Below the pieces are notes generated by a model. The model saw only the letters and a list, made by a program, of their open reading frames with translations, was not told the origin of the DNA and did no database searches. Shown one piece after another: positions 1 through 28,023 of a stretch of DNA of 28,023 nucleotides (position 1 is its first letter; each line of letters begins with the position of its first letter). The translations under genes and the position numbers were made by a program. The stretch spans positions 1 through 28,023 of the forward strand of contig CAYODC010000005.1 of the NCBI GenBank assembly GCA_964402575.1. The letters run 5' to 3'. The stretch comes from an uncultured Verrucomicrobiota bacterium (lineage in GTDB: Bacteria > Verrucomicrobiota > Kiritimatiellia > CAIQIC01 > Lenti-01).

Positions 1-7
1 CGGAGAT

Positions 8-40
8 ATAGTCAACTCTATTGCAATAGGATATGACTAT
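8..40. repeat. Nested inverted repeat: perfect 12-bp palindrome CTATTGCAATAG (18-29) flanked by ATAGTCA (8-14) / TGACTAT (34-40)
   Basis: Read directly from the sequence; about 70 bp downstream of the integrase stop. Function unknown. Confidence 0.7.
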
Positions 41-111
41 TTCAGCGGCGACTGCCGTATGGGCTCCTGATACAGCGATGCCCAAGAGAACTCCCCCGCC
101 GACTCAATGAA

Positions 112-1170
112 TCAGACGTACTTTTCCATGATCGAGGCGGCTTTGATATGAGCCTCTGAATTGTTGGCGATGTACCGAGCCGTTGTCTGGAGATTCGTGT
201 GGCCCATGAGTTGGGCGATGACAGCCTGATTGGTTTCGTTGGCCCCTTGCATGGTTCCGTAGAAATGTCTCCAAGCATACGGCGGACGGACGGGAATCTT
301 TGCCCTCTTGCAGGCTCTGGCCAAACGAATACGAAGGGCGTTCCTTGTATACGGGTTGTTGCCACCGTTCAAGAAAACAAAAATGGATTTGGGATGCTTC
401 TGGGATTGGCGTCGGAAAATCTCAATGGCCATAGGCCCCAAGGTGACGGAACGAGGCGTCGGGGTCTTTGCCGATTCGGAGGTCTTGTGATGCTCAATCC
501 TTACGGTCATCGCAGACCCGTTGATCTCCACATCGGCCTTCCGCAATGTCCGCAGTTCGATGGGACGAAGCCCAGTCAGGATGGAGAACCGAATCAGGTC
601 TGCGAAATCCGGCTTTGCCGCCTTGAGCAACAGGGGTATCTCATCGGCCGTGAATTTCTTGGTCATCGGTGGCTTTTGGCTGGCAACAGGAAACTTCCTG
701 ACCGGGCAATCGCAAACCCCAAACTCTTCACCCCAGCGGAACATGGTCTTGATTTCCCGAAGGGCATGAAAACCGGCATTCACTCCCCGTCCATGGTGCT
801 TGCGAGAATGGGTGTAGTAGGCGTCTAGGTCGATGAAGGTGATTTCCATAACCATTTTGTTGCCGATATAGTCCAAGAAGTGGCAGATGAAACGCTGGCG
901 CGACAGGAACGTCTCTTCCGCCCTGTTCGCCTTGACCCAGGCCAAATGCTTAACGGCCAACTCCTTGACGTGGACATCCTTCTTCCCATCAACGGCCACC
1001 ATTGTGGACTCAACGCCCCCAATCTGAAGTTTGTCACTCTTCAGGTTTTCTTCCAGTTCCCGCAGTTTCTCCCCAGCCTTCCGCTTGTTCGGGCCAAGAT
1101 TGAACCTCTTGCCCTGAATGAAGGAATAGTAGTTCCCATTCGGATGCCAAGTTGGAGACCGTTTTCTCAT
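112..1170 (-). CDS. int: Tyrosine recombinase / integrase (352 aa)
   Basis: Catalytic set GLRPIEL (R), HHKT (K), YAWRH (HxxR box with Tyr for the first His), LMGH, TARY (Y). Short N-terminal arm-like region plus a core-binding region. ATGA overlap with the upstream HTH gene. Confidence 0.95.
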   Translation of the reverse strand: MRKRSPTWHPNGNYYSFIQGKRFNLGPNKRKAGEKLRELEENLKSDKLQIGGVESTMVAVDGKKDVHVKELAVKHLAWVKANRAEETFLSRQRFICHFLDYIGNKMVMEITFIDLDAYYTHSRKHHGRGVNAGFHALREIKTMFRWGEEFGVCDCPVRKFPVASQKPPMTKKFTADEIPLLLKAAKPDFADLIRFSILTGLRPIELRTLRKADVEINGSAMTVRIEHHKTSESAKTPTPRSVTLGPMAIEIFRRQSQKHPKSIFVFLNGGNNPYTRNALRIRLARACKRAKIPVRPPYAWRHFYGTMQGANETNQAVIAQLMGHTNLQTTARYIANNSEAHIKAASIMEKYV

Positions 1171-1514
1171 GCCAACTTCCTCTTCGGGGCTATGAGGTCG
1201 GACTCGGCATATTCCTTGGGAAGGCGGGAAACAGGCTTGTTCGCCCTCTCAAGGGACTGGACGATGCCGTAGTGGCCACAGAGGTAGTTCTCCAAGTCCC
1301 GCTCCAGAACCAACATCTTGGAGCAGGTTCGGATGACCGGAACCTTTCCTTTGAGAATCTCCGCACGCATCTGACTCTCCGAAATCCCCGCCGTCTTGGC
1401 TGCCTGCCTGACCGTCAGCTTGGTCGCCTCCACCAGACCCAGGGACACCCCAGTTGAAACCGGGTGTGGGACCGATTCAACCGGGGAATTGCTGGGCTGG
1501 AGGGGACGAGGCAT
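1167..1514 (-). CDS. Excisionase-like HTH DNA-binding protein (HTH_17/Xis-like, 115 aa)
   Basis: LTVRQAAKTAGISESQMRAEILKGKVPVIR followed by a wing-like segment (MLVLERDLENYL). Its stop overlaps the integrase ATG (1167-1170). Confidence 0.8.
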   Translation of the reverse strand: MPRPLQPSNSPVESVPHPVSTGVSLGLVEATKLTVRQAAKTAGISESQMRAEILKGKVPVIRTCSKMLVLERDLENYLCGHYGIVQSLERANKPVSRLPKEYAESDLIAPKRKLA

Positions 1515-1524
1515 GGGAAATATT

Positions 1525-2103
1525 CTATTGGGCGTTCTTCTTTGCCAGGAAACCTGCCTTTACTTCGGCCTCAATCCTCTTGCGGAGGGTCGCGTCTCCT
1601 TTCAAGACAGAGCCAAGCAAAGAGTCATAACCTGGGGTTAAGACACCGTTCGAGATTTTGCCGTTCGCCATCAGAGGCAGGTTCTTGCATCCTTCCCCAT
1701 AAACCACGGCACCTTTCGGACTCAAAACGGAGCCAAGCTCGTAAAGGGCATCCCACTCGGCGTCATCCTTAACCCCATATTCCTGCATTCCCAAGGCCTT
1801 GCTCTCGGCGGAAATGCTCTTCCCGATGTCGAAGATGAAAAAGGCACCGGCAACCCTCTCGTAGATGTACTTTGCGGTGGCCCCGTCAAAATTCAGGAAT
1901 CCAATCCCATAGGTCTCGAAGTCGGGAATGGCATCTCCGCTGACAATGGAACAGTTCCCGATCTTGCTGAAGTCCAAGTTCGACAGCAGGTGGCGATAGG
2001 CCTTTTTGCCATACCAACCTTCCTGGAGGTTGGCGATGGAGAACATCGCCACAACGGCATGGTTGTCCTTGGGGGTATTTTCGATCCGGTTGTTATTGTT
2101 CAT
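1525..2103 (-). CDS. Hypothetical protein (192 aa from ATG 2103; the frame is open to 2226, with another ATG at 2163)
   Basis: Globular-looking ORF packed between the MTase and xis. AAGGA SD-like motif upstream of ATG 2103. Confidence 0.7.
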   Translation of the reverse strand: MNNNNRIENTPKDNHAVVAMFSIANLQEGWYGKKAYRHLLSNLDFSKIGNCSIVSGDAIPDFETYGIGFLNFDGATAKYIYERVAGAFFIFDIGKSISAESKALGMQEYGVKDDAEWDALYELGSVLSPKGAVVYGEGCKNLPLMANGKISNGVLTPGYDSLLGSVLKGDATLRKRIEAEVKAGFLAKKNAQ

Positions 2104-2165
2104 TTTCTTTTTCCTTCTGCTTTTCGGCCCTTCCGAGTTGTCGGAGGTTTTGTTTGTTTTCATGG

Positions 2166-2990
2166 CTAGGCACACGCTTCGCCACAATCTTTCCGGTAAT
2201 TCCTGACGATGATTTCCTTCGACCACCTCTTCGCCCCAAGTCCCCTGGGAACTTCAACGACCTCGATTGAAAATGCCTGGAACAACTCCCTGATCCAGGG
2301 GTCATCGGAACTGGTGAGAAGGAACTTCGCGCCACGACGGTCGAGTTCCCTGCAACCTTTCTCCAGGCGGATATGGTCAGCCTTGCTGAAGGAAATGCCC
2401 CCATATCCCATGGTGTTGATGTAGGGACTGTCGATGAGCACGAAGTCGCCCTTCCTCGCCCTTGCGAACATGACTGCAAAGTCTTCGGTGAAATACTTCG
2501 TATTGCGTTGCGCGATTGCGTGGGCATAGATTGCAGCTGGCTGGCAGGAGACCGAACGCCGAGCACTGATGTTGGTGTGCTCACCATTCTTCTTTTCCTT
2601 GAGACAGGCCTTGTATGACCCGTTCATCAAATATATGAACGATGCGGCCGCTTGAGGCTTGCTGTCCCATTGGTCTTTGTCCCTGACCTGAATGAAATAC
2701 TCAGGGGAATGGAGGGATTGGTGAACCTTCAGATTACGTATCGCTTCCCCTGGATTTTCTTTTATGCCAGCGTGGGTTATCATCACCTTCGGATGGATGT
2801 CCGAAACCAGCGCAGGGAGTTCCACCCCAAGATTCCTTATGATACGCAGGAAATCCCCACGTCCGAAAAATGGGATGAGAATCCTCTTCATCCCTTTGGG
2901 CAGATATTGAGCGATGATTGACGCAAAGGATTTCTTGCATCCTGCCCAATGGAACGCAACCGTCCGGTTGAACCCCGTGATTAAGCGCAT
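2166..2990 (-). CDS. Dam/D12-class N6-adenine DNA methyltransferase with variant motifs (274 aa)
   Basis: WAGCKK (cf. WAGGK), IPFFGRG (cf. EPFxGGG), AAASFIYLM (cf. AARFIYLN), DFVLIDSPY (cf. DPPY), FLLTSSD, C-terminal KEIIVRNY. Overlaps the upstream C5 MTase by 10 bp. Confidence 0.85.
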   Translation of the reverse strand: MRLITGFNRTVAFHWAGCKKSFASIIAQYLPKGMKRILIPFFGRGDFLRIIRNLGVELPALVSDIHPKVMITHAGIKENPGEAIRNLKVHQSLHSPEYFIQVRDKDQWDSKPQAAASFIYLMNGSYKACLKEKKNGEHTNISARRSVSCQPAAIYAHAIAQRNTKYFTEDFAVMFARARKGDFVLIDSPYINTMGYGGISFSKADHIRLEKGCRELDRRGAKFLLTSSDDPWIRELFQAFSIEVVEVPRGLGAKRWSKEIIVRNYRKDCGEACA

Positions 2991-3967
2991 TTCGTCGCCT
3001 CCCCCTTGGAAATGACTTTGATCGTCATTTTGAAAACCTCATGCAAAACGGCGGGGACTAACGACGACCCAATCAGGCGAGCTGCAATTCCAAATGGCAT
3101 TGGAATCACGAAGTGATCTCCGTACGACATCGCCCGAAGCATCTCCCGGATGGAGAGCTTCCTCACAATCCCAGAACCCGTCATATAGAGGTTCGAGGTG
3201 CTGGACAGGCCGGAGTTGGCTCGCACAAAAGTGGAGGCTGGCCCCAGGTCTGAGTAGACCATTTTGTCGCGATACTTAATTCCGTAATACCCAACAAGGC
3301 GGGGCGAATATGGCCCAGGGCGTTTCTGGGAGCATGGGATCATGTCCTTCCGCTTGCAGACCAGATGGCGAACCTCTTCCTCGGGTTGTAGTACGGTGCT
3401 CAATGGCACCATCGACAAGGATGGATCAGGCCATTTCAGGTCGTCGGGGCTGTAGTCCTTGCGGAGCATCACACCGAAGAACCGCTTCCGCTGGGTGGGA
3501 ACTCCGAACTTTGCAGAGTTCAGTTTCCGCCACGCTCGCTTGTCGATCAGGCTATGGTATCCGTGGCGCTCGAAGGCCGAAGAGACCAACGCCAATGCTC
3601 TGGAATTCTCCCACTCAGGCCATTCACATACGTTCTCAAATATTATGGCCCTGGGCTTATGGTAGGCGATGATGGGTTCCAGGCCGAAGACCGCCCTGCT
3701 TGCCGGATGCTGGAGACCGGTCATTTTGCCCATTTTGGAATATGGCGAACAGTCCGGCGAGGCAAACAGGAGATCGAAGGGCTCGATCTTAACCGGATCG
3801 ACCTCCCATATGTTGCCGGATGGATAATGTCCATGGTTGGCCCAGTAAACCGCGGCTGCGCTTTTCCCCCATTCGCAACCTCCTACGGAGCGTATGGGAA
3901 GACCACGTGCAGCCTCGACGGCCCCGCCGATTCCAGAAAACACGTCAAACATCTTTATAGGCTTCAT
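2981..3967 (-). CDS. C5-cytosine DNA methyltransferase (328 aa)
   Basis: Motif I FSGIGG, motif IV ASPDC (SPDC form seen in phage-type C5 MTases), motif VI FENV, motif VIII PTQRKRFF, motif IX LSIREMLRAM, motif X LIGSSLVP. TAATG overlap with the upstream gene. Confidence 0.93.
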   Translation of the reverse strand: MKPIKMFDVFSGIGGAVEAARGLPIRSVGGCEWGKSAAAVYWANHGHYPSGNIWEVDPVKIEPFDLLFASPDCSPYSKMGKMTGLQHPASRAVFGLEPIIAYHKPRAIIFENVCEWPEWENSRALALVSSAFERHGYHSLIDKRAWRKLNSAKFGVPTQRKRFFGVMLRKDYSPDDLKWPDPSLSMVPLSTVLQPEEEVRHLVCKRKDMIPCSQKRPGPYSPRLVGYYGIKYRDKMVYSDLGPASTFVRANSGLSSTSNLYMTGSGIVRKLSIREMLRAMSYGDHFVIPMPFGIAARLIGSSLVPAVLHEVFKMTIKVISKGEATKCA

Positions 3968-4779
3968 TATTCAGCCCTCCGCAGGAGCTCTTGAATCTTC
4001 TCCTCAAGTTTCCGCAAGGACTCGGCGGTCTCGTTATCAAGCTTGGCCTTCTGGTCGGACATCACTTGGACGATGGGGGCGAGCTTGGCCAGCGTCATCC
4101 CGATGATCTGTCCCAGCGACTTCTTCCAGTCCGCAGGCTCTTGGTCGACCGCCCTCTCATTGCCAGTCTCTTCGCATCCTTCGCTCGCGCCCTTGGCCTT
4201 CTTATTGGGGGGCATGATCTGATCGACGATGGCGATCAATTCCCGCACCGAGAGGTCGTCATTCACAACCAGGTTGAGGGTTTCAAAAATCGATTCAACC
4301 GACTTCAGTCGGGCGGCTTCGACATAGTAGGTGATGCCGAGGAGCGCGGGTTCATATTTGGCTGCACGAATTGAATCCACCGTGTCGGCGAAGAGAACAT
4401 ACCTACGCATTTGCTTTTCACCCATTTGGCAATCGGCATGCCCGCAGAGGATATCGTAAGGACTCCCGTTGTTCGGACGGCGTTTGAGGTGCTTGTATTT
4501 CGTTCCCTCAATGAGAGAAATCATCCTCCGTATGTCCGCCCCCTGCTCGTAAGACGTCTCAAAGGAGTTCTTCTGCCGCTTGTTGCTCCGTTGGCAGAAC
4601 TGGGCGATTTCCTTGTCGAGGGCGGGGCTTCCGAGGTATGGCCCTTGGGTTTTTCCTGCGGACTTTAATGTCCCCGCGACTGCTGTCTTGGCTTTTGCCG
4701 ACTTGTTCTTTTCCTTCTCGTTTCCCTTTGCGTTCATCTTGACCGTCTCCATGCCTGCCGTCTTCATCTCGACTCGCAT
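3967..4779 (-). CDS. Hypothetical protein (up to 270 aa; a GGAG SD suggests a start at 4737), helical, possibly DNA-binding
   Basis: Long ORF heading the MTase-xis-int operon. Stop overlaps the C5 MTase start. Lys-rich N-terminus and coiled-coil-like C-terminus. Confidence 0.75.
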   Translation of the reverse strand: MRVEMKTAGMETVKMNAKGNEKEKNKSAKAKTAVAGTLKSAGKTQGPYLGSPALDKEIAQFCQRSNKRQKNSFETSYEQGADIRRMISLIEGTKYKHLKRRPNNGSPYDILCGHADCQMGEKQMRRYVLFADTVDSIRAAKYEPALLGITYYVEAARLKSVESIFETLNLVVNDDLSVRELIAIVDQIMPPNKKAKGASEGCEETGNERAVDQEPADWKKSLGQIIGMTLAKLAPIVQVMSDQKAKLDNETAESLRKLEEKIQELLRRAE

Positions 4780-5137
4780 GGTTCGGAGCAGGTCTCGCCG
4801 TCACCGTGCATCCATGTGAACTGCACATGGAATGTCTTGATGGCGTCGGTTGTAGGCGTGCGAAGAACGACGGGCACTTCATGGCCCGCCGTGGTCAGAA
4901 TAGGGGTCCACCTAAACCCCAGACGGGGAATGTCGGCATTGATTTCACCCTGTATTTGCAGGGGTTATGGCGGTCGAGAATCAGGCGTACTGCATTTTAA
5001 GAATCAAATGCCCGCCGAATATAGTTGTCGAAAAAGTGATAGACCCCGTGTTGGCGGTGGTTTTTAAGATACAAAAGGGAGCAGTTGGGCGTTTTAAGGG
5101 CTAGATGCCTTCCGAATACTTTTGCAATGTGGACAAT

Positions 5138-5162
5138 AAAAAAGACGCCCGAAGGCGTCTTT
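5138..5162 (-). terminator. Intrinsic terminator for the 5189-6160 gene
   Basis: Perfect stem AAAGACGCC (5141-5149) / GGCGTCTTT (5154-5162), 4-nt loop (TTCG on minus), six-T tract on minus; 26 bp after the stop codon. Confidence 0.85.
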
Positions 5163-5188
5163 GACAGCATGCCGAGATTCGCAAACGG

Positions 5189-6160
5189 TCAGATTATGTT
5201 GCGATATCCTTCAACATAGGGCTTCGCTTCCGCCAATCGATCGCTGACCGCTTTGCTTATTTTTCCCCAGTTCTTCGTAATGAACTCGCGGGACAAAGAG
5301 GTGTTATTTATAAGGCTGTAGCAATCTTCAGTTCCCTTGTCCCGCCTGCCAGAAACCCAGGGCTTTCTTAAATCATATACCTGAAGGTGCTGATCCAGCT
5401 TGCTGATTCTAAGCCTTGTAATCTCATGCGCGTCCGGCTCTGTACTGCTCTTCTCATCAGTCGATTCGGCATCGGACGGGACTGTCTTTTGCTTTTTAGT
5501 CTTTAGCTCTTGCCCTGAGCCCAACAACATATCATCACGATGCCGTAATACTTCGTCGTCCATTGACATCAAGCCGATATACGAATCGAAGGCGGTCTTA
5601 GGAGCCGAATAGTCCATAATCATCGGCGCATCCATCTTCTCAAGCATCAAGTCATCCACCACGATCTCTTTGTTGTCGCCGACAATTCCCAAGGGCATAA
5701 CCGGGAACATTACGGGATGGCCAATCTTCAGAACAGCCAAGGCATAGGCCTCAAACTTCAACAGGGACTTGAATGCCTCCTGACACTTGATGAAATTGTC
5801 GTGGGACTCCGCAAAATACTTGCGAGGGAAAAACGGCTCCGCCTCTCCCCATGTCCAGATCAACGGAACTATTCCGAATTCTTCAAGATAGTTTCCCAAG
5901 GCTTGACGCCTAGCCCCCTTGGTTCTGCGCTCACTCTTCTCTACATGGGCGATTATTTCATCAGTTAAGAAACTGCCTGACTGGACGAACGACTTAAACC
6001 GCACTTCGGGCATACCCAGTTTCTTGGCAATTGCCGGGCCAGAGTCATAGACCCTCTTGTTACGGCGGGCGAATTCGTGACGGTAATACAGGGCGCGGAA
6101 CACCTGCTCGAAGTATTTGACTGCACTTGCCTTCTCGACTTTTGTGGGCTGTCTGCTCAT
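5189..6160 (-). CDS. Hypothetical protein (323 aa), remote resemblance to DUF6499/DUF2285 (FseA-like) activators
   Basis: Long ORF with its own terminator. N-terminal HEFARRN and C-terminal LQVYDLR...RLAEAKPYVEGYRNII. The gene is well supported; the product call is weak. Confidence 0.7.
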   Translation of the reverse strand: MSRQPTKVEKASAVKYFEQVFRALYYRHEFARRNKRVYDSGPAIAKKLGMPEVRFKSFVQSGSFLTDEIIAHVEKSERRTKGARRQALGNYLEEFGIVPLIWTWGEAEPFFPRKYFAESHDNFIKCQEAFKSLLKFEAYALAVLKIGHPVMFPVMPLGIVGDNKEIVVDDLMLEKMDAPMIMDYSAPKTAFDSYIGLMSMDDEVLRHRDDMLLGSGQELKTKKQKTVPSDAESTDEKSSTEPDAHEITRLRISKLDQHLQVYDLRKPWVSGRRDKGTEDCYSLINNTSLSREFITKNWGKISKAVSDRLAEAKPYVEGYRNII

Positions 6161-6216
6161 AGTGCTTTCACTTTATCGACTGAAATGCCCCCTGGCAACA
6201 TTGAAGCGGATACAAC

Positions 6217-6717
6217 ATGACAAAGAACAAGAAAGCTGATTCGGAACGCCCTGTGAAAATTGGCGGTGCGGCCAGAGATCTTGTTGAAAAGCTGAAGAAG
6301 AATGGCGGTTGGGGAAAGTACGATCAGCAGGCGGGGTTCAAGGGCGGGAAGGTATTTCTGCCTGGAATTCAGCTAAGCGTTCGGCTTCAGGATCTCAAAG
6401 AGCTTACCCGACCCGAGAACCCGACCCCCTACATGGTCGAGGTTGTCCGCATCGGCCAAGCCAGTTATCTGCATCTTGTGAAGAAACCTCCTCGGGAAAT
6501 TCTGGATGCCATGGCCACAACGAACTATACGGCATCGAACGACATCAGAACTTTTACGGAAACCCTGGCGAAGGCTTCCCCCTCCACGCCGGTCGCCAAG
6601 AAGCCTCCCGCCAAGAAGGCCAATAAAGCCCCCGCCAAAAAACCAATTACAGAGGATCAGGTAGTAGACCAATTGGCCGAGTTATATGTAGCCCGCTCCA
6701 GATCTGATAATCACTAG
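6217..6717 (+). CDS. Hypothetical protein (166 aa) with a Lys/Ala/Pro-rich linker
   Basis: Only plus-strand gene in the left arm. Fills the gap between the 323-aa gene and the primase; divergent from 6160 with a 56-bp spacer. Confidence 0.65.
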   Translation: MTKNKKADSERPVKIGGAARDLVEKLKKNGGWGKYDQQAGFKGGKVFLPGIQLSVRLQDLKELTRPENPTPYMVEVVRIGQASYLHLVKKPPREILDAMATTNYTASNDIRTFTETLAKASPSTPVAKKPPAKKANKAPAKKPITEDQVVDQLAELYVARSRSDNH

Positions 6718-6786
6718 AGCTACTGACTTTCGCTCTCAAGGTTGCGTCCGAATCTATGTGCTCTAGGCGGTCGGGATCGGGTAGCC

Positions 6787-9576
6787 TCATTCGTCCCTTT
6801 CAAACAGAAAACTGAATGCTTCACTCCTCCCGTCTTCGGGCTCCTCCACTGTCCAATTGGTTTCGCTTTCGTGGGATGTCGTGGAGATTGGTGGGGTCGC
6901 TTGCCTTGCAGGCCATGCCCCGATCTCCCCATCCCCGGCAGGCGACAGTTCCATTTTCCTCTTAACCGGCTCCTGCGACATCGCGCCAGAGAACAGCAAG
7001 GGGTTCGACGCATACTTTTCCGAAGGCCTTCCCTTTACGAATTTCTCCTCCAGCCTAGCGATGTAGCCCAAGTCTTCCAGTCTCGTCAGGGCAGGGCGAA
7101 TGTCGTCCATAGACTTGACCTCCATGCAACCCCTCGTCCAAAGCAGGACTTCCCTGGCAGTAAACGTCTTGGCGTCCTTTTCAACGATATGCCTGACAAC
7201 CCTGGCCAGCAGTCCTTCCCTTGACTCGGTCTTGATTCCCAGCATGGCTTGCTCATTCTTAACGGCGAACCAATTCATCAGCCTGACGGCCCTGGTCATC
7301 ATGTCCTGGTGGATCGGGGTTCGTTCGTCGAGACCTGCCATGAGGTGCAACAGGCCAGCAATCCTGACCGTCCGTCCGGCAAACTTGTTCCACCAGGCTT
7401 GCATCTCTCCCATCTTGGGTGCGTGGAAATCTGCCCAAGTGTAATGCTTGCCTAGGATTTCCAAAGCCTCCTTGGAAAGCGATAGGATTCTAAATGGAAT
7501 TCCGCCTTCTTCATTTGGTTCGTCCAGTTGGTCGGCTTTCGCCAGAGGCTCCATTACAGCCTCATAAGCCAAACGCTTCCCGATATCTATAGCATCCTCC
7601 CTCCAGCCCGTAGGCATCCTTTCAACCTTGATAAGCAGGCATCGAGGAATCAATCCCTGGTCCTGCAACTCCTCACCATGGGACTCCAGGGCAGACCAGA
7701 GACGCCTAGGCTGGATGTATGTCAAAACAGGTATCGCTGGGTACTTCACCCGGCCAGAACCTTCACCGGCACGCACCCTGGAATCCGAACTCAAATCGTA
7801 TCCCTTGAGGATGAATTCGTTGGCTGTTTTCCCTTCCGAGTGAAACCCCGTCACCGCATTGACAAACTGCCCACCCTCGTCGGTTACAATTGCCACTTTG
7901 GCGATGCCCGCCTTGTTGGCCGTCCGGCCAGCCATCACTTCAACGGCCTGCGTCGTTAGATTTGAGACCATGTAGTATGGGTCTGGCGGTGGAGTGCCGA
8001 GTTCCTTGTCCAGTTCAACCAATCGCGTCTTGGCTTCATCGGTTGATATGCTCTTGTCGGCCTGAACTGCGGAAATCCTCTTCTCAATTACCCGTTTCAG
8101 GCATTTGTATTCCCGAAGTTTATCGTCATGGTCTTTGATGCGCCTCTCCAAGTCGTTTTCGATGGGGGTCATGATGGCTTTGAATTCAGGCGTCTTCTTC
8201 TCTCCCGAACCCGCAACTTTTATCAGCCACAAGGCCAAGGGCTCCATCCAACCGGGTTTGACTTCAACCTTCCACTTGTCACTGGCGAGCACCGAGGCGA
8301 CTGTTATCATCGAAGCGGTCACCGAACCTGTTTCGTAACCGAATTCCTTTGCGATGTCGTCGGCATACTCGACCAGTTCTGGTGGCAGGCATTCTCTGGG
8401 GAATACCGGCTCCTCAATTCTCTCCTCCAGGGCTGGAGGATGTTCCTCGGGGAAGAGGACGGAGTATTTCGACCATCCAACTTCTTCGGCCATATGGAAC
8501 AGCGTTCCCAAAGTGACTTTGTCGTCCCTGGAGCCACCGAATGACTTCCATTTGTCGTCCAGTATCCCTGGTTCATACCTTTCAGAGTCTCTGGCAGACC
8601 AACTATGCCAAATATCCAAGCCTTTCTCCGCGTCCCATGATCTCATGGCCATGCCAATCTTGAGCCATCCATCATAATCCAGCTTGGAAGGGTCTATGGC
8701 TTCCAAGGCCGAGAGAATCCTCCTCTGGTCTGGTGGGGCGGACTTGCTGAAAGAAGGTGTAGAGTCACGCTTCATGGATTCTTTTGTGGAATAGGATATG
8801 CCACCAACAAGCATAATCCTGTCTCGGGGTACGGCTTCGATGGTTTCTGGAACATGGAGGATTTGGGAACCCCGATGGGGACGTTCTGGCGTGTTTTCGC
8901 CCTTCCGACTGACGACGCCAGGGATCTTGGCGATTCTGGATGCGTTGTGAACAGACTGATCTACATCCACTGGGTTTCCCCTTGTCTTCAGCCCGAACTT
9001 CGACCCCAAGACCCTGAGAACTTCCCTAGGAAGGTCATCCTTGGGCTCAAGGTCGCACCGGTAGTAGAGGTGATACCCATTGCCAGAATCCACCACGATG
9101 GGGTCTGGCCAGCCTTGGCTGGAGAGCCATGATTTGGCCGCCATGCAGACCGCCCAAGCTTTGGCCTTTTCTTCAGAAGTCGCCGAGGTGTCGGTGAGTC
9201 TTGTCGGGTCGAAGTCAATGTAGATCCAGTTGCGACTGGCTATGTCCTCGTCTTTGGCTGCGACTTTAGCCCAACGGAAACTGTCAGGAGCACGGTCGTG
9301 AAGCCCGCTATGAACGGGATTGACTGTTACATAGGCATGCCCGCCTTCATGATCATCCCAGAACTTATTCAAGACATCTGACGCCGTCTTGGCATCCCCG
9401 AAGAATCCAGACGAGTTGCCGGGCACCATGCATCCATTCGCCAGCGAATCGAGGATTCGGATCTCGAACGTGCTTCCTTCGGCATGTAGGATTTTCAGAA
9501 ACCTCTCTGCCTCTTCCTTGTTCCATTTAGGTTCGGCATCCATGGGGACGCCTTCATTCATTTTGTCTTCCTGCAT
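6787..9576 (-). CDS. Replication protein: AEP-type primase/polymerase + PriCT-2 + DUF3987 (YfjI-like) helicase region (929 aa)
   Basis: WIYIDFD and VVDSGNGYHLYY (AEP motifs); LDYDGWLKIGMAM...WHSWS...KWKSF (PriCT-2); FPRECLP, VAGSGEKKTP, VTDEGG, QP, GLIPRCL, KFAGRTVRIAGLLHL, LEDLGYI (DUF3987-type). AAGGA SD upstream. Confidence 0.9.
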   Translation of the reverse strand: MQEDKMNEGVPMDAEPKWNKEEAERFLKILHAEGSTFEIRILDSLANGCMVPGNSSGFFGDAKTASDVLNKFWDDHEGGHAYVTVNPVHSGLHDRAPDSFRWAKVAAKDEDIASRNWIYIDFDPTRLTDTSATSEEKAKAWAVCMAAKSWLSSQGWPDPIVVDSGNGYHLYYRCDLEPKDDLPREVLRVLGSKFGLKTRGNPVDVDQSVHNASRIAKIPGVVSRKGENTPERPHRGSQILHVPETIEAVPRDRIMLVGGISYSTKESMKRDSTPSFSKSAPPDQRRILSALEAIDPSKLDYDGWLKIGMAMRSWDAEKGLDIWHSWSARDSERYEPGILDDKWKSFGGSRDDKVTLGTLFHMAEEVGWSKYSVLFPEEHPPALEERIEEPVFPRECLPPELVEYADDIAKEFGYETGSVTASMITVASVLASDKWKVEVKPGWMEPLALWLIKVAGSGEKKTPEFKAIMTPIENDLERRIKDHDDKLREYKCLKRVIEKRISAVQADKSISTDEAKTRLVELDKELGTPPPDPYYMVSNLTTQAVEVMAGRTANKAGIAKVAIVTDEGGQFVNAVTGFHSEGKTANEFILKGYDLSSDSRVRAGEGSGRVKYPAIPVLTYIQPRRLWSALESHGEELQDQGLIPRCLLIKVERMPTGWREDAIDIGKRLAYEAVMEPLAKADQLDEPNEEGGIPFRILSLSKEALEILGKHYTWADFHAPKMGEMQAWWNKFAGRTVRIAGLLHLMAGLDERTPIHQDMMTRAVRLMNWFAVKNEQAMLGIKTESREGLLARVVRHIVEKDAKTFTAREVLLWTRGCMEVKSMDDIRPALTRLEDLGYIARLEEKFVKGRPSEKYASNPLLFSGAMSQEPVKRKMELSPAGDGEIGAWPARQATPPISTTSHESETNWTVEEPEDGRSEAFSFLFERDE

Positions 9577-9618
9577 TTTATCTTTCCTTTATTGCAGGGA
9601 ATCCGAACAGCGACGATG

Positions 9619-9624
9619 TATAAT
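9619..9624 (+). promoter_or_regulatory. Candidate -10 element (TATAAT) of an antisense RNA
   Basis: Perfect TATAAT about 40 bp upstream of the plus-strand terminator. No well-spaced -35 was found. Confidence 0.35.
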
Positions 9625-9661
9625 ATTGTAACAATGGTTCGTTCCCGTTGTGTTTCGTTGG

Positions 9662-9692
9662 ATGCCTCCCGGCCACGGGAGGCGTTCTTTTT
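9662..9692 (+). terminator. Intrinsic terminator oriented antisense to the RHH-primase transcript
   Basis: Stem GCCTCCC (9664-9670) / GGGAGGC (9677-9683), 6-nt loop, followed on plus by GTTCTTTTTT. No T-tract follows the stem on minus. Confidence 0.7.
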
Positions 9693-9905
9693 CTAGTTCA
9701 TATTAGTCTCCATGGTTGGGTCGGATTTCGGCTCCGACTGTCCATCCTCAGGCTGAATGAAAGGCTCCAGTCCCTGGCGCATGAGGAACGATAGGGAAAC
9801 CCGCCTGGAAGAAGCGCGAGAACGTAGTCTCATATATTCGTCCTCCGAGATCCTGGTGTTGACGATCCGTTTCCGATCCAGTGAATATCTTTCATTTGAA
9901 ATCAT
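9693..9905 (-). CDS. Ribbon-helix-helix protein (CopG/MobC-like, 70 aa)
   Basis: RIVNTRISEDEYMRLRSRASSRRVSLSFLMRQGL fits strand-helix-helix. Directly upstream of the replication gene. Confidence 0.8.
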   Translation of the reverse strand: MISNERYSLDRKRIVNTRISEDEYMRLRSRASSRRVSLSFLMRQGLEPFIQPEDGQSEPKSDPTMETNMN

Positions 9906-10087
9906 GCCGATTCTTCTTTGTTTACATATGCTTCTCGGATCGGTCGCCGGTTTCCTCTATTTATTTATGCTTTTCTTAAAATATTTTCAGGGCGAGGTTC
10001 ACAAGGAGCAAGGGAAATGGCCCCAGTCTGACCGCAACAATATTATACAGGGAACCGCGACCGGGAATTCCCACTGGATGCCATCAC

Positions 10088-10241
10088 ATTTTTGCGATTA
10101 TTGCGACGGCCTCTCTATAGGGGTCTGTGTTGGAAAATAGAGAGAGAGAAATATATCTAAATATGCCTTTAGGGAGGCCTACACGAAAATCGCAAAAATC
10201 CCCCCAGGCCTTCCCAACGACATTTATGTGATTATTGCGAC
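10088..10241. repeat. Repeat cluster in a long non-coding region (candidate origin or recombination site)
   Basis: 12-bp IR ATTTTTGCGATT (10088-10099) / AATCGCAAAAAT (10188-10199); inner 8-bp IR CTCTCTAT (10111-10118) / ATAGAGAG (10137-10144); 12-bp direct repeat GATTATTGCGAC (10096-10107, 10230-10241). Confidence 0.7.
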
Positions 10242-10808
10242 TACCGTTTAGGGCGTTTTCTCTTCAAAAGTCCCAAATGAAGGGGTTGTGGTCTCACAAT
10301 GGGTCAGGGGGTGGGATCAGGCCTGAAGCCCACCCCAATTCCTGTGCAGTGACAAAATACCTGCCTAAAGAGAACTGTAGGCCAGCCGAAATTGTGAAAT
10401 GGGGTTGGAGGGCTAGTCGCCCCAAGGAATCCTCCCCCCCGGCCATTTTCTCGATTTTTTGTAAGAAACATCATCTCTCTATGAATCCGAAAATGGCTCC
10501 CTCGAAAAGTCCTGGGCAGCCTTGTGGCTTAGGTGACCAATATCTAGGCCATTTTCCCGCAAGACACCCCCGCCCCTCTTCCTGGGGGAAATCACAGACA
10601 TTTGCTTTTCAGCCTGGATCGGCCAAGACGCCCTTCCGCCTGAAGACTTCTAGCCCAATAGCGACCCAACCTGGAAAATTCTGTCCGATAATTGGGTCAG
10701 TATCACCTAAATGGCGGAACAAGTTGGACCCGTCCTGCGAGGAACTAGGTCAGTTTCTCTTCTTGTTGACCCAGTTAGGAGGCCTTTTGAAGGACGAGTG
10801 CAGGAAGA

Positions 10809-11471
10809 TCAGGCGACCGAGATGGCGGAAGCGACGCTTTTCCGTCTCGGGCTTTGCAGGGAACCGAGGAGCTTCTCCATGGCATTCATGCCGGCGATGG
10901 ACTGCTCGGGAGAAATATCAGCATACACTTGAGTAACCGTCAGGCTGGAGTGGCCAAGTTGTTTCTGAACCAACCTCAAAGAATTGGTCGCCTCGTAGAG
11001 CACCGTGGCGTTGGTATGCCTGGCGTCATGTAGCCGGTGATTGGGAACGTACTTCTTCCACCTTTTATACACGCCACTTGGCGCATACTTTGGACTGCGC
11101 TCGCTCCGAAGGAAGAAGTCTTCTGGCGATTGAATCTCGCCCCGTTCGACCTTCCACTTCATATACCAGCGAACATCGGAAGCGAAGCCTTTAGGCAAAT
11201 GGACATGGCGAGTCTTTCCGCCCTTACCCCTGCGGACCAAAAGACGGCTGTTTCCCCCGAAGATCGAAAAGTCCCCGCACCGGAGTTCGCAGACCTCGAA
11301 ACGCCGAAGGCCTGTATAGATGAAGGTCTGGATAATCATCCAATCTCTGATGAGCTGGGGCCTTTTCTTGGCAATTCCAAGCGTTTTGATTTCCTCGGCA
11401 CGCAAGAGCAGCGCGGTCAGTTCCTGCCGGTTGAGGAATTTTTCGGGCGTGATCTCCCAGTTCGGGTTCAT
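10809..11471 (-). CDS. Catalytic-domain-only tyrosine recombinase (220 aa)
   Basis: TGLRRFEV (R), RGKGGK (K), HRLHDARH (HxxR), LGHSS, TQVY (Y). Begins directly at the catalytic domain (PEKFLNRQEL). ATGA overlap with the ruvB-like stop. Confidence 0.95.
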   Translation of the reverse strand: MNPNWEITPEKFLNRQELTALLLRAEEIKTLGIAKKRPQLIRDWMIIQTFIYTGLRRFEVCELRCGDFSIFGGNSRLLVRRGKGGKTRHVHLPKGFASDVRWYMKWKVERGEIQSPEDFFLRSERSPKYAPSGVYKRWKKYVPNHRLHDARHTNATVLYEATNSLRLVQKQLGHSSLTVTQVYADISPEQSIAGMNAMEKLLGSLQSPRRKSVASAISVA

Positions 11472-12442
11472 GCTGATACCTCCTGTAGAGTGGCAAACAT
11501 CTCTCTGGCCTTTTCCGTCGCCACCCGTCCCCTGGACGACCGGCGGAGAAGTCCTTCCCGGATGAGATGGGGCTCCATGGCCTGTTCAATGGTCTCGATG
11601 GTTTCATTCAACGCTGCCGAGACCGACGTGAGCCCCACCGGCTGGTCGGCTTGGATGAGCATCCCCAGATACCGCCGATCCTGCCCCGTCAGCCCAGAGG
11701 CGTCCACGTCCCGCATAGCATACGCTTCCTGAACGGCGTTGAGATCAGGGGCGACTCCCAGGCCCGACGAATACTCAACCAGCCAGCGCAGATGGCCGAT
11801 TGCTATGCGAGCAGTGGAACGAGACCGCTTGGCTACTTCCATGGCGACGCCTAGTTCCAATTCGACGCCCATGGCCTTGGAGGCCCGGAGGACAATGCGA
11901 GTCAGGTCGTCGAGGCTGTATGGCTCAAGGGTCAGCTCATGAGCAAAACGGCTACGCAATGGCGCAGATACCAGGCCAGACATCGTAGAGGCTCCCAATA
12001 AAGTGAAAGGCGGAATGGCGACCATCTCGGTGGCTGGCTTTGCCTGGACGCCCAGGGCCCGCATGAAGTCGGAGGACTCTGTCTTGACCACCGGAACCAA
12101 ATTGTCCTCCATCGCCGGATACAGGATTTCTTCCACCGATCTGGCCATCGCGTGAATCTCATCGATGAAGAGGACATCCAGGGGCTTCAGGGAGCGAAGG
12201 AGTCCAATGAGTTGCTCTGGAGCCTGGAGATTTCCGCCGATGGTCTCCACCAGCTTACCTCCAATTTCGTTGGCGACAATTCTGGCCAGCGTCGTTTTCC
12301 CCAATCCAGGGGGTCCAGAAAGAAGGACATGGCTGACAGAGGTCTTCTTGGTCTTGGCAGATCGGCAGAGGATCTGGAGGACTTGCCTGACACGCTCTTG
12401 GCCAATGAAGTCATTGAGGCTGGATGGGCGGATGCATTGCAT
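11468..12442 (-). CDS. ruvB: RuvB-like Holliday-junction branch-migration AAA+ ATPase (324 aa)
   Basis: RPSSLNDFIGQ, GPPGLGKTT (Walker A), LFIDEIH (Walker B), EEILYPAMED, PPFTLLGA, PLRSRF (Arg finger), STARIA (sensor II), C-terminal wHTH PVGL...EPHLIREGLLRRSSRGRVAT. Confidence 0.93.
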   Translation of the reverse strand: MQCIRPSSLNDFIGQERVRQVLQILCRSAKTKKTSVSHVLLSGPPGLGKTTLARIVANEIGGKLVETIGGNLQAPEQLIGLLRSLKPLDVLFIDEIHAMARSVEEILYPAMEDNLVPVVKTESSDFMRALGVQAKPATEMVAIPPFTLLGASTMSGLVSAPLRSRFAHELTLEPYSLDDLTRIVLRASKAMGVELELGVAMEVAKRSRSTARIAIGHLRWLVEYSSGLGVAPDLNAVQEAYAMRDVDASGLTGQDRRYLGMLIQADQPVGLTSVSAALNETIETIEQAMEPHLIREGLLRRSSRGRVATEKAREMFATLQEVSA

Positions 12443-12587
12443 ATCTTTACCTATTGATCTTTAGTGCAACAGATCCCAGTGAAAACGGGTCGCTGGCCCC
12501 TGGGACGAATCAAGGCCTGTTTTCCCGAGAAGTGACATAATTTTTTCCATAAAAAACCTGCGTGGGCGGTGTCCCGTAGAATTACAT

Positions 12588-12812
12588 CTATGTGCCAACG
12601 CCACATCCCAGGCCCCGCCTTTGCCCGCCGATTGGTGCAGATAACCCGTCCAAACGCTTCCGCCTGATGGCATTGGTTGGCTTTATCATCGCCAATCCCG
12701 TTCGATTCTGGGCGATGGCGGTCACATTCGGCTCGGAAACCGCCGATAAATATATGAAGCCAGCATTCTGCCTCAGGGGATCTGCCTCAAATCTGGAGCC
12801 CTTCCGCATCAT
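12588..12812 (-). CDS. Small basic hypothetical protein (74 aa)
   Basis: AGGAGG SD 6 nt before ATG, 10 bp after the stop of the 112-aa gene. No family recognised. Confidence 0.55.
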   Translation of the reverse strand: MMRKGSRFEADPLRQNAGFIYLSAVSEPNVTAIAQNRTGLAMIKPTNAIRRKRLDGLSAPIGGQRRGLGCGVGT

Positions 12813-12822
12813 AAATGTCCTC

Positions 12823-13161
12823 CTATCCCTGCCCGAGCCTGGCCATTGCCCGATCCATTGCTTCGCCCAATTGTCGCCTGAAAGTATTTGGATAGTCCCC
12901 CAGGAACTCCCCCTGCATAATAATCACAAGGCTGACGGTTGCCATCCGAGTAGCGGAATCCAGCAACTGACGTTGAAAGACGTACGCGACGAATATTCGT
13001 ATGAGGTAGTTCCTCCCCGCCATGAGCCTTGCAAGAGTCCGCCACGCCATATGTCGTTGTTGCTGGTCGTCCGAGACTCCCGCGACTGCCTCTGCAAGTT
13101 CGCAGGTCCACTGGCGGAAGGCTTGGGTCTGCAAATTGTCGTCTAGGGGAATAGGGTTCAT
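12823..13161 (-). CDS. Small helical hypothetical protein (112 aa)
   Basis: AGGAGG SD upstream; starts 21 bp after the ClpX-like stop. Amphipathic helical composition. Confidence 0.75.
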   Translation of the reverse strand: MNPIPLDDNLQTQAFRQWTCELAEAVAGVSDDQQQRHMAWRTLARLMAGRNYLIRIFVAYVFQRQLLDSATRMATVSLVIIMQGEFLGDYPNTFRRQLGEAMDRAMARLGQG

Positions 13162-13182
13162 AGGCTGGAGCCTCCTGCCTCA

Positions 13183-14850
13183 TTATGCCAGCCCTTCCGC
13201 CCCTTCGGTCTCGTTGATGGCCTTCCTTATGTCTGCCAGTCTGACAACGATGTCCCCAGGCTTGTCGTCGTAGAGATGTCCTTCGACCAGGGTTCCTAGG
13301 ATAGTTTTCACCGCTCTGGAATATCCACGAATTTCGCAAGCCCAGTTGGCAAGGTACTGAATGGCTTCATCCGTCAAGTCGAGACTCATGCCGAAGGACT
13401 GAAGAAAGGCGTTTTGGCGGGCAAGCAGGCCTGTCCTTGGGTGAGAAGTGATGCGGACGATCTGCTCGGGAGTCGGATCTGGGAGGACAATGATCGCCCC
13501 GATCCGATTGACGATCTGCTCCATGAAGCCATATTTCACAAGGGCGTCTCGGATATCACTCCTTGCAGCCTTTGCTCCGGCCGACCCAAAGCCAAGCCCC
13601 GAAGACTTGCGGTTGCCATCAGCCAGCAGATCCCGAAGCCCCTGAAAGGCTCCGCAAAGCAGAAAATTTGTTTCCCAGCAGTCCAGCACGCCCATATATG
13701 GTGTATTTGATCGCCTTGAACCCAACGGCAGCTTGCATCCCTCCAGAGGCTTCAGCAATTCGGCCTGGATTCCTCGGCCCTGAGGGTCTGTCGATGAATG
13801 GCCTCCGTCACCCTTGGCGCAGAGCTTGTCAAATTCGTCCATGACCAGGATGCCCTTCTGGGCTTCTGACGGCTTGGTCTTGTTGGCCAGCAGGCCGAAG
13901 AAACACTCGTCAATGCTCAACCCGACATAGGAAGCCTGAGAAACCCCTGACATATCGGCTACCGAATATGGGAGTCCGCTGACTCTGGCGAATGATTCTG
14001 CCATATGTGTTTTTCCGCTTCCGCTGGAGCCGATTAAAAGGGTCACAACTGGAGAAACACTTGGCCTGACTCCCTTACGAATCTGCTCCAGACGACGCAT
14101 ATGGAGACTCATTTGGGCGGAAAAACGACGCAAGGGGACATCTATGCCGATGACCTCGTTTTTCAAGGTATCGAAAATTCCCATGGCCGTCAGCAGCTTG
14201 GGGGTCTCGCCGGGCTTCTGGACGGAAGGGGGAGGTTCTGCATTGCGTGATACTGTTGCAGACTTATGAGATTCGGAAATATTCTTCCGCACCCATTCAT
14301 CCCTGTCCCTCTGAAGGCTCTCTGCATCCCAAATCACAGGAAGGTTGTCGTTGCTCAGAAACTTGGACAATTTCCATGCAGGCAACAACTCGCCTCCTGC
14401 GTAATCGGTTTCCTTGTAGCAGATGGCATCCTTTCTACCAACGAGCATTCGGATCGTCCTGCGACTTTCAAGATGAAGGCTCATATCTCCTAGCGAGGCC
14501 GCCGTTGCAGCTCTTGCAACCGATATTCCCGAACGCTCTGTGGTCAAAGAACCCCAGCCAATGTAGGAGATGATTCTCAAGGCAATATGGTCGCCGAGAA
14601 CCTGGTCGCCCCTGATCTCTAATAGCGATCGCAACAGCCGTTGGTTGGTGTCATAGGCGGCAGTCTCTATTCGCTTCTCAATAGCCTCGATTTCAGAACG
14701 AAGCCTAGAAGCCTCATGAGGCCGAATAGGTCTCGTCAGCCCAAGTTCGCTCTGGGGGAACGCATACTGATGCAGGAGTTGGCCAAGCCGAAGGACATCG
14801 GCAGTGGCCTGCTCTCTGGTGGGCATTGATTCTTTGGACTCTTCAGCCAT
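13183..14850 (-). CDS. ClpX-like AAA+ ATPase with an unrecognised ~215-aa N-terminal region (555 aa)
   Basis: EVIG, LLIGSSGSGKT (Walker A), SYVG pore loop (cf. GYVG), ILVMDEFDK (Walker B), GIQAELLK (cf. GVQQALLK), FLLCGAF (cf. FICGGAF), GLGFG loop, LVKYGFMEQIVNRI. No C4 zinc-binding domain. Confidence 0.88.
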   Translation of the reverse strand: MAEESKESMPTREQATADVLRLGQLLHQYAFPQSELGLTRPIRPHEASRLRSEIEAIEKRIETAAYDTNQRLLRSLLEIRGDQVLGDHIALRIISYIGWGSLTTERSGISVARAATAASLGDMSLHLESRRTIRMLVGRKDAICYKETDYAGGELLPAWKLSKFLSNDNLPVIWDAESLQRDRDEWVRKNISESHKSATVSRNAEPPPSVQKPGETPKLLTAMGIFDTLKNEVIGIDVPLRRFSAQMSLHMRRLEQIRKGVRPSVSPVVTLLIGSSGSGKTHMAESFARVSGLPYSVADMSGVSQASYVGLSIDECFFGLLANKTKPSEAQKGILVMDEFDKLCAKGDGGHSSTDPQGRGIQAELLKPLEGCKLPLGSRRSNTPYMGVLDCWETNFLLCGAFQGLRDLLADGNRKSSGLGFGSAGAKAARSDIRDALVKYGFMEQIVNRIGAIIVLPDPTPEQIVRITSHPRTGLLARQNAFLQSFGMSLDLTDEAIQYLANWACEIRGYSRAVKTILGTLVEGHLYDDKPGDIVVRLADIRKAINETEGAEGLA

Positions 14851-14951
14851 GCCTAAACCGCCTAACTAATCCACCATGCCAACAGCATCGCCCTCATAAG
14901 GATATGGACGGCCATGCCATATAGAATCTTTTCGACCATTGAATGCGAAGC

Positions 14952-15497
14952 CTAGTCGAACTTGATCCGCAGGTTGTCCCCTTCACGAATCAATGCGAAG
15001 CCGTCACGGCAGGAGCGGTGTTTTCGCTCCGAATCGGTCGAGGCGGACAGGATCACGGCCAGATCGTACCGCGCATGGGTCTCATCCTTGCCATTGGCCT
15101 TGCTGAAAGCGCGAATGAGATCGGGCTTCCCGATGCCCTTGGAGCCTGCCGAGGCAATCAAATCCACCAGCAAACCATACGAACTTCCCTCCCTGAAAGG
15201 ATTCTTGGGGTGACGGGCGACAGTGGACTTCCTGGGGCTCTTTGCGGTCTTTTTGACAGCCTTCTGAGCCCGTTTTTCCTTCGGCGTCGCCACCAATCGT
15301 TCGGACTTCGCCGTCCCCGCCTTGTTCCCAGCCAGGATGGCCTCGATGCCAGGTACGGTCTCCCGCAGCTTCTTGGCCGTCGAACCCGACAACTTGTTTC
15401 CACCCCCAAGCAACCGATAGACTTCGGTGAGCGACTTGGGCGATTTGGATTCCAGAATCTCGACAATCTTCTCTTTCGACACTTCCATTGTAGACAT
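14952..15497 (-). CDS. Hypothetical basic protein (181 aa from ATG 15497), possibly DNA-binding
   Basis: AAGGAGG SD before ATG 15497. Two compact regions joined by a Lys-rich linker (KEKRAQKAVKKTAKSPRKS). Confidence 0.75.
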   Translation of the reverse strand: MSTMEVSKEKIVEILESKSPKSLTEVYRLLGGGNKLSGSTAKKLRETVPGIEAILAGNKAGTAKSERLVATPKEKRAQKAVKKTAKSPRKSTVARHPKNPFREGSSYGLLVDLIASAGSKGIGKPDLIRAFSKANGKDETHARYDLAVILSASTDSERKHRSCRDGFALIREGDNLRIKFD

Positions 15498-15677
15498 GAC
15501 AACCTCCTTGATGGTTGGTTGTGTCATATCGTGGAAGTGCAGTTCTGTAAGCTGCCTATTTTCGTGATTTCGCCACATTTTTCTGTGGAGTGAAAAACAG
15601 ACCTTCAGCCAGTCCAACCCACGCCTGGGCGATCTCCCAGATCGATTTTCCTGATGTTCAATAGGCGGATACTACGC

Positions 15678-15875
15678 CTATGGCTTCACTGTTCCCATGG
15701 CATCCGCCTCGATGGCCTTCAGCAAGAATTTTGTATCTTGAAGCACGGACTTGGTTCGCCATATGACGTCGAGAAGAGCGAGGCGTTCGACGGCATTTGC
15801 TTTGTCTAGGGACGCTTTGAGGCTATCGCAAGCGAAGCCAAGGTCGTGGCTCGCCTTTGTCAGGGATTCTTTCAT
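15678..15875 (-). CDS. Small helical hypothetical protein (65 aa)
   Basis: ATGA overlap with the stop of the XRE-fusion gene (15872-15875). Confidence 0.65.
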   Translation of the reverse strand: MKESLTKASHDLGFACDSLKASLDKANAVERLALLDVIWRTKSVLQDTKFLLKAIEADAMGTVKP

Positions 15876-16342
15876 ATTTTTTCCTGTTTCGGACGCCGTT
15901 TTGTCGGAGGAGTGGATTTCTGGTCGGCAACAGAGGCTTTAGACGGCCTGGATAATGCAAGGTTCCTTCTGTCCATGAGCCTTCTGGCCTTCTGCCACCA
16001 GTGCCTGACTTCTTCCAGATTGATGCCCAGATTGTCGGCCTGGGCCTCGATTCCGCTGATGATGTCTTCCAATTGAGCGAGGATTTTCCAGGCCTCAAGG
16101 TCTTCAGGCAGAGTTTCCCTGGGTGGAGTGGCATAGAGGTTTTCGACGGAGACTTTCAAAACCTGGGAAAACCCCATGATCTCATGGTCGAAGACTTTTC
16201 TCGTCCCCAGTTCGATCCCGGCGATCTCTTCACTGGTCAGGGGAGACGATGGAGGCAGGGCTGAAGATAGTTGATGTACCGTCAACCCTTTCTGGATGCG
16301 TATACGGCGAATTTGCCAACCTAGGATGTTCTTCAATGCCAT
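15872..16342 (-). CDS. XRE-family HTH regulator with an extra C-terminal helical domain (156 aa)
   Basis: NILGWQIRRIRIQKGLTVHQLS...EIAGIELGTRKVFDHEI...VLKVSVENL is an HTH_3-type pattern, followed by EDLEAWKILAQLEDIISGIE helices. Confidence 0.85.
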   Translation of the reverse strand: MALKNILGWQIRRIRIQKGLTVHQLSSALPPSSPLTSEEIAGIELGTRKVFDHEIMGFSQVLKVSVENLYATPPRETLPEDLEAWKILAQLEDIISGIEAQADNLGINLEEVRHWWQKARRLMDRRNLALSRPSKASVADQKSTPPTKRRPKQEKI

Positions 16343-16391
16343 GCCTGCTGTCTAGGCGACTTGTGGAAGCGAAGCCAGCGGGATTTTCAGG

Positions 16392-16634
16392 CTATTTCTG
16401 CTTACCCTTGGGAAACAGGTCGGAGACTCCGACGCCTAGGGCCTGGGCTAGGAGAAGTGCTTCCCCATCAGAAACGCAACGGATGCCAGCCTCGATCTTG
16501 GCCAGCGTTCCCCTGCTGATATCCAGGCCGACTCTTTGGCATTTGGCAGAGAGTTGATCCTGCGAAAGGCCGAGTTGATTCCTCAATCGGCTGACCTGTT
16601 TTCCTGTGACGTTCGTGGGCAAGCATTGCTCCAT
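16392..16634 (-). CDS. XRE-family HTH regulator (80 aa)
   Basis: NVTGKQVSRLRNQLGLSQDQLSAKCQRVGLDISRGTLAKIEAGIRCVSDGE...ALGVGVSDLF. Confidence 0.92.
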   Translation of the reverse strand: MEQCLPTNVTGKQVSRLRNQLGLSQDQLSAKCQRVGLDISRGTLAKIEAGIRCVSDGEALLLAQALGVGVSDLFPKGKQK

Positions 16635-16672
16635 TTCCGGAACTTGACTTTAGAGCACTACTGGAATTGAAT

Positions 16673-16690
16673 TGCTCCGTTATTGGAGCA
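16673..16690. promoter_or_regulatory. Candidate operator TGCTCC-N6-GGAGCA in the divergent promoter region
   Basis: Dyad in the 112-bp gap where gene orientation switches; TTGACT hexamer nearby. Confidence 0.3.
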
Positions 16691-16746
16691 TCTTGCGAAG
16701 GCTGGAAATACATCGGCGAGGACAAGGAATTCCAAGAAGGAAGAAC

Positions 16747-17181
16747 ATGACCCAAGGCATCCCGGCTTCTGCCATCTGGCCATCCCTGCGCCTTTTCCTG
16801 CTGACCCTGTTGGTGTCGGGACAGATTCATTCCTATGGGCAGTCCGACTCATCTTGGCAAAGAGATGCAGGAGCCGTCGCCCGTAGCCACGTCAGCGGAA
16901 TGATCAACTCCGGGGCGGGAATCAGAGCCTCTCTCGTAGGCTACCAAAGGGGATTGGGCGTCCCGCTTATCGCCATCTACAACTACGAGGGGTACACGAC
17001 CGGGGGATTCCTAAAGCGAACGATGCTATCGGTGGCCATGCAACGCGACCAGCAAGGCAACTGGCATGTCGTGGCCGCCGAGGAAGGCGGGGTTTTCGAG
17101 GGGCTACCCTTGCGAAGCGACTGGCGACAGGTCGCCCAAGACGGCGGGCGGGCCAGAGAAGTCCAGAGACGCGGTTATTGA
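16747..17181 (+). CDS. Putative secreted protein (144 aa)
   Basis: AAGGA SD before ATG 16747. Hydrophobic signal-like stretch LRLFLLTLLVSGQIHSYG. Stop 13 bp before the next gene. Confidence 0.7.
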   Translation: MTQGIPASAIWPSLRLFLLTLLVSGQIHSYGQSDSSWQRDAGAVARSHVSGMINSGAGIRASLVGYQRGLGVPLIAIYNYEGYTTGGFLKRTMLSVAMQRDQQGNWHVVAAEEGGVFEGLPLRSDWRQVAQDGGRAREVQRRGY

Positions 17182-17194
17182 GGAGTATTCGCAG

Positions 17195-19870
17195 ATGAAC
17201 TTCAAATGTCGGGTCGGCCAAGCTCATCGGATCGGATTTCAATGTCTCATGGCGGGATCGCTCATTCCCGTCTTCTTCACCGGATGTTCCGACAGCCGAA
17301 AGGAAGCCGAGGTTGCCTCATCCTCTGTCGTTGCCACAACCCCTTCGGTTGCCACGTTGTCTGCCAAGACGCTTACCGACGCCTTCGCCTTGAACGAAAA
17401 TTCAGCAAATCAGACATACAAGGGCAATGTCATCACCGTATATGGGCCAGTTCAGGAAAAGCATGACGAAGGCGACAAGGCCTTGGTGGTTTTGACGGGT
17501 GGGATTAACCAAGAGGTTTTCTGCACCGTTTCTCCTCGGCTTTCGGGAGATGCAGACGATCTTGAGGTTGGAAGAACGGCTATCATCAAGGGTAAATGCC
17601 TTGGAATCGTCCAGGGAAACCTCTCGCTAGACAAGTGCGTCATCGAGGATCGACTGAGGGAACTGAAGGCCAAGGCAAAGTCGGGGGATTCGACCGCCCA
17701 ATTCGACCTTGCCAAGGCCCTTGAGACGCCTGCCAAGGAAATTCGCGACATTCGGCGGGCGTTCCATCTCTACTGTCAAGCTGCGGAGGCAGGCCACGAA
17801 GATGCCAAATGGACGGTTACGAGGGCCTTGGCGAACGCATGGAGTCCCGAAACCAATGCCCCTGTTATCTGGCAATGGCTCAAGGAGGAGGCGGAGACCG
17901 GCAATGCGGAAGCCTGCTATCTGATGGGAATACTCTTCAACGTGAACGAAGACTTCGGCATCGATCCCAAAGCGGGAGTCCCTTGGTTCAAAAAGGCTTC
18001 GGATGGCGGTCATCAGGAAGCCACATACACCATGGCCGTGCTCAACTACGAAGGTGAACTGGTCCCAACCAACAAGGCCGAGTCAGCACGCCTCCTCTCT
18101 CTCGTCGATCCCCAGCGTCAACCGAGGGCAGCGGAGTCTCTTGGCCTAATGCGCTTGCTGGGTGATGGCATTGAGGCAGATGTTCCCAACGGTCTGTCAC
18201 TCCTTGAAACGGCGGTCGCATACGGGAGAGCCCAATCCGCTTCCACCCTTGGGCGCATCTATCTGTACGGCGTGGCGGTGCCAAAGGACCGAGAGAAAGC
18301 CCGCGAATGGTTTCTCAAGGCGGCGGAAATGGGAGATGCCTATGGGCAGGTCAAGGCCGGGCTCCTGCTGGGCGGAAAGGACTCGGCCCGCTTCGAGCGG
18401 AGCCGGAACTTGGTTTTCGCAGCCCTGAGCAACGACCAGCAAGTTGCATATACGGAAATCGTTTCCTTCATGACGGATGAAGTGACCGGCATGCTGGAGA
18501 CCGACAATCCTCCCCTGGCTCCCCAGGATTCGATGTGGTTCCGCAAGATCAATGGCACGCTGGGTGGGGGCAAGTTCATCGGCCTCAACGAAGGGGTTCT
18601 GGATTTGATGTCGGACACCAACCGCATCGCAGTCCCCCTTGCGGATCTCGACGTGGCCGGGCGAACCCGATACGACCCCGAGTTCCGTAGCCTTCTGGCC
18701 CGCTCCATCATCACGGAAAACGTATATGCCATGACGGCGGAATTCAAGCAGCCCAAACCCAAGCCCTCGACAAACGACTGGACGGAGGCTTTGAGAACAT
18801 TGGCAGACGATGGGGAACCAGACGCCATGGCATGGCTGGGAAACAGCCTGCTGGAAGACCCGAAGACCAGGGAGGAAGGCATTGGCTGGCTGAAGAAGTC
18901 TGCCGAGGCGGGATCTGCCTATGGGCAGAACGCCATGGGGATGGTCTGCCTAAGCGGCATCGGCCAATCCGTGGACAAGGAAACGGCATTCCGCATGTTC
19001 AAGCTGGCGTCGGAACAAGGCTATTCAGAATCGACTTTCACCGTCGGACGGATGCTCATGGCAGGGGCGGGTTGCGAAAAGGACTCGAATGGCGGGCTTG
19101 GCCTCATCAGGCAGGCGGCAAACGAAGGAGAGATTCCTGCAATCTTGTTTTTGGGACGCTACTTCTATGGAGACCGGCGGGGCTCTCGCGATGCCGCTCA
19201 AGCCTTTGCATGGTTCCGTTGGGGAGCCGTCATGGGAAGCCCGGAAGCCCAATACTGGCTGGGACGGATGTATTACGAGGGAAGAGGACTGCCCAAGGAC
19301 TACAACCGGGCGATCCAATGGCTGTCTTCATCTTCCGGTCAAGACTATCAACCCGCTAGCCATTACCTTGAAAGCGATTCCGCCAACCGTCAGGAAATGG
19401 CCAGGGCCAAGGCCGCCTACCAGCAAGAACTGGAGAGACACGCGGACCAAGTGGAGCGAATCCGACAAAACCCCAAGTACGATCTGGTCAATTACCTTTC
19501 AGGTGCCCCGCGAAGATTTTCCAAATCAAGCACGGAAAGGGAGGCTTATAGCCAGTTCCATAAGAACCTCTCGCAAGGATACTCTTTACGCGCGGCCGCC
19601 TCCAAGGCATGGGAAGATGTCGGCGTCGCGCCTCGCGCTTCGCCTCGCGCATCGTCGCAGTCTAGTTCTGGTTCGATCTTTGGAGGCGCGACCGATCCGA
19701 GAGATCGGCTGGCGATAGCAAAGGCAACGCAGAACATGCTTGGAAATCGGTTTTCAACGATAGGCAGTCCATTTGACGGCTGGTCTTCCCTTCCTACCTA
19801 TTGGTCCGATGAGCAAACTTGGCGCGACAGACAGCTAGAGGCCATCCAGGGAAGCACGATGGGATTCTAG
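17195..19870 (+). CDS. Lipoprotein with tRNA_anti-like OB fold, Sel1-like repeats and an SHD1-like domain (891 aa)
   Basis: GAGGAG SD; lipobox-like FTGC; SAKTLTDAF...YKGNVITVYG...GRTAIIKGKC (tRNA_anti-like); many Sel1 repeats (AQFDLA, ACYLMG, AREWFLKAAEMG, AQYWLGRMYYEGRG, AIQWL); WFRKING...KFIGLNEGVL...IAVPLADLD (SHD1-like). Confidence 0.9.
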   Translation: MNFKCRVGQAHRIGFQCLMAGSLIPVFFTGCSDSRKEAEVASSSVVATTPSVATLSAKTLTDAFALNENSANQTYKGNVITVYGPVQEKHDEGDKALVVLTGGINQEVFCTVSPRLSGDADDLEVGRTAIIKGKCLGIVQGNLSLDKCVIEDRLRELKAKAKSGDSTAQFDLAKALETPAKEIRDIRRAFHLYCQAAEAGHEDAKWTVTRALANAWSPETNAPVIWQWLKEEAETGNAEACYLMGILFNVNEDFGIDPKAGVPWFKKASDGGHQEATYTMAVLNYEGELVPTNKAESARLLSLVDPQRQPRAAESLGLMRLLGDGIEADVPNGLSLLETAVAYGRAQSASTLGRIYLYGVAVPKDREKAREWFLKAAEMGDAYGQVKAGLLLGGKDSARFERSRNLVFAALSNDQQVAYTEIVSFMTDEVTGMLETDNPPLAPQDSMWFRKINGTLGGGKFIGLNEGVLDLMSDTNRIAVPLADLDVAGRTRYDPEFRSLLARSIITENVYAMTAEFKQPKPKPSTNDWTEALRTLADDGEPDAMAWLGNSLLEDPKTREEGIGWLKKSAEAGSAYGQNAMGMVCLSGIGQSVDKETAFRMFKLASEQGYSESTFTVGRMLMAGAGCEKDSNGGLGLIRQAANEGEIPAILFLGRYFYGDRRGSRDAAQAFAWFRWGAVMGSPEAQYWLGRMYYEGRGLPKDYNRAIQWLSSSSGQDYQPASHYLESDSANRQEMARAKAAYQQELERHADQVERIRQNPKYDLVNYLSGAPRRFSKSSTEREAYSQFHKNLSQGYSLRAAASKAWEDVGVAPRASPRASSQSSSGSIFGGATDPRDRLAIAKATQNMLGNRFSTIGSPFDGWSSLPTYWSDEQTWRDRQLEAIQGSTMGF

Positions 19871-19938
19871 CTCGAACGACACCCAATGCCTTAACTAATG
19901 AAACGCAGTAATCCGCAATAATTCAGGAGGATAAATCC

Positions 19939-20289
19939 ATGCTATGCCTTAACTGTGGTCGACAGGTCGAGTTTGTCGGCAAGGTCTGCCCCTGGTGCGG
20001 AGCCCAGAAAGTCCAATCCCAGAATTTACAAATTACAGCACTGTTCTGGGGGCTTTTAGGGACTTTCCTTGGTGCCGGAGTTGGCTGGGAATTCAACAGC
20101 GTCGTTGGCGCGGTCATCGGCGGGATAATCGGAATGGTCGGGGGCACCGCCCTTGGGATTGCCAGGGCTTCCGCCCCAATGAACCAGAACGTAAAATGTC
20201 CCCTTTGCGGAACCGACCTGGTGGTGGATCGGGCGAAGGGGCCGAACTACAATTGCCCAAAATGCGGGGGCCTGTTTCATCTTCAGTGA
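19939..20289 (+). CDS. Double zinc-ribbon membrane protein (116 aa)
   Basis: CLNC/CPWC and CPLC/CPKC pairs flank two Gly-rich hydrophobic segments. AGGAGG SD. Confidence 0.85.
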   Translation: MLCLNCGRQVEFVGKVCPWCGAQKVQSQNLQITALFWGLLGTFLGAGVGWEFNSVVGAVIGGIIGMVGGTALGIARASAPMNQNVKCPLCGTDLVVDRAKGPNYNCPKCGGLFHLQ

Positions 20290-20506
20290 GAGATAGAAAT
20301 GCGATGGATGGTTGACGCGAACAACCTATGTCCGGCGAGATTCTGGCCGGGAATATATAATCCGCCCGCCAAACAGGGATGAACACAAGACGCCATCTAT
20401 CAGACCATCTATTAGCCTTGGCCTTGCATGGGAAGTGTGCTACAGAATGCATCGCGGGACGAATGTATGAGACGAGTTGGCAAGAGAAAACATTAGGGAA
20501 GCAAGA

Positions 20507-23500
20507 ATGAATGCAATTCGCAAAGGCGTGTTGGTCGCACTGCTAACAATAACGATCCTGCCGGTGGCGGCTCTGGCGCAGTTGAACACTCTGGATTCCT
20601 TGGTGACGCACTATCTGGAGCAGAGGCCCGAAATGGCTCCGCTCATTCCGCCGCTCCAGCCCGCCGTTCTCAAGACCATCGAGACCATGATTCGCAAGAG
20701 CGATTACAGCTTTCAGGATTGGGAAGACTGGTATGCCGGTTGGGGAGAAAGCTCCTGGTCGGCTGAAGGCGAACTGGCGGACTATAGCGGACAAACACTG
20801 TTGGTGTACGAGGACCTTTCCGAGGCCGCCATCCAGATCGTGACATCGGATGGAAAACTGGTTGCCACATACGAAAGCGAGCCCTTCCCGAACTTTTCAA
20901 CCCTCACCAGGACGGCGGCCGACAATGCATTTCTGGAAGAACTGAATCTCCGCTCCATCATGTTCTGGGTTTCGATTGAAAACGAGTCTGTTGCCTCTGC
21001 GCGTGCCGCCGCGGCGTCGTCTGCTGTTCTGAGCGGTTCAGGCGGGATGGCCATGATGAGCATGGGCGGAAGCAACAATTTTGAAGTCATCGAGATCGGT
21101 CAGACGAATACCGGCATGGCCGTGACATTTGCTTGGCCTGCGACGTTCACAAACCGGGTCAATATTTATAGCTTCGACGGCGGAGAGTTCACGGGGCGGG
21201 TTTCCTGGACCCTCGCCGATGTTGGCTATGTCACGGCGGGAACGAATCAACTGCGCTGGATCGATTCAGGTCAGCTTGGTCGTGCCCTACCCGGCGAAAC
21301 GGGCGTACGGTTCTATGCCGCCGGAGCCGGGGCAGAAGTGGACGCCGATGGCGATGGCTACGGCGATTCTTACGAATATCTTGTGTTGCATACCTCCACC
21401 AACGATCCTGATACCGACAACGATTTGGTCAGCGACGGCCCGTTTGACCCGGACAATGCCGGTTCCATCGTTTCCGGCCCCGACGCTTTCCCGTTTGATC
21501 CCAACGAATGGCTGGATACCGATGGCGACGGCATCGGCGACAATTCTGACCCGGACATCGACGGCGATGGCATCCCGAACGGTTCGGACCCGGAACCACT
21601 GACGGCCGGTATCATCGCGCCGTTCAAGGTCTGTTCCGTGATTTCGACCAATCCACCCGGAAGCGATGCTGGCGATGAGCAATTTGATATTTCAAGTGCA
21701 GGGCGGATGTTGCCTTATGCGTCAGGTGGCAACGCCATTAGCGGGTTTGGACGCATTCATGGAGGCATCTATCTCAACCACGATGGAACCAATCTGTATA
21801 TCGGCGTGGCTGGCTACTCGAAGCAGGCTGCGGAAGACGGCGATGATGCTCTTCTGATCGTGCTGGACACGAAAAGCGGAGGCGTCAGCGGCTTGAATGC
21901 CATCAGTTCCGGCCCCAAAGGCCTTCGTATTTGCGACAATCTGCTTTTCCAGGCTGGGACATTCGAGCCTGATGTGGGCATTCTCGTGGGAAATCGGAAC
22001 AGCGATGGACGGAATGAACTAACGGCGCAAATCGGTGGCAAGGAATATGGCCAGGGGGTCTATGTTCTTGCGGGCAATGTCGCCACCAATATGACGCCTG
22101 CATTCACGGAAAGCGGACCCTCGCCGATCTCGCAGTGGGGCGATACACCCTACAGCACCATTCTCGCGAACGCCGGGATTGAAATAGCCATTCCGCTGAG
22201 CAATCTGCTAGATAGTGCTTGGTCGCCTGCCACCACCACGGCGATCTATGCCGCTGCGATCGTGTTAGGCGGCGACAATGACACCCAGCGTTGGCTATCC
22301 AGCGAAGCCTACGGAGCAAGCGTCAGCGGTAGCTTTGGCAACAACAATACGACTCTCCTGGGAACCCGCGTATATTTGTCTCCAATCCCAGCCCCGGAAC
22401 CAAGCACCACACCGCTTTTCGACGACGGCGAGGTGATGATTCAGTCCTTTGGCTGGGATGTTCCCAGGCCGGTGACAACCCATTTCAACACCATGAGCGT
22501 GGTGGGGTCCTTCAATAGTTGGAATCCAGCCGTCAACAACATGACCCCTATTGGCGACGACACCTGGGAATACATCCACGTCTTCACCAATGCCTCCAGC
22601 GTGGCTTTCAAGTTTGCGGCAAATGGAGTTTGGTCTAATCAATGGGGTGAGAATAACCAAAGCGATTTCATATTGCCCATCAACGGCTCCTATGCCGAAT
22701 ACAACGTGGGCAACATAGTCATTTCCAATACGCTCAACGGCTCGGTCCGGTTCCGATTCAACAATGGCAGTCAGATCTATTCGGTCGAAGCCGTCACAAA
22801 CGGCACCCCCACCACGCTTCTGTCTGGCTATTCCGATATGTACTGGTATGCGCGTCTTCAACAGGAGGTGGAGAGCAACCTTTACGCCAGGTTCGACCGG
22901 GTCTGGATGAATCCACCTCAGAAGGGCCGAAGTGGAAAATACAGCGTGGGCTATGACGTATTCGACCCTTACGATTTGGGAAGCTACAACCAGAAAGGCA
23001 CGGTTCCCACACGCTATGGGACAGAAGATCAGCTTGATGCCTGCTATCAGGCGTTTGCACAGAAGGGAATCGATTGCATCGTCGATACCGTGCTTAATCA
23101 TATGAACAATAGCGAGGTCTCCAACCGCTACGACTACGTCTACAGCCATCGGACCTTCGAGAAGCGAAACATCGGCTCCGGCGACACTAACGGCTTTTTC
23201 AACGTCGACTACACCGATTTTCCTTTCCGGTATGATTTCGGATTCGGTCTGCCGGAAGGCGTAGATGCGTGGGATGCCTATCCCGACGCCCATTCGGCGG
23301 ATGTGAACGAGCGCAGTCCTTATATGCGTAGCGGTATGAAGAACAACGGCAACTGGCTGCAGGCGAAGCTGGGTGCCCACGGATGCCGTTTCGACTACAC
23401 CCAAGGCATGGGTCCCGACTTCTTTGCCGAATACATGCGCTCTGGTCTGATGCGCGACCGGTTTGCCGTCGGGGAATACTGGACGGACAATGAATACGCT

Positions 23501-24196
23501 TCTGCCAGAGAACACGAATCATGGATCACCCTCATGGACAATCGGGTGTGTTCTTTTGATTTCCCGTTACATGACAAGCTTGAGAGAATGTGTAATTATC
23601 CTTCGACGTTTAACATGGAAGAGCTGTCCTATGGCGCGTTGATTCATGTCAATCCAGACCGGGCAGTGACCTTCGTGGAATCGCACGATGAAATCAGACC
23701 GTATGGCGCAAATGACAAAATTGGCATGCAATACAATAAAGAGCTAGCCTATGCCTTCATCCTAATGTCCGAAGGCCAACCCTGTGTGTTCCGCCAGGAT
23801 TATCTCGATGCGCCTTACGCCGATCCCGACGCTCCTGCCGATTCCATTGATGACGGATGGACGGGCAGTCCGCTGAAAACCCTTATCGATCCTTTGATTG
23901 ATGCACGGAAAAAGTATGCGGGCGGAGCTACGGTCTATCTGTCCACCGCAAATAAAGATCGACTGTTCATTGCCAAACGGGAAGGCACCGAAACCAAGGA
24001 TGGATGTATCTTAGTTATCAACAATCATCTCTCGCAGACGCTCACGAACAGCGTCGATACGGGCTGGACACAGGGGACCGTGCTGGTTGATGCGCTGAAT
24101 ACGAACCACTCTGTCACCGTGCAATCCGGCGGTATGGCTCCCCTGAGCGCATCGAACAGGTTCTACCGGGTGTATGTTCGTCAATCAGCCCTGTAA
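20507..24196 (+). CDS. Secreted multidomain GH13 alpha-amylase-like protein (1229 aa from ATG 20507)
   Basis: Signal peptide; DxDxDG calcium-binding TSP3-like repeats (~21340-21600); beta-sandwich sugar-binding-like region; GH13 regions VDTVLNH, RFDYTQG (D at 23393), VGEYW (E at 23474), FVESHD (D at 23687); C-terminal beta domain. Confidence 0.92.
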   Translation: MNAIRKGVLVALLTITILPVAALAQLNTLDSLVTHYLEQRPEMAPLIPPLQPAVLKTIETMIRKSDYSFQDWEDWYAGWGESSWSAEGELADYSGQTLLVYEDLSEAAIQIVTSDGKLVATYESEPFPNFSTLTRTAADNAFLEELNLRSIMFWVSIENESVASARAAAASSAVLSGSGGMAMMSMGGSNNFEVIEIGQTNTGMAVTFAWPATFTNRVNIYSFDGGEFTGRVSWTLADVGYVTAGTNQLRWIDSGQLGRALPGETGVRFYAAGAGAEVDADGDGYGDSYEYLVLHTSTNDPDTDNDLVSDGPFDPDNAGSIVSGPDAFPFDPNEWLDTDGDGIGDNSDPDIDGDGIPNGSDPEPLTAGIIAPFKVCSVISTNPPGSDAGDEQFDISSAGRMLPYASGGNAISGFGRIHGGIYLNHDGTNLYIGVAGYSKQAAEDGDDALLIVLDTKSGGVSGLNAISSGPKGLRICDNLLFQAGTFEPDVGILVGNRNSDGRNELTAQIGGKEYGQGVYVLAGNVATNMTPAFTESGPSPISQWGDTPYSTILANAGIEIAIPLSNLLDSAWSPATTTAIYAAAIVLGGDNDTQRWLSSEAYGASVSGSFGNNNTTLLGTRVYLSPIPAPEPSTTPLFDDGEVMIQSFGWDVPRPVTTHFNTMSVVGSFNSWNPAVNNMTPIGDDTWEYIHVFTNASSVAFKFAANGVWSNQWGENNQSDFILPINGSYAEYNVGNIVISNTLNGSVRFRFNNGSQIYSVEAVTNGTPTTLLSGYSDMYWYARLQQEVESNLYARFDRVWMNPPQKGRSGKYSVGYDVFDPYDLGSYNQKGTVPTRYGTEDQLDACYQAFAQKGIDCIVDTVLNHMNNSEVSNRYDYVYSHRTFEKRNIGSGDTNGFFNVDYTDFPFRYDFGFGLPEGVDAWDAYPDAHSADVNERSPYMRSGMKNNGNWLQAKLGAHGCRFDYTQGMGPDFFAEYMRSGLMRDRFAVGEYWTDNEYASAREHESWITLMDNRVCSFDFPLHDKLERMCNYPSTFNMEELSYGALIHVNPDRAVTFVESHDEIRPYGANDKIGMQYNKELAYAFILMSEGQPCVFRQDYLDAPYADPDAPADSIDDGWTGSPLKTLIDPLIDARKKYAGGATVYLSTANKDRLFIAKREGTETKDGCILVINNHLSQTLTNSVDTGWTQGTVLVDALNTNHSVTVQSGGMAPLSASNRFYRVYVRQSAL

Positions 24197-24204
24197 GGCG
24201 TGTC

Positions 24205-25002
24205 ATGAACATGTTGCGCTGTATGCTTTCCGTTGTCTTTTTGGGTATCTCTTCCAGCCATGCGGATACTCTCAGCTATCTCCGCTTTGAGGAGGGAAGT
24301 GGATATGGGGCCTATGATGAAACTGGATTAATGGATGGAGGGGTTTTGGGCTTCACCAGCGTCGATCCTGGCGGCGGAGATACGGGCGGGACGGGATGGA
24401 GCACCAATGTTTCTTCCGCATCGGTTCCTCAAACCGGCGAAGCCAATACCGGTTCGCTCCATTTTGGGCCAGGTATGGTCGATCTGAGCAATGCCAACGC
24501 TCTCAGCCTTGGCATGGAATTCACTATTGAGATGTTTCTAATGCCGAGTTCTCCCAATACATTTAATTCGATATTCGGGTTTTCTCCCGTATCCCAATTG
24601 TATTTTACCCTGATTGATTCGTCGGGAAATCTCTATTTTCGGATGCAATTTCAGGACCAGATCGACAGCCTTGTTCCTGCCACCTTGCTTCAAGAGAATG
24701 TATGGTCACATGTGGCTCTTGTCGTGGAATCAACGGAGTACAGCATTTATGTTGACGGGCAAAGTCAATATAACGGATCAATTCCTGCCAATGGTGAAGG
24801 TCCCTATTGGTTTTCCGGCGATCCCACCACCGGCAATCGGACATATGGCAACGGGTTCTGTGGCTGGCTTGATGAATTCCGCATCAGCGACGAAGCATTG
24901 TCGCCCAGCCAATTCCTGAACGCTTCCATACCTGAGCCAGGCACGCTTGGCCTTCTTTTTCTTGGCGCGACAGGTTTGATCTGTCGCAAACGGCGTAAAT
25001 AA
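24205..25002 (+). CDS. LamG-like jellyroll protein with PEP-CTERM sorting signal (265 aa)
   Basis: Signal peptide, YLRFEEGSG, FTIEMF, WSHVALV...IYVDG, GWLDEFRISDEAL, IPEPGTLGLLFLGATGLICRKRRK. Confidence 0.92.
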   Translation: MNMLRCMLSVVFLGISSSHADTLSYLRFEEGSGYGAYDETGLMDGGVLGFTSVDPGGGDTGGTGWSTNVSSASVPQTGEANTGSLHFGPGMVDLSNANALSLGMEFTIEMFLMPSSPNTFNSIFGFSPVSQLYFTLIDSSGNLYFRMQFQDQIDSLVPATLLQENVWSHVALVVESTEYSIYVDGQSQYNGSIPANGEGPYWFSGDPTTGNRTYGNGFCGWLDEFRISDEALSPSQFLNASIPEPGTLGLLFLGATGLICRKRRK

Positions 25003-25772
25003 CTGCACCATGATCTTCACCATATTGCGGAGATTATGAAGAGGAGCATTCTTACTCTGGCGGTTCAGATGCTGGCACTGGCGACATCCCATGCTGACAC
25101 CCTCAGCTACCTCCGCTTCGAGGAAGGAAGCGGATATGGCGCGTATGACGAAGCTGGACTGATGAATGGAGAAGTGCTTAATGTTAGTAATGTGTCAGCC
25201 GGGGGAGGGGATACAGGCCCTCAGGGTTGGAGTACAAATGTTTCTTCCGCAACAGTTCCGCTTATTGGTGAAGCCAATACCGGATCTATGCATTTTGCTG
25301 GAGGCAGTGCGTTCATTGACCTAAGCAATGCCAACATTCTTAGTCTCGGGCTCGAATTCACCATCGAACTATTTATGAAACCGGACATGCCGATAACGGC
25401 ATCGCCTATGTTTCATTTTTCTCCCGTCAGCGCACTTTCTTTTATGTTGGGCGAAGATTTTGGAAATCTTTACTTTTCCAGTTGGTTTCAATCTGCATCC
25501 ACATACGATTCGGCTAGCTTGGTCCAGATTGATGAGTGGCAGCATTTCGCCTTGGTTGTAGATTCAACGTCCTATGCGATCTATCTCAATGGCCAAGTTC
25601 AAGCCTCGGACTCTCTGCCCACAGGAGGCGAAGGCCCCTACTGGTTTTCCGGCGATCCCACTACCGGCAACCGAACCCTCGGTGATGGATTCCGTGGCTG
25701 GATCGACGAATTTCGCATCAGCGACGAAGCGTTGTTGCCCAGCCAATTCCTGAACGCTTCCATACCTGAGCC
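24903..25772 (+). repeat. 36-bp identical direct repeat shared by the two PEP-CTERM paralogues (24903-24938 and 25737-25772)
   Basis: GCCCAGCCAATTCCTGAACGCTTCCATACCTGAGCC read in both copies, within longer blocks of high similarity. Confidence 0.9.
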
Positions 25773-25836
25773 GGGGACGCTTGGACTGCTCGGCCTAGGT
25801 TTCATAAGCCTAATGACCCGAAAGCGACTTCGTTGA
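25036..25836 (+). CDS. LamG-like jellyroll protein with PEP-CTERM sorting signal (266 aa), tandem paralogue
   Basis: Same motifs as 24205-25002; IPEPGTLGLLGLGFISLMTRKRLR. Confidence 0.92.
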   Translation: MKRSILTLAVQMLALATSHADTLSYLRFEEGSGYGAYDEAGLMNGEVLNVSNVSAGGGDTGPQGWSTNVSSATVPLIGEANTGSMHFAGGSAFIDLSNANILSLGLEFTIELFMKPDMPITASPMFHFSPVSALSFMLGEDFGNLYFSSWFQSASTYDSASLVQIDEWQHFALVVDSTSYAIYLNGQVQASDSLPTGGEGPYWFSGDPTTGNRTLGDGFRGWIDEFRISDEALLPSQFLNASIPEPGTLGLLGLGFISLMTRKRLR

Positions 25837-25908
25837 TTCGCTCGGTTCCCCTCCCGCTGGCATCGTTTCTCCTTTCCTCCCTCGCACACATGGCCCACAA
25901 AGTGGCTC

Positions 25909-26607
25909 ATGCGAATCTCCGCCAAAAACCTCGGCCTCCTAGCGCTGCCCGATTGCTGTCCCAGATGTTTTTGGCTCCGTGCCAGACTGGGCTGGAAGTC
26001 TCCTTGGTCGATCATGCCAGGCATCTTCAGTTCCATTGACGGCTTCTCCAAGCGGGCCATCCTGGCTTACTTCGAGAAAACAGGCCATTTCCCGCCATGG
26101 ATTGCTGGCCGATGGGCTGACGTTCGCCCTTTGAAGTCTCCACACCACTCCACCTTCAGGCTCACCGATCCCGAAACTGGCGTAACCCTGACCGGCATTC
26201 CCGACCTGGTTCTTCGTCTCCCGAAGGATAAACTGGCCATCCTCGACCTAAAAACCGCCAGATTCAGCGACCATCAGGATTCCCTCCTGCCCATGTACCG
26301 AGTCCAACTGAACGGCTACGCCTTGATCGCGGAAAGCCTCGGCATGGGAACTGTGGATGCTCTGGGGCTCGTCTACGGGGAGCCTCCGCCCAATGATGCC
26401 AATCAGGGACTTGATGCCTTGGTAAGCGATGTGGGGTTCTCAATGCCATACAAGGCAACGGCAATGCCCATAGAACTCGACAGGGCTTTGATTCCGCCAT
26501 TGCTGCGAAAGGCCAAGGACATTCTGGAAATGGAGAGTGCTCCCGAAGGGCGGGAGGGTTGCAAGGAGTGCAGGCTGGTCGGGGAGATGGTCGAAATTTG
26601 CGGTTGA
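25909..26607 (+). CDS. PD-(D/E)XK nuclease, Cas4/RecB/AddB-like (232 aa)
   Basis: N-terminal DCCPRC, LTGIPD (motif II), ILDLKT (motif III), QLNGY (QxxxY), C-terminal GCKEC. Confidence 0.87.
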   Translation: MRISAKNLGLLALPDCCPRCFWLRARLGWKSPWSIMPGIFSSIDGFSKRAILAYFEKTGHFPPWIAGRWADVRPLKSPHHSTFRLTDPETGVTLTGIPDLVLRLPKDKLAILDLKTARFSDHQDSLLPMYRVQLNGYALIAESLGMGTVDALGLVYGEPPPNDANQGLDALVSDVGFSMPYKATAMPIELDRALIPPLLRKAKDILEMESAPEGREGCKECRLVGEMVEICG

Positions 26608-26748
26608 TTCTGGCACTGGCGTCGGAATGGGGCATCTTCTCCTTAACCCCCACTTTCACTACGCCTTGTTGACAGAACCGATCAATCCGATAGGATGTCG
26701 GCAACAACTCGGCAAGGGGAATGCCGATAAATATGAAGGGGGAAATCC

Positions 26749-27285
26749 ATGAGTAGGCTATCGAGTTCCGTGCAGAATGGAACGATCAAGCAGTGCGTTG
26801 TTGAGCCAGCCGAGACAAGCGAGAAGCAGCGAATCGAGAAGGCTACGGTTGATGCCTTTGTCCTGCTGTTCAACACCAGCCAAGGACAAGATTACGCCAT
26901 CCTGCAATACGGCGATGCACCAGACGCAACATGCAGAAACAGTTCAGGCCAGATCATGCAAGTCGAGGTCACCCTGACCGAGGACAACCCTGGCGACTGG
27001 GCATGGTCGCTTGGGAAAACAGCCCCCCCCCCTCCAAGATCATGGTTTGGCAATTGCCTTCAGAGGAACGTGCTCAACCGACTGCTGGATCGCCTAGACG
27101 ACAAGATTCTCAAGCGTTATGGTAAAGACACCGCCCTGGTCATCCGAGACAGTTCGGGCGTTGATTGGGACTGGGAGTATGTGGCAGATGAGATTCGATC
27201 TGCGCTGAGGCCAAGGTTCAACCCCTATGACATGGGGATTTGGATTCTCAACCGCACCAAATCTCGGCTCTTCAGGCTGACCTGA
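26749..27285 (+). CDS. Hypothetical protein, probable restriction-endonuclease-like fold (178 aa)
   Basis: E-rich first helix (EKQRIEK), GDAPDATC...QVEVT (PD...ExT), KILKRY and ALVI strand. The gene is well supported; the fold is inferred. Confidence 0.7.
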   Translation: MSRLSSSVQNGTIKQCVVEPAETSEKQRIEKATVDAFVLLFNTSQGQDYAILQYGDAPDATCRNSSGQIMQVEVTLTEDNPGDWAWSLGKTAPPPPRSWFGNCLQRNVLNRLLDRLDDKILKRYGKDTALVIRDSSGVDWDWEYVADEIRSALRPRFNPYDMGIWILNRTKSRLFRLT

Positions 27286-27302
27286 TTACTTCCCTTTGTC
27301 AG

Positions 27303-27566
27303 TCACTTGGCCTTTGGGAGGGCTTCTTTCTTGGAGTCTTTTTCGAGTACCCGCGCCATGTCCCGCTTTCCCCAGCCTCGGATTTCCTGAAGCCGTCCAT
27401 CTGGGCAAGTCAGGATGAGGTGCGGGTCATGACGGATGGTCGGGCAGGCCGTTGGGATCTTATGCCGACTCCAGCCATCGATATCTGGACGAAAGACACC
27501 CGATTGTACCGTCTCTCTATACCGCATATTTCCACCATGCTGATTTGGTTTTGGCTCTGTCGCCAA
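27303..27566 (-). CDS. Small hypothetical protein (up to 87 aa; possible start at MRYRET)
   Basis: Convergent with 26749-27285 with a 17-bp gap; protein-like composition; no family recognised. Confidence 0.45.
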   Translation of the reverse strand: MATEPKPNQHGGNMRYRETVQSGVFRPDIDGWSRHKIPTACPTIRHDPHLILTCPDGRLQEIRGWGKRDMARVLEKDSKKEALPKAK

Positions 27567-28023
27567 GGGCTGAGAGAAGGCGTTTGCGTACTAATGGTGC
27601 GGATATAACCACGATTTCCGAACATCACCAATAGTTCCATACTAATGTGACAAAATAGTGCCATCGACGGCACAAACAGGGCCATTATGGCACATATTTT
27701 ATCAGCGAAAGAAATTGAAGGCTCTCCTTATTCTCCTGAGCTTCAATGCATTAAATAATTTTAGCGCGTTGGCATGGGACCTGCAAACCATATGGCTATG
27801 AAGCTTGATTGTGAAATACAACGAGGTCTGGACGAAGAATCCAGCAAAGCAAGAGGCGGAATGGCATCCAACGGTCCTGAAAAAGGATCGATTCGTGCTT
27901 ATACAGCCATATGTATTTCGCTTACCCATACTCGGATTGTTAGTTAGAAACAGAAGGGGGGTGAAAATAATGTAAGCGTCCGGCCGAGCACCGCCTATTC
28001 TGAGACGGCGAAGTGATGCAGAG

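Follow-up and report, generated by a model that had tools for sequence, protein, structure and literature searches.

A RuvB-like motor gene coupled to a minimal tyrosine recombinase: a probable, undescribed module for motor-assisted site-specific recombination on mobile elements of Verrucomicrobiota and Lentisphaerota

What does a RuvB-like motor do on a mobile element where its partner gene is a tyrosine recombinase? The question arose from a mobile element in an uncultured wastewater member of the Verrucomicrobiota, of which we analyzed a stretch of 28,023 nucleotides (assembly GCA_964402575.1, contig CAYODC010000005.1, positions 1 to 28,023), hereafter the window. The window contained neither ruvA nor ruvC, in agreement with the original prediction made from the sequence. 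The genes concerned, referred to below as the RuvB-like gene and Rec, are as follows:

11468 to 12442, minus strand: accessory RuvB-like AAA+ motor, 324 aa (Pfam, equivalog scores, alignments, AF2 model, clade placement)
10809 to 11471, minus strand: Rec, a catalytic-domain-only, Xer-like tyrosine recombinase, 220 aa (Pfam, equivalog scores, alignment, AF2 model, PDB matches)
11468 to 11471, minus strand: ATGA overlap of the RuvB stop codon and the Rec start codon (read from the sequence)

The plus strand reads TCAT at 11468–11471 (coding strand, ATGA); the stop codon of RuvB (TGA) thus overlaps the Rec start codon (ATG), and AGGAGG lies 7 nt upstream of this ATG (plus-strand coordinates 11479–11484). 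This overlap with a recombinase reduced to its catalytic domain had been predicted, and the Pfam assignment and structural model of Rec bore it out. The only Pfam domain found, Phage_integrase (1.3e-22), spans residues 23–188 of 220 and leaves no space for a core-binding domain. The AF2 model was a single domain (pLDDT 86.5), and PDB matches, the best of which were XerA (4a8e) and XerH (5jk0), aligned solely to the C-terminal domains of chains of 266–356 aa. Rec thus lacks the N-terminal core-binding (CB) domain of tyrosine recombinases. The full catalytic set (R56, K83, H148, R151, H174 and the nucleophile Y183) was invariant in 42 Rec homologues. Equivalog scores were far below the cut-offs for XerC (76.7 versus 335), XerD (62.5 versus 330) and XerA (83.4 versus 220), so by score Rec does not qualify as a XerC/XerD chromosome-dimer resolvase.

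We considered whether RuvB stands in for the missing DNA-binding domain of Rec. This idea was weakened by short recombinases of the same family, 31%–40% identical to Rec, that occur without RuvB in Planctomycetota, Bipolaricaulota and Thermotogae. Since these distant relatives stand alone, a short recombinase can evidently work without a RuvB motor, and the absent N-terminal domain need not demand one.

The RuvB-like protein contains all three RuvB domains (Pfam RuvB_N, 1.7e-49; AAA_lid_4, 1.1e-08; RuvB_C, 2.6e-19), with an AF2 model at pLDDT 90.7. Its equivalog score lay above the cut-off for NF000868 (313.7, cut-off 282) and below that for TIGR00635 (286, cut-off 299.05). In alignments with E. 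coli RuvB and across 36 RuvBs, it kept Walker A and B, the trans-acting ED pair, the arginine finger, the sensor-2 arginine and the RGR DNA-binding motif of the head; the N-terminal extension of housekeeping RuvB (~20 aa) was absent. The description of a complete RuvB therefore stands for the domains and ATPase motifs but not for the presensor-1 beta-hairpin, which is not canonical and has a 10-residue insert relative to E. coli RuvB. The clade-specific insert of this hairpin lies at approximately residues 121–136 (motif SDFMRALGV). In RuvB, this hairpin is the docking site for domain III of RuvA (PMC9477746). A hairpin insert of 12–17 aa was present in 19 of 19 Rec-coupled clade members and in 0 of 17 other RuvBs in the 36-RuvB alignment, with a clade-wide motif of (S/D)D(F/L)MKxLG and intact ATPase and DNA-binding motifs alongside. 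In the AF2 model, the insert forms a short helix at the tip of the hairpin. The RuvA-docking hairpin has been remodelled across the Rec-coupled clade.

Comparison with the genomes of relatives separated this gene from the host's own copy. A housekeeping RuvB was present in 30 of 30 relatives and was 40%–44% identical to the RuvB-like protein, which is not an ortholog of chromosomal ruvB. An extra copy close to that of the window occurred only in two congeners, G001 (85% identity) and G011 (83%), besides their own housekeeping RuvB. Twenty RuvBs with a downstream Rec fell on one side of a branch with an SH-aLRT of 99 (and likewise in a FastTree tree), separate from the housekeeping RuvBs found in the genus and order (SH-aLRT 99). 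By this phylogeny, which the original prediction had proposed as a check for a distinct mobile clade, the Rec-coupled RuvBs form a separate, horizontally moving accessory clade that does not nest among the host chromosomal RuvBs. The clade was not represented in 72,556 plasmid and 50,697 phage records, where no match reached 44% identity. In the metagenome-assembled genome (MAG) that contains the window (64% complete), RuvA_N was found on contig C139 and RuvC on contig C428, with no ruvB adjoining that ruvA. The RuvB-like protein shares its three-domain architecture, ~40% identity (E 6e-66) and the ATPase and RGR motifs with RuvB of the RuvAB(C) system (E. coli, T. thermophilus and S. thermophilus; PDB 9dx4, 1ixr and 7pbl), and it differs in its separate clade, the hairpin insert, the absence of the N-terminal extension and of co-encoded RuvA and RuvC, and the tyrosine recombinase downstream.

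The pairing of the two genes was conserved. In MAGs of Verrucomicrobiota and Lentisphaerota, RuvB was followed by a short recombinase in 18 of 18 loci, whether these were entered from the RuvB or the Rec side. RuvB identity across these loci was 40%–92%, and the downstream partner was in every case a Phage_integrase protein of 209–255 aa. We found no RuvB-clade locus without Rec among the 18, and no RuvA or RuvC family was listed in any RuvB-Rec neighborhood examined, so the gene-neighborhood check for ruvB beside a tyrosine recombinase without ruvA came out as predicted. Most pairs overlap by 4 nt: an overlap of −4 was measured in eight out of 14 pairs, and gene calls show the same at loci L030, L123, L124 and L125. 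In locus L125, RuvB is split over three frames and adjoins an intact Rec. RuvB and Rec distance matrices were correlated (Mantel r = 0.67, p = 2e-4). However, RuvBs 80%–84% identical can have Recs only ~50% identical, which we interpret as at least one exchange of Rec between near-identical RuvBs and as evidence that the two are not strictly co-adapted. A predicted RuvB-Rec complex reached 0.17, below the mark of 0.32, a result that speaks neither for nor against binding.

These patterns bear on a reading in which two independent functions share an operon, with Rec acting alone as a resolvase, the RuvB-like protein serving replication or recombinational repair, possibly with host RuvA, and the overlap reflecting compact packing. 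The repair roles meant here are fork reversal and recombination-dependent replication. The Rec exchange and the related short recombinases that lack RuvB in other phyla are what such a reading would expect, as are the variable DNA-metabolism neighbors of the pair (RadC, a PD-(D/E)XK nuclease and a ClpX-like ATPase), of which RadC separates RuvB from Rec at three loci. An accessory RuvB on a mobile replicon is also known from the backbone of the IncP-9 plasmids pWW0 and pDTG1, although there ruvA lies beside ruvB and no recombinase is coupled to them (PMC2885752). Set against this, the genes stay together in all 18 loci and move with a site array as one cassette, the docking hairpin is altered in every clade member, and sister elements share the replication module yet have no RuvB and carry another recombinase in that slot. 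We consider independent functions fairly unlikely.

The decisive context came from the sister elements, which share the surroundings of the pair and differ at the pair itself. The relevant features of the window are:

10277 to 12623, minus strand: swappable cassette of RuvB, Rec and site array (backbone comparison with the sister element on contig G001:C11)
12624 to 12664, minus strand: short conserved leader upstream of the recombinase slot, common to RuvB-type and resolvase-type elements (comparison)
13183 to 14850, minus strand: ClpX-like AAA+ ATPase whose 215-aa N-terminus is unknown, preceding RuvB in many loci (Pfam, neighborhoods)
6787 to 9905, minus strand: element replication module (NikA-like RHH gene, 9693–9905; PriCT_2-DUF3987 primase-helicase, 6787–9576)
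112 to 1514, minus strand: presumptive integration module, separate from Rec (full-length tyrosine integrase, 112–1170; 115-aa HTH_17, Xis-like, 1167–1514)

The backbone at 16692–13190 and 10276–6819 matched G001:C11 with 71%–83% nucleotide identity (83% in the replication module). The backbone on either side of the cassette is 82%–83% identical to G001:C11 in nucleotides. In place of RuvB, Rec and the array, G001:C11 has 1.7 kb with a small serine recombinase and a 171-aa ORF, and contigs G011:C35 and G011:C19 show the same replacement by a serine recombinase, with the leader shared. The cassette therefore sits exactly at the serine-recombinase slot of the sister elements, behind the same leader. 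These serine recombinases belong to the resolvase/invertase family (Pfam Resolvase, 1e-43 and 7e-47), and the swap suggests that the cassette carries out resolution or some other site-specific reaction within the element. The slot does not prove resolution, since the nearest PDB match was Gin invertase, with gamma-delta resolvase equally close. The ClpX-like gene is not specific to RuvB-Rec, since sister elements have it upstream of their serine recombinase as well. Three ORFs of 112, 74 and 70 aa between the ClpX-like gene and RuvB were considered as a RuvA substitute and rejected; they had no Pfam match, and the region is partly the leader shared with resolvase-type elements. The original prediction is thus partly supported: the pair is a dedicated module, conserved in all 18 loci, while migration of the Rec junction by RuvB is putative. 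The swap with a small serine recombinase favors a reaction inside the element over the suggested integration across heterology.

Integration was also considered in its own right, with RuvB-Rec integrating and excising small islands, Rec as integrase, the array as an attP-like site and RuvB aiding strand exchange. Rec was the sole Phage_integrase match on the 150-kb contig G001:C14, the cassettes of loci L041 and L031 lie in short islands amid host-like genes (with an Xis-like HTH_17 gene near that of L041), and DNA homology between elements stops ~190–260 nt past Rec. We nonetheless judge this reading improbable, given that a separate full-length integrase and an Xis-like gene lie at the far element end in both the window and G011. 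The array is internal, between Rec and the replication module, with backbone common to the sister element on both sides, and no second, hybrid site copy was found in the genome. A search of 20 congeners with the 20-kb G001 region turned up neither a syntenic empty site nor direct repeats.

The third component of the cassette is a candidate DNA site:

10658 to 10777, no strand assigned: candidate recombination or binding site, four half-sites TGACCYARTT as two inverted pairs (motif matches, conservation)

The array begins ~30 nt past the Rec stop codon and reads, on the coding strand, AACTGGGTCA-N14-TGACCTAGTT, then ~43 nt, then TGACCCAATT-N22-TTGGGTCG. Three exact half-site matches were found in the window, all inside the array, with 0.28 expected. 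The array was conserved in G001, G011 and L023, and the array of L045 had the same layout and N14 spacing, though its Rec is only 48%–50% identical. Across the half-site arrays, spacers were N14 and N19–22, and orientation relative to Rec was identical in all five loci. The array was single-copy in the MAG and absent from the resolvase-bearing sister elements; it thus travels with RuvB-Rec and retains its layout at ~50% Rec identity. On this evidence, the cassette is inherited as a unit. The classical overlap of tyrosine recombinases is 6–8 bp, and the 14-bp gap between half-sites exceeds it.

An array of inverted repeats could also belong to a FimB/FimE-type DNA-inversion (phase-variation) switch in which RuvB plays an accessory part. 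FimB and FimE are ~200 aa long and have no separate N-terminal DNA-binding domain; Rec resembles them in both respects, and Gin invertase is the nearest PDB match of the sister serine recombinase. However, Rec matched no NCBIfam tyrosine-invertase family. Each genome has one site cluster, in which repeats ~25–110 bp apart enclose no invertible gene or promoter segment, and the single array orientation in the five loci differs from a switch found in both orientations, with two inverted sites bounding a segment. Logan contigs from four wastewater or bioreactor runs (contigs only) contained no joints at the candidate site, no circles, no inversions and no strand switches. We regard an inversion switch as very unlikely. 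In the same Logan contigs, related elements appeared as mosaics with differing ClpX-like and cargo segments.

Finally, the cassette lies in variable islands with methyltransferases, and in G001 a CBASS-like cyclase is found alongside, so RuvB and recombinase folds could merely be used by an anti-phage defence or counter-defence module. This seems very unlikely. PADLOC identified neither protein as a defence protein, giving weak generic P-loop matches for RuvB (E 7e-06 or weaker, ~1e-5) and none for Rec; Rec has a complete recombinase active site, and the slot is common to the cassette and a serine recombinase. PHROGs gave no system-level match, and Rfam found no RNA family in the window.

Together with a literature search that found no description of a RuvB-tyrosine recombinase pairing, these results make it probable that the RuvB-Rec pair is an undescribed module for motor-assisted site-specific recombination. 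In the reading we favor, to which we give an even chance, the RuvB-like protein, Rec and the array form one self-contained site-specific recombination cassette that brings its own junction motor, RuvB, and is carried by integrative, self-replicating elements of Verrucomicrobiota and Lentisphaerota. Rec would bind the inverted half-sites and perform the first strand exchange, producing a Holliday junction. A RuvB hexamer would then be recruited without RuvA, via the new hairpin insert or the winged-helix head, and would move or remodel the junction or synapse, either completing the reaction or setting its direction. That the hexamer is RuvA-independent, is recruited by Rec or its array through the hairpin insert, and branch-migrates the Holliday junction of Rec over a crossover of ~14 bp is a more tentative proposal, possible but on the doubtful side.

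Such a cassette would most likely serve to resolve multimers of the replicating element, a task that may fall to the small serine recombinase where it occupies this slot; serine recombinases need no motor help, because they form no junction. The setting is that of a recombinase beside a single-copy candidate array, on an element with a primase-helicase and in a slot common with a small serine recombinase. Known multimer-resolution modules (Tn3/gamma-delta resolvase-res, Cre-loxP, ResD-rfsF and XerCD-cer) also place a recombinase next to a repeat-bearing site, one per self-replicating element, and the interchange with a serine recombinase in sister elements adds to the likeness. The four half-sites with N14 and N19–22 spacers are unlike their 6–8-bp overlap core, and we know of no RuvB-type ATPase in known resolution systems.

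Tyrosine recombinases are thought to isomerise the Holliday junction without outside energy, and to our knowledge the sole well-known case of motor control is that of FtsK on XerCD. Rec is a "simple" Xer-like tyrosine recombinase, as in XerCD-dif/FtsK, XerH-difH and archaeal XerA, and XerCD-FtsK, where a hexameric DNA motor controls a tyrosine recombinase, is the closest known functional analogy. Rec differs in having no core-binding domain, the motor is RuvB, not FtsK, the pair is co-translated and encoded by a mobile element, and the RuvB-Rec interaction is putative.

If the more tentative RuvA-independent proposal holds, the cassette would represent the first tyrosine-type site-specific recombination system driven by a motor, and a non-orthologous replacement that arose naturally for a serine resolvase. 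A recombinase with its own RuvB would provide a natural system in which junction migration is coupled to site-specific strand exchange, and a RuvB with a rewired loader interface would be relevant to how AAA+ motors of the presensor-1 insert group come to work with new partners. The clean serine-recombinase swap in sister elements offers a ready comparison for the role of the cassette in the element. Being compact, with two proteins and a defined DNA site, such a cassette of the little-studied PVC-group bacteria would be amenable to direct in vitro testing.

An altered RuvB, a minimal Xer-like recombinase and a site array form a conserved, horizontally moving three-part cassette. In the window its two genes are:

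11468..12442, minus strand, RuvB, 324 aa
10809..11471, minus strand, Rec (short tyrosine recombinase), 220 aa

The two ORFs are joined by an ATGA overlap, and AGGAGG lies 7 nt upstream of the Rec start. Pfam recognized all three RuvB domains (RuvB_N, 1.7e-49; lid; RuvB_C, 2.6e-19) and, in Rec, the catalytic domain Phage_integrase alone (1.3e-22; residues 23–188), in agreement with the original prediction of a complete RuvB overlapping a catalytic-domain-only recombinase. By NCBIfam scores, RuvB stands at the edge of its family, above the cut-off of NF000868 (313.7 versus 282) and below that of TIGR00635 (286 versus 299), and Rec falls far under all Xer cut-offs. The predicted lack of ruvA and ruvC also held for the 28-kb window; both were located on other contigs of the metagenome-assembled genome (MAG; 64% complete, 495 contigs), with no ruvB adjoining ruvA.

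The window RuvB is distinct from the host RuvB. A housekeeping RuvB, 40–44% identical to it, was present in 30/30 relatives searched, among which only the congeners G001 (85%) and G011 (83%) hold an extra, window-type copy besides their own housekeeping gene. The MAG's own housekeeping ruvB is absent from the assembly only. In FastTree and IQ-TREE trees of sequences taken from a library of 1.8 billion proteins, the window RuvB belongs to a well-supported clade (FastTree 96–99; IQ-TREE SH-aLRT 99 for 20 paired sequences), and the housekeeping RuvBs of the genus and order form a separate one (support 99), as expected if this RuvB were not simply chromosomal. No clade member was found in collections of 50,697 phage and 72,556 plasmid records. 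RuvB-like proteins also form a second lineage, which is more divergent (30–32% identical; 17687–18625 of locus L020 in G011, contig C35, and 8292–9680 of locus L022 in a further relative, G026, contig C134) and keeps the three RuvB domains; one member bears a 150-aa N-terminal extension, and one copy is only 7 kb away from the RuvB-Rec pair of G011.

Loci were entered from the RuvB side (92% to 40% identity) and the Rec side (95% to 35%), in MAGs labelled Verrucomicrobiota, Lentisphaerae or Lentisphaerales and in metagenomes. A recombinase of 209–255 aa lay downstream of RuvB in 18/18 loci, directly or with a RadC/JAB gene between, and RuvA and RuvC were absent from the Pfam lists of all examined neighborhoods. 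The proposed pairing proved to be conserved. Among 14 measured pairs, eight overlap by 4 nt, one by 28 nt (start uncertain), two are separated by 12 and 18 nt, and three have RadC/JAB between the genes; gene calls give the 4-nt overlap in four further loci. At one locus (L125, 4025–5004), Rec is intact but the adjacent RuvB is broken into three reading frames, reflecting either a decaying pseudogene or assembly indels or sequencing errors. Distances between RuvBs and between Recs are correlated (Mantel r = 0.67, p = 2e-4). One RuvB subclade (80–84% identity) nevertheless has two Rec types only ~50% identical, and therefore at least one Rec exchange has occurred. Independent functions of RuvB and Rec within one operon seem unlikely, if still credible. 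At L031 (5243–7598), RuvB-Rec is preceded by a PD-(D/E)XK nuclease in translational coupling (three genes, 4-nt overlaps), and another is near the pair on the opposite strand at L023 (10658–11380); together with RadC, these nucleases suggest variable DNA-processing accessories around RuvB-Rec.

Clade RuvBs keep Walker A/B, the ED pair, the arginine finger, the sensor-2 arginine and the RGR head motif. Every member lacks the N-terminal extension, has (S/A)TAR(I/T)A in place of GTPRIA, and carries a 12–17-residue insert in the presensor-1 beta-hairpin, with the motif (S/D)D(F/L)MKxLG. Housekeeping RuvBs have no such insert, nor do other divergent RuvB-like proteins, including the second lineage (L020, L022). 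An AF2 model (pLDDT 90.7) renders the insert, less confidently than the rest, as a short helix at the tip of the hairpin. The presensor-1 hairpin and helix alpha-3 are the docking place of RuvA domain III, which stimulates the motor (PMC9477746). The position of the insert argues, from sequence comparison, that the loader (RuvA) interface of clade RuvBs is rewired.

Residues R56, K83, H148, R151, H174 and Y183 are invariant across 42 Rec homologues. The predicted Rec structure is a single domain, with XerH and archaeal XerA as best structural matches. The family, short throughout, reaches Planctomycetota, Bipolaricaulota, Thermotogae and others at 31–40% identity; these distant relatives are not preceded by RuvB, and therefore shortness alone does not require RuvB. 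Those of Bipolaricaulota and Thermotogae (~205 aa; L048, L054, L067, L070, L071, L073 and others) stand in synteny conserved across 19 loci in the two phyla, a neighborhood that looks chromosomal, and may be the minimal Xer-type enzyme of these phyla.

The left 16–20 kb of the window is a mobile element, ordered on the minus strand from ~16.8 to 0.1 kb:

(1) XRE-type regulators and a conserved 221-aa protein
(2) ClpX-like ATPase
(3) RuvB-Rec
(4) ~0.9 kb of non-coding DNA
(5) RHH gene and PriCT_2/DUF3987 primase-helicase
(6) Dam and Dcm methyltransferases
(7) Xis-like gene and full-length integrase

With a full-length integrase and Xis-like gene already in the element, it is rather improbable that RuvB-Rec is the integration/excision module. 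The ClpX-like AAA+ ATPase (13183–14850, minus strand; also L019 8101–9771, L039 9553–11208, L037 14835–16508) has an N-terminus of ~215 aa without known family, and no clpP was found near these genes. Its place within the element family is constant, but its versions are only 36% or 68% identical; it accompanies either RuvB-Rec or a serine recombinase, and its segment is swapped among otherwise alike elements on metagenomic contigs. The 221-aa protein (14952–15617, minus strand), whose true start is probably internal (leaving ~180 aa), contains a linker rich in lysine, matches no family and is the most widely conserved cassette neighbor (29–65% identity in L019, L020, L023, L025, L027, L037 and L039). 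A Sel1-repeat/TPR protein of 934 aa that includes a tRNA_anti-like OB fold (17066–19870, plus strand) and a 116-aa zinc-ribbon protein (19939–20289, plus strand) are host-like in look but accessory, occurring in only 3/20 genus genomes, the same three that hold the cassette; in the window, G001 and L023 alike, the Sel1 gene is divergent beside the XRE genes. In G001, a CBASS-like pair (DncV-like nucleotidyltransferase and DUF6602 protein; L019 14368–16320) lies 3 kb past the cassette, on a 150-kb contig (G001:C14) without primase or second integrase.

Sister elements in the same genus (contigs G001:C11 and G011:C19) have this backbone without RuvB-Rec, and carry a 198–206-aa serine recombinase immediately after the ClpX-like gene (Pfam Resolvase, 1e-43 and 7e-47). 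Window positions 16692–13190 and 10276–6819 are 71–83% identical in nucleotides to G001:C11, and the counterpart of 12623–10277 (RuvB, Rec and array) is 1.7 kb of non-homologous DNA that carries a 171-aa ORF besides the serine recombinase. By alignment, this is a clean cassette exchange; both types, in both genomes, have a short leader in common upstream of the slot. Cassette and small serine recombinase are alternative occupants of one position on a self-replicating integrative element. Upstream of the RHH-primase genes, the non-coding 9906–10276 contains two repeats, one direct (22 nt; 10086, 10220) and one inverted (34 nt; 10088–10121/10166–10199). The corresponding stretch of the resolvase-type sister is 83% identical, which places 9906–10276 in the replication module rather than with RuvB-Rec; it is probably the replication origin.

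The window, G001, G011 and L023 share a conserved stretch of ~190 nt after Rec, which contains four copies of TGACCYARTT as two inverted pairs. The three exact matches in the 28-kb window (0.28 expected) are all in this array, which is single-copy in the MAG and absent from the resolvase-type sisters. In L045, whose Rec is only 48–50% identical, layout and N14 spacer are the same, 1.2 kb downstream of Rec. Since the array lies within the swapped cassette, it most likely belongs to RuvB-Rec. The sister serine recombinase is equally close to Gin invertase and gamma-delta resolvase, and the slot is therefore one for a "small site-specific recombinase", not strictly a "resolvase". We consider an inversion switch highly improbable, and we give hardly any credence to a defense role for RuvB-Rec. 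In the reading we favor, Rec would act at the array to make a Holliday junction, which a RuvB hexamer, recruited without RuvA, would shift or remodel, the role of the cassette probably being multimer resolution; we hold this account to be evenly poised between right and wrong.

Neither full-text literature searches nor the tyrosine-recombinase classification paper (PMC8138268) mention a RuvB-recombinase pairing, consistent with the earlier statement that no characterized system of this kind was known. IncP-9 plasmids have their own ruvAB pairs (PMC2885752) and thus also a mobile-replicon RuvB, but differ in that RuvA is present and a coupled recombinase absent. We regard the cassette as a module for site-specific recombination whose putative dedicated motor is unprecedented, and its importance would be considerably greater if the coupling of RuvB and Rec is mechanistic.

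Follow-up and report, generated by a model that had tools for sequence, protein, structure and literature searches.

The gene run at positions 10809 to 16634 of the window (the whole 28,023-nucleotide stretch of DNA analyzed here) consists of two modules that are linked in a mobile island and is not one proven machine. Its invariant core is formed by a RuvB paralog, a 220-aa tyrosine recombinase lacking a core-binding domain, and a palindrome of ~34 bp. We put at about even the probability that this core carries out site-specific recombination of the resolution type with the aid of a motor, as a module joined to a regulator/unfoldase module from which it can be separated. A RuvB motor copy combined with a truncated tyrosine recombinase and a palindromic site of their own has apparently not been described so far, and we found no match to such a module in the literature. 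The run as a whole would represent the conserved backbone operon of an integrative, self-replicating island family in PVC bacteria, with module A (16634 to 13183) comprising two regulators of the XRE type, a 65-aa protein, a winged-helix DNA-binding protein, and a ClpX-like unfoldase, and with module B (12442 to 10661) as a putative self-contained recombination unit.

The RuvB paralog, the short recombinase, and the palindrome beside them

The recombinase (10809 to 11471, minus strand) matched the Pfam Phage_integrase family at 1.3e-22 and contained the full R-K-H-R-H-Y catalytic set, with R56, K83/K86, H148, R151, H174, and Y183 invariant among 27 homologs. The protein begins at the catalytic domain, and its matches in the PDB (XerA 4a8e, XerH 5jjv, and XerD 1a0p) spanned only the catalytic domains of these structures, starting from residues 117 to 175. 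It missed all NCBIfam Xer cutoffs, scoring 83 bits versus 220 to 335. At all 13 genome loci with a recombinase at least 45% identical to this one, which span Verrucomicrobiota, Lentisphaerota, and Kiritimatiellota (three PVC phyla), a RuvB gene was located directly upstream on the same strand, mostly overlapping the recombinase gene by 4 nt or lying no more than 17 nt from it. A RuvB gene flanked the recombinase at none of 67 loci with more distant recombinases.

The linked RuvB protein (324 aa; 11468 to 12442, minus strand) scored 313.7 bits against NF000868, above the equivalog cutoff of 282, and 286 bits against TIGR00635, just under the cutoff of 299. RuvB_N, AAA_lid_4, and RuvB_C (the C-terminal winged helix) domains were all present, and alignment to solved RuvB indicated intact ATPase motifs (GPPGLGKT, DEIH, PLRSRF, and ARIA, covering Walker A/B, the Arg finger, and sensor 2). 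The RuvA-binding beta-hairpin had an altered sequence and an insertion of 12 to 15 aa, which was common to all 16 recombinase-linked RuvB copies and found in none of nine canonical PVC RuvBs. In our tree, the paralogs formed one clade apart from canonical PVC RuvB (support 99/94). Both a canonical RuvB (484 to 499 bits) and a linked paralog (310 to 322 bits) were present in four of four genomes, including one complete Kiritimatiellota chromosome, and canonical copies coexisted with the paralog in G001, G011, and G032 to G035. Of 18 genomes of the same genus, only 2 had the paralog. By these sequence comparisons, we reject orthology with the single housekeeping RuvB of the lineage and regard the linked copy as an extra paralog.

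Just beyond the recombinase gene, we identified a 34-bp palindrome with 10-bp arms and a 14-bp center (site I, 10743 to 10776), a dyad that lies 33 nt past the recombinase stop codon, occurs once in the window and nowhere else in the genome, and is a candidate recombination core site. Of 20 loci, 9 had an equivalent palindrome at the same offset (25 to 45 nt beyond the end of the recombinase gene), compared with 4% of random segments; at the remaining loci, it was degenerate or displaced under our strict test. Arm sequences followed the lineage of the recombinase, and L017 showed a compensatory change. The palindrome was single copy in G000, G001, G011, and G034, and a search of these four genomes gave no second site, full or hybrid. 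Farther downstream, the related half-sites GACCCAA and TTGGGTC are inverted around 22 nt (site II, 10661 to 10701) and form a candidate accessory binding site; L019, L021, and L024 likewise had second related inverted repeats 50 to 80 nt farther on. Because the palindromes can fold at the RNA level as well (z = -2.8), they may represent an RNA structure at the 3' end instead of a protein site.

These findings suggest how module B might work. The recombinase would act on the palindrome downstream of its own gene, and the RuvB paralog, translationally coupled to it, would provide a hexameric DNA motor. This motor may load onto the recombinase-bound junction in place of RuvA or, alternatively, may activate or direct the recombinase as FtsK does XerD. 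The job of the module would then be to resolve the multimers or cointegrates that the island forms when it is excised and replicating.

The upstream regulators and the ClpX-like unfoldase

An earlier note on this DNA had counted nine co-oriented genes in the run. Seven solid minus-strand genes stood up to our analysis, while the other two or three are doubtful small ORFs. The run is headed by an 80-aa XRE-family HTH regulator (16392 to 16634; Pfam HTH_3, 1e-11), whose homologs, 44 to 83% identical, head the same order at L001, L006, L009, L017, L124, and L125. It is followed by a second HTH-like protein of 156 aa with a C-terminal extension (15872 to 16342), conserved in related loci at 35 to 81% identity; its N terminus reads as an XRE-type HTH, and its sole family match was weak (PADLOC HTH_VI, E = 0.008). 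Next come p65 (15678 to 15875), a conserved 65-aa protein that matched no family but has copies 65 to 78% identical in L001, L009, L122, and contig C19 of G011, a basic winged-helix (WH) protein (14952 to 15617), and the 555-aa ClpX-like AAA+ unfoldase (13183 to 14850). The doubtful ORFs (112, 74, and 70 aa; 12823 to 13161, 12588 to 12812, and 12461 to 12673, minus strand) lacked family matches, and their conservation was patchy, limited to short stretches in L001, L017, and L125.

Other features reported in the note were borne out. ORF coordinates placed its two ATGA couplings at 15875 to 15872 (p156 stop/p65 start) and at 11471 to 11468 (RuvB stop/recombinase start). A scan for terminators, none of which had been obvious, gave just two weak minus-strand candidates, both inside ORFs (RuvB and the recombinase); a single transcript of 10809 to 16634 is therefore possible. 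Co-occurrence of the ClpX-like, RuvB-like, and short recombinase genes, which the note had proposed as a check and whose absence elsewhere would have counted against its system, was found in the same order in at least seven independent loci. The order XRE, HTH, p65 (in some loci), WH protein, ClpX-like, RuvB, and recombinase was the same in L006-8, L009, L017, L122, L124, and L125, and this recurrence is far above chance. The loci include deep branches (ClpX-like proteins 25 to 52% identical; RuvB and recombinase 44 to 50% identical). Related loci had an amino acid identity of 83 to 95% versus a DNA identity of 72 to 78%, which indicates purifying selection.

The ClpX-like protein scored 141.6 bits against the NCBIfam ClpX model, under the cutoff of 359. 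Alignment to solved ClpX indicated that it shares with the ClpXP unfoldase an AAA+ core with Walker A/B motifs, a YVG-type pore-1 loop (SYVG), and the LGF loop for ClpP docking (GLGFG), with G420 and F421 invariant among 21 family members. In contrast to ClpX, which has a zinc-binding N-domain, its N-terminal ~215 aa are helical and of no recognizable family, with one Cys only, and its gene is not beside clpP. The host clpP-clpX operon is on another contig (C90), apart from the cassette, so that the ClpX-like protein is an extra paralog beside host ClpX. The proposal that both motors occur without their normal partners thus holds: the contig has no clpP, ruvA, or ruvC, and the canonical RuvB of relatives is a separate gene. 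The ClpX-like protein probably has at least one substrate among the proteins of the island or the host, which it either passes to host ClpP or remodels.

No other partner accompanies the ClpX-like gene as constantly as the gene for the WH protein, which is composed of an N-terminal four-helix domain, a basic disordered linker, and a C-terminal winged helix. Its likely start is M41 at position 15497, giving 181 aa, because the reading frame changes upstream of M41 in relatives. The family alignment revealed an invariant NPFR.G..Y motif, and an AlphaFold model (pLDDT 75) had only weak fold matches, of the WH type (e.g., ScpB and ArsR), from which we predict a DNA-binding protein. In L023 and L024, the WH gene is directly upstream of RuvB.

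Taken as one regulated machine of nine genes, as previously suggested, the run would have the ClpX-like unfoldase, with ClpP, gate RuvB-assisted recombination, either by removing a repressor or by remodeling the recombinase complex as ClpX remodels the MuA transpososome. The genes are co-oriented with no clear terminator, and a site-specific recombinase module follows the ClpX-like gene in every context that we saw: RuvB-recombinase in the window and at ten further loci (L006, L009, L017, L020, L021, L025, L027, L122, L124, and L125) and a serine resolvase in L001/L123 and G011 contig C19, a pairing that spans the deep divergence of the ClpX-like proteins. However, the ClpX-like block precedes the RuvB-recombinase core in only ~60% of loci, and ~40% of assessable loci have no ClpX-like gene (L012, L016, L018, L022, L026, L028, and the P0139 contigs), with a Ser/Thr kinase, Sel1 proteins, or the WH protein alone upstream of RuvB-recombinase instead. 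Moreover, the 740-nt spacer between the ClpX-like and RuvB genes contains only unconserved ORFs, and two unrelated recombinase types behind the ClpX-like gene fit a shared backbone position equally well. The claim of a single machine is thus partly contradicted, and we consider it unlikely.

Island context and exchange of the putative recombination module

The cassette is part of an accessory mobile island. A full-length tyrosine integrase (112 to 1170, minus strand; Pfam and PHROG integrase matches) lies at the island end, and a primase-helicase with PriCT_2 and DUF3987 domains (6787 to 9576, minus strand) is 1.2 kb from the recombinase site region, with repeat-rich noncoding DNA at 10086 to 10241. 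Dam and Dcm methylases are also carried by the island. The source is a wastewater Verrucomicrobiota bacterium, and the island family is common in wastewater Verrucomicrobiota.

In sister elements (L001/L123 and G011 contig C19), the backbone from XRE to the ClpX-like gene is kept, and a small serine resolvase occupies the RuvB-recombinase slot. L001/L123 also retain the primase, with 82 to 86% DNA and protein identity (86% for the primase-helicase copy of L001). The slot resolvases matched PF00239 at 1e-43, with a mutual identity of just 41%. This swap indicates interchangeability and not the same function, as small serine recombinases can be invertases too. An excision switch, as had been offered as an example, is unlikely, since the island has its own integrase, a 61% identical homolog of which is 230 nt from a tRNA-Pro gene in L016, and the site of the short recombinase is single copy per genome searched. 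The single-copy site, the separate integrase, and the serine resolvase in the same slot together make the resolution of island multimers or cointegrates the most likely job of module B, judging from sequence. One cis site beside the recombinase gene on an element with replication functions, the arrangement looked for in a multimer resolution system, is present here, but a replication gene was not found at every related locus. L006-8, where RuvB-recombinase has neither a replication gene nor an integrase within 10 kb, are therefore a poorer fit to a resolution role.

The genes beyond the site differ per locus and include the primase island, a Tle1-like lipase, CBASS, DUF499/Vsr/Dcm, a Cfr10I-type restriction-modification (RM) system, and ParD/HicB. 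Such variable genes just past the site would be explained if the recombinase and adjacent site captured or exchanged circular DNA as a secondary integration platform, like integron attI or a second integrase, and in a wastewater variant, a junction fusing 6647 to 10566 falls just beyond the conserved site block. Because islands are mosaic everywhere, this variability is not specific, and with no second full or hybrid site in the four genomes, we find this possibility very unlikely. Several of the neighboring genes are defense cargo (CBASS in L125, the RM system in L024, and AbiEii in L012), and the cassette is accessory and island borne, as an anti-phage system built from two AAA+ motors and a recombinase might be. 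Against this idea, PADLOC 2.0 returned nothing for the recombinase and, for the AAA+ proteins, no more than generic P-loop matches (e.g., IetA and TRIP13; E = 1e-4 to 1e-6 over 25 to 85 residues), the cassette has no effector domain (nuclease, toxin, or NADase), and a resolvase can stand in for the module, which has a cis site of its own. An anti-phage role, which the earlier note had left open, thus found no support and appears highly improbable.

A further alternative is a mobilization module, in which the truncated recombinase would be an atypical relaxase like MpsA of SGI1 or TcpM, the oriT would lie in the palindrome region, and the RuvB paralog would unwind or pump DNA for helper conjugation. 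MpsA/MpsB/oriT of SGI1 includes a tyrosine recombinase-like enzyme with catalytic residues in an integrative island (PMC6414798). As described, that system resembles ours in combining a recombinase-like enzyme and a separately encoded partner with a nearby repeat-rich cis site on an island with its own integrase (PMC6414798), and in L122, the recombinase gene is followed immediately by a gene for a NikA-like relaxosome accessory protein. In place of MpsB, a core-binding-like protein, the island recombinase has a RuvB motor as its partner. Family searches recognized neither a partner of the MpsB or core-binding type nor a relaxase, T4SS, or coupling protein, and Pfam recognized no such partner among the small ORFs. 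The 13+8+13-like geometry of the dyad is typical of recombinase core sites, and replacement by a serine resolvase fits recombination over nicking. We therefore regard mobilization as quite unlikely and favor resolution by module B.

Relation to known recombination systems and implications

The best matches of the island recombinase are Xer-type catalytic domains, as found in XerCD/dif-FtsK, XerS/difSL, XerH/difH, and XerA/dif, and a dyad site of ~30 bp beside the gene is shared with XerS and XerH. Tyrosine recombinases are thought to handle the Holliday junction intermediate alone, and the only familiar link to a motor, that of FtsK with XerD, is a special case that belongs to housekeeping. 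In that pair, the motor is tied functionally to the recombinase; the island pair is tied genetically, its putative hexameric motor being an AAA+ RuvB paralog and not RecA-fold FtsK. Xer systems also differ in their core-binding domain and in serving chromosomal housekeeping, whereas the island module is patchy among genomes of its genus. In comparison to the RuvAB(C) branch migration complex, the island motor retains the ATPase motifs, lid, and C-terminal winged helix of RuvB but differs in clade and hairpin and has no ruvA or ruvC nearby, and its obligate neighbor is a tyrosine recombinase.

With Cre/loxP, TnpI/IRS of Tn4430, ResD/rfsF, and serine resolvase/res, the island module shares one adjacent cis site (an inverted core with related half-sites) on a self-replicating element and, with serine resolvases, its exchangeable place in sister elements. 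To our knowledge, none of these multimer or cointegrate resolution systems, which serve plasmids, phages, and transposons, encodes its own AAA+ motor. Cre, TnpI, and ResD possess a DNA-binding N-terminal domain, unlike the island recombinase. We tentatively picture an old mobile three-part PVC device in which the RuvB paralog traded RuvA for a tyrosine recombinase that lacks the core-binding domain. A tetramer of this recombinase would hold the junction, the motor would power or permit strand exchange at the cognate palindrome, and in many islands, a ClpP-docking ClpX paralog of the same operon would control the device by proteolysis. We think this full picture possible but less than probable.

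If true, this would be the first dedicated pair of an AAA+ motor and a tyrosine recombinase and a second life for RuvB beyond RuvABC. A RuvB-derived motor and a clamp-less recombinase on a selfish element would represent a new route to directionality or specificity in site-specific recombination, and the compact trio of two genes and a ~35-bp site, with lineage-specific sites, could yield orthogonal recombination tools. By way of its intact ClpP-docking loop and new N-domain, the ClpX paralog may be a case of an island redirecting the host protease. These results also provide a first description of the backbone of this wastewater Verrucomicrobiota island family.

Composition of the cassette and its ClpX-like unfoldase

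Contig C5, which makes up the entire 28-kb window, derives from a metagenome-assembled genome (MAG) that is 64% complete and split into 495 contigs. Its nearest relatives are MAGs of Verrucomicrobiota, and near-identical DNA was found in metagenomes from 12 studies of bioreactor, wastewater and river samples. On the minus strand, the cassette encodes an XRE HTH protein (16392-16634), a second HTH-like protein (15872-16342), a 65-aa protein (15678-15875), a basic DNA-binding protein (14952-15617, with its start probably at 15497; WH protein below), a ClpX-like AAA+ protein of 555 aa (13183-14850), a RuvB homologue of 324 aa (11468-12442) and a tyrosine recombinase of 220 aa (10809-11471). Two or three unconserved small ORFs occupy 12461-13161 between the ClpX-like and RuvB genes. 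The earlier note had described this region as a co-oriented gene run with two ATGA couplings and no evident terminator. Both overlaps were borne out by the ORF coordinates, and a consensus scan gave no convincing minus-strand terminator candidate between the genes. Because gene calls, overlaps and terminator scan agree, the description is correct overall, with the exception of the two small genes ahead of RuvB, which are doubtful. An Rfam search of the window gave no match, and fold searches with the WH protein returned generic winged-helix matches alone, all with E > 0.01.

The ClpX-like protein and the RuvB homologue are both extra paralogs. The host encodes its own clpP and clpX on another contig (C90), with the host ClpX scoring 615 bits and the island ClpX-like protein 126-142 bits. 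Relative to ClpX, the island protein lacks the zinc-binding domain but retains the Walker A/B motifs and the YVG pore loop, and its GLGFG stretch aligns to the ClpP-docking IGF loop of solved ClpX. The G and F of this stretch are invariant in 21 members of the ClpX-like family, and a GIGFG stretch is visible in a distant copy (L027). The N-domain has a poor predicted fold (pLDDT 62), and no Atlas look-alikes of it were found at a useful score. A search with the ClpX-like alignment found one close genome locus only; further contexts were sampled from four metagenome look-ups. The XRE-to-ClpX-like genes, which we term module A, form a regulator and unfoldase block that probably acts via host ClpP.

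A RuvB paralog, a tyrosine recombinase and a palindromic site

The island RuvB homologue scores above the NCBIfam equivalog cut-off (313.7 vs 282). All same-genus genomes carry another RuvB that is just 39-44% identical to the island copy, and just 2 of 18 have the island type as well, at 83-85% identity. A canonical RuvB of 484-499 bits coexists with a linked paralog of 310-322 bits in each of four further genomes, one of them a complete Kiritimatiellota chromosome. In a maximum-likelihood tree, a 99/94 branch splits 16 recombinase-linked RuvB proteins from 12 canonical PVC copies. We rejected the reading of the island gene as the host's own ruvB beside an inserted element, given the tree, the distinct score classes and its patchy distribution. 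The paralogs have intact ATPase motifs but share an insertion of 12-15 aa in what is, in canonical RuvB, the RuvA-binding hairpin. Two more, very divergent RuvB-like AAA+ genes lie in the island of a same-genus genome, G011, in addition to its recombinase-linked paralog (L016:1880-2815 and L016:16117-16707, both minus strand), with a similar case on G026:C134; those of G011 are 27-30% identical and form a separate, long-branched group in the tree.

To follow the recombinase, we scanned one genome per species with an alignment, which yielded 80 loci. A RuvB gene lies directly upstream on the same strand in 13 of the 13 loci with recombinases at least 45% identical (10 Verrucomicrobiota, 2 Lentisphaerota and 1 Kiritimatiellota) and in the flanks of 0 of the 67 more distant ones. 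Metagenome contexts were consistent with this linkage. The recombinase retains the full set of six catalytic residues and lacks a core-binding domain. Since the RuvB-recombinase pair is 83-95% identical in amino acids vs only 72-78% in DNA, it is under strong purifying selection and is not a recent copy. In deeper-branching loci, a conserved family of ~65-aa proteins with no Pfam match is encoded just 5' of the RuvB paralog (L020:8791-8985, L021:3528-3725, L025:8229-8459, L026:8742-8933 and L028:4079-4282); no member is detectable in the window.

A palindrome of ~34 bp lies ~30-45 nt past the recombinase stop codon; the window copy, at 10743-10776, has 10-bp arms, and a second related half-site pair is found at 10661-10701. 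The site block is kept in five close loci despite differing flanks, and one locus has a compensatory change across both palindrome arms. Deeper lineages have palindromes of their own at the same offset. A strict palindrome test was passed by 9 of 20 loci vs 4% of segments taken at random from these loci. Together, the RuvB paralog, the recombinase and the site are an invariant unit, which we term module B. The window, the host genome and three other genomes each contain the site once only. An invertible segment mediating phase variation was rejected, as a second site is absent from window and genome. The palindromes also fold as RNA, so an RNA role is conceivable.

We propose that module B serves the island, once excised and replicating, as a resolution-type unit of site-specific recombination, with the recombinase acting on the palindrome next to it. 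Through its rewired hairpin, the RuvB paralog may take the place of RuvA on a recombinase-junction complex; alternatively, by analogy with FtsK and XerD, it may activate the recombinase. A predicted complex of the RuvB paralog and the recombinase scored 0.27 (mark, 0.32). A rival to this resolution model would see an MpsA-like relaxase with an oriT, for which there is a precedent (PMC6414798).

Relationship between the two modules

A ClpX-like gene lies upstream of the RuvB-recombinase pair in the window and in the related loci L006-8, L009, L017, L122, L124 and L125, and the WH gene always precedes it. More distant ClpX-like genes hold this position in L020, L021, L025 and L027. Other upstream neighbours, namely Sel1 proteins, a Ser/Thr kinase or a lone WH protein, are found in L012, L016, L018, L022, L026, L028 and the P0139 contigs. 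In turn, L001/L123 and G011:C19 keep the XRE-to-ClpX-like backbone, and precisely the slot of the RuvB-recombinase pair is taken by a small serine resolvase of Resolvase + HTH make-up (L001:11452-12072; G011:C19, L126, ~5348-5944 of the reversed locus, reverse strand). L001/L123 keeps the primase as well, with ClpX-like protein and primase 82-86% identical. The slot resolvases match PF00239 at 1e-43, and as they are just 41% identical to each other, this alternative state is old. Functionally, the best clue comes from this non-orthologous replacement, indicating that the slot demands a resolvase-type site-specific recombinase. The link between modules A and B is frequent and not obligatory. 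The earlier note had proposed one regulated machine in which proteolysis or remodelling gates a motor-assisted recombination; the modules are indeed often linked, but each is also found without the other, leaving the single machine a minority possibility.

The surrounding mobile island

The cassette is part of a mobile island. Its downstream side has a 0.9-kb non-coding stretch rich in repeats, a primase-helicase (PriCT_2/DUF3987) and Dcm and Dam methylases; at the contig end is an integrase of 352 aa, adjoined by a 115-aa ORF with no assigned function. In G011 (L016), tRNA-Pro and an integrase 61% identical to that of the window are 230 nt apart. Hence the island carries an ordinary integrase of its own and encodes the short recombinase internally; a rival reading would make module B a secondary integration platform. 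Contigs from other samples depart from the window left of ~55, just past the integrase gene, at a possible island/att boundary. At the other end, ~55 bases (27970-28023) have 97-100% identical copies at the ends of, or inside, at least five further contigs of this MAG, and are a dispersed repeat at which the assembly probably broke.

Upstream and divergently oriented are a Sel1/TPR protein and then large secreted-type proteins; the cassette with these genes occurs only in G001 and G011 among 19 same-genus genomes. Comparison of same-genus genomes defined no island boundaries; around the G001 copy, 20 kb are accessory throughout. In one wastewater run (X2), a contig joining 6647 to 10566 represents a variant at full depth, and the primase segment has ~1/7 the depth of the remaining island, so some of the population lacks the primase or has a substitute. 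The island is mosaic. The stretch from the primase block to the recombinase site contains a direct repeat of 22 nt (at 10086 and 10220) and an inverted repeat of 34 nt (10088-10121/10166-10199). Because the repeats at 10086-10241 are common to L001, they belong to the primase module, and they are possibly an origin.

Sel1/TPR proteins (window 17066-19870, plus strand) recur beside the cassette in the otherwise different L006, L012, L017 and L124, some bearing a zinc ribbon or a tRNA_anti-like OB domain; directly 5' of RuvB in L012, two such proteins substitute for the ClpX-like block. Module-adjacent cargo is often defence related, including a CBASS operon (L125:9796-13163), Dcm with a Cfr10I/Bse634I restriction system (L024:5135-7504) and DUF499/Vsr/methylase genes (L014:15300-20658). 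That the cassette itself is a defence system is a further rival, but one with no support from PADLOC.

Searches of the open literature turned up no account of a tyrosine recombinase with a RuvB paralog as its partner, and one for a prophage ClpX-like protein returned nothing relevant. The RuvB-recombinase-site trio is a variant of site-specific recombination/resolution modules, and the cassette as a whole is the backbone of integrative islands of an ordinary, though undescribed, type.

Follow-up and report, generated by a model that had tools for sequence, protein, structure and literature searches.

The loading of RuvB on DNA and its ATPase cycle are known from textbook accounts to depend on RuvA, which binds the presensor-1 hairpin of the motor. 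A different pump, the RecA-fold hexameric dsDNA translocase FtsK, contacts XerD through its gamma domain and activates the tyrosine recombinase XerCD. Structural work on RuvB has shown that domain III of RuvA docks on a hydrophobic composite surface made up of helix alpha3 and the presensor-1 hairpin, and that this docking anchors the RuvB motor and stimulates its ATPase (PMC9477746). The hairpin, L135-L152 in E. coli RuvB (PMC2628435), is accordingly described as the interface with RuvA D3 (PMC9477746, PMC2628435, PMC4677358). RuvB also engages DNA elsewhere; in P. aeruginosa, R314, R317, and R319 are the arginines of the head-domain beta-hairpin that grip DNA (PMC10071043), and a T. thermophilus RuvB-DNA structure revealed a second DNA-engagement site (bioRxiv 10.1101/2022.09.22.509074). 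The residues given for this second site are R101, beside Walker B, and R104 in the text of that report and R101 and R147 in its figure legends; R147 is given as an inter-protomer salt bridge as well (bioRxiv 10.1101/2022.09.22.509074).

Here we describe a RuvB-like gene in a 28,023-nucleotide stretch of DNA (hereafter, the window) from an uncultured Verrucomicrobiota bacterium. A preliminary description of this DNA, made from its letters and open reading frames, had held that the hairpin contacts RuvA domain III, in agreement with the published structures (PMC9477746, PMC2628435), that it is replaced and lengthened in this protein, and that the motor might thereby have acquired a new partner.

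A RuvB motor with a lengthened presensor-1 hairpin

The gene occupies positions 11468..12442 on the minus strand and encodes a 324-aa AAA+ protein, an accessory RuvB paralogue with the three Pfam domains RuvB_N (PF05496, E = 1.7e-49), AAA_lid_4 (PF17864, 1.1e-08), and RuvB_C (PF05491, 2.6e-19). Its score against NCBIfam NF000868 (313.7) lies above the cut-off of 282, while that against TIGR00635 (286) falls below the cut-off of 299.05. Searches with phmmer aligned the protein over its full length with solved RuvBs, the best of them scoring 226 bits, and an AlphaFold2 (AF2) model built from 21 sequences of its clade (pLDDT 89, pTM 0.79) matched solved RuvBs in Foldseek with TM scores of 0.86-0.90. 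PADLOC returned only weak P-loop matches and PHROGs only clamp-loader-type matches, with no specific family in either. K49 of Walker A, D94/E95 of Walker B, T153 of sensor 1, the arginine finger R165, R212 of sensor 2, and the trans-acting E112/D113 show little or no variation in the clade alignment, and the head-domain residues R301, R304, and R306 are Arg or Lys in 27/28, 28/28, and 27/28 clade members, respectively. Judged by these residues, the clade protein retains what a hexameric, dsDNA-pumping RuvB requires, i.e., the ATPase motifs and three head-domain arginines, and the earlier statement that the ATPase and winged-helix motifs are kept holds for both parts.

The presensor-1 hairpin segment (residues 114-143; 12014..12103, minus strand) is 30 aa long, compared with 20 aa in canonical proteins. 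Translated from the minus strand it reads NLVPVVKTESSDFMRALGVQAKPATEMVAI, flanked by PAMED and PPFTL and followed by GASTM. Alignment with the E. coli and P. aeruginosa RuvBs by phmmer placed a net excess of 10 residues at the hairpin (gaps of 8 and 2), and in alignments to solved RuvBs this was the sole large indel of the N-domain, lying between AMED and PPFT. The solved RuvBs and the core RuvBs of the same genus have a 20-aa segment; those core RuvBs of the genus and order that were aligned combine it, e.g., as FAIDIVLDQGAHARSVRLNL, with GATTR. The length of about 20 aa given earlier for E. coli RuvB was thus accurate, as was the reported change of ATTR to ASTM, which is visible in the alignments to solved RuvBs as GATTR to GASTM, and the comparison with canonical RuvBs confirmed a 10-residue excess in the 324-aa protein.

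The AF2 model retains both hairpin strands (residues 115-120 and 137-142) and places between them a helix (residues 122-129) and a loop, with pLDDT values of 66-74 across the inserted part. With both strands still present in the model, the hairpin has grown at its tip and has not been exchanged as a whole; of the earlier claim, then, the lengthening (30 vs. 20 aa) stands and the replacement does not. The tip carries the inserted helix motif ESSDFMRALG (residues 122-131; 12050..12079, minus strand). In the 28-sequence clade alignment the best-conserved hairpin positions sit in this inserted helix, with M127 and L130 conserved at 89% and G131 at 100%, and the strands are variable. Across the clade the insertion amounts to 8-13 residues at the hairpin tip and bears a conserved amphipathic helix motif.

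Arg is also absent from two conserved positions of the N-domain, a clade-wide change at two DNA-contact positions that the preliminary description did not mention. In the phmmer alignment, A98 (12149..12151, minus strand) occupies the position of E. coli R117 beside Walker B, probably that of T. thermophilus R101, and M154, the M of GASTM (11981..11983, minus strand), lies after sensor 1 at the probable position of T. thermophilus R147. Position 98 is a residue other than Arg in 27/28 clade members and Arg in 79/93 canonical representatives; position 154 is hydrophobic in 26/28 clade members and Arg or Lys in 77/93 canonical representatives. Among the 120 best database matches, none of the 119 complete proteins has Arg at either position. 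From these alignments, the Arg that follows DEIH and the Arg of GATTR in canonical proteins probably correspond to T. thermophilus R101 and R147. A scan for positions that are conserved in canonical RuvBs and different in the clade identified further changes, i.e., a conserved Asp of alpha3 that has become Gln77 and, in the lid helix after sensor 2, a conserved Pro replaced by Ala211, a conserved Arg replaced by an invariant Trp220, and another Arg replaced by Val222. Across the clade the side of the motor that faces RuvA has been remodelled in a conserved, clade-defining manner, and the motor is intact in other respects. The paralogue folds, and presumably works, like RuvB. It lacks three features of a housekeeping RuvB, namely a hairpin of 20 aa, Arg at the two N-domain positions, and the status of a single-copy core gene, and its annotation as the cell's own RuvB is inappropriate.

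An accessory, element-borne subfamily

The window comes from a 64%-complete metagenome-assembled genome (MAG) in which ruvA lies on another contig and a canonical ruvB was not assembled, so the case for an extra copy rests on two near-complete carriers, G001 and G011. A six-frame search of 40 related genomes (19 others of the genus and 21 more distant) found a RuvB at 40-44% identity in 19/19 of the former and 20/21 of the latter; within the genus, the window protein is 41-44% identical to these core RuvBs. An additional copy, 83-85% identical to the window protein, was found only in G001 and G011, and the paralogue is thus present in 3/20 genomes of the genus, the window genome included. Both carriers also encode the canonical RuvB (41-42% identity) and exactly one ruvA each, on contigs other than those of either ruvB. 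These results show the window gene to be an accessory paralogue without a RuvA of its own. The core RuvBs of the 40 sampled genomes have a normal hairpin, and hairpins like that of the window protein were not seen among them. G011 has yet another RuvB-like gene, its third, at 30-32% identity, which is part of a separate cassette.

Among the 120 best database matches, which are 50-92% identical to the window protein, all 119 complete proteins have a hairpin of 30-34 aa with a helix motif approximating D/E-F/L-M-K/R-x-L-G. For a broader comparison of hairpin length we used the best 150 cluster representatives at 50% identity together with the window protein; 93 of these 151 proteins have exactly 20 aa and the others scatter between 10 and 50 aa. 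Such a spread among many other non-canonical RuvB-like proteins indicates that the site is generally plastic. About a dozen 50%-identity clusters carry the long-hairpin signature, and they are the top-scoring matches of the exhaustive search of representatives. In a FastTree phylogeny of 310 columns, from which the hairpin columns had been removed, the eight full-length long-hairpin representatives formed one clade with an SH-like support of 99. The lengthened hairpin marks a separate, monophyletic group of RuvB paralogues, a subfamily borne by integrative or mobile elements of Verrucomicrobiota and their kin. Close relatives of the window gene occur in uncultured Verrucomicrobiota MAGs, and a tblastn search of the INPHARED phages and PLSDB plasmids found only matches of ~40-43% identity, the level of canonical RuvB, and no clade member. 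The combined signature of hairpin length, helix motif, and lack of Arg after DEIH and after sensor 1 could keep such proteins from being mis-named as housekeeping RuvB.

A coupled tyrosine recombinase and other genes of the element

Immediately downstream, on the same strand, lies a gene for a short tyrosine recombinase of 220 aa (10809..11471, minus strand), the start of which overlaps the stop of the RuvB-like gene by 4 bp. The protein consists of the catalytic domain only (PF00589, E = 1.3e-22, residues 23-188), in which the catalytic residues R56, K83, H148, R151, H174, and Y183 are invariant (alignment A4). The catalytic domain begins at residue 23 of 220, and a search of Pfam for the N-terminal, SAM-like core-binding domain gave no Phage_int_SAM match. 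Wherever the sequence beyond the RuvB-like gene of a clade locus could be read, a catalytic-domain-only recombinase of 207-255 aa lies downstream, i.e., in L006 (86% RuvB identity), L024, and L023, in L007-9 (54%), where a RadC gene lies between the two, and in L026 (49%), L027/28 (41%), L029 (40%), and L108 (33%). Most clade loci share the 4-bp overlap. In L030 the downstream ORF overlaps the RuvB-like gene by 4 bp and is cut by the contig end, and P0125 stands outside the count since its contig ends after the RuvB-like gene. No recombinase was found beside the nearest RuvB-like proteins outside the clade, P0171 (16-aa hairpin) and P0270 (20 aa). The recombinase family shares contigs with the RuvB-like family, and the linked recombinase was detected in 4/401 sampled genomes of the phylum; in one of these four, G345, the RuvB-like gene breaks off within the hairpin, beside a transposase-like ORF. 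Conserved gene order of this kind shows co-function of motor and recombinase, not contact between them via the hairpin. A complex prediction for the RuvB-like protein (A3) with the recombinase (A4) scored 0.22, where the mark was 0.32, and is given weight neither way.

Four elements share a conserved stretch of about 200 nt past the recombinase stop (alignment A5, with three related elements). This region includes a conserved block at 10690..10776, 33-120 bp beyond the stop, in which three 10-bp arms read, on the coding strand, AACTGGGTCA, TGACCTAGTT, and TGACCCAATT, with gaps of 14 nt between the first two and 43 nt between the last two. The arms form a conserved inverted repeat, and the block is a candidate recombination site.

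Upstream of the RuvB-like gene the elements vary; the adjacent gene is ClpX-like in several loci, encodes a PD-(D/E)XK nuclease in L027, and is different again elsewhere, and the upstream DNA aligns only here and there, for the most part when the window is compared with L024. In the window the ClpX-like AAA+ gene (555 aa; 13183..14850, minus strand) is a frequent but not a constant neighbour, with counterparts in L006, L024, L007, and L026. As an obligate partner the ClpX-like ATPase was rejected, since it was not found in L023, L027, L029, or L108. Two ORFs of 74 and 112 aa (12588..13161, minus strand) had been proposed as possible new partners of the motor. They have no blastp match at E<=1e-3 in any related locus and no Pfam, NCBIfam, PADLOC, or PHROG family, and are not conserved parts of the module. 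Without homologues in the related loci, these proteins are poor candidates for a general partner and we set that proposal aside.

A better third candidate, one that the preliminary description left unmentioned, is a conserved 181-aa protein (14952..15497, minus strand), for which the AF2 model (pLDDT 80) shows a helical domain at the N-terminus, joined through a basic disordered linker to a winged helix at the C-terminus. Its homologues occur in L006, L024, L023, L007, L026, L027, and L029, and it is conserved in eight loci. The protein belongs to no Pfam family, and Foldseek searches with the model gave nothing at E<=0.001, with weak and generic winged-helix matches only. Its annotated TTG start is probably too far upstream. 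Other genes of the element encode a primase-helicase (DUF3987/PriCT_2) and, apart from the short recombinase, a full-length integrase.

Possible role of the remodelled motor

Since the hairpin and alpha3 together form the dock for RuvA domain III and no second RuvA is present, the insertion most likely diverts the motor from host RuvA. We consider the best overall explanation, with a probability of roughly 0.55, to be that of an element-borne RuvB subfamily in which the insertion redirects the motor from host RuvA to an anchor belonging to the element. The motor would then probably no longer be RuvA-dependent in the usual way. The best candidate for the anchor would be the co-translated recombinase, positioned at the conserved inverted repeat just downstream, and the conserved 181-aa winged-helix protein would rank second. 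Once anchored, the ring might pump the flanking duplex, and so act on the synapse of the recombinase or on its Holliday-junction intermediate. In this way it could drive site-specific recombination through the Holliday-junction step, or bias that step; alternatively, the ring might bring two sites into line and activate them, in the manner of FtsK with XerCD. The system could conceivably be used to resolve multimers of the element's replicating form, a role made plausible by the presence of the element's own primase-helicase and separate integrase. More specifically, a RuvA-independent RuvB ring might dock via its helix-tipped hairpin directly on the recombinase or the winged-helix protein and so power or direct the Holliday-junction step; this narrower proposal is tentative, and we regard it as more doubtful than the retargeting itself. 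If true, it would represent a previously undescribed system of motor-assisted site-specific recombination, and might tie a branch-migration motor directly to a site-specific recombinase, an enzyme that works by way of a Holliday junction. A description of a module of RuvB-like protein and tyrosine recombinase was not found in the literature searched, the incomplete coverage of which makes this weak evidence of novelty.

Several other explanations have to be weighed against retargeting. It is conceivable, but unlikely, that the paralogue still uses host RuvA and acts as an extra branch-migration motor on the host RuvA-junction complex, with an insertion that modulates docking or is a tolerated decoration. 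Docking of RuvA may survive, since the hairpin still has its two strands and alpha3 much of its pattern; the strands are hydrophobic (LVPVV, EMVAI) and retained in the AF2 model, domain III is present in the RuvA of every carrier genome (TIGR00084 match as far as position 201/202), the protein passes the cut-off of the NF000868 RuvB equivalog, and IncP-9 plasmids provide a case of an element-borne RuvB with RuvA, plasmid ruvA included (PMC2885752). Against this reading, the insertion bears a motif of its own, an invariant Gly included, that is conserved across 33-92% identity, and canonical RuvBs keep the segment at exactly 20 aa; alpha3 is altered as well (conserved Asp to Gln77), and the constant neighbour in the clade is a recombinase, not ruvA. 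A role in self-assembly is the least probable of the explanations considered, and would have the insertion stabilise ring-ring or subunit contacts, so that the motor could load on DNA without a loader, and also prevent mixing with host RuvB. It would fit with the T. thermophilus RuvB dodecamer, in which the hairpins mediate hexamer-hexamer contacts (bioRxiv 10.1101/2022.09.22.509074), with the location of the hairpin partly within the subunit interface (PMC4677358), with the invariant Trp at lid-helix residue 220, and with clade changes at named inter-protomer salt bridges, i.e., the R147 position and the lid-helix Arg (bioRxiv 10.1101/2022.09.22.509074). The mapping of these T. thermophilus residues derives, however, from alignments and not from a structure, and self-assembly leaves the strict coupling to the recombinase unexplained.

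The winged-helix protein could also be the direct partner on its own, with the hairpin helix docked on it as an anchor to DNA or junction that substitutes for RuvA and the recombinase linked to the motor by pathway only. Its presence in 8 clade loci, its two-domain, DNA-binding-like build with a basic linker, and its occurrence on long contigs with both the RuvB-like and recombinase families are consistent with this arrangement. Yet it was not detected in L108, the position and strand of its gene vary (it lies on the opposite strand in L027), it bears no resemblance to the OB or HhH domains of RuvA, and in no locus is it translationally coupled to the motor, and we consider this version improbable, somewhat more so than continued use of host RuvA. 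Retargeting to an anchor of the element remains our preferred reading. With a RuvA-docking element that has been altered in a conserved manner and a recombinase that is hard-wired to the motor, the subfamily can serve as a natural experiment in the re-targeting of an AAA+ DNA pump.

Compared with canonical RuvB (E. coli, T. thermophilus, and S. thermophilus; PDB 9dx4, 1hqc, 1ixs, and 7pbl), the paralogue has the three-domain fold in common at ~40% identity, together with the ATPase motifs and the DNA-binding arginines of the head domain. It differs in having a helix-tipped hairpin of 30-34 aa where canonical RuvB has 20 aa, in lacking Arg at the R101 and R147 positions, in its alpha3 and lid helices, and in being accessory, element-borne, and coupled to a recombinase rather than partnered with ruvA. 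The IncP-9 plasmids pWW0 and pDTG1 likewise carry a RuvB homologue on a mobile replicon (PMC2885752); there, however, ruvA lies beside ruvB (PMC2885752), whereas the present element has no ruvA and the neighbour is the recombinase. FtsK-XerCD resembles the module by analogy only, the parallel being a ring-shaped dsDNA pump paired in function with a tyrosine recombinase of the Xer type that acts at a short inverted repeat; in the present case an AAA+ RuvB would be the pump, and its recombinase has no core-binding domain. Other RuvB-like proteins share the RuvB fold with an altered hairpin, i.e., P0161 (34 aa), P0250 (38 aa), P0194 (50 aa), and fused proteins (16 aa), although their insertions are different, they fall elsewhere in the tree, and no short recombinase lies downstream of them. 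The two of these odd-hairpin proteins that were looked up (34 and 38 aa) lie on phage- or element-like contigs with no ruvA nearby, and mobile elements thus seem quite generally to re-purpose the RuvB motor by remodelling its hairpin.

Genes that accompany the RuvB-like/recombinase pair

The RuvB-like and recombinase pair is accompanied across loci by a conserved, unannotated protein predicted to have a winged helix and a basic, disordered linker. In the window, this protein is encoded on the minus strand at 14952-15617 and is 221 aa long with the annotated start. However, since its homologues all begin at the position of an ATG at 15497, that codon is probably the true start, giving a product of 181 aa.

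In L007, L008 and L009, relatives with roughly 54% identity, the RuvB-like gene and the recombinase are separated by an inserted RadC (JAB-like) gene (L007:11008-11475). Outside the genus, just one carrier was found, G345, a genome of the same phylum (contig C1; L114:2142-3633). All that is left there of the RuvB-like gene is a C-terminal remnant of 205 aa, beginning within the hairpin motif. On the opposite strand, just upstream of this remnant, is a transposase-like ORF; the recombinase beside it is still intact, and the locus looks like a decaying copy of the pair.

DNA flanking the pair

A stretch of about 200 nt that follows the short recombinase (window 10620-10830) is conserved in four related elements. 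Within this block, a candidate recombination site, a 10-bp arm occurs in three copies (10767-10776, 10743-10752, and 10690-10699). Upstream of the RuvB-like gene (window 12430-12830, minus strand), the DNA resembles that of one related element (L024:7760-8130) in patches, while the other two elements differ. The shared patches, among them the stretch of the 74-aa ORF coding for RKRLDGLSAPIGG, could represent a short gene or else a non-coding element that is conserved.

RuvC and other RuvB-like genes

RuvC of the window's own genome (contig C428:424-856; L117) was matched in two pieces, covering profile positions 1-77 and 89-148 in different frames; a frameshift or an error in assembly of the MAG may account for the split. 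A carrier genome of the same genus, G011, has on contig C35 (L023:13688-16961), about 7 kb from its long-hairpin gene, what looks like a separate cassette of three genes. The first of them is the genome's third RuvB-like gene, a distant one (312 aa, 30-32% identity). The two genes that follow encode a MoxR/AAA_5-like ATPase of 324 aa and a protein of 455 aa, and stops and starts overlap along the series. Two further RuvB-like proteins (L115:5001-7153 and L116:3207-4280) have long hairpin insertions, unrelated to that of the clade, which bring their hairpins to 34 and 38 aa. One is encoded on a phage-like contig, where its gene shares 4 bp with the gene for an HTH protein of 383 aa. The second shares its element with an excisionase-like HTH_17 gene, a resolvase, a DUF3987 helicase, and integrases.

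The lid helix compared with canonical RuvB

The lid helix that follows sensor 2 in the window's RuvB-like protein (residues 206-225, about 11768-11827) reads RSRSTARIAIGHLRWLVEYS, whereas canonical RuvB has RGTPRIANRLLRRVRDFA. This altered helix may re-tune contacts between subunits or prevent mixing with the host RuvB. Its Trp220 is invariant across the clade, while canonical proteins have Arg at this position.

Follow-up and report, generated by a model that had tools for sequence, protein, structure and literature searches.

P0001 lies in a conserved gene array led by an XRE regulator

The window, by which we mean the whole 28,023-nt stretch of DNA analysed, contains an open frame of 555 aa (13183..14850, minus strand), hereafter P0001, which encodes a ClpX-like unfoldase and has about 70 homologues over its full length. 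P0001 belongs to a leftward gene array, and all the features described below lie on the same (-) strand. The array is led by an XRE (HTH_3) regulator (16392..16634; PF01381, E 1e-11), whose position is conserved, followed by a 156-aa protein (15872..16342) that combines a weak XRE-like HTH with a conserved C-terminal part of about 80 aa, the latter being a gene of its own in other loci. A 65-aa helical protein comes next (15678..15875); it is conserved in part of the loci, with homologues 65-78% identical in L005, L012, L132 and L134.

Upstream of P0001 we found a co-conserved gene encoding a basic protein of 181 aa (pI 10.1; 14952..15497), with AAGGAGG placed 6 nt ahead of its start codon (ATG at 15497). 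In its model (mb4ffe9ee5809), four helices make up the N-domain, which a disordered linker rich in Lys joins to a winged helix at the C-terminus. VIA matches the protein to winged-helix domains at Z 7, and its homologues form more than 150 clusters. Of the 13 other loci, 12 have a sequence homologue in the same place, and the remaining one has a gene of 181 aa there.

Directly after P0001 stands a 112-aa ORF (12823..13161) of a rare family (9 clusters). Among the compared loci only the window and L141 have it, and their N-domains are of one type (91%). We considered whether this ORF could be the cognate partner of the P0001 head, which is unsupported, as the family is restricted to those few clusters and is missing from the long contigs of the same-head members P0005, P0006 and P0010. 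It is followed by a 74-aa basic ORF (pI 11.5; 12588..12812), and related small ORFs follow the ClpX-like gene elsewhere. Further downstream are a RuvB-like AAA+ ATPase of 324 aa (11468..12442; RuvB_N, E 2e-49; RuvB_C, E 3e-19), 83-86% identical between loci, and a tyrosine recombinase of 220 aa that comprises the catalytic domain only (10809..11471; PF00589, E 1e-22). The recombinase gene overlaps the stop of the RuvB-like gene by 4 nt and its product is 84-93% identical between loci. Pfam gave no match for the 181-aa protein or for the 112-, 74- and 65-aa ORFs, and a scan for promoters and terminators gave nothing above the shuffled expectation.

Comparison of 14 loci showed a conserved neighbourhood, in which a basic winged-helix protein of about 180 aa is followed by the ClpX-like gene and then by a small recombinase. 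A small site-specific recombinase is present downstream of the ClpX-like gene in every locus (14/14), and 8 of the loci have a RuvB-like DNA motor in between. In three loci a protein of 343-398 aa takes the place of the RuvB-like one, with no RuvB-like similarity and no relative in the PDB.

The cassette resides on a mobile genomic island

P0001 belongs to a mobile genomic island and not to the host, which is probably a verrucomicrobial bacterium. The GC content of its contig (53.8%) is the lowest of the 174 contigs of at least 5 kb in the MAG (mean 64.7%, sd 2.6), and sister copies appear as low-GC blocks within contigs of 63-69% GC. Of the other genomes, 3 of 19 in the genus and none of 35 in the order have the N-domain family. 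Moreover, the contig encodes an integrase, methylases and, downstream of the ClpX-like gene and in the same orientation, a DUF3987/PriCT-2 primase-helicase and an RHH gene. The contig ends show no overlap of the kind expected for a circular molecule, and no tRNA gene lies on the contig. One genome (G001) holds two islands of different types. In other loci, the cassette neighbours BREX, CBASS, a Hachiman-type HamA with its helicase, and RHS and Tle1-like toxins.

We also looked for P0001 in wider collections. Among species-representative genomes a single full-length member was recovered, from a Verrucomicrobia MAG (68% identity), and in phage and plasmid collections no record covered at least 80% of P0001, the matches there being ordinary ClpX modules, all below 30% identity. 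The C-terminal half of P0001 is matched by phrog_4339, of unknown function (E 8e-27), while the other PHROGs matches are generic AAA+. PADLOC 2.0 reported only generic AAA+ similarity for P0001 (IetA, E 1e-4 over 85 residues) and no match for its neighbours, and a full-text literature search returned no description of the P0001 family or of the cassette.

The AAA+ module retains the ClpX motifs

Residues 225-545 (13216..14178) form a ClpX-type AAA+ module. A phmmer search of PDB sequences matched residues ~211-544 to ClpX chains (E 5e-34), and the AAA+ domains, both large and small, align with canonical ClpX over their whole length at about 28-30% identity. Conservation was measured over 32 homologues, whose AAA+ identity to P0001 goes down to 35%. 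Walker A is GSSGSGKT (residues 274-281; 14008..14031), with G274 and K280 invariant, and Walker B is ILVMDE (residues 334-339; 13834..13851), with D338 and E339 invariant. The pore-1 loop SYVG (residues 307-310; 13921..13932), equivalent to GYVG of ClpX, has an invariant G310 and reads GYVG, GWVG, GFVG or similar in relatives. The initial annotation had described both Walker motifs and the pore loop as intact, and a script reproduced these motifs together with their coordinates. In the alignment, the invariant R449 of VNRIG (13498..13512) lies on the arginine finger of ClpX and the invariant R512 of GYSRAV (13309..13326) on the sensor-II arginine of ClpX GARGL; K280, D338 and E339 are likewise matched to ClpX residues.

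The segment SRRSN (residues 378-382; 13705..13719) aligns with the RKH loop, a feature specific to ClpX (PMC12383707). Here the P0001 loop is basic, with the sequence RRS, and R379, R380 and N382 are each conserved in at least 90% of the 32 homologues. With its catalytic and pore residues intact, P0001 is predicted to be an active unfoldase that would assemble into a hexamer.

The LGF loop is conserved and the island carries no ClpP

In the phmmer alignment, LGF (residues 419-421; 13588..13596) falls at the IGF tripeptide with which ClpX docks on ClpP, exactly where it had been placed before by residue and by nucleotide. In ClpX, the IGF tip goes into hydrophobic clefts of ClpP (PMC12383707). 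Over the 32 homologues, which extend to 35% AAA+ identity, G420 and F421 are invariant (100%), G418 is conserved in 91% and L419 in 88%, with M or I in the others, and the residues flanking the loop are variable (22-59%). The pattern [ILMVF]GF is also present in 80 of 86 cluster representatives of zinc-less ClpX-like proteins with a long N-terminus. As judged from these alignments, the docking motif is under selection.

The initial annotation had also pointed out that the element bears no clpP. We found no ClpP gene on the P0001 contig, and the ClpP-family matches of the MAG are confined to contigs C90 and C194. The host carries tig-clpP-clpX on C90, and its ClpP has the usual Ser, His and Asp motif contexts; therefore, a host ClpP is there to borrow. 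Considering that the island has none of its own, P0001 most likely borrows that of the host, with docking predicted from the aligned loop. The [ILM]GF loop could also have been retained for docking on a partner other than ClpP.

A helical hairpin and a predicted winged helix take the place of the zinc domain

In canonical ClpX, a C4 zinc domain serves adaptors and substrates. Residues 1-224 of P0001 contain one Cys and no CxxC pair, as counted by script, and therefore P0001 has no C4 zinc domain, as had been noted earlier. The same region has no Pfam match even at E<=1. In the AlphaFold2 model (m28f995b3b43c), residues 1-84 (14599..14850) form a long helical hairpin (H12-30, H44-65) with pLDDT mostly above 90, and residues 85-170 (14341..14598) form a winged helix of three helices and a beta-hairpin. 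Residues 171-224 (14179..14340) comprise a helix (176-196) and then a disordered Pro/Ser-rich linker, with pLDDT below 50 from about residue 201.

The winged-helix character of the second half had been suspected from the sequence, and the model supports it with an H-H-H-beta-beta unit at about residues 85-168 (pLDDT of the N-domain model 84.7). All of the 50 best VIA matches to the N-domain are winged-helix proteins, at middling Z (5.8-7.0), and the best are MarR-type proteins (Z 7.0, rmsd 3.0-3.6 A over 87-99 residues). Foldseek found no match for the N-domain in the PDB at E<=1e-3, and by shape the ESM Atlas entries nearest to it are N-terminal parts of other AAA proteins (TM 0.52). Among the arginines of the winged helix, R92 and R130 do not vary and R134 reaches at least 90% conservation, and the complete N-domain has a near-neutral pI of 6.5. 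The modelled fold is that of a putative DNA-binding head, and the winged helix may bind protein instead of DNA.

P0001 is part of a zinc-less ClpX radiation

P0001 shares with canonical ClpX (E. coli; 6PO1, 6VFS, 8YD0) the Walker motifs, the aromatic pore-1 loop, the arginine finger, sensor II, a loop of basic character where ClpX has RKH, and [L/I/M]GF at the ClpP-docking position. The two differ in the head, which is a C4 zinc domain in canonical ClpX and in P0001 a modelled helical hairpin and winged helix of about 200 aa on a disordered linker, and in context, which is tig-clpP-clpX-lon for the former, whereas the latter is island-borne, sporadic and highly mosaic. Against NCBIfam models P0001 scored 141.6 bits for NF003745 (cut-off 359) and 125.4 for TIGR00382 (cut-off 370.75), while the host's own ClpX reached 615 bits. 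HslU is the closest other AAA+ clade (E 1e-14 to 1e-16), with a similarity limited to the first ~100 residues of the module; the HslU profile gave 59 bits (cut-off 362.45), matching the first ~95 of them. Unlike P0001, HslU has an I-domain and lacks the IGF loop.

In the tree, P0001 falls in a clade of 8 leaves (support 1.0) within a clade of 71 leaves (support 0.999), the leaves being cluster representatives at 50% identity and none of the 71 having the zinc domain. Given the low NCBIfam scores, the separate clade and the presence of the host's own clpP-clpX, P0001 groups outside the housekeeping ClpX and HslU proteins. The P0001 family belongs to a large radiation of zinc-less ClpX paralogues that is so far uncharacterised. 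Zinc-less paralogues with a long N-terminus resemble P0001 in length (~510-565 aa), in a non-zinc head of ~180-230 aa, in [ILM]GF and in pore loops of the GYVG type. What distinguishes the P0001 family from them is its 8-leaf subclade, its own head sequence and its fixed neighbourhood of XRE regulator, basic winged-helix protein and small recombinase. The neighbourhood of the more distant zinc-less member P0091 is unlike that of the P0001 family.

Head and ATPase module have been shuffled repeatedly

We asked how the parts of P0001 and the neighbouring proteins vary together. The identities of the N-domain and of the AAA+ module are decoupled, with pairs of proteins at 93% in the first and 41% in the second and other pairs at 36% and 93%, and the recombination joint maps to about residues 171-224, on either side of which the decoupling is seen. 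These comparisons show that the N-domain has been recombined many times with different ATPase modules, and we propose that the head is a swappable specificity module.

In a Mantel comparison, the identity of the AAA+ module goes along with that of the winged helix at the C-terminus of the 181-aa protein (rho 0.49, p 0.009), a signal from one of six comparisons over 12 related loci that stands at about 0.056 after Bonferroni correction. This holds although the uncorrelated N-domain sits between both on the DNA. The head showed no co-variation with the 181-aa protein (rho 0.01 and 0.09), nor did the N-domain type with any neighbouring protein tested. A complex prediction of the N-domain (residues 1-200) with the 181-aa protein gave a score of 0.00 (mark 0.32), which speaks neither for nor against binding.

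The recombinases downstream are of the Tyr or Ser family, with or without a RuvB-like protein. Their family differs between loci of the same N-domain type (window and L141 at 91%, L008 and L138 at 82%, L005 and L132 at 78%) and between loci of the same AAA+ type (window, L005 and L132 at 86-93%). Therefore, specific recognition of one recombinase by P0001 is unlikely. The identity of the XRE regulator apparently tracks neither domain of the ClpX-like protein, as compared by eye over the loci and not by statistics.

Discussion

Taken together, we favour, at a probability of roughly one half, a reading of P0001 as the ClpP-docking specificity subunit in the XRE-led control operon of the island. 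According to this reading, P0001 would be an active hexameric unfoldase of the ClpX family that has kept all the ClpX parts for translocation and for docking, and would recruit the host ClpP via its [L/M/I]GF loop. The modelled helical hairpin and winged helix, replacing the C4 zinc domain, would direct it to targets chosen by the island, and a DNA-associated island regulator would be proteolysed, or at least unfolded, in a regulated fashion, which would set the island either to quiescence or to recombination and replication. The best candidate for a substrate or adaptor would be the co-conserved 181-aa basic protein. XRE repressors and defence or phage proteins had been suggested earlier as substrates, and this suggestion found no support; by eye, the identity of the XRE regulator apparently tracks neither domain.

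A known arrangement offers an analogy. In the ImmR-ImmA-Int module of ICEBs1 and related prophages, an XRE-type regulator, a proteolysis component and a recombinase form one leftward operon at the edge of the element, and ImmA, a metalloprotease complete in itself, cuts the repressor. We propose that the P0001 module may be functionally analogous to immR-immA-int of ICEBs1-type elements. Whereas ImmA acts on its own, P0001 is a predicted ATP-dependent unfoldase that would need the host ClpP, and the two have no sequence relationship.

A more specific form of this idea, which we offer tentatively and hold to be rather unlikely, is that the ClpX paralogue with its winged-helix head, the basic winged-helix protein and the interchangeable recombinase constitute an undescribed recombination switch gated by proteolysis. 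The island unfoldase, together with host ClpP, would remove a DNA-bound silencer or architectural protein and so license recombination, be it excision, inversion or resolution. Swaps of head and ATPase would then generate mutually insulated "immunity types", allowing several islands per genome, as in G001.

The ring could also work independently of ClpP, disassembling or resetting recombinase-DNA synaptic complexes and thereby acting on recombinase turnover or directionality. ClpX by itself remodels MuA and activates TrfA, and in phage Mu, the host ClpX acts on both the MuA transpososome and the Mu repressor. The Mu system relies on the ClpX of the host and on a DDE transposase, whereas the island supplies a ClpX paralogue of its own, which bears a new head and is linked to small Tyr or Ser site-specific recombinases. 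The recombinase 3' of the gene in all 14 loci, the RuvB-like motor between them in 8 and a winged-helix head that could, if the model is right, hold the ring on DNA would fit with such remodelling. Nevertheless, selection on the [L/M/I]GF tip would have no explanation if ClpP were not involved, and the recombinase family varies between loci with the same N-domain or AAA+ type. The disassembly of recombinase-DNA complexes, already raised in the initial annotation, is weakened by this variation and we consider it improbable.

Just as improbable, in our opinion, is a role in conflict, as a defence or counter-defence factor that destroys phage, rival-island or host-defence proteins with the help of host ClpP, and whose shuffled head would be the trace of an arms race. 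The extreme mosaicism of head and ATPase module, the defence and toxin genes adjoining the cassette in other loci and the two island types in G001 are in agreement with such a role. On the contrary, P0001 lies in the conserved backbone from XRE regulator to recombinase, the defence genes being variable cargo alongside, no effector gene is constant across the loci, and the PADLOC matches are to generic AAA+ proteins.

It is very unlikely that P0001 serves as a replication activator, monomerising or clearing an island initiator or primase-helicase at the origin, with or without ClpP. ClpX acts on TrfA and ClpA on P1 RepA in replication initiation, and the primase-helicase and RHH genes of the window follow in the same orientation; yet a primase is not constantly nearby, and the downstream regions differ in L005, L008, L136 and L140. 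Finally, an ordinary housekeeping ClpX, duplicated or mis-binned, is rejected as practically negligible even though the best database names are ClpX, considering the NCBIfam scores (142 and 125 bits against 359 and 371), the missing zinc domain, the position away from clpP, the canonical clpX of the host, the separate clade and the sporadic distribution within the genus.

As a rule, the host determines the specificity of ClpXP by way of the zinc domain, adaptors and degrons. If P0001 indeed acts as a ClpP-docking specificity subunit, an own ClpX ring with an exchangeable head and a host-compatible docking loop would be a simple means of reprogramming host proteolysis. Phages are known to encode adaptors or components of the Clp system, jumbo phages for instance ClpS and ClpX (PMC7824862). 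Both these phage-encoded components and, as predicted, P0001 would be parts that mobile elements bring along to redirect host Clp proteolysis, and P0001 would extend the logic of phage adaptors to the unfoldase itself. Moreover, small recombinases of one chemistry or the other accompany the ClpX-like gene in all the loci, which hints that site-specific recombination is linked to regulated proteolysis, and the clean domain shuffling would supply natural chimeras for dissecting how the ClpX head chooses its targets. As the family belongs to a large radiation and full-text searches turned up no account of it, working out its function would allow many proteins to be annotated.

A ClpX-like ATPase that is predicted to work like ClpX

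The open minus-strand frame at 13183-14850 encodes a protein of 555 residues, in which a script located Walker A (residues 274-281), the SYVG pore-1 loop (307-310), Walker B (334-339), SRRSN at the RKH position (378-382), LGF (419-421, nt 13588-13596), the arginine finger R449 and the sensor-II arginine R512. ClpX ranked first among all PDB chains by phmmer (E 5e-34 to 1e-28), with a continuous alignment over residues ~211-544 pairing the ClpX IGF tripeptide with the LGF. The C4 zinc domain is absent, as residues 1-224 (the head) contain a single cysteine, and this region matched no Pfam family even at E<=1. Script, phmmer and cysteine count therefore confirmed in every part the ClpX-like motifs, coordinates and missing zinc domain claimed in the initial annotation. 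On the whole protein, Pfam found only the generic AAA and AAA_2 domains; two ClpX equivalogs led the NCBIfam models with 141.6 and 125.4 bits, far short of their cut-offs of 359 and 370.75, and the HslU model scored 59 bits.

We also looked at the Clp genes of the host MAG (2.66 Mb, 64%-complete), of which the window is the entire contig C5. Contig C90 carries tig-clpP-clpX, with a canonical ClpP (285.6 bits, 202 aa, customary Ser/His/Asp motif contexts) and a ClpX of 435 aa (615 bits) that has the CxxC pairs, GYVG, RKH and IGF. The ClpP family search gave a weak match in a 577-aa frame on C194 (27 bits, barely above the family cut-off) and none on C5, as expected from the earlier remark that no clpP accompanies the gene. 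When the AAA+ modules of 143 cluster representatives and of the host ClpX were placed in a tree, the query fell in an 8-leaf clade (support 1.0) nested in clades of 53 (0.95) and 71 leaves (0.999), none of which holds a zinc-domain ClpX. Therefore the grouping with ordinary ClpX or HslU in housekeeping contexts, named beforehand as evidence against the proposal, was not observed, in line with the family scores and the host tig-clpP-clpX. ClpX-type features (ATPase residues, pore loop, docking tripeptide) were found and those of an orthologous ClpX (zinc domain, curated score, clpP-linked context) were not; the protein is thus predicted to work as ClpX does without being its orthologue.

Metagenomes yielded ~70 full-length homologues (547-581 aa, 39-100% identity). 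Among 32 aligned homologues, G420 and F421 never vary, residue 419 is L in 28, M in 3 and I in 1, and G418 is 91% conserved, upholding the expected conservation of the LGF; the loop flanks of this tip are conserved at merely 22-59%, and AAA+ module identity drops to 35%. In the best 150 representatives from an exhaustive search, [ILMVF]GF was retained in 80 of the 86 that lack the zinc domain and have an N-terminus of at least 150 aa, and in 44 of the 46 with a zinc domain. Judged from these alignments, the LGF loop is under selection, and a fixed tip with free flanks is the pattern that IGF-type docking predicts, in which the loop tip of ClpX inserts in hydrophobic ClpP clefts (PMC12383707); ClpP is the putative binding partner.

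A probable winged-helix head that is exchanged between ATPase modules

The head was folded using an alignment of 34 family members (mean pLDDT 84.7, pTM 0.77). The model contains a long helical hairpin (residues 12-30 and 44-65), three helices with a beta-hairpin (88-103, 111-119, 123-139, 143-146 and 154-157), an additional helix (176-196) and a disordered linker from about residue 201. Foldseek against the PDB returned nothing at E<=1e-3. In an exhaustive VIA search, all 50 listed entries were winged-helix proteins (Z 7.0-5.8), MarR-type regulators covering model residues ~43-168 and the winged helices of ORC2, MCM, ScpA/B, H1/H5 and Rio2 covering ~85-165. As these Z values are middling by VIA calibration, we regard the modelled fold as probably winged-helix, which supports the earlier impression of the second half of the N-terminus. 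In the head alignment R92, R130 and R134 are invariant or almost so, R130 and R134 lying in the helix at the recognition position. In the ESM Atlas, the head is closest in shape to N-termini of other AAA ATPases (TM 0.52), indicating that the head-plus-AAA+ architecture recurs.

Head and ATPase identities are decoupled. Homologues P0050 and P0069 share 93% of the head and 41% of the AAA+ module, and P0015 and P0016 share 36% and 93%; for the window protein, the head and AAA+ identities are 91% and 61% with P0014, and 43% and 93% with P0015. The head thus behaves like a specificity module that can be exchanged, and its joint with the AAA+ module falls in the disordered linker.

Conserved neighbours of the ClpX-like gene

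We compared 14 independent loci, window included. Directly upstream of the ClpX-like gene, all 14 carry a gene of ~171-208 aa. Of the 13 other loci, 12 encode a sequence homologue of the window product, a 181-aa protein (14952-15497, minus strand), at 42-65% identity, or 26% in the remotest locus, L094; the thirteenth has a 181-aa gene in the same upstream position, matched by size and place. The 181-aa window product is strongly basic (pI 10.1), its family exceeds 150 clusters, and in its model a disordered Lys-rich linker joins a four-helix N-domain to a C-terminal winged helix, with winged-helix matches at Z 7.1-5.7 (the best 10 of 10 and nearly all 50 entries). It is itself mosaic, with no correlation across loci between the identities of its N- and C-domains (rho -0.24). 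The invariant residues of the C-terminal winged helix (NPFR, Y107, D112, K137, D145, H160-R-S162) form an unusual set, more suggestive of a binding or active site than of simple DNA reading. The remoter zinc-less paralogue P0091, outside the 8-leaf clade, has a different neighbourhood.

Among six Mantel comparisons over 12 related loci, the sole positive (rho 0.49, one-sided p 0.009) paired the AAA+ module with the C-terminal winged helix of the 181-aa protein; the head correlated with neither, though it lies between them on the DNA (rho 0.09 and 0.21). The correlation is a weak hint that the ring and the 181-aa protein are functional partners. By eye, XRE identity appears to follow neither ClpX-like domain.

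A small site-specific recombinase lies downstream of the ClpX-like gene in 14/14 loci, and its kind varies. Eight loci have a RuvB-like ATPase and a 210-220-aa tyrosine recombinase (window 10809-12442), two (L093, L141) an unrelated 361-398-aa protein with a 192-aa tyrosine recombinase, one (L094) a 343-aa relative of that protein with a serine resolvase (11080-11664), and three a 198-206-aa serine resolvase alone (L132:9453-10073, L134:8058-8654, L138:9675-10271). The 343-398-aa family replaces the RuvB-like protein at L141:3397-4482, L093:2729-3925 and L094:9901-10932, and has no Pfam match, no sequence relative among PDB entries and no resemblance to RuvB-like proteins. The RuvB-like ATPase and its mini-recombinase are 83-93% identical across loci whose ClpX-like proteins are merely 36-72% identical, the AAA+ modules ranging over 35-93%.

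These data bear on the Mu-like alternative, that the protein remodels recombination complexes without ClpP. Recombinase type tracks neither head nor AAA+ type: the head is common and the recombinase module different in the window and L141, in L008 and L138, and in L005 and L132, and one AAA+ type occurs with different modules in the window, L005 and L132. A ring recognising one particular recombinase is therefore disfavoured and, despite the constant presence of a recombinase, we now consider disassembly of recombinase-DNA complexes unlikely.

The gene lies on an integrated island

The GC content of C5, 53.8%, is the lowest among the 174 MAG contigs of at least 5 kb (mean 64.7%, sd 2.6). The sister genome G001, of the same genus, has two related copies in low-GC blocks (0.47-0.59) on contigs of 130 and 151 kb, which shift sharply to 0.63-0.72 farther along; therefore the elements are integrated islands. 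The binning of C5 rests on such related islands inside chromosomal contigs of the genus. C5 lacks both a terminal overlap and a tRNA gene. The two ends of the island appear to fall outside it. Among further genomes, 3 of 19 from the genus and 0 of 35 others from the order contain the head sequence, and the species-representative collection yielded one full-length member of the family. The two G001 islands (L132 on C11, L133 on C14) carry different ClpX-like types, with heads 42% and 35% and AAA+ modules 86% and 38% identical to the window; one has a serine resolvase and the other the RuvB-like protein with a tyrosine recombinase, which is compatible with coexisting types.

The left arm is a single long minus-strand array: XRE, an XRE-like 156-aa protein, a 65-aa protein, the 181-aa protein, ClpX-like, 112- and 74-aa ORFs, the RuvB-like ATPase, the 220-aa recombinase, ~0.9 kb of non-coding DNA, an RHH gene, a DUF3987/PriCT-2 primase-helicase, unknown genes, Dcm and Dam methylases, an HTH_17 protein and a 352-aa integrase. 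The 156-aa gene (15872-16342) resembles a fusion of a weak XRE-like HTH and an ~80-aa domain, which is a separate 76-93-aa gene in L008, L010, L132, L133 and L134. The plus-strand right arm (17066-27285), partly conserved in sister islands, encodes a Sel1-repeat protein of 934 aa that has a tRNA_anti-like OB fold, a protein with a double zinc ribbon, a surface-type protein of 1239 aa in which TSP3 repeats accompany an alpha-amylase-type domain, two LamG proteins bearing PEP-CTERM sorting signals and a PD-(D/E)XK nuclease, an unusual cargo given a left arm devoted to replication and recombination. Elsewhere, the variable cassette flanks (L005:1-8689, L136:11852-14540, L140:5750-9532, L008:14172-15392, L010:1-4039) hold defence or toxin genes: BREX (PglZ, BrxL) together with a protein of 1989 aa that faintly matches Cap4-nuclease and AAA_16, CBASS (DncV-like NTase, E2-CBASS), HamA with a DEAD helicase, a Tle1-like lipase and RHS/YD-shell toxins.

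Proposed role

We propose that the island-encoded ClpX paralogue would assemble as a ring and dock on host ClpP via its LGF loops, the winged-helix head picking targets and possibly sitting on DNA or a DNA-bound protein. It would act inside the island regulatory operon, on a DNA-associated island protein. We give this full reading a probability of about 0.5. That the protein is an unfoldase competent to dock on ClpP, with an exchangeable winged-helix head and part of the island, is likely; the 181-aa basic protein is the lead candidate for the target, a tentative choice that may well prove wrong. ICEBs1-type elements have a comparable gene order in their immR-immA-int operons, which the island order of XRE, proteolysis component and recombinase resembles by analogy. 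A role in conflict, as defence or counter-defence, would fit the BREX, CBASS, Hachiman-type and toxin cargo adjoining the cassette in several loci, and we judge it improbable. Activation of island replication proteins is very unlikely.

No paper describing the ClpX-like family was found in the literature search, nor any full-length member in phage and plasmid collections. As ClpX, ClpA, ClpP or ClpS genes have been reported from jumbo phages (PMC7824862), Clp parts on mobile elements are not new in principle. What sets this family beyond an ordinary paralogue is a docking loop kept by selection without a cognate ClpP, clean domain shuffling, and an unvarying association with a basic winged-helix protein and with small recombinases of the tyrosine or serine type.
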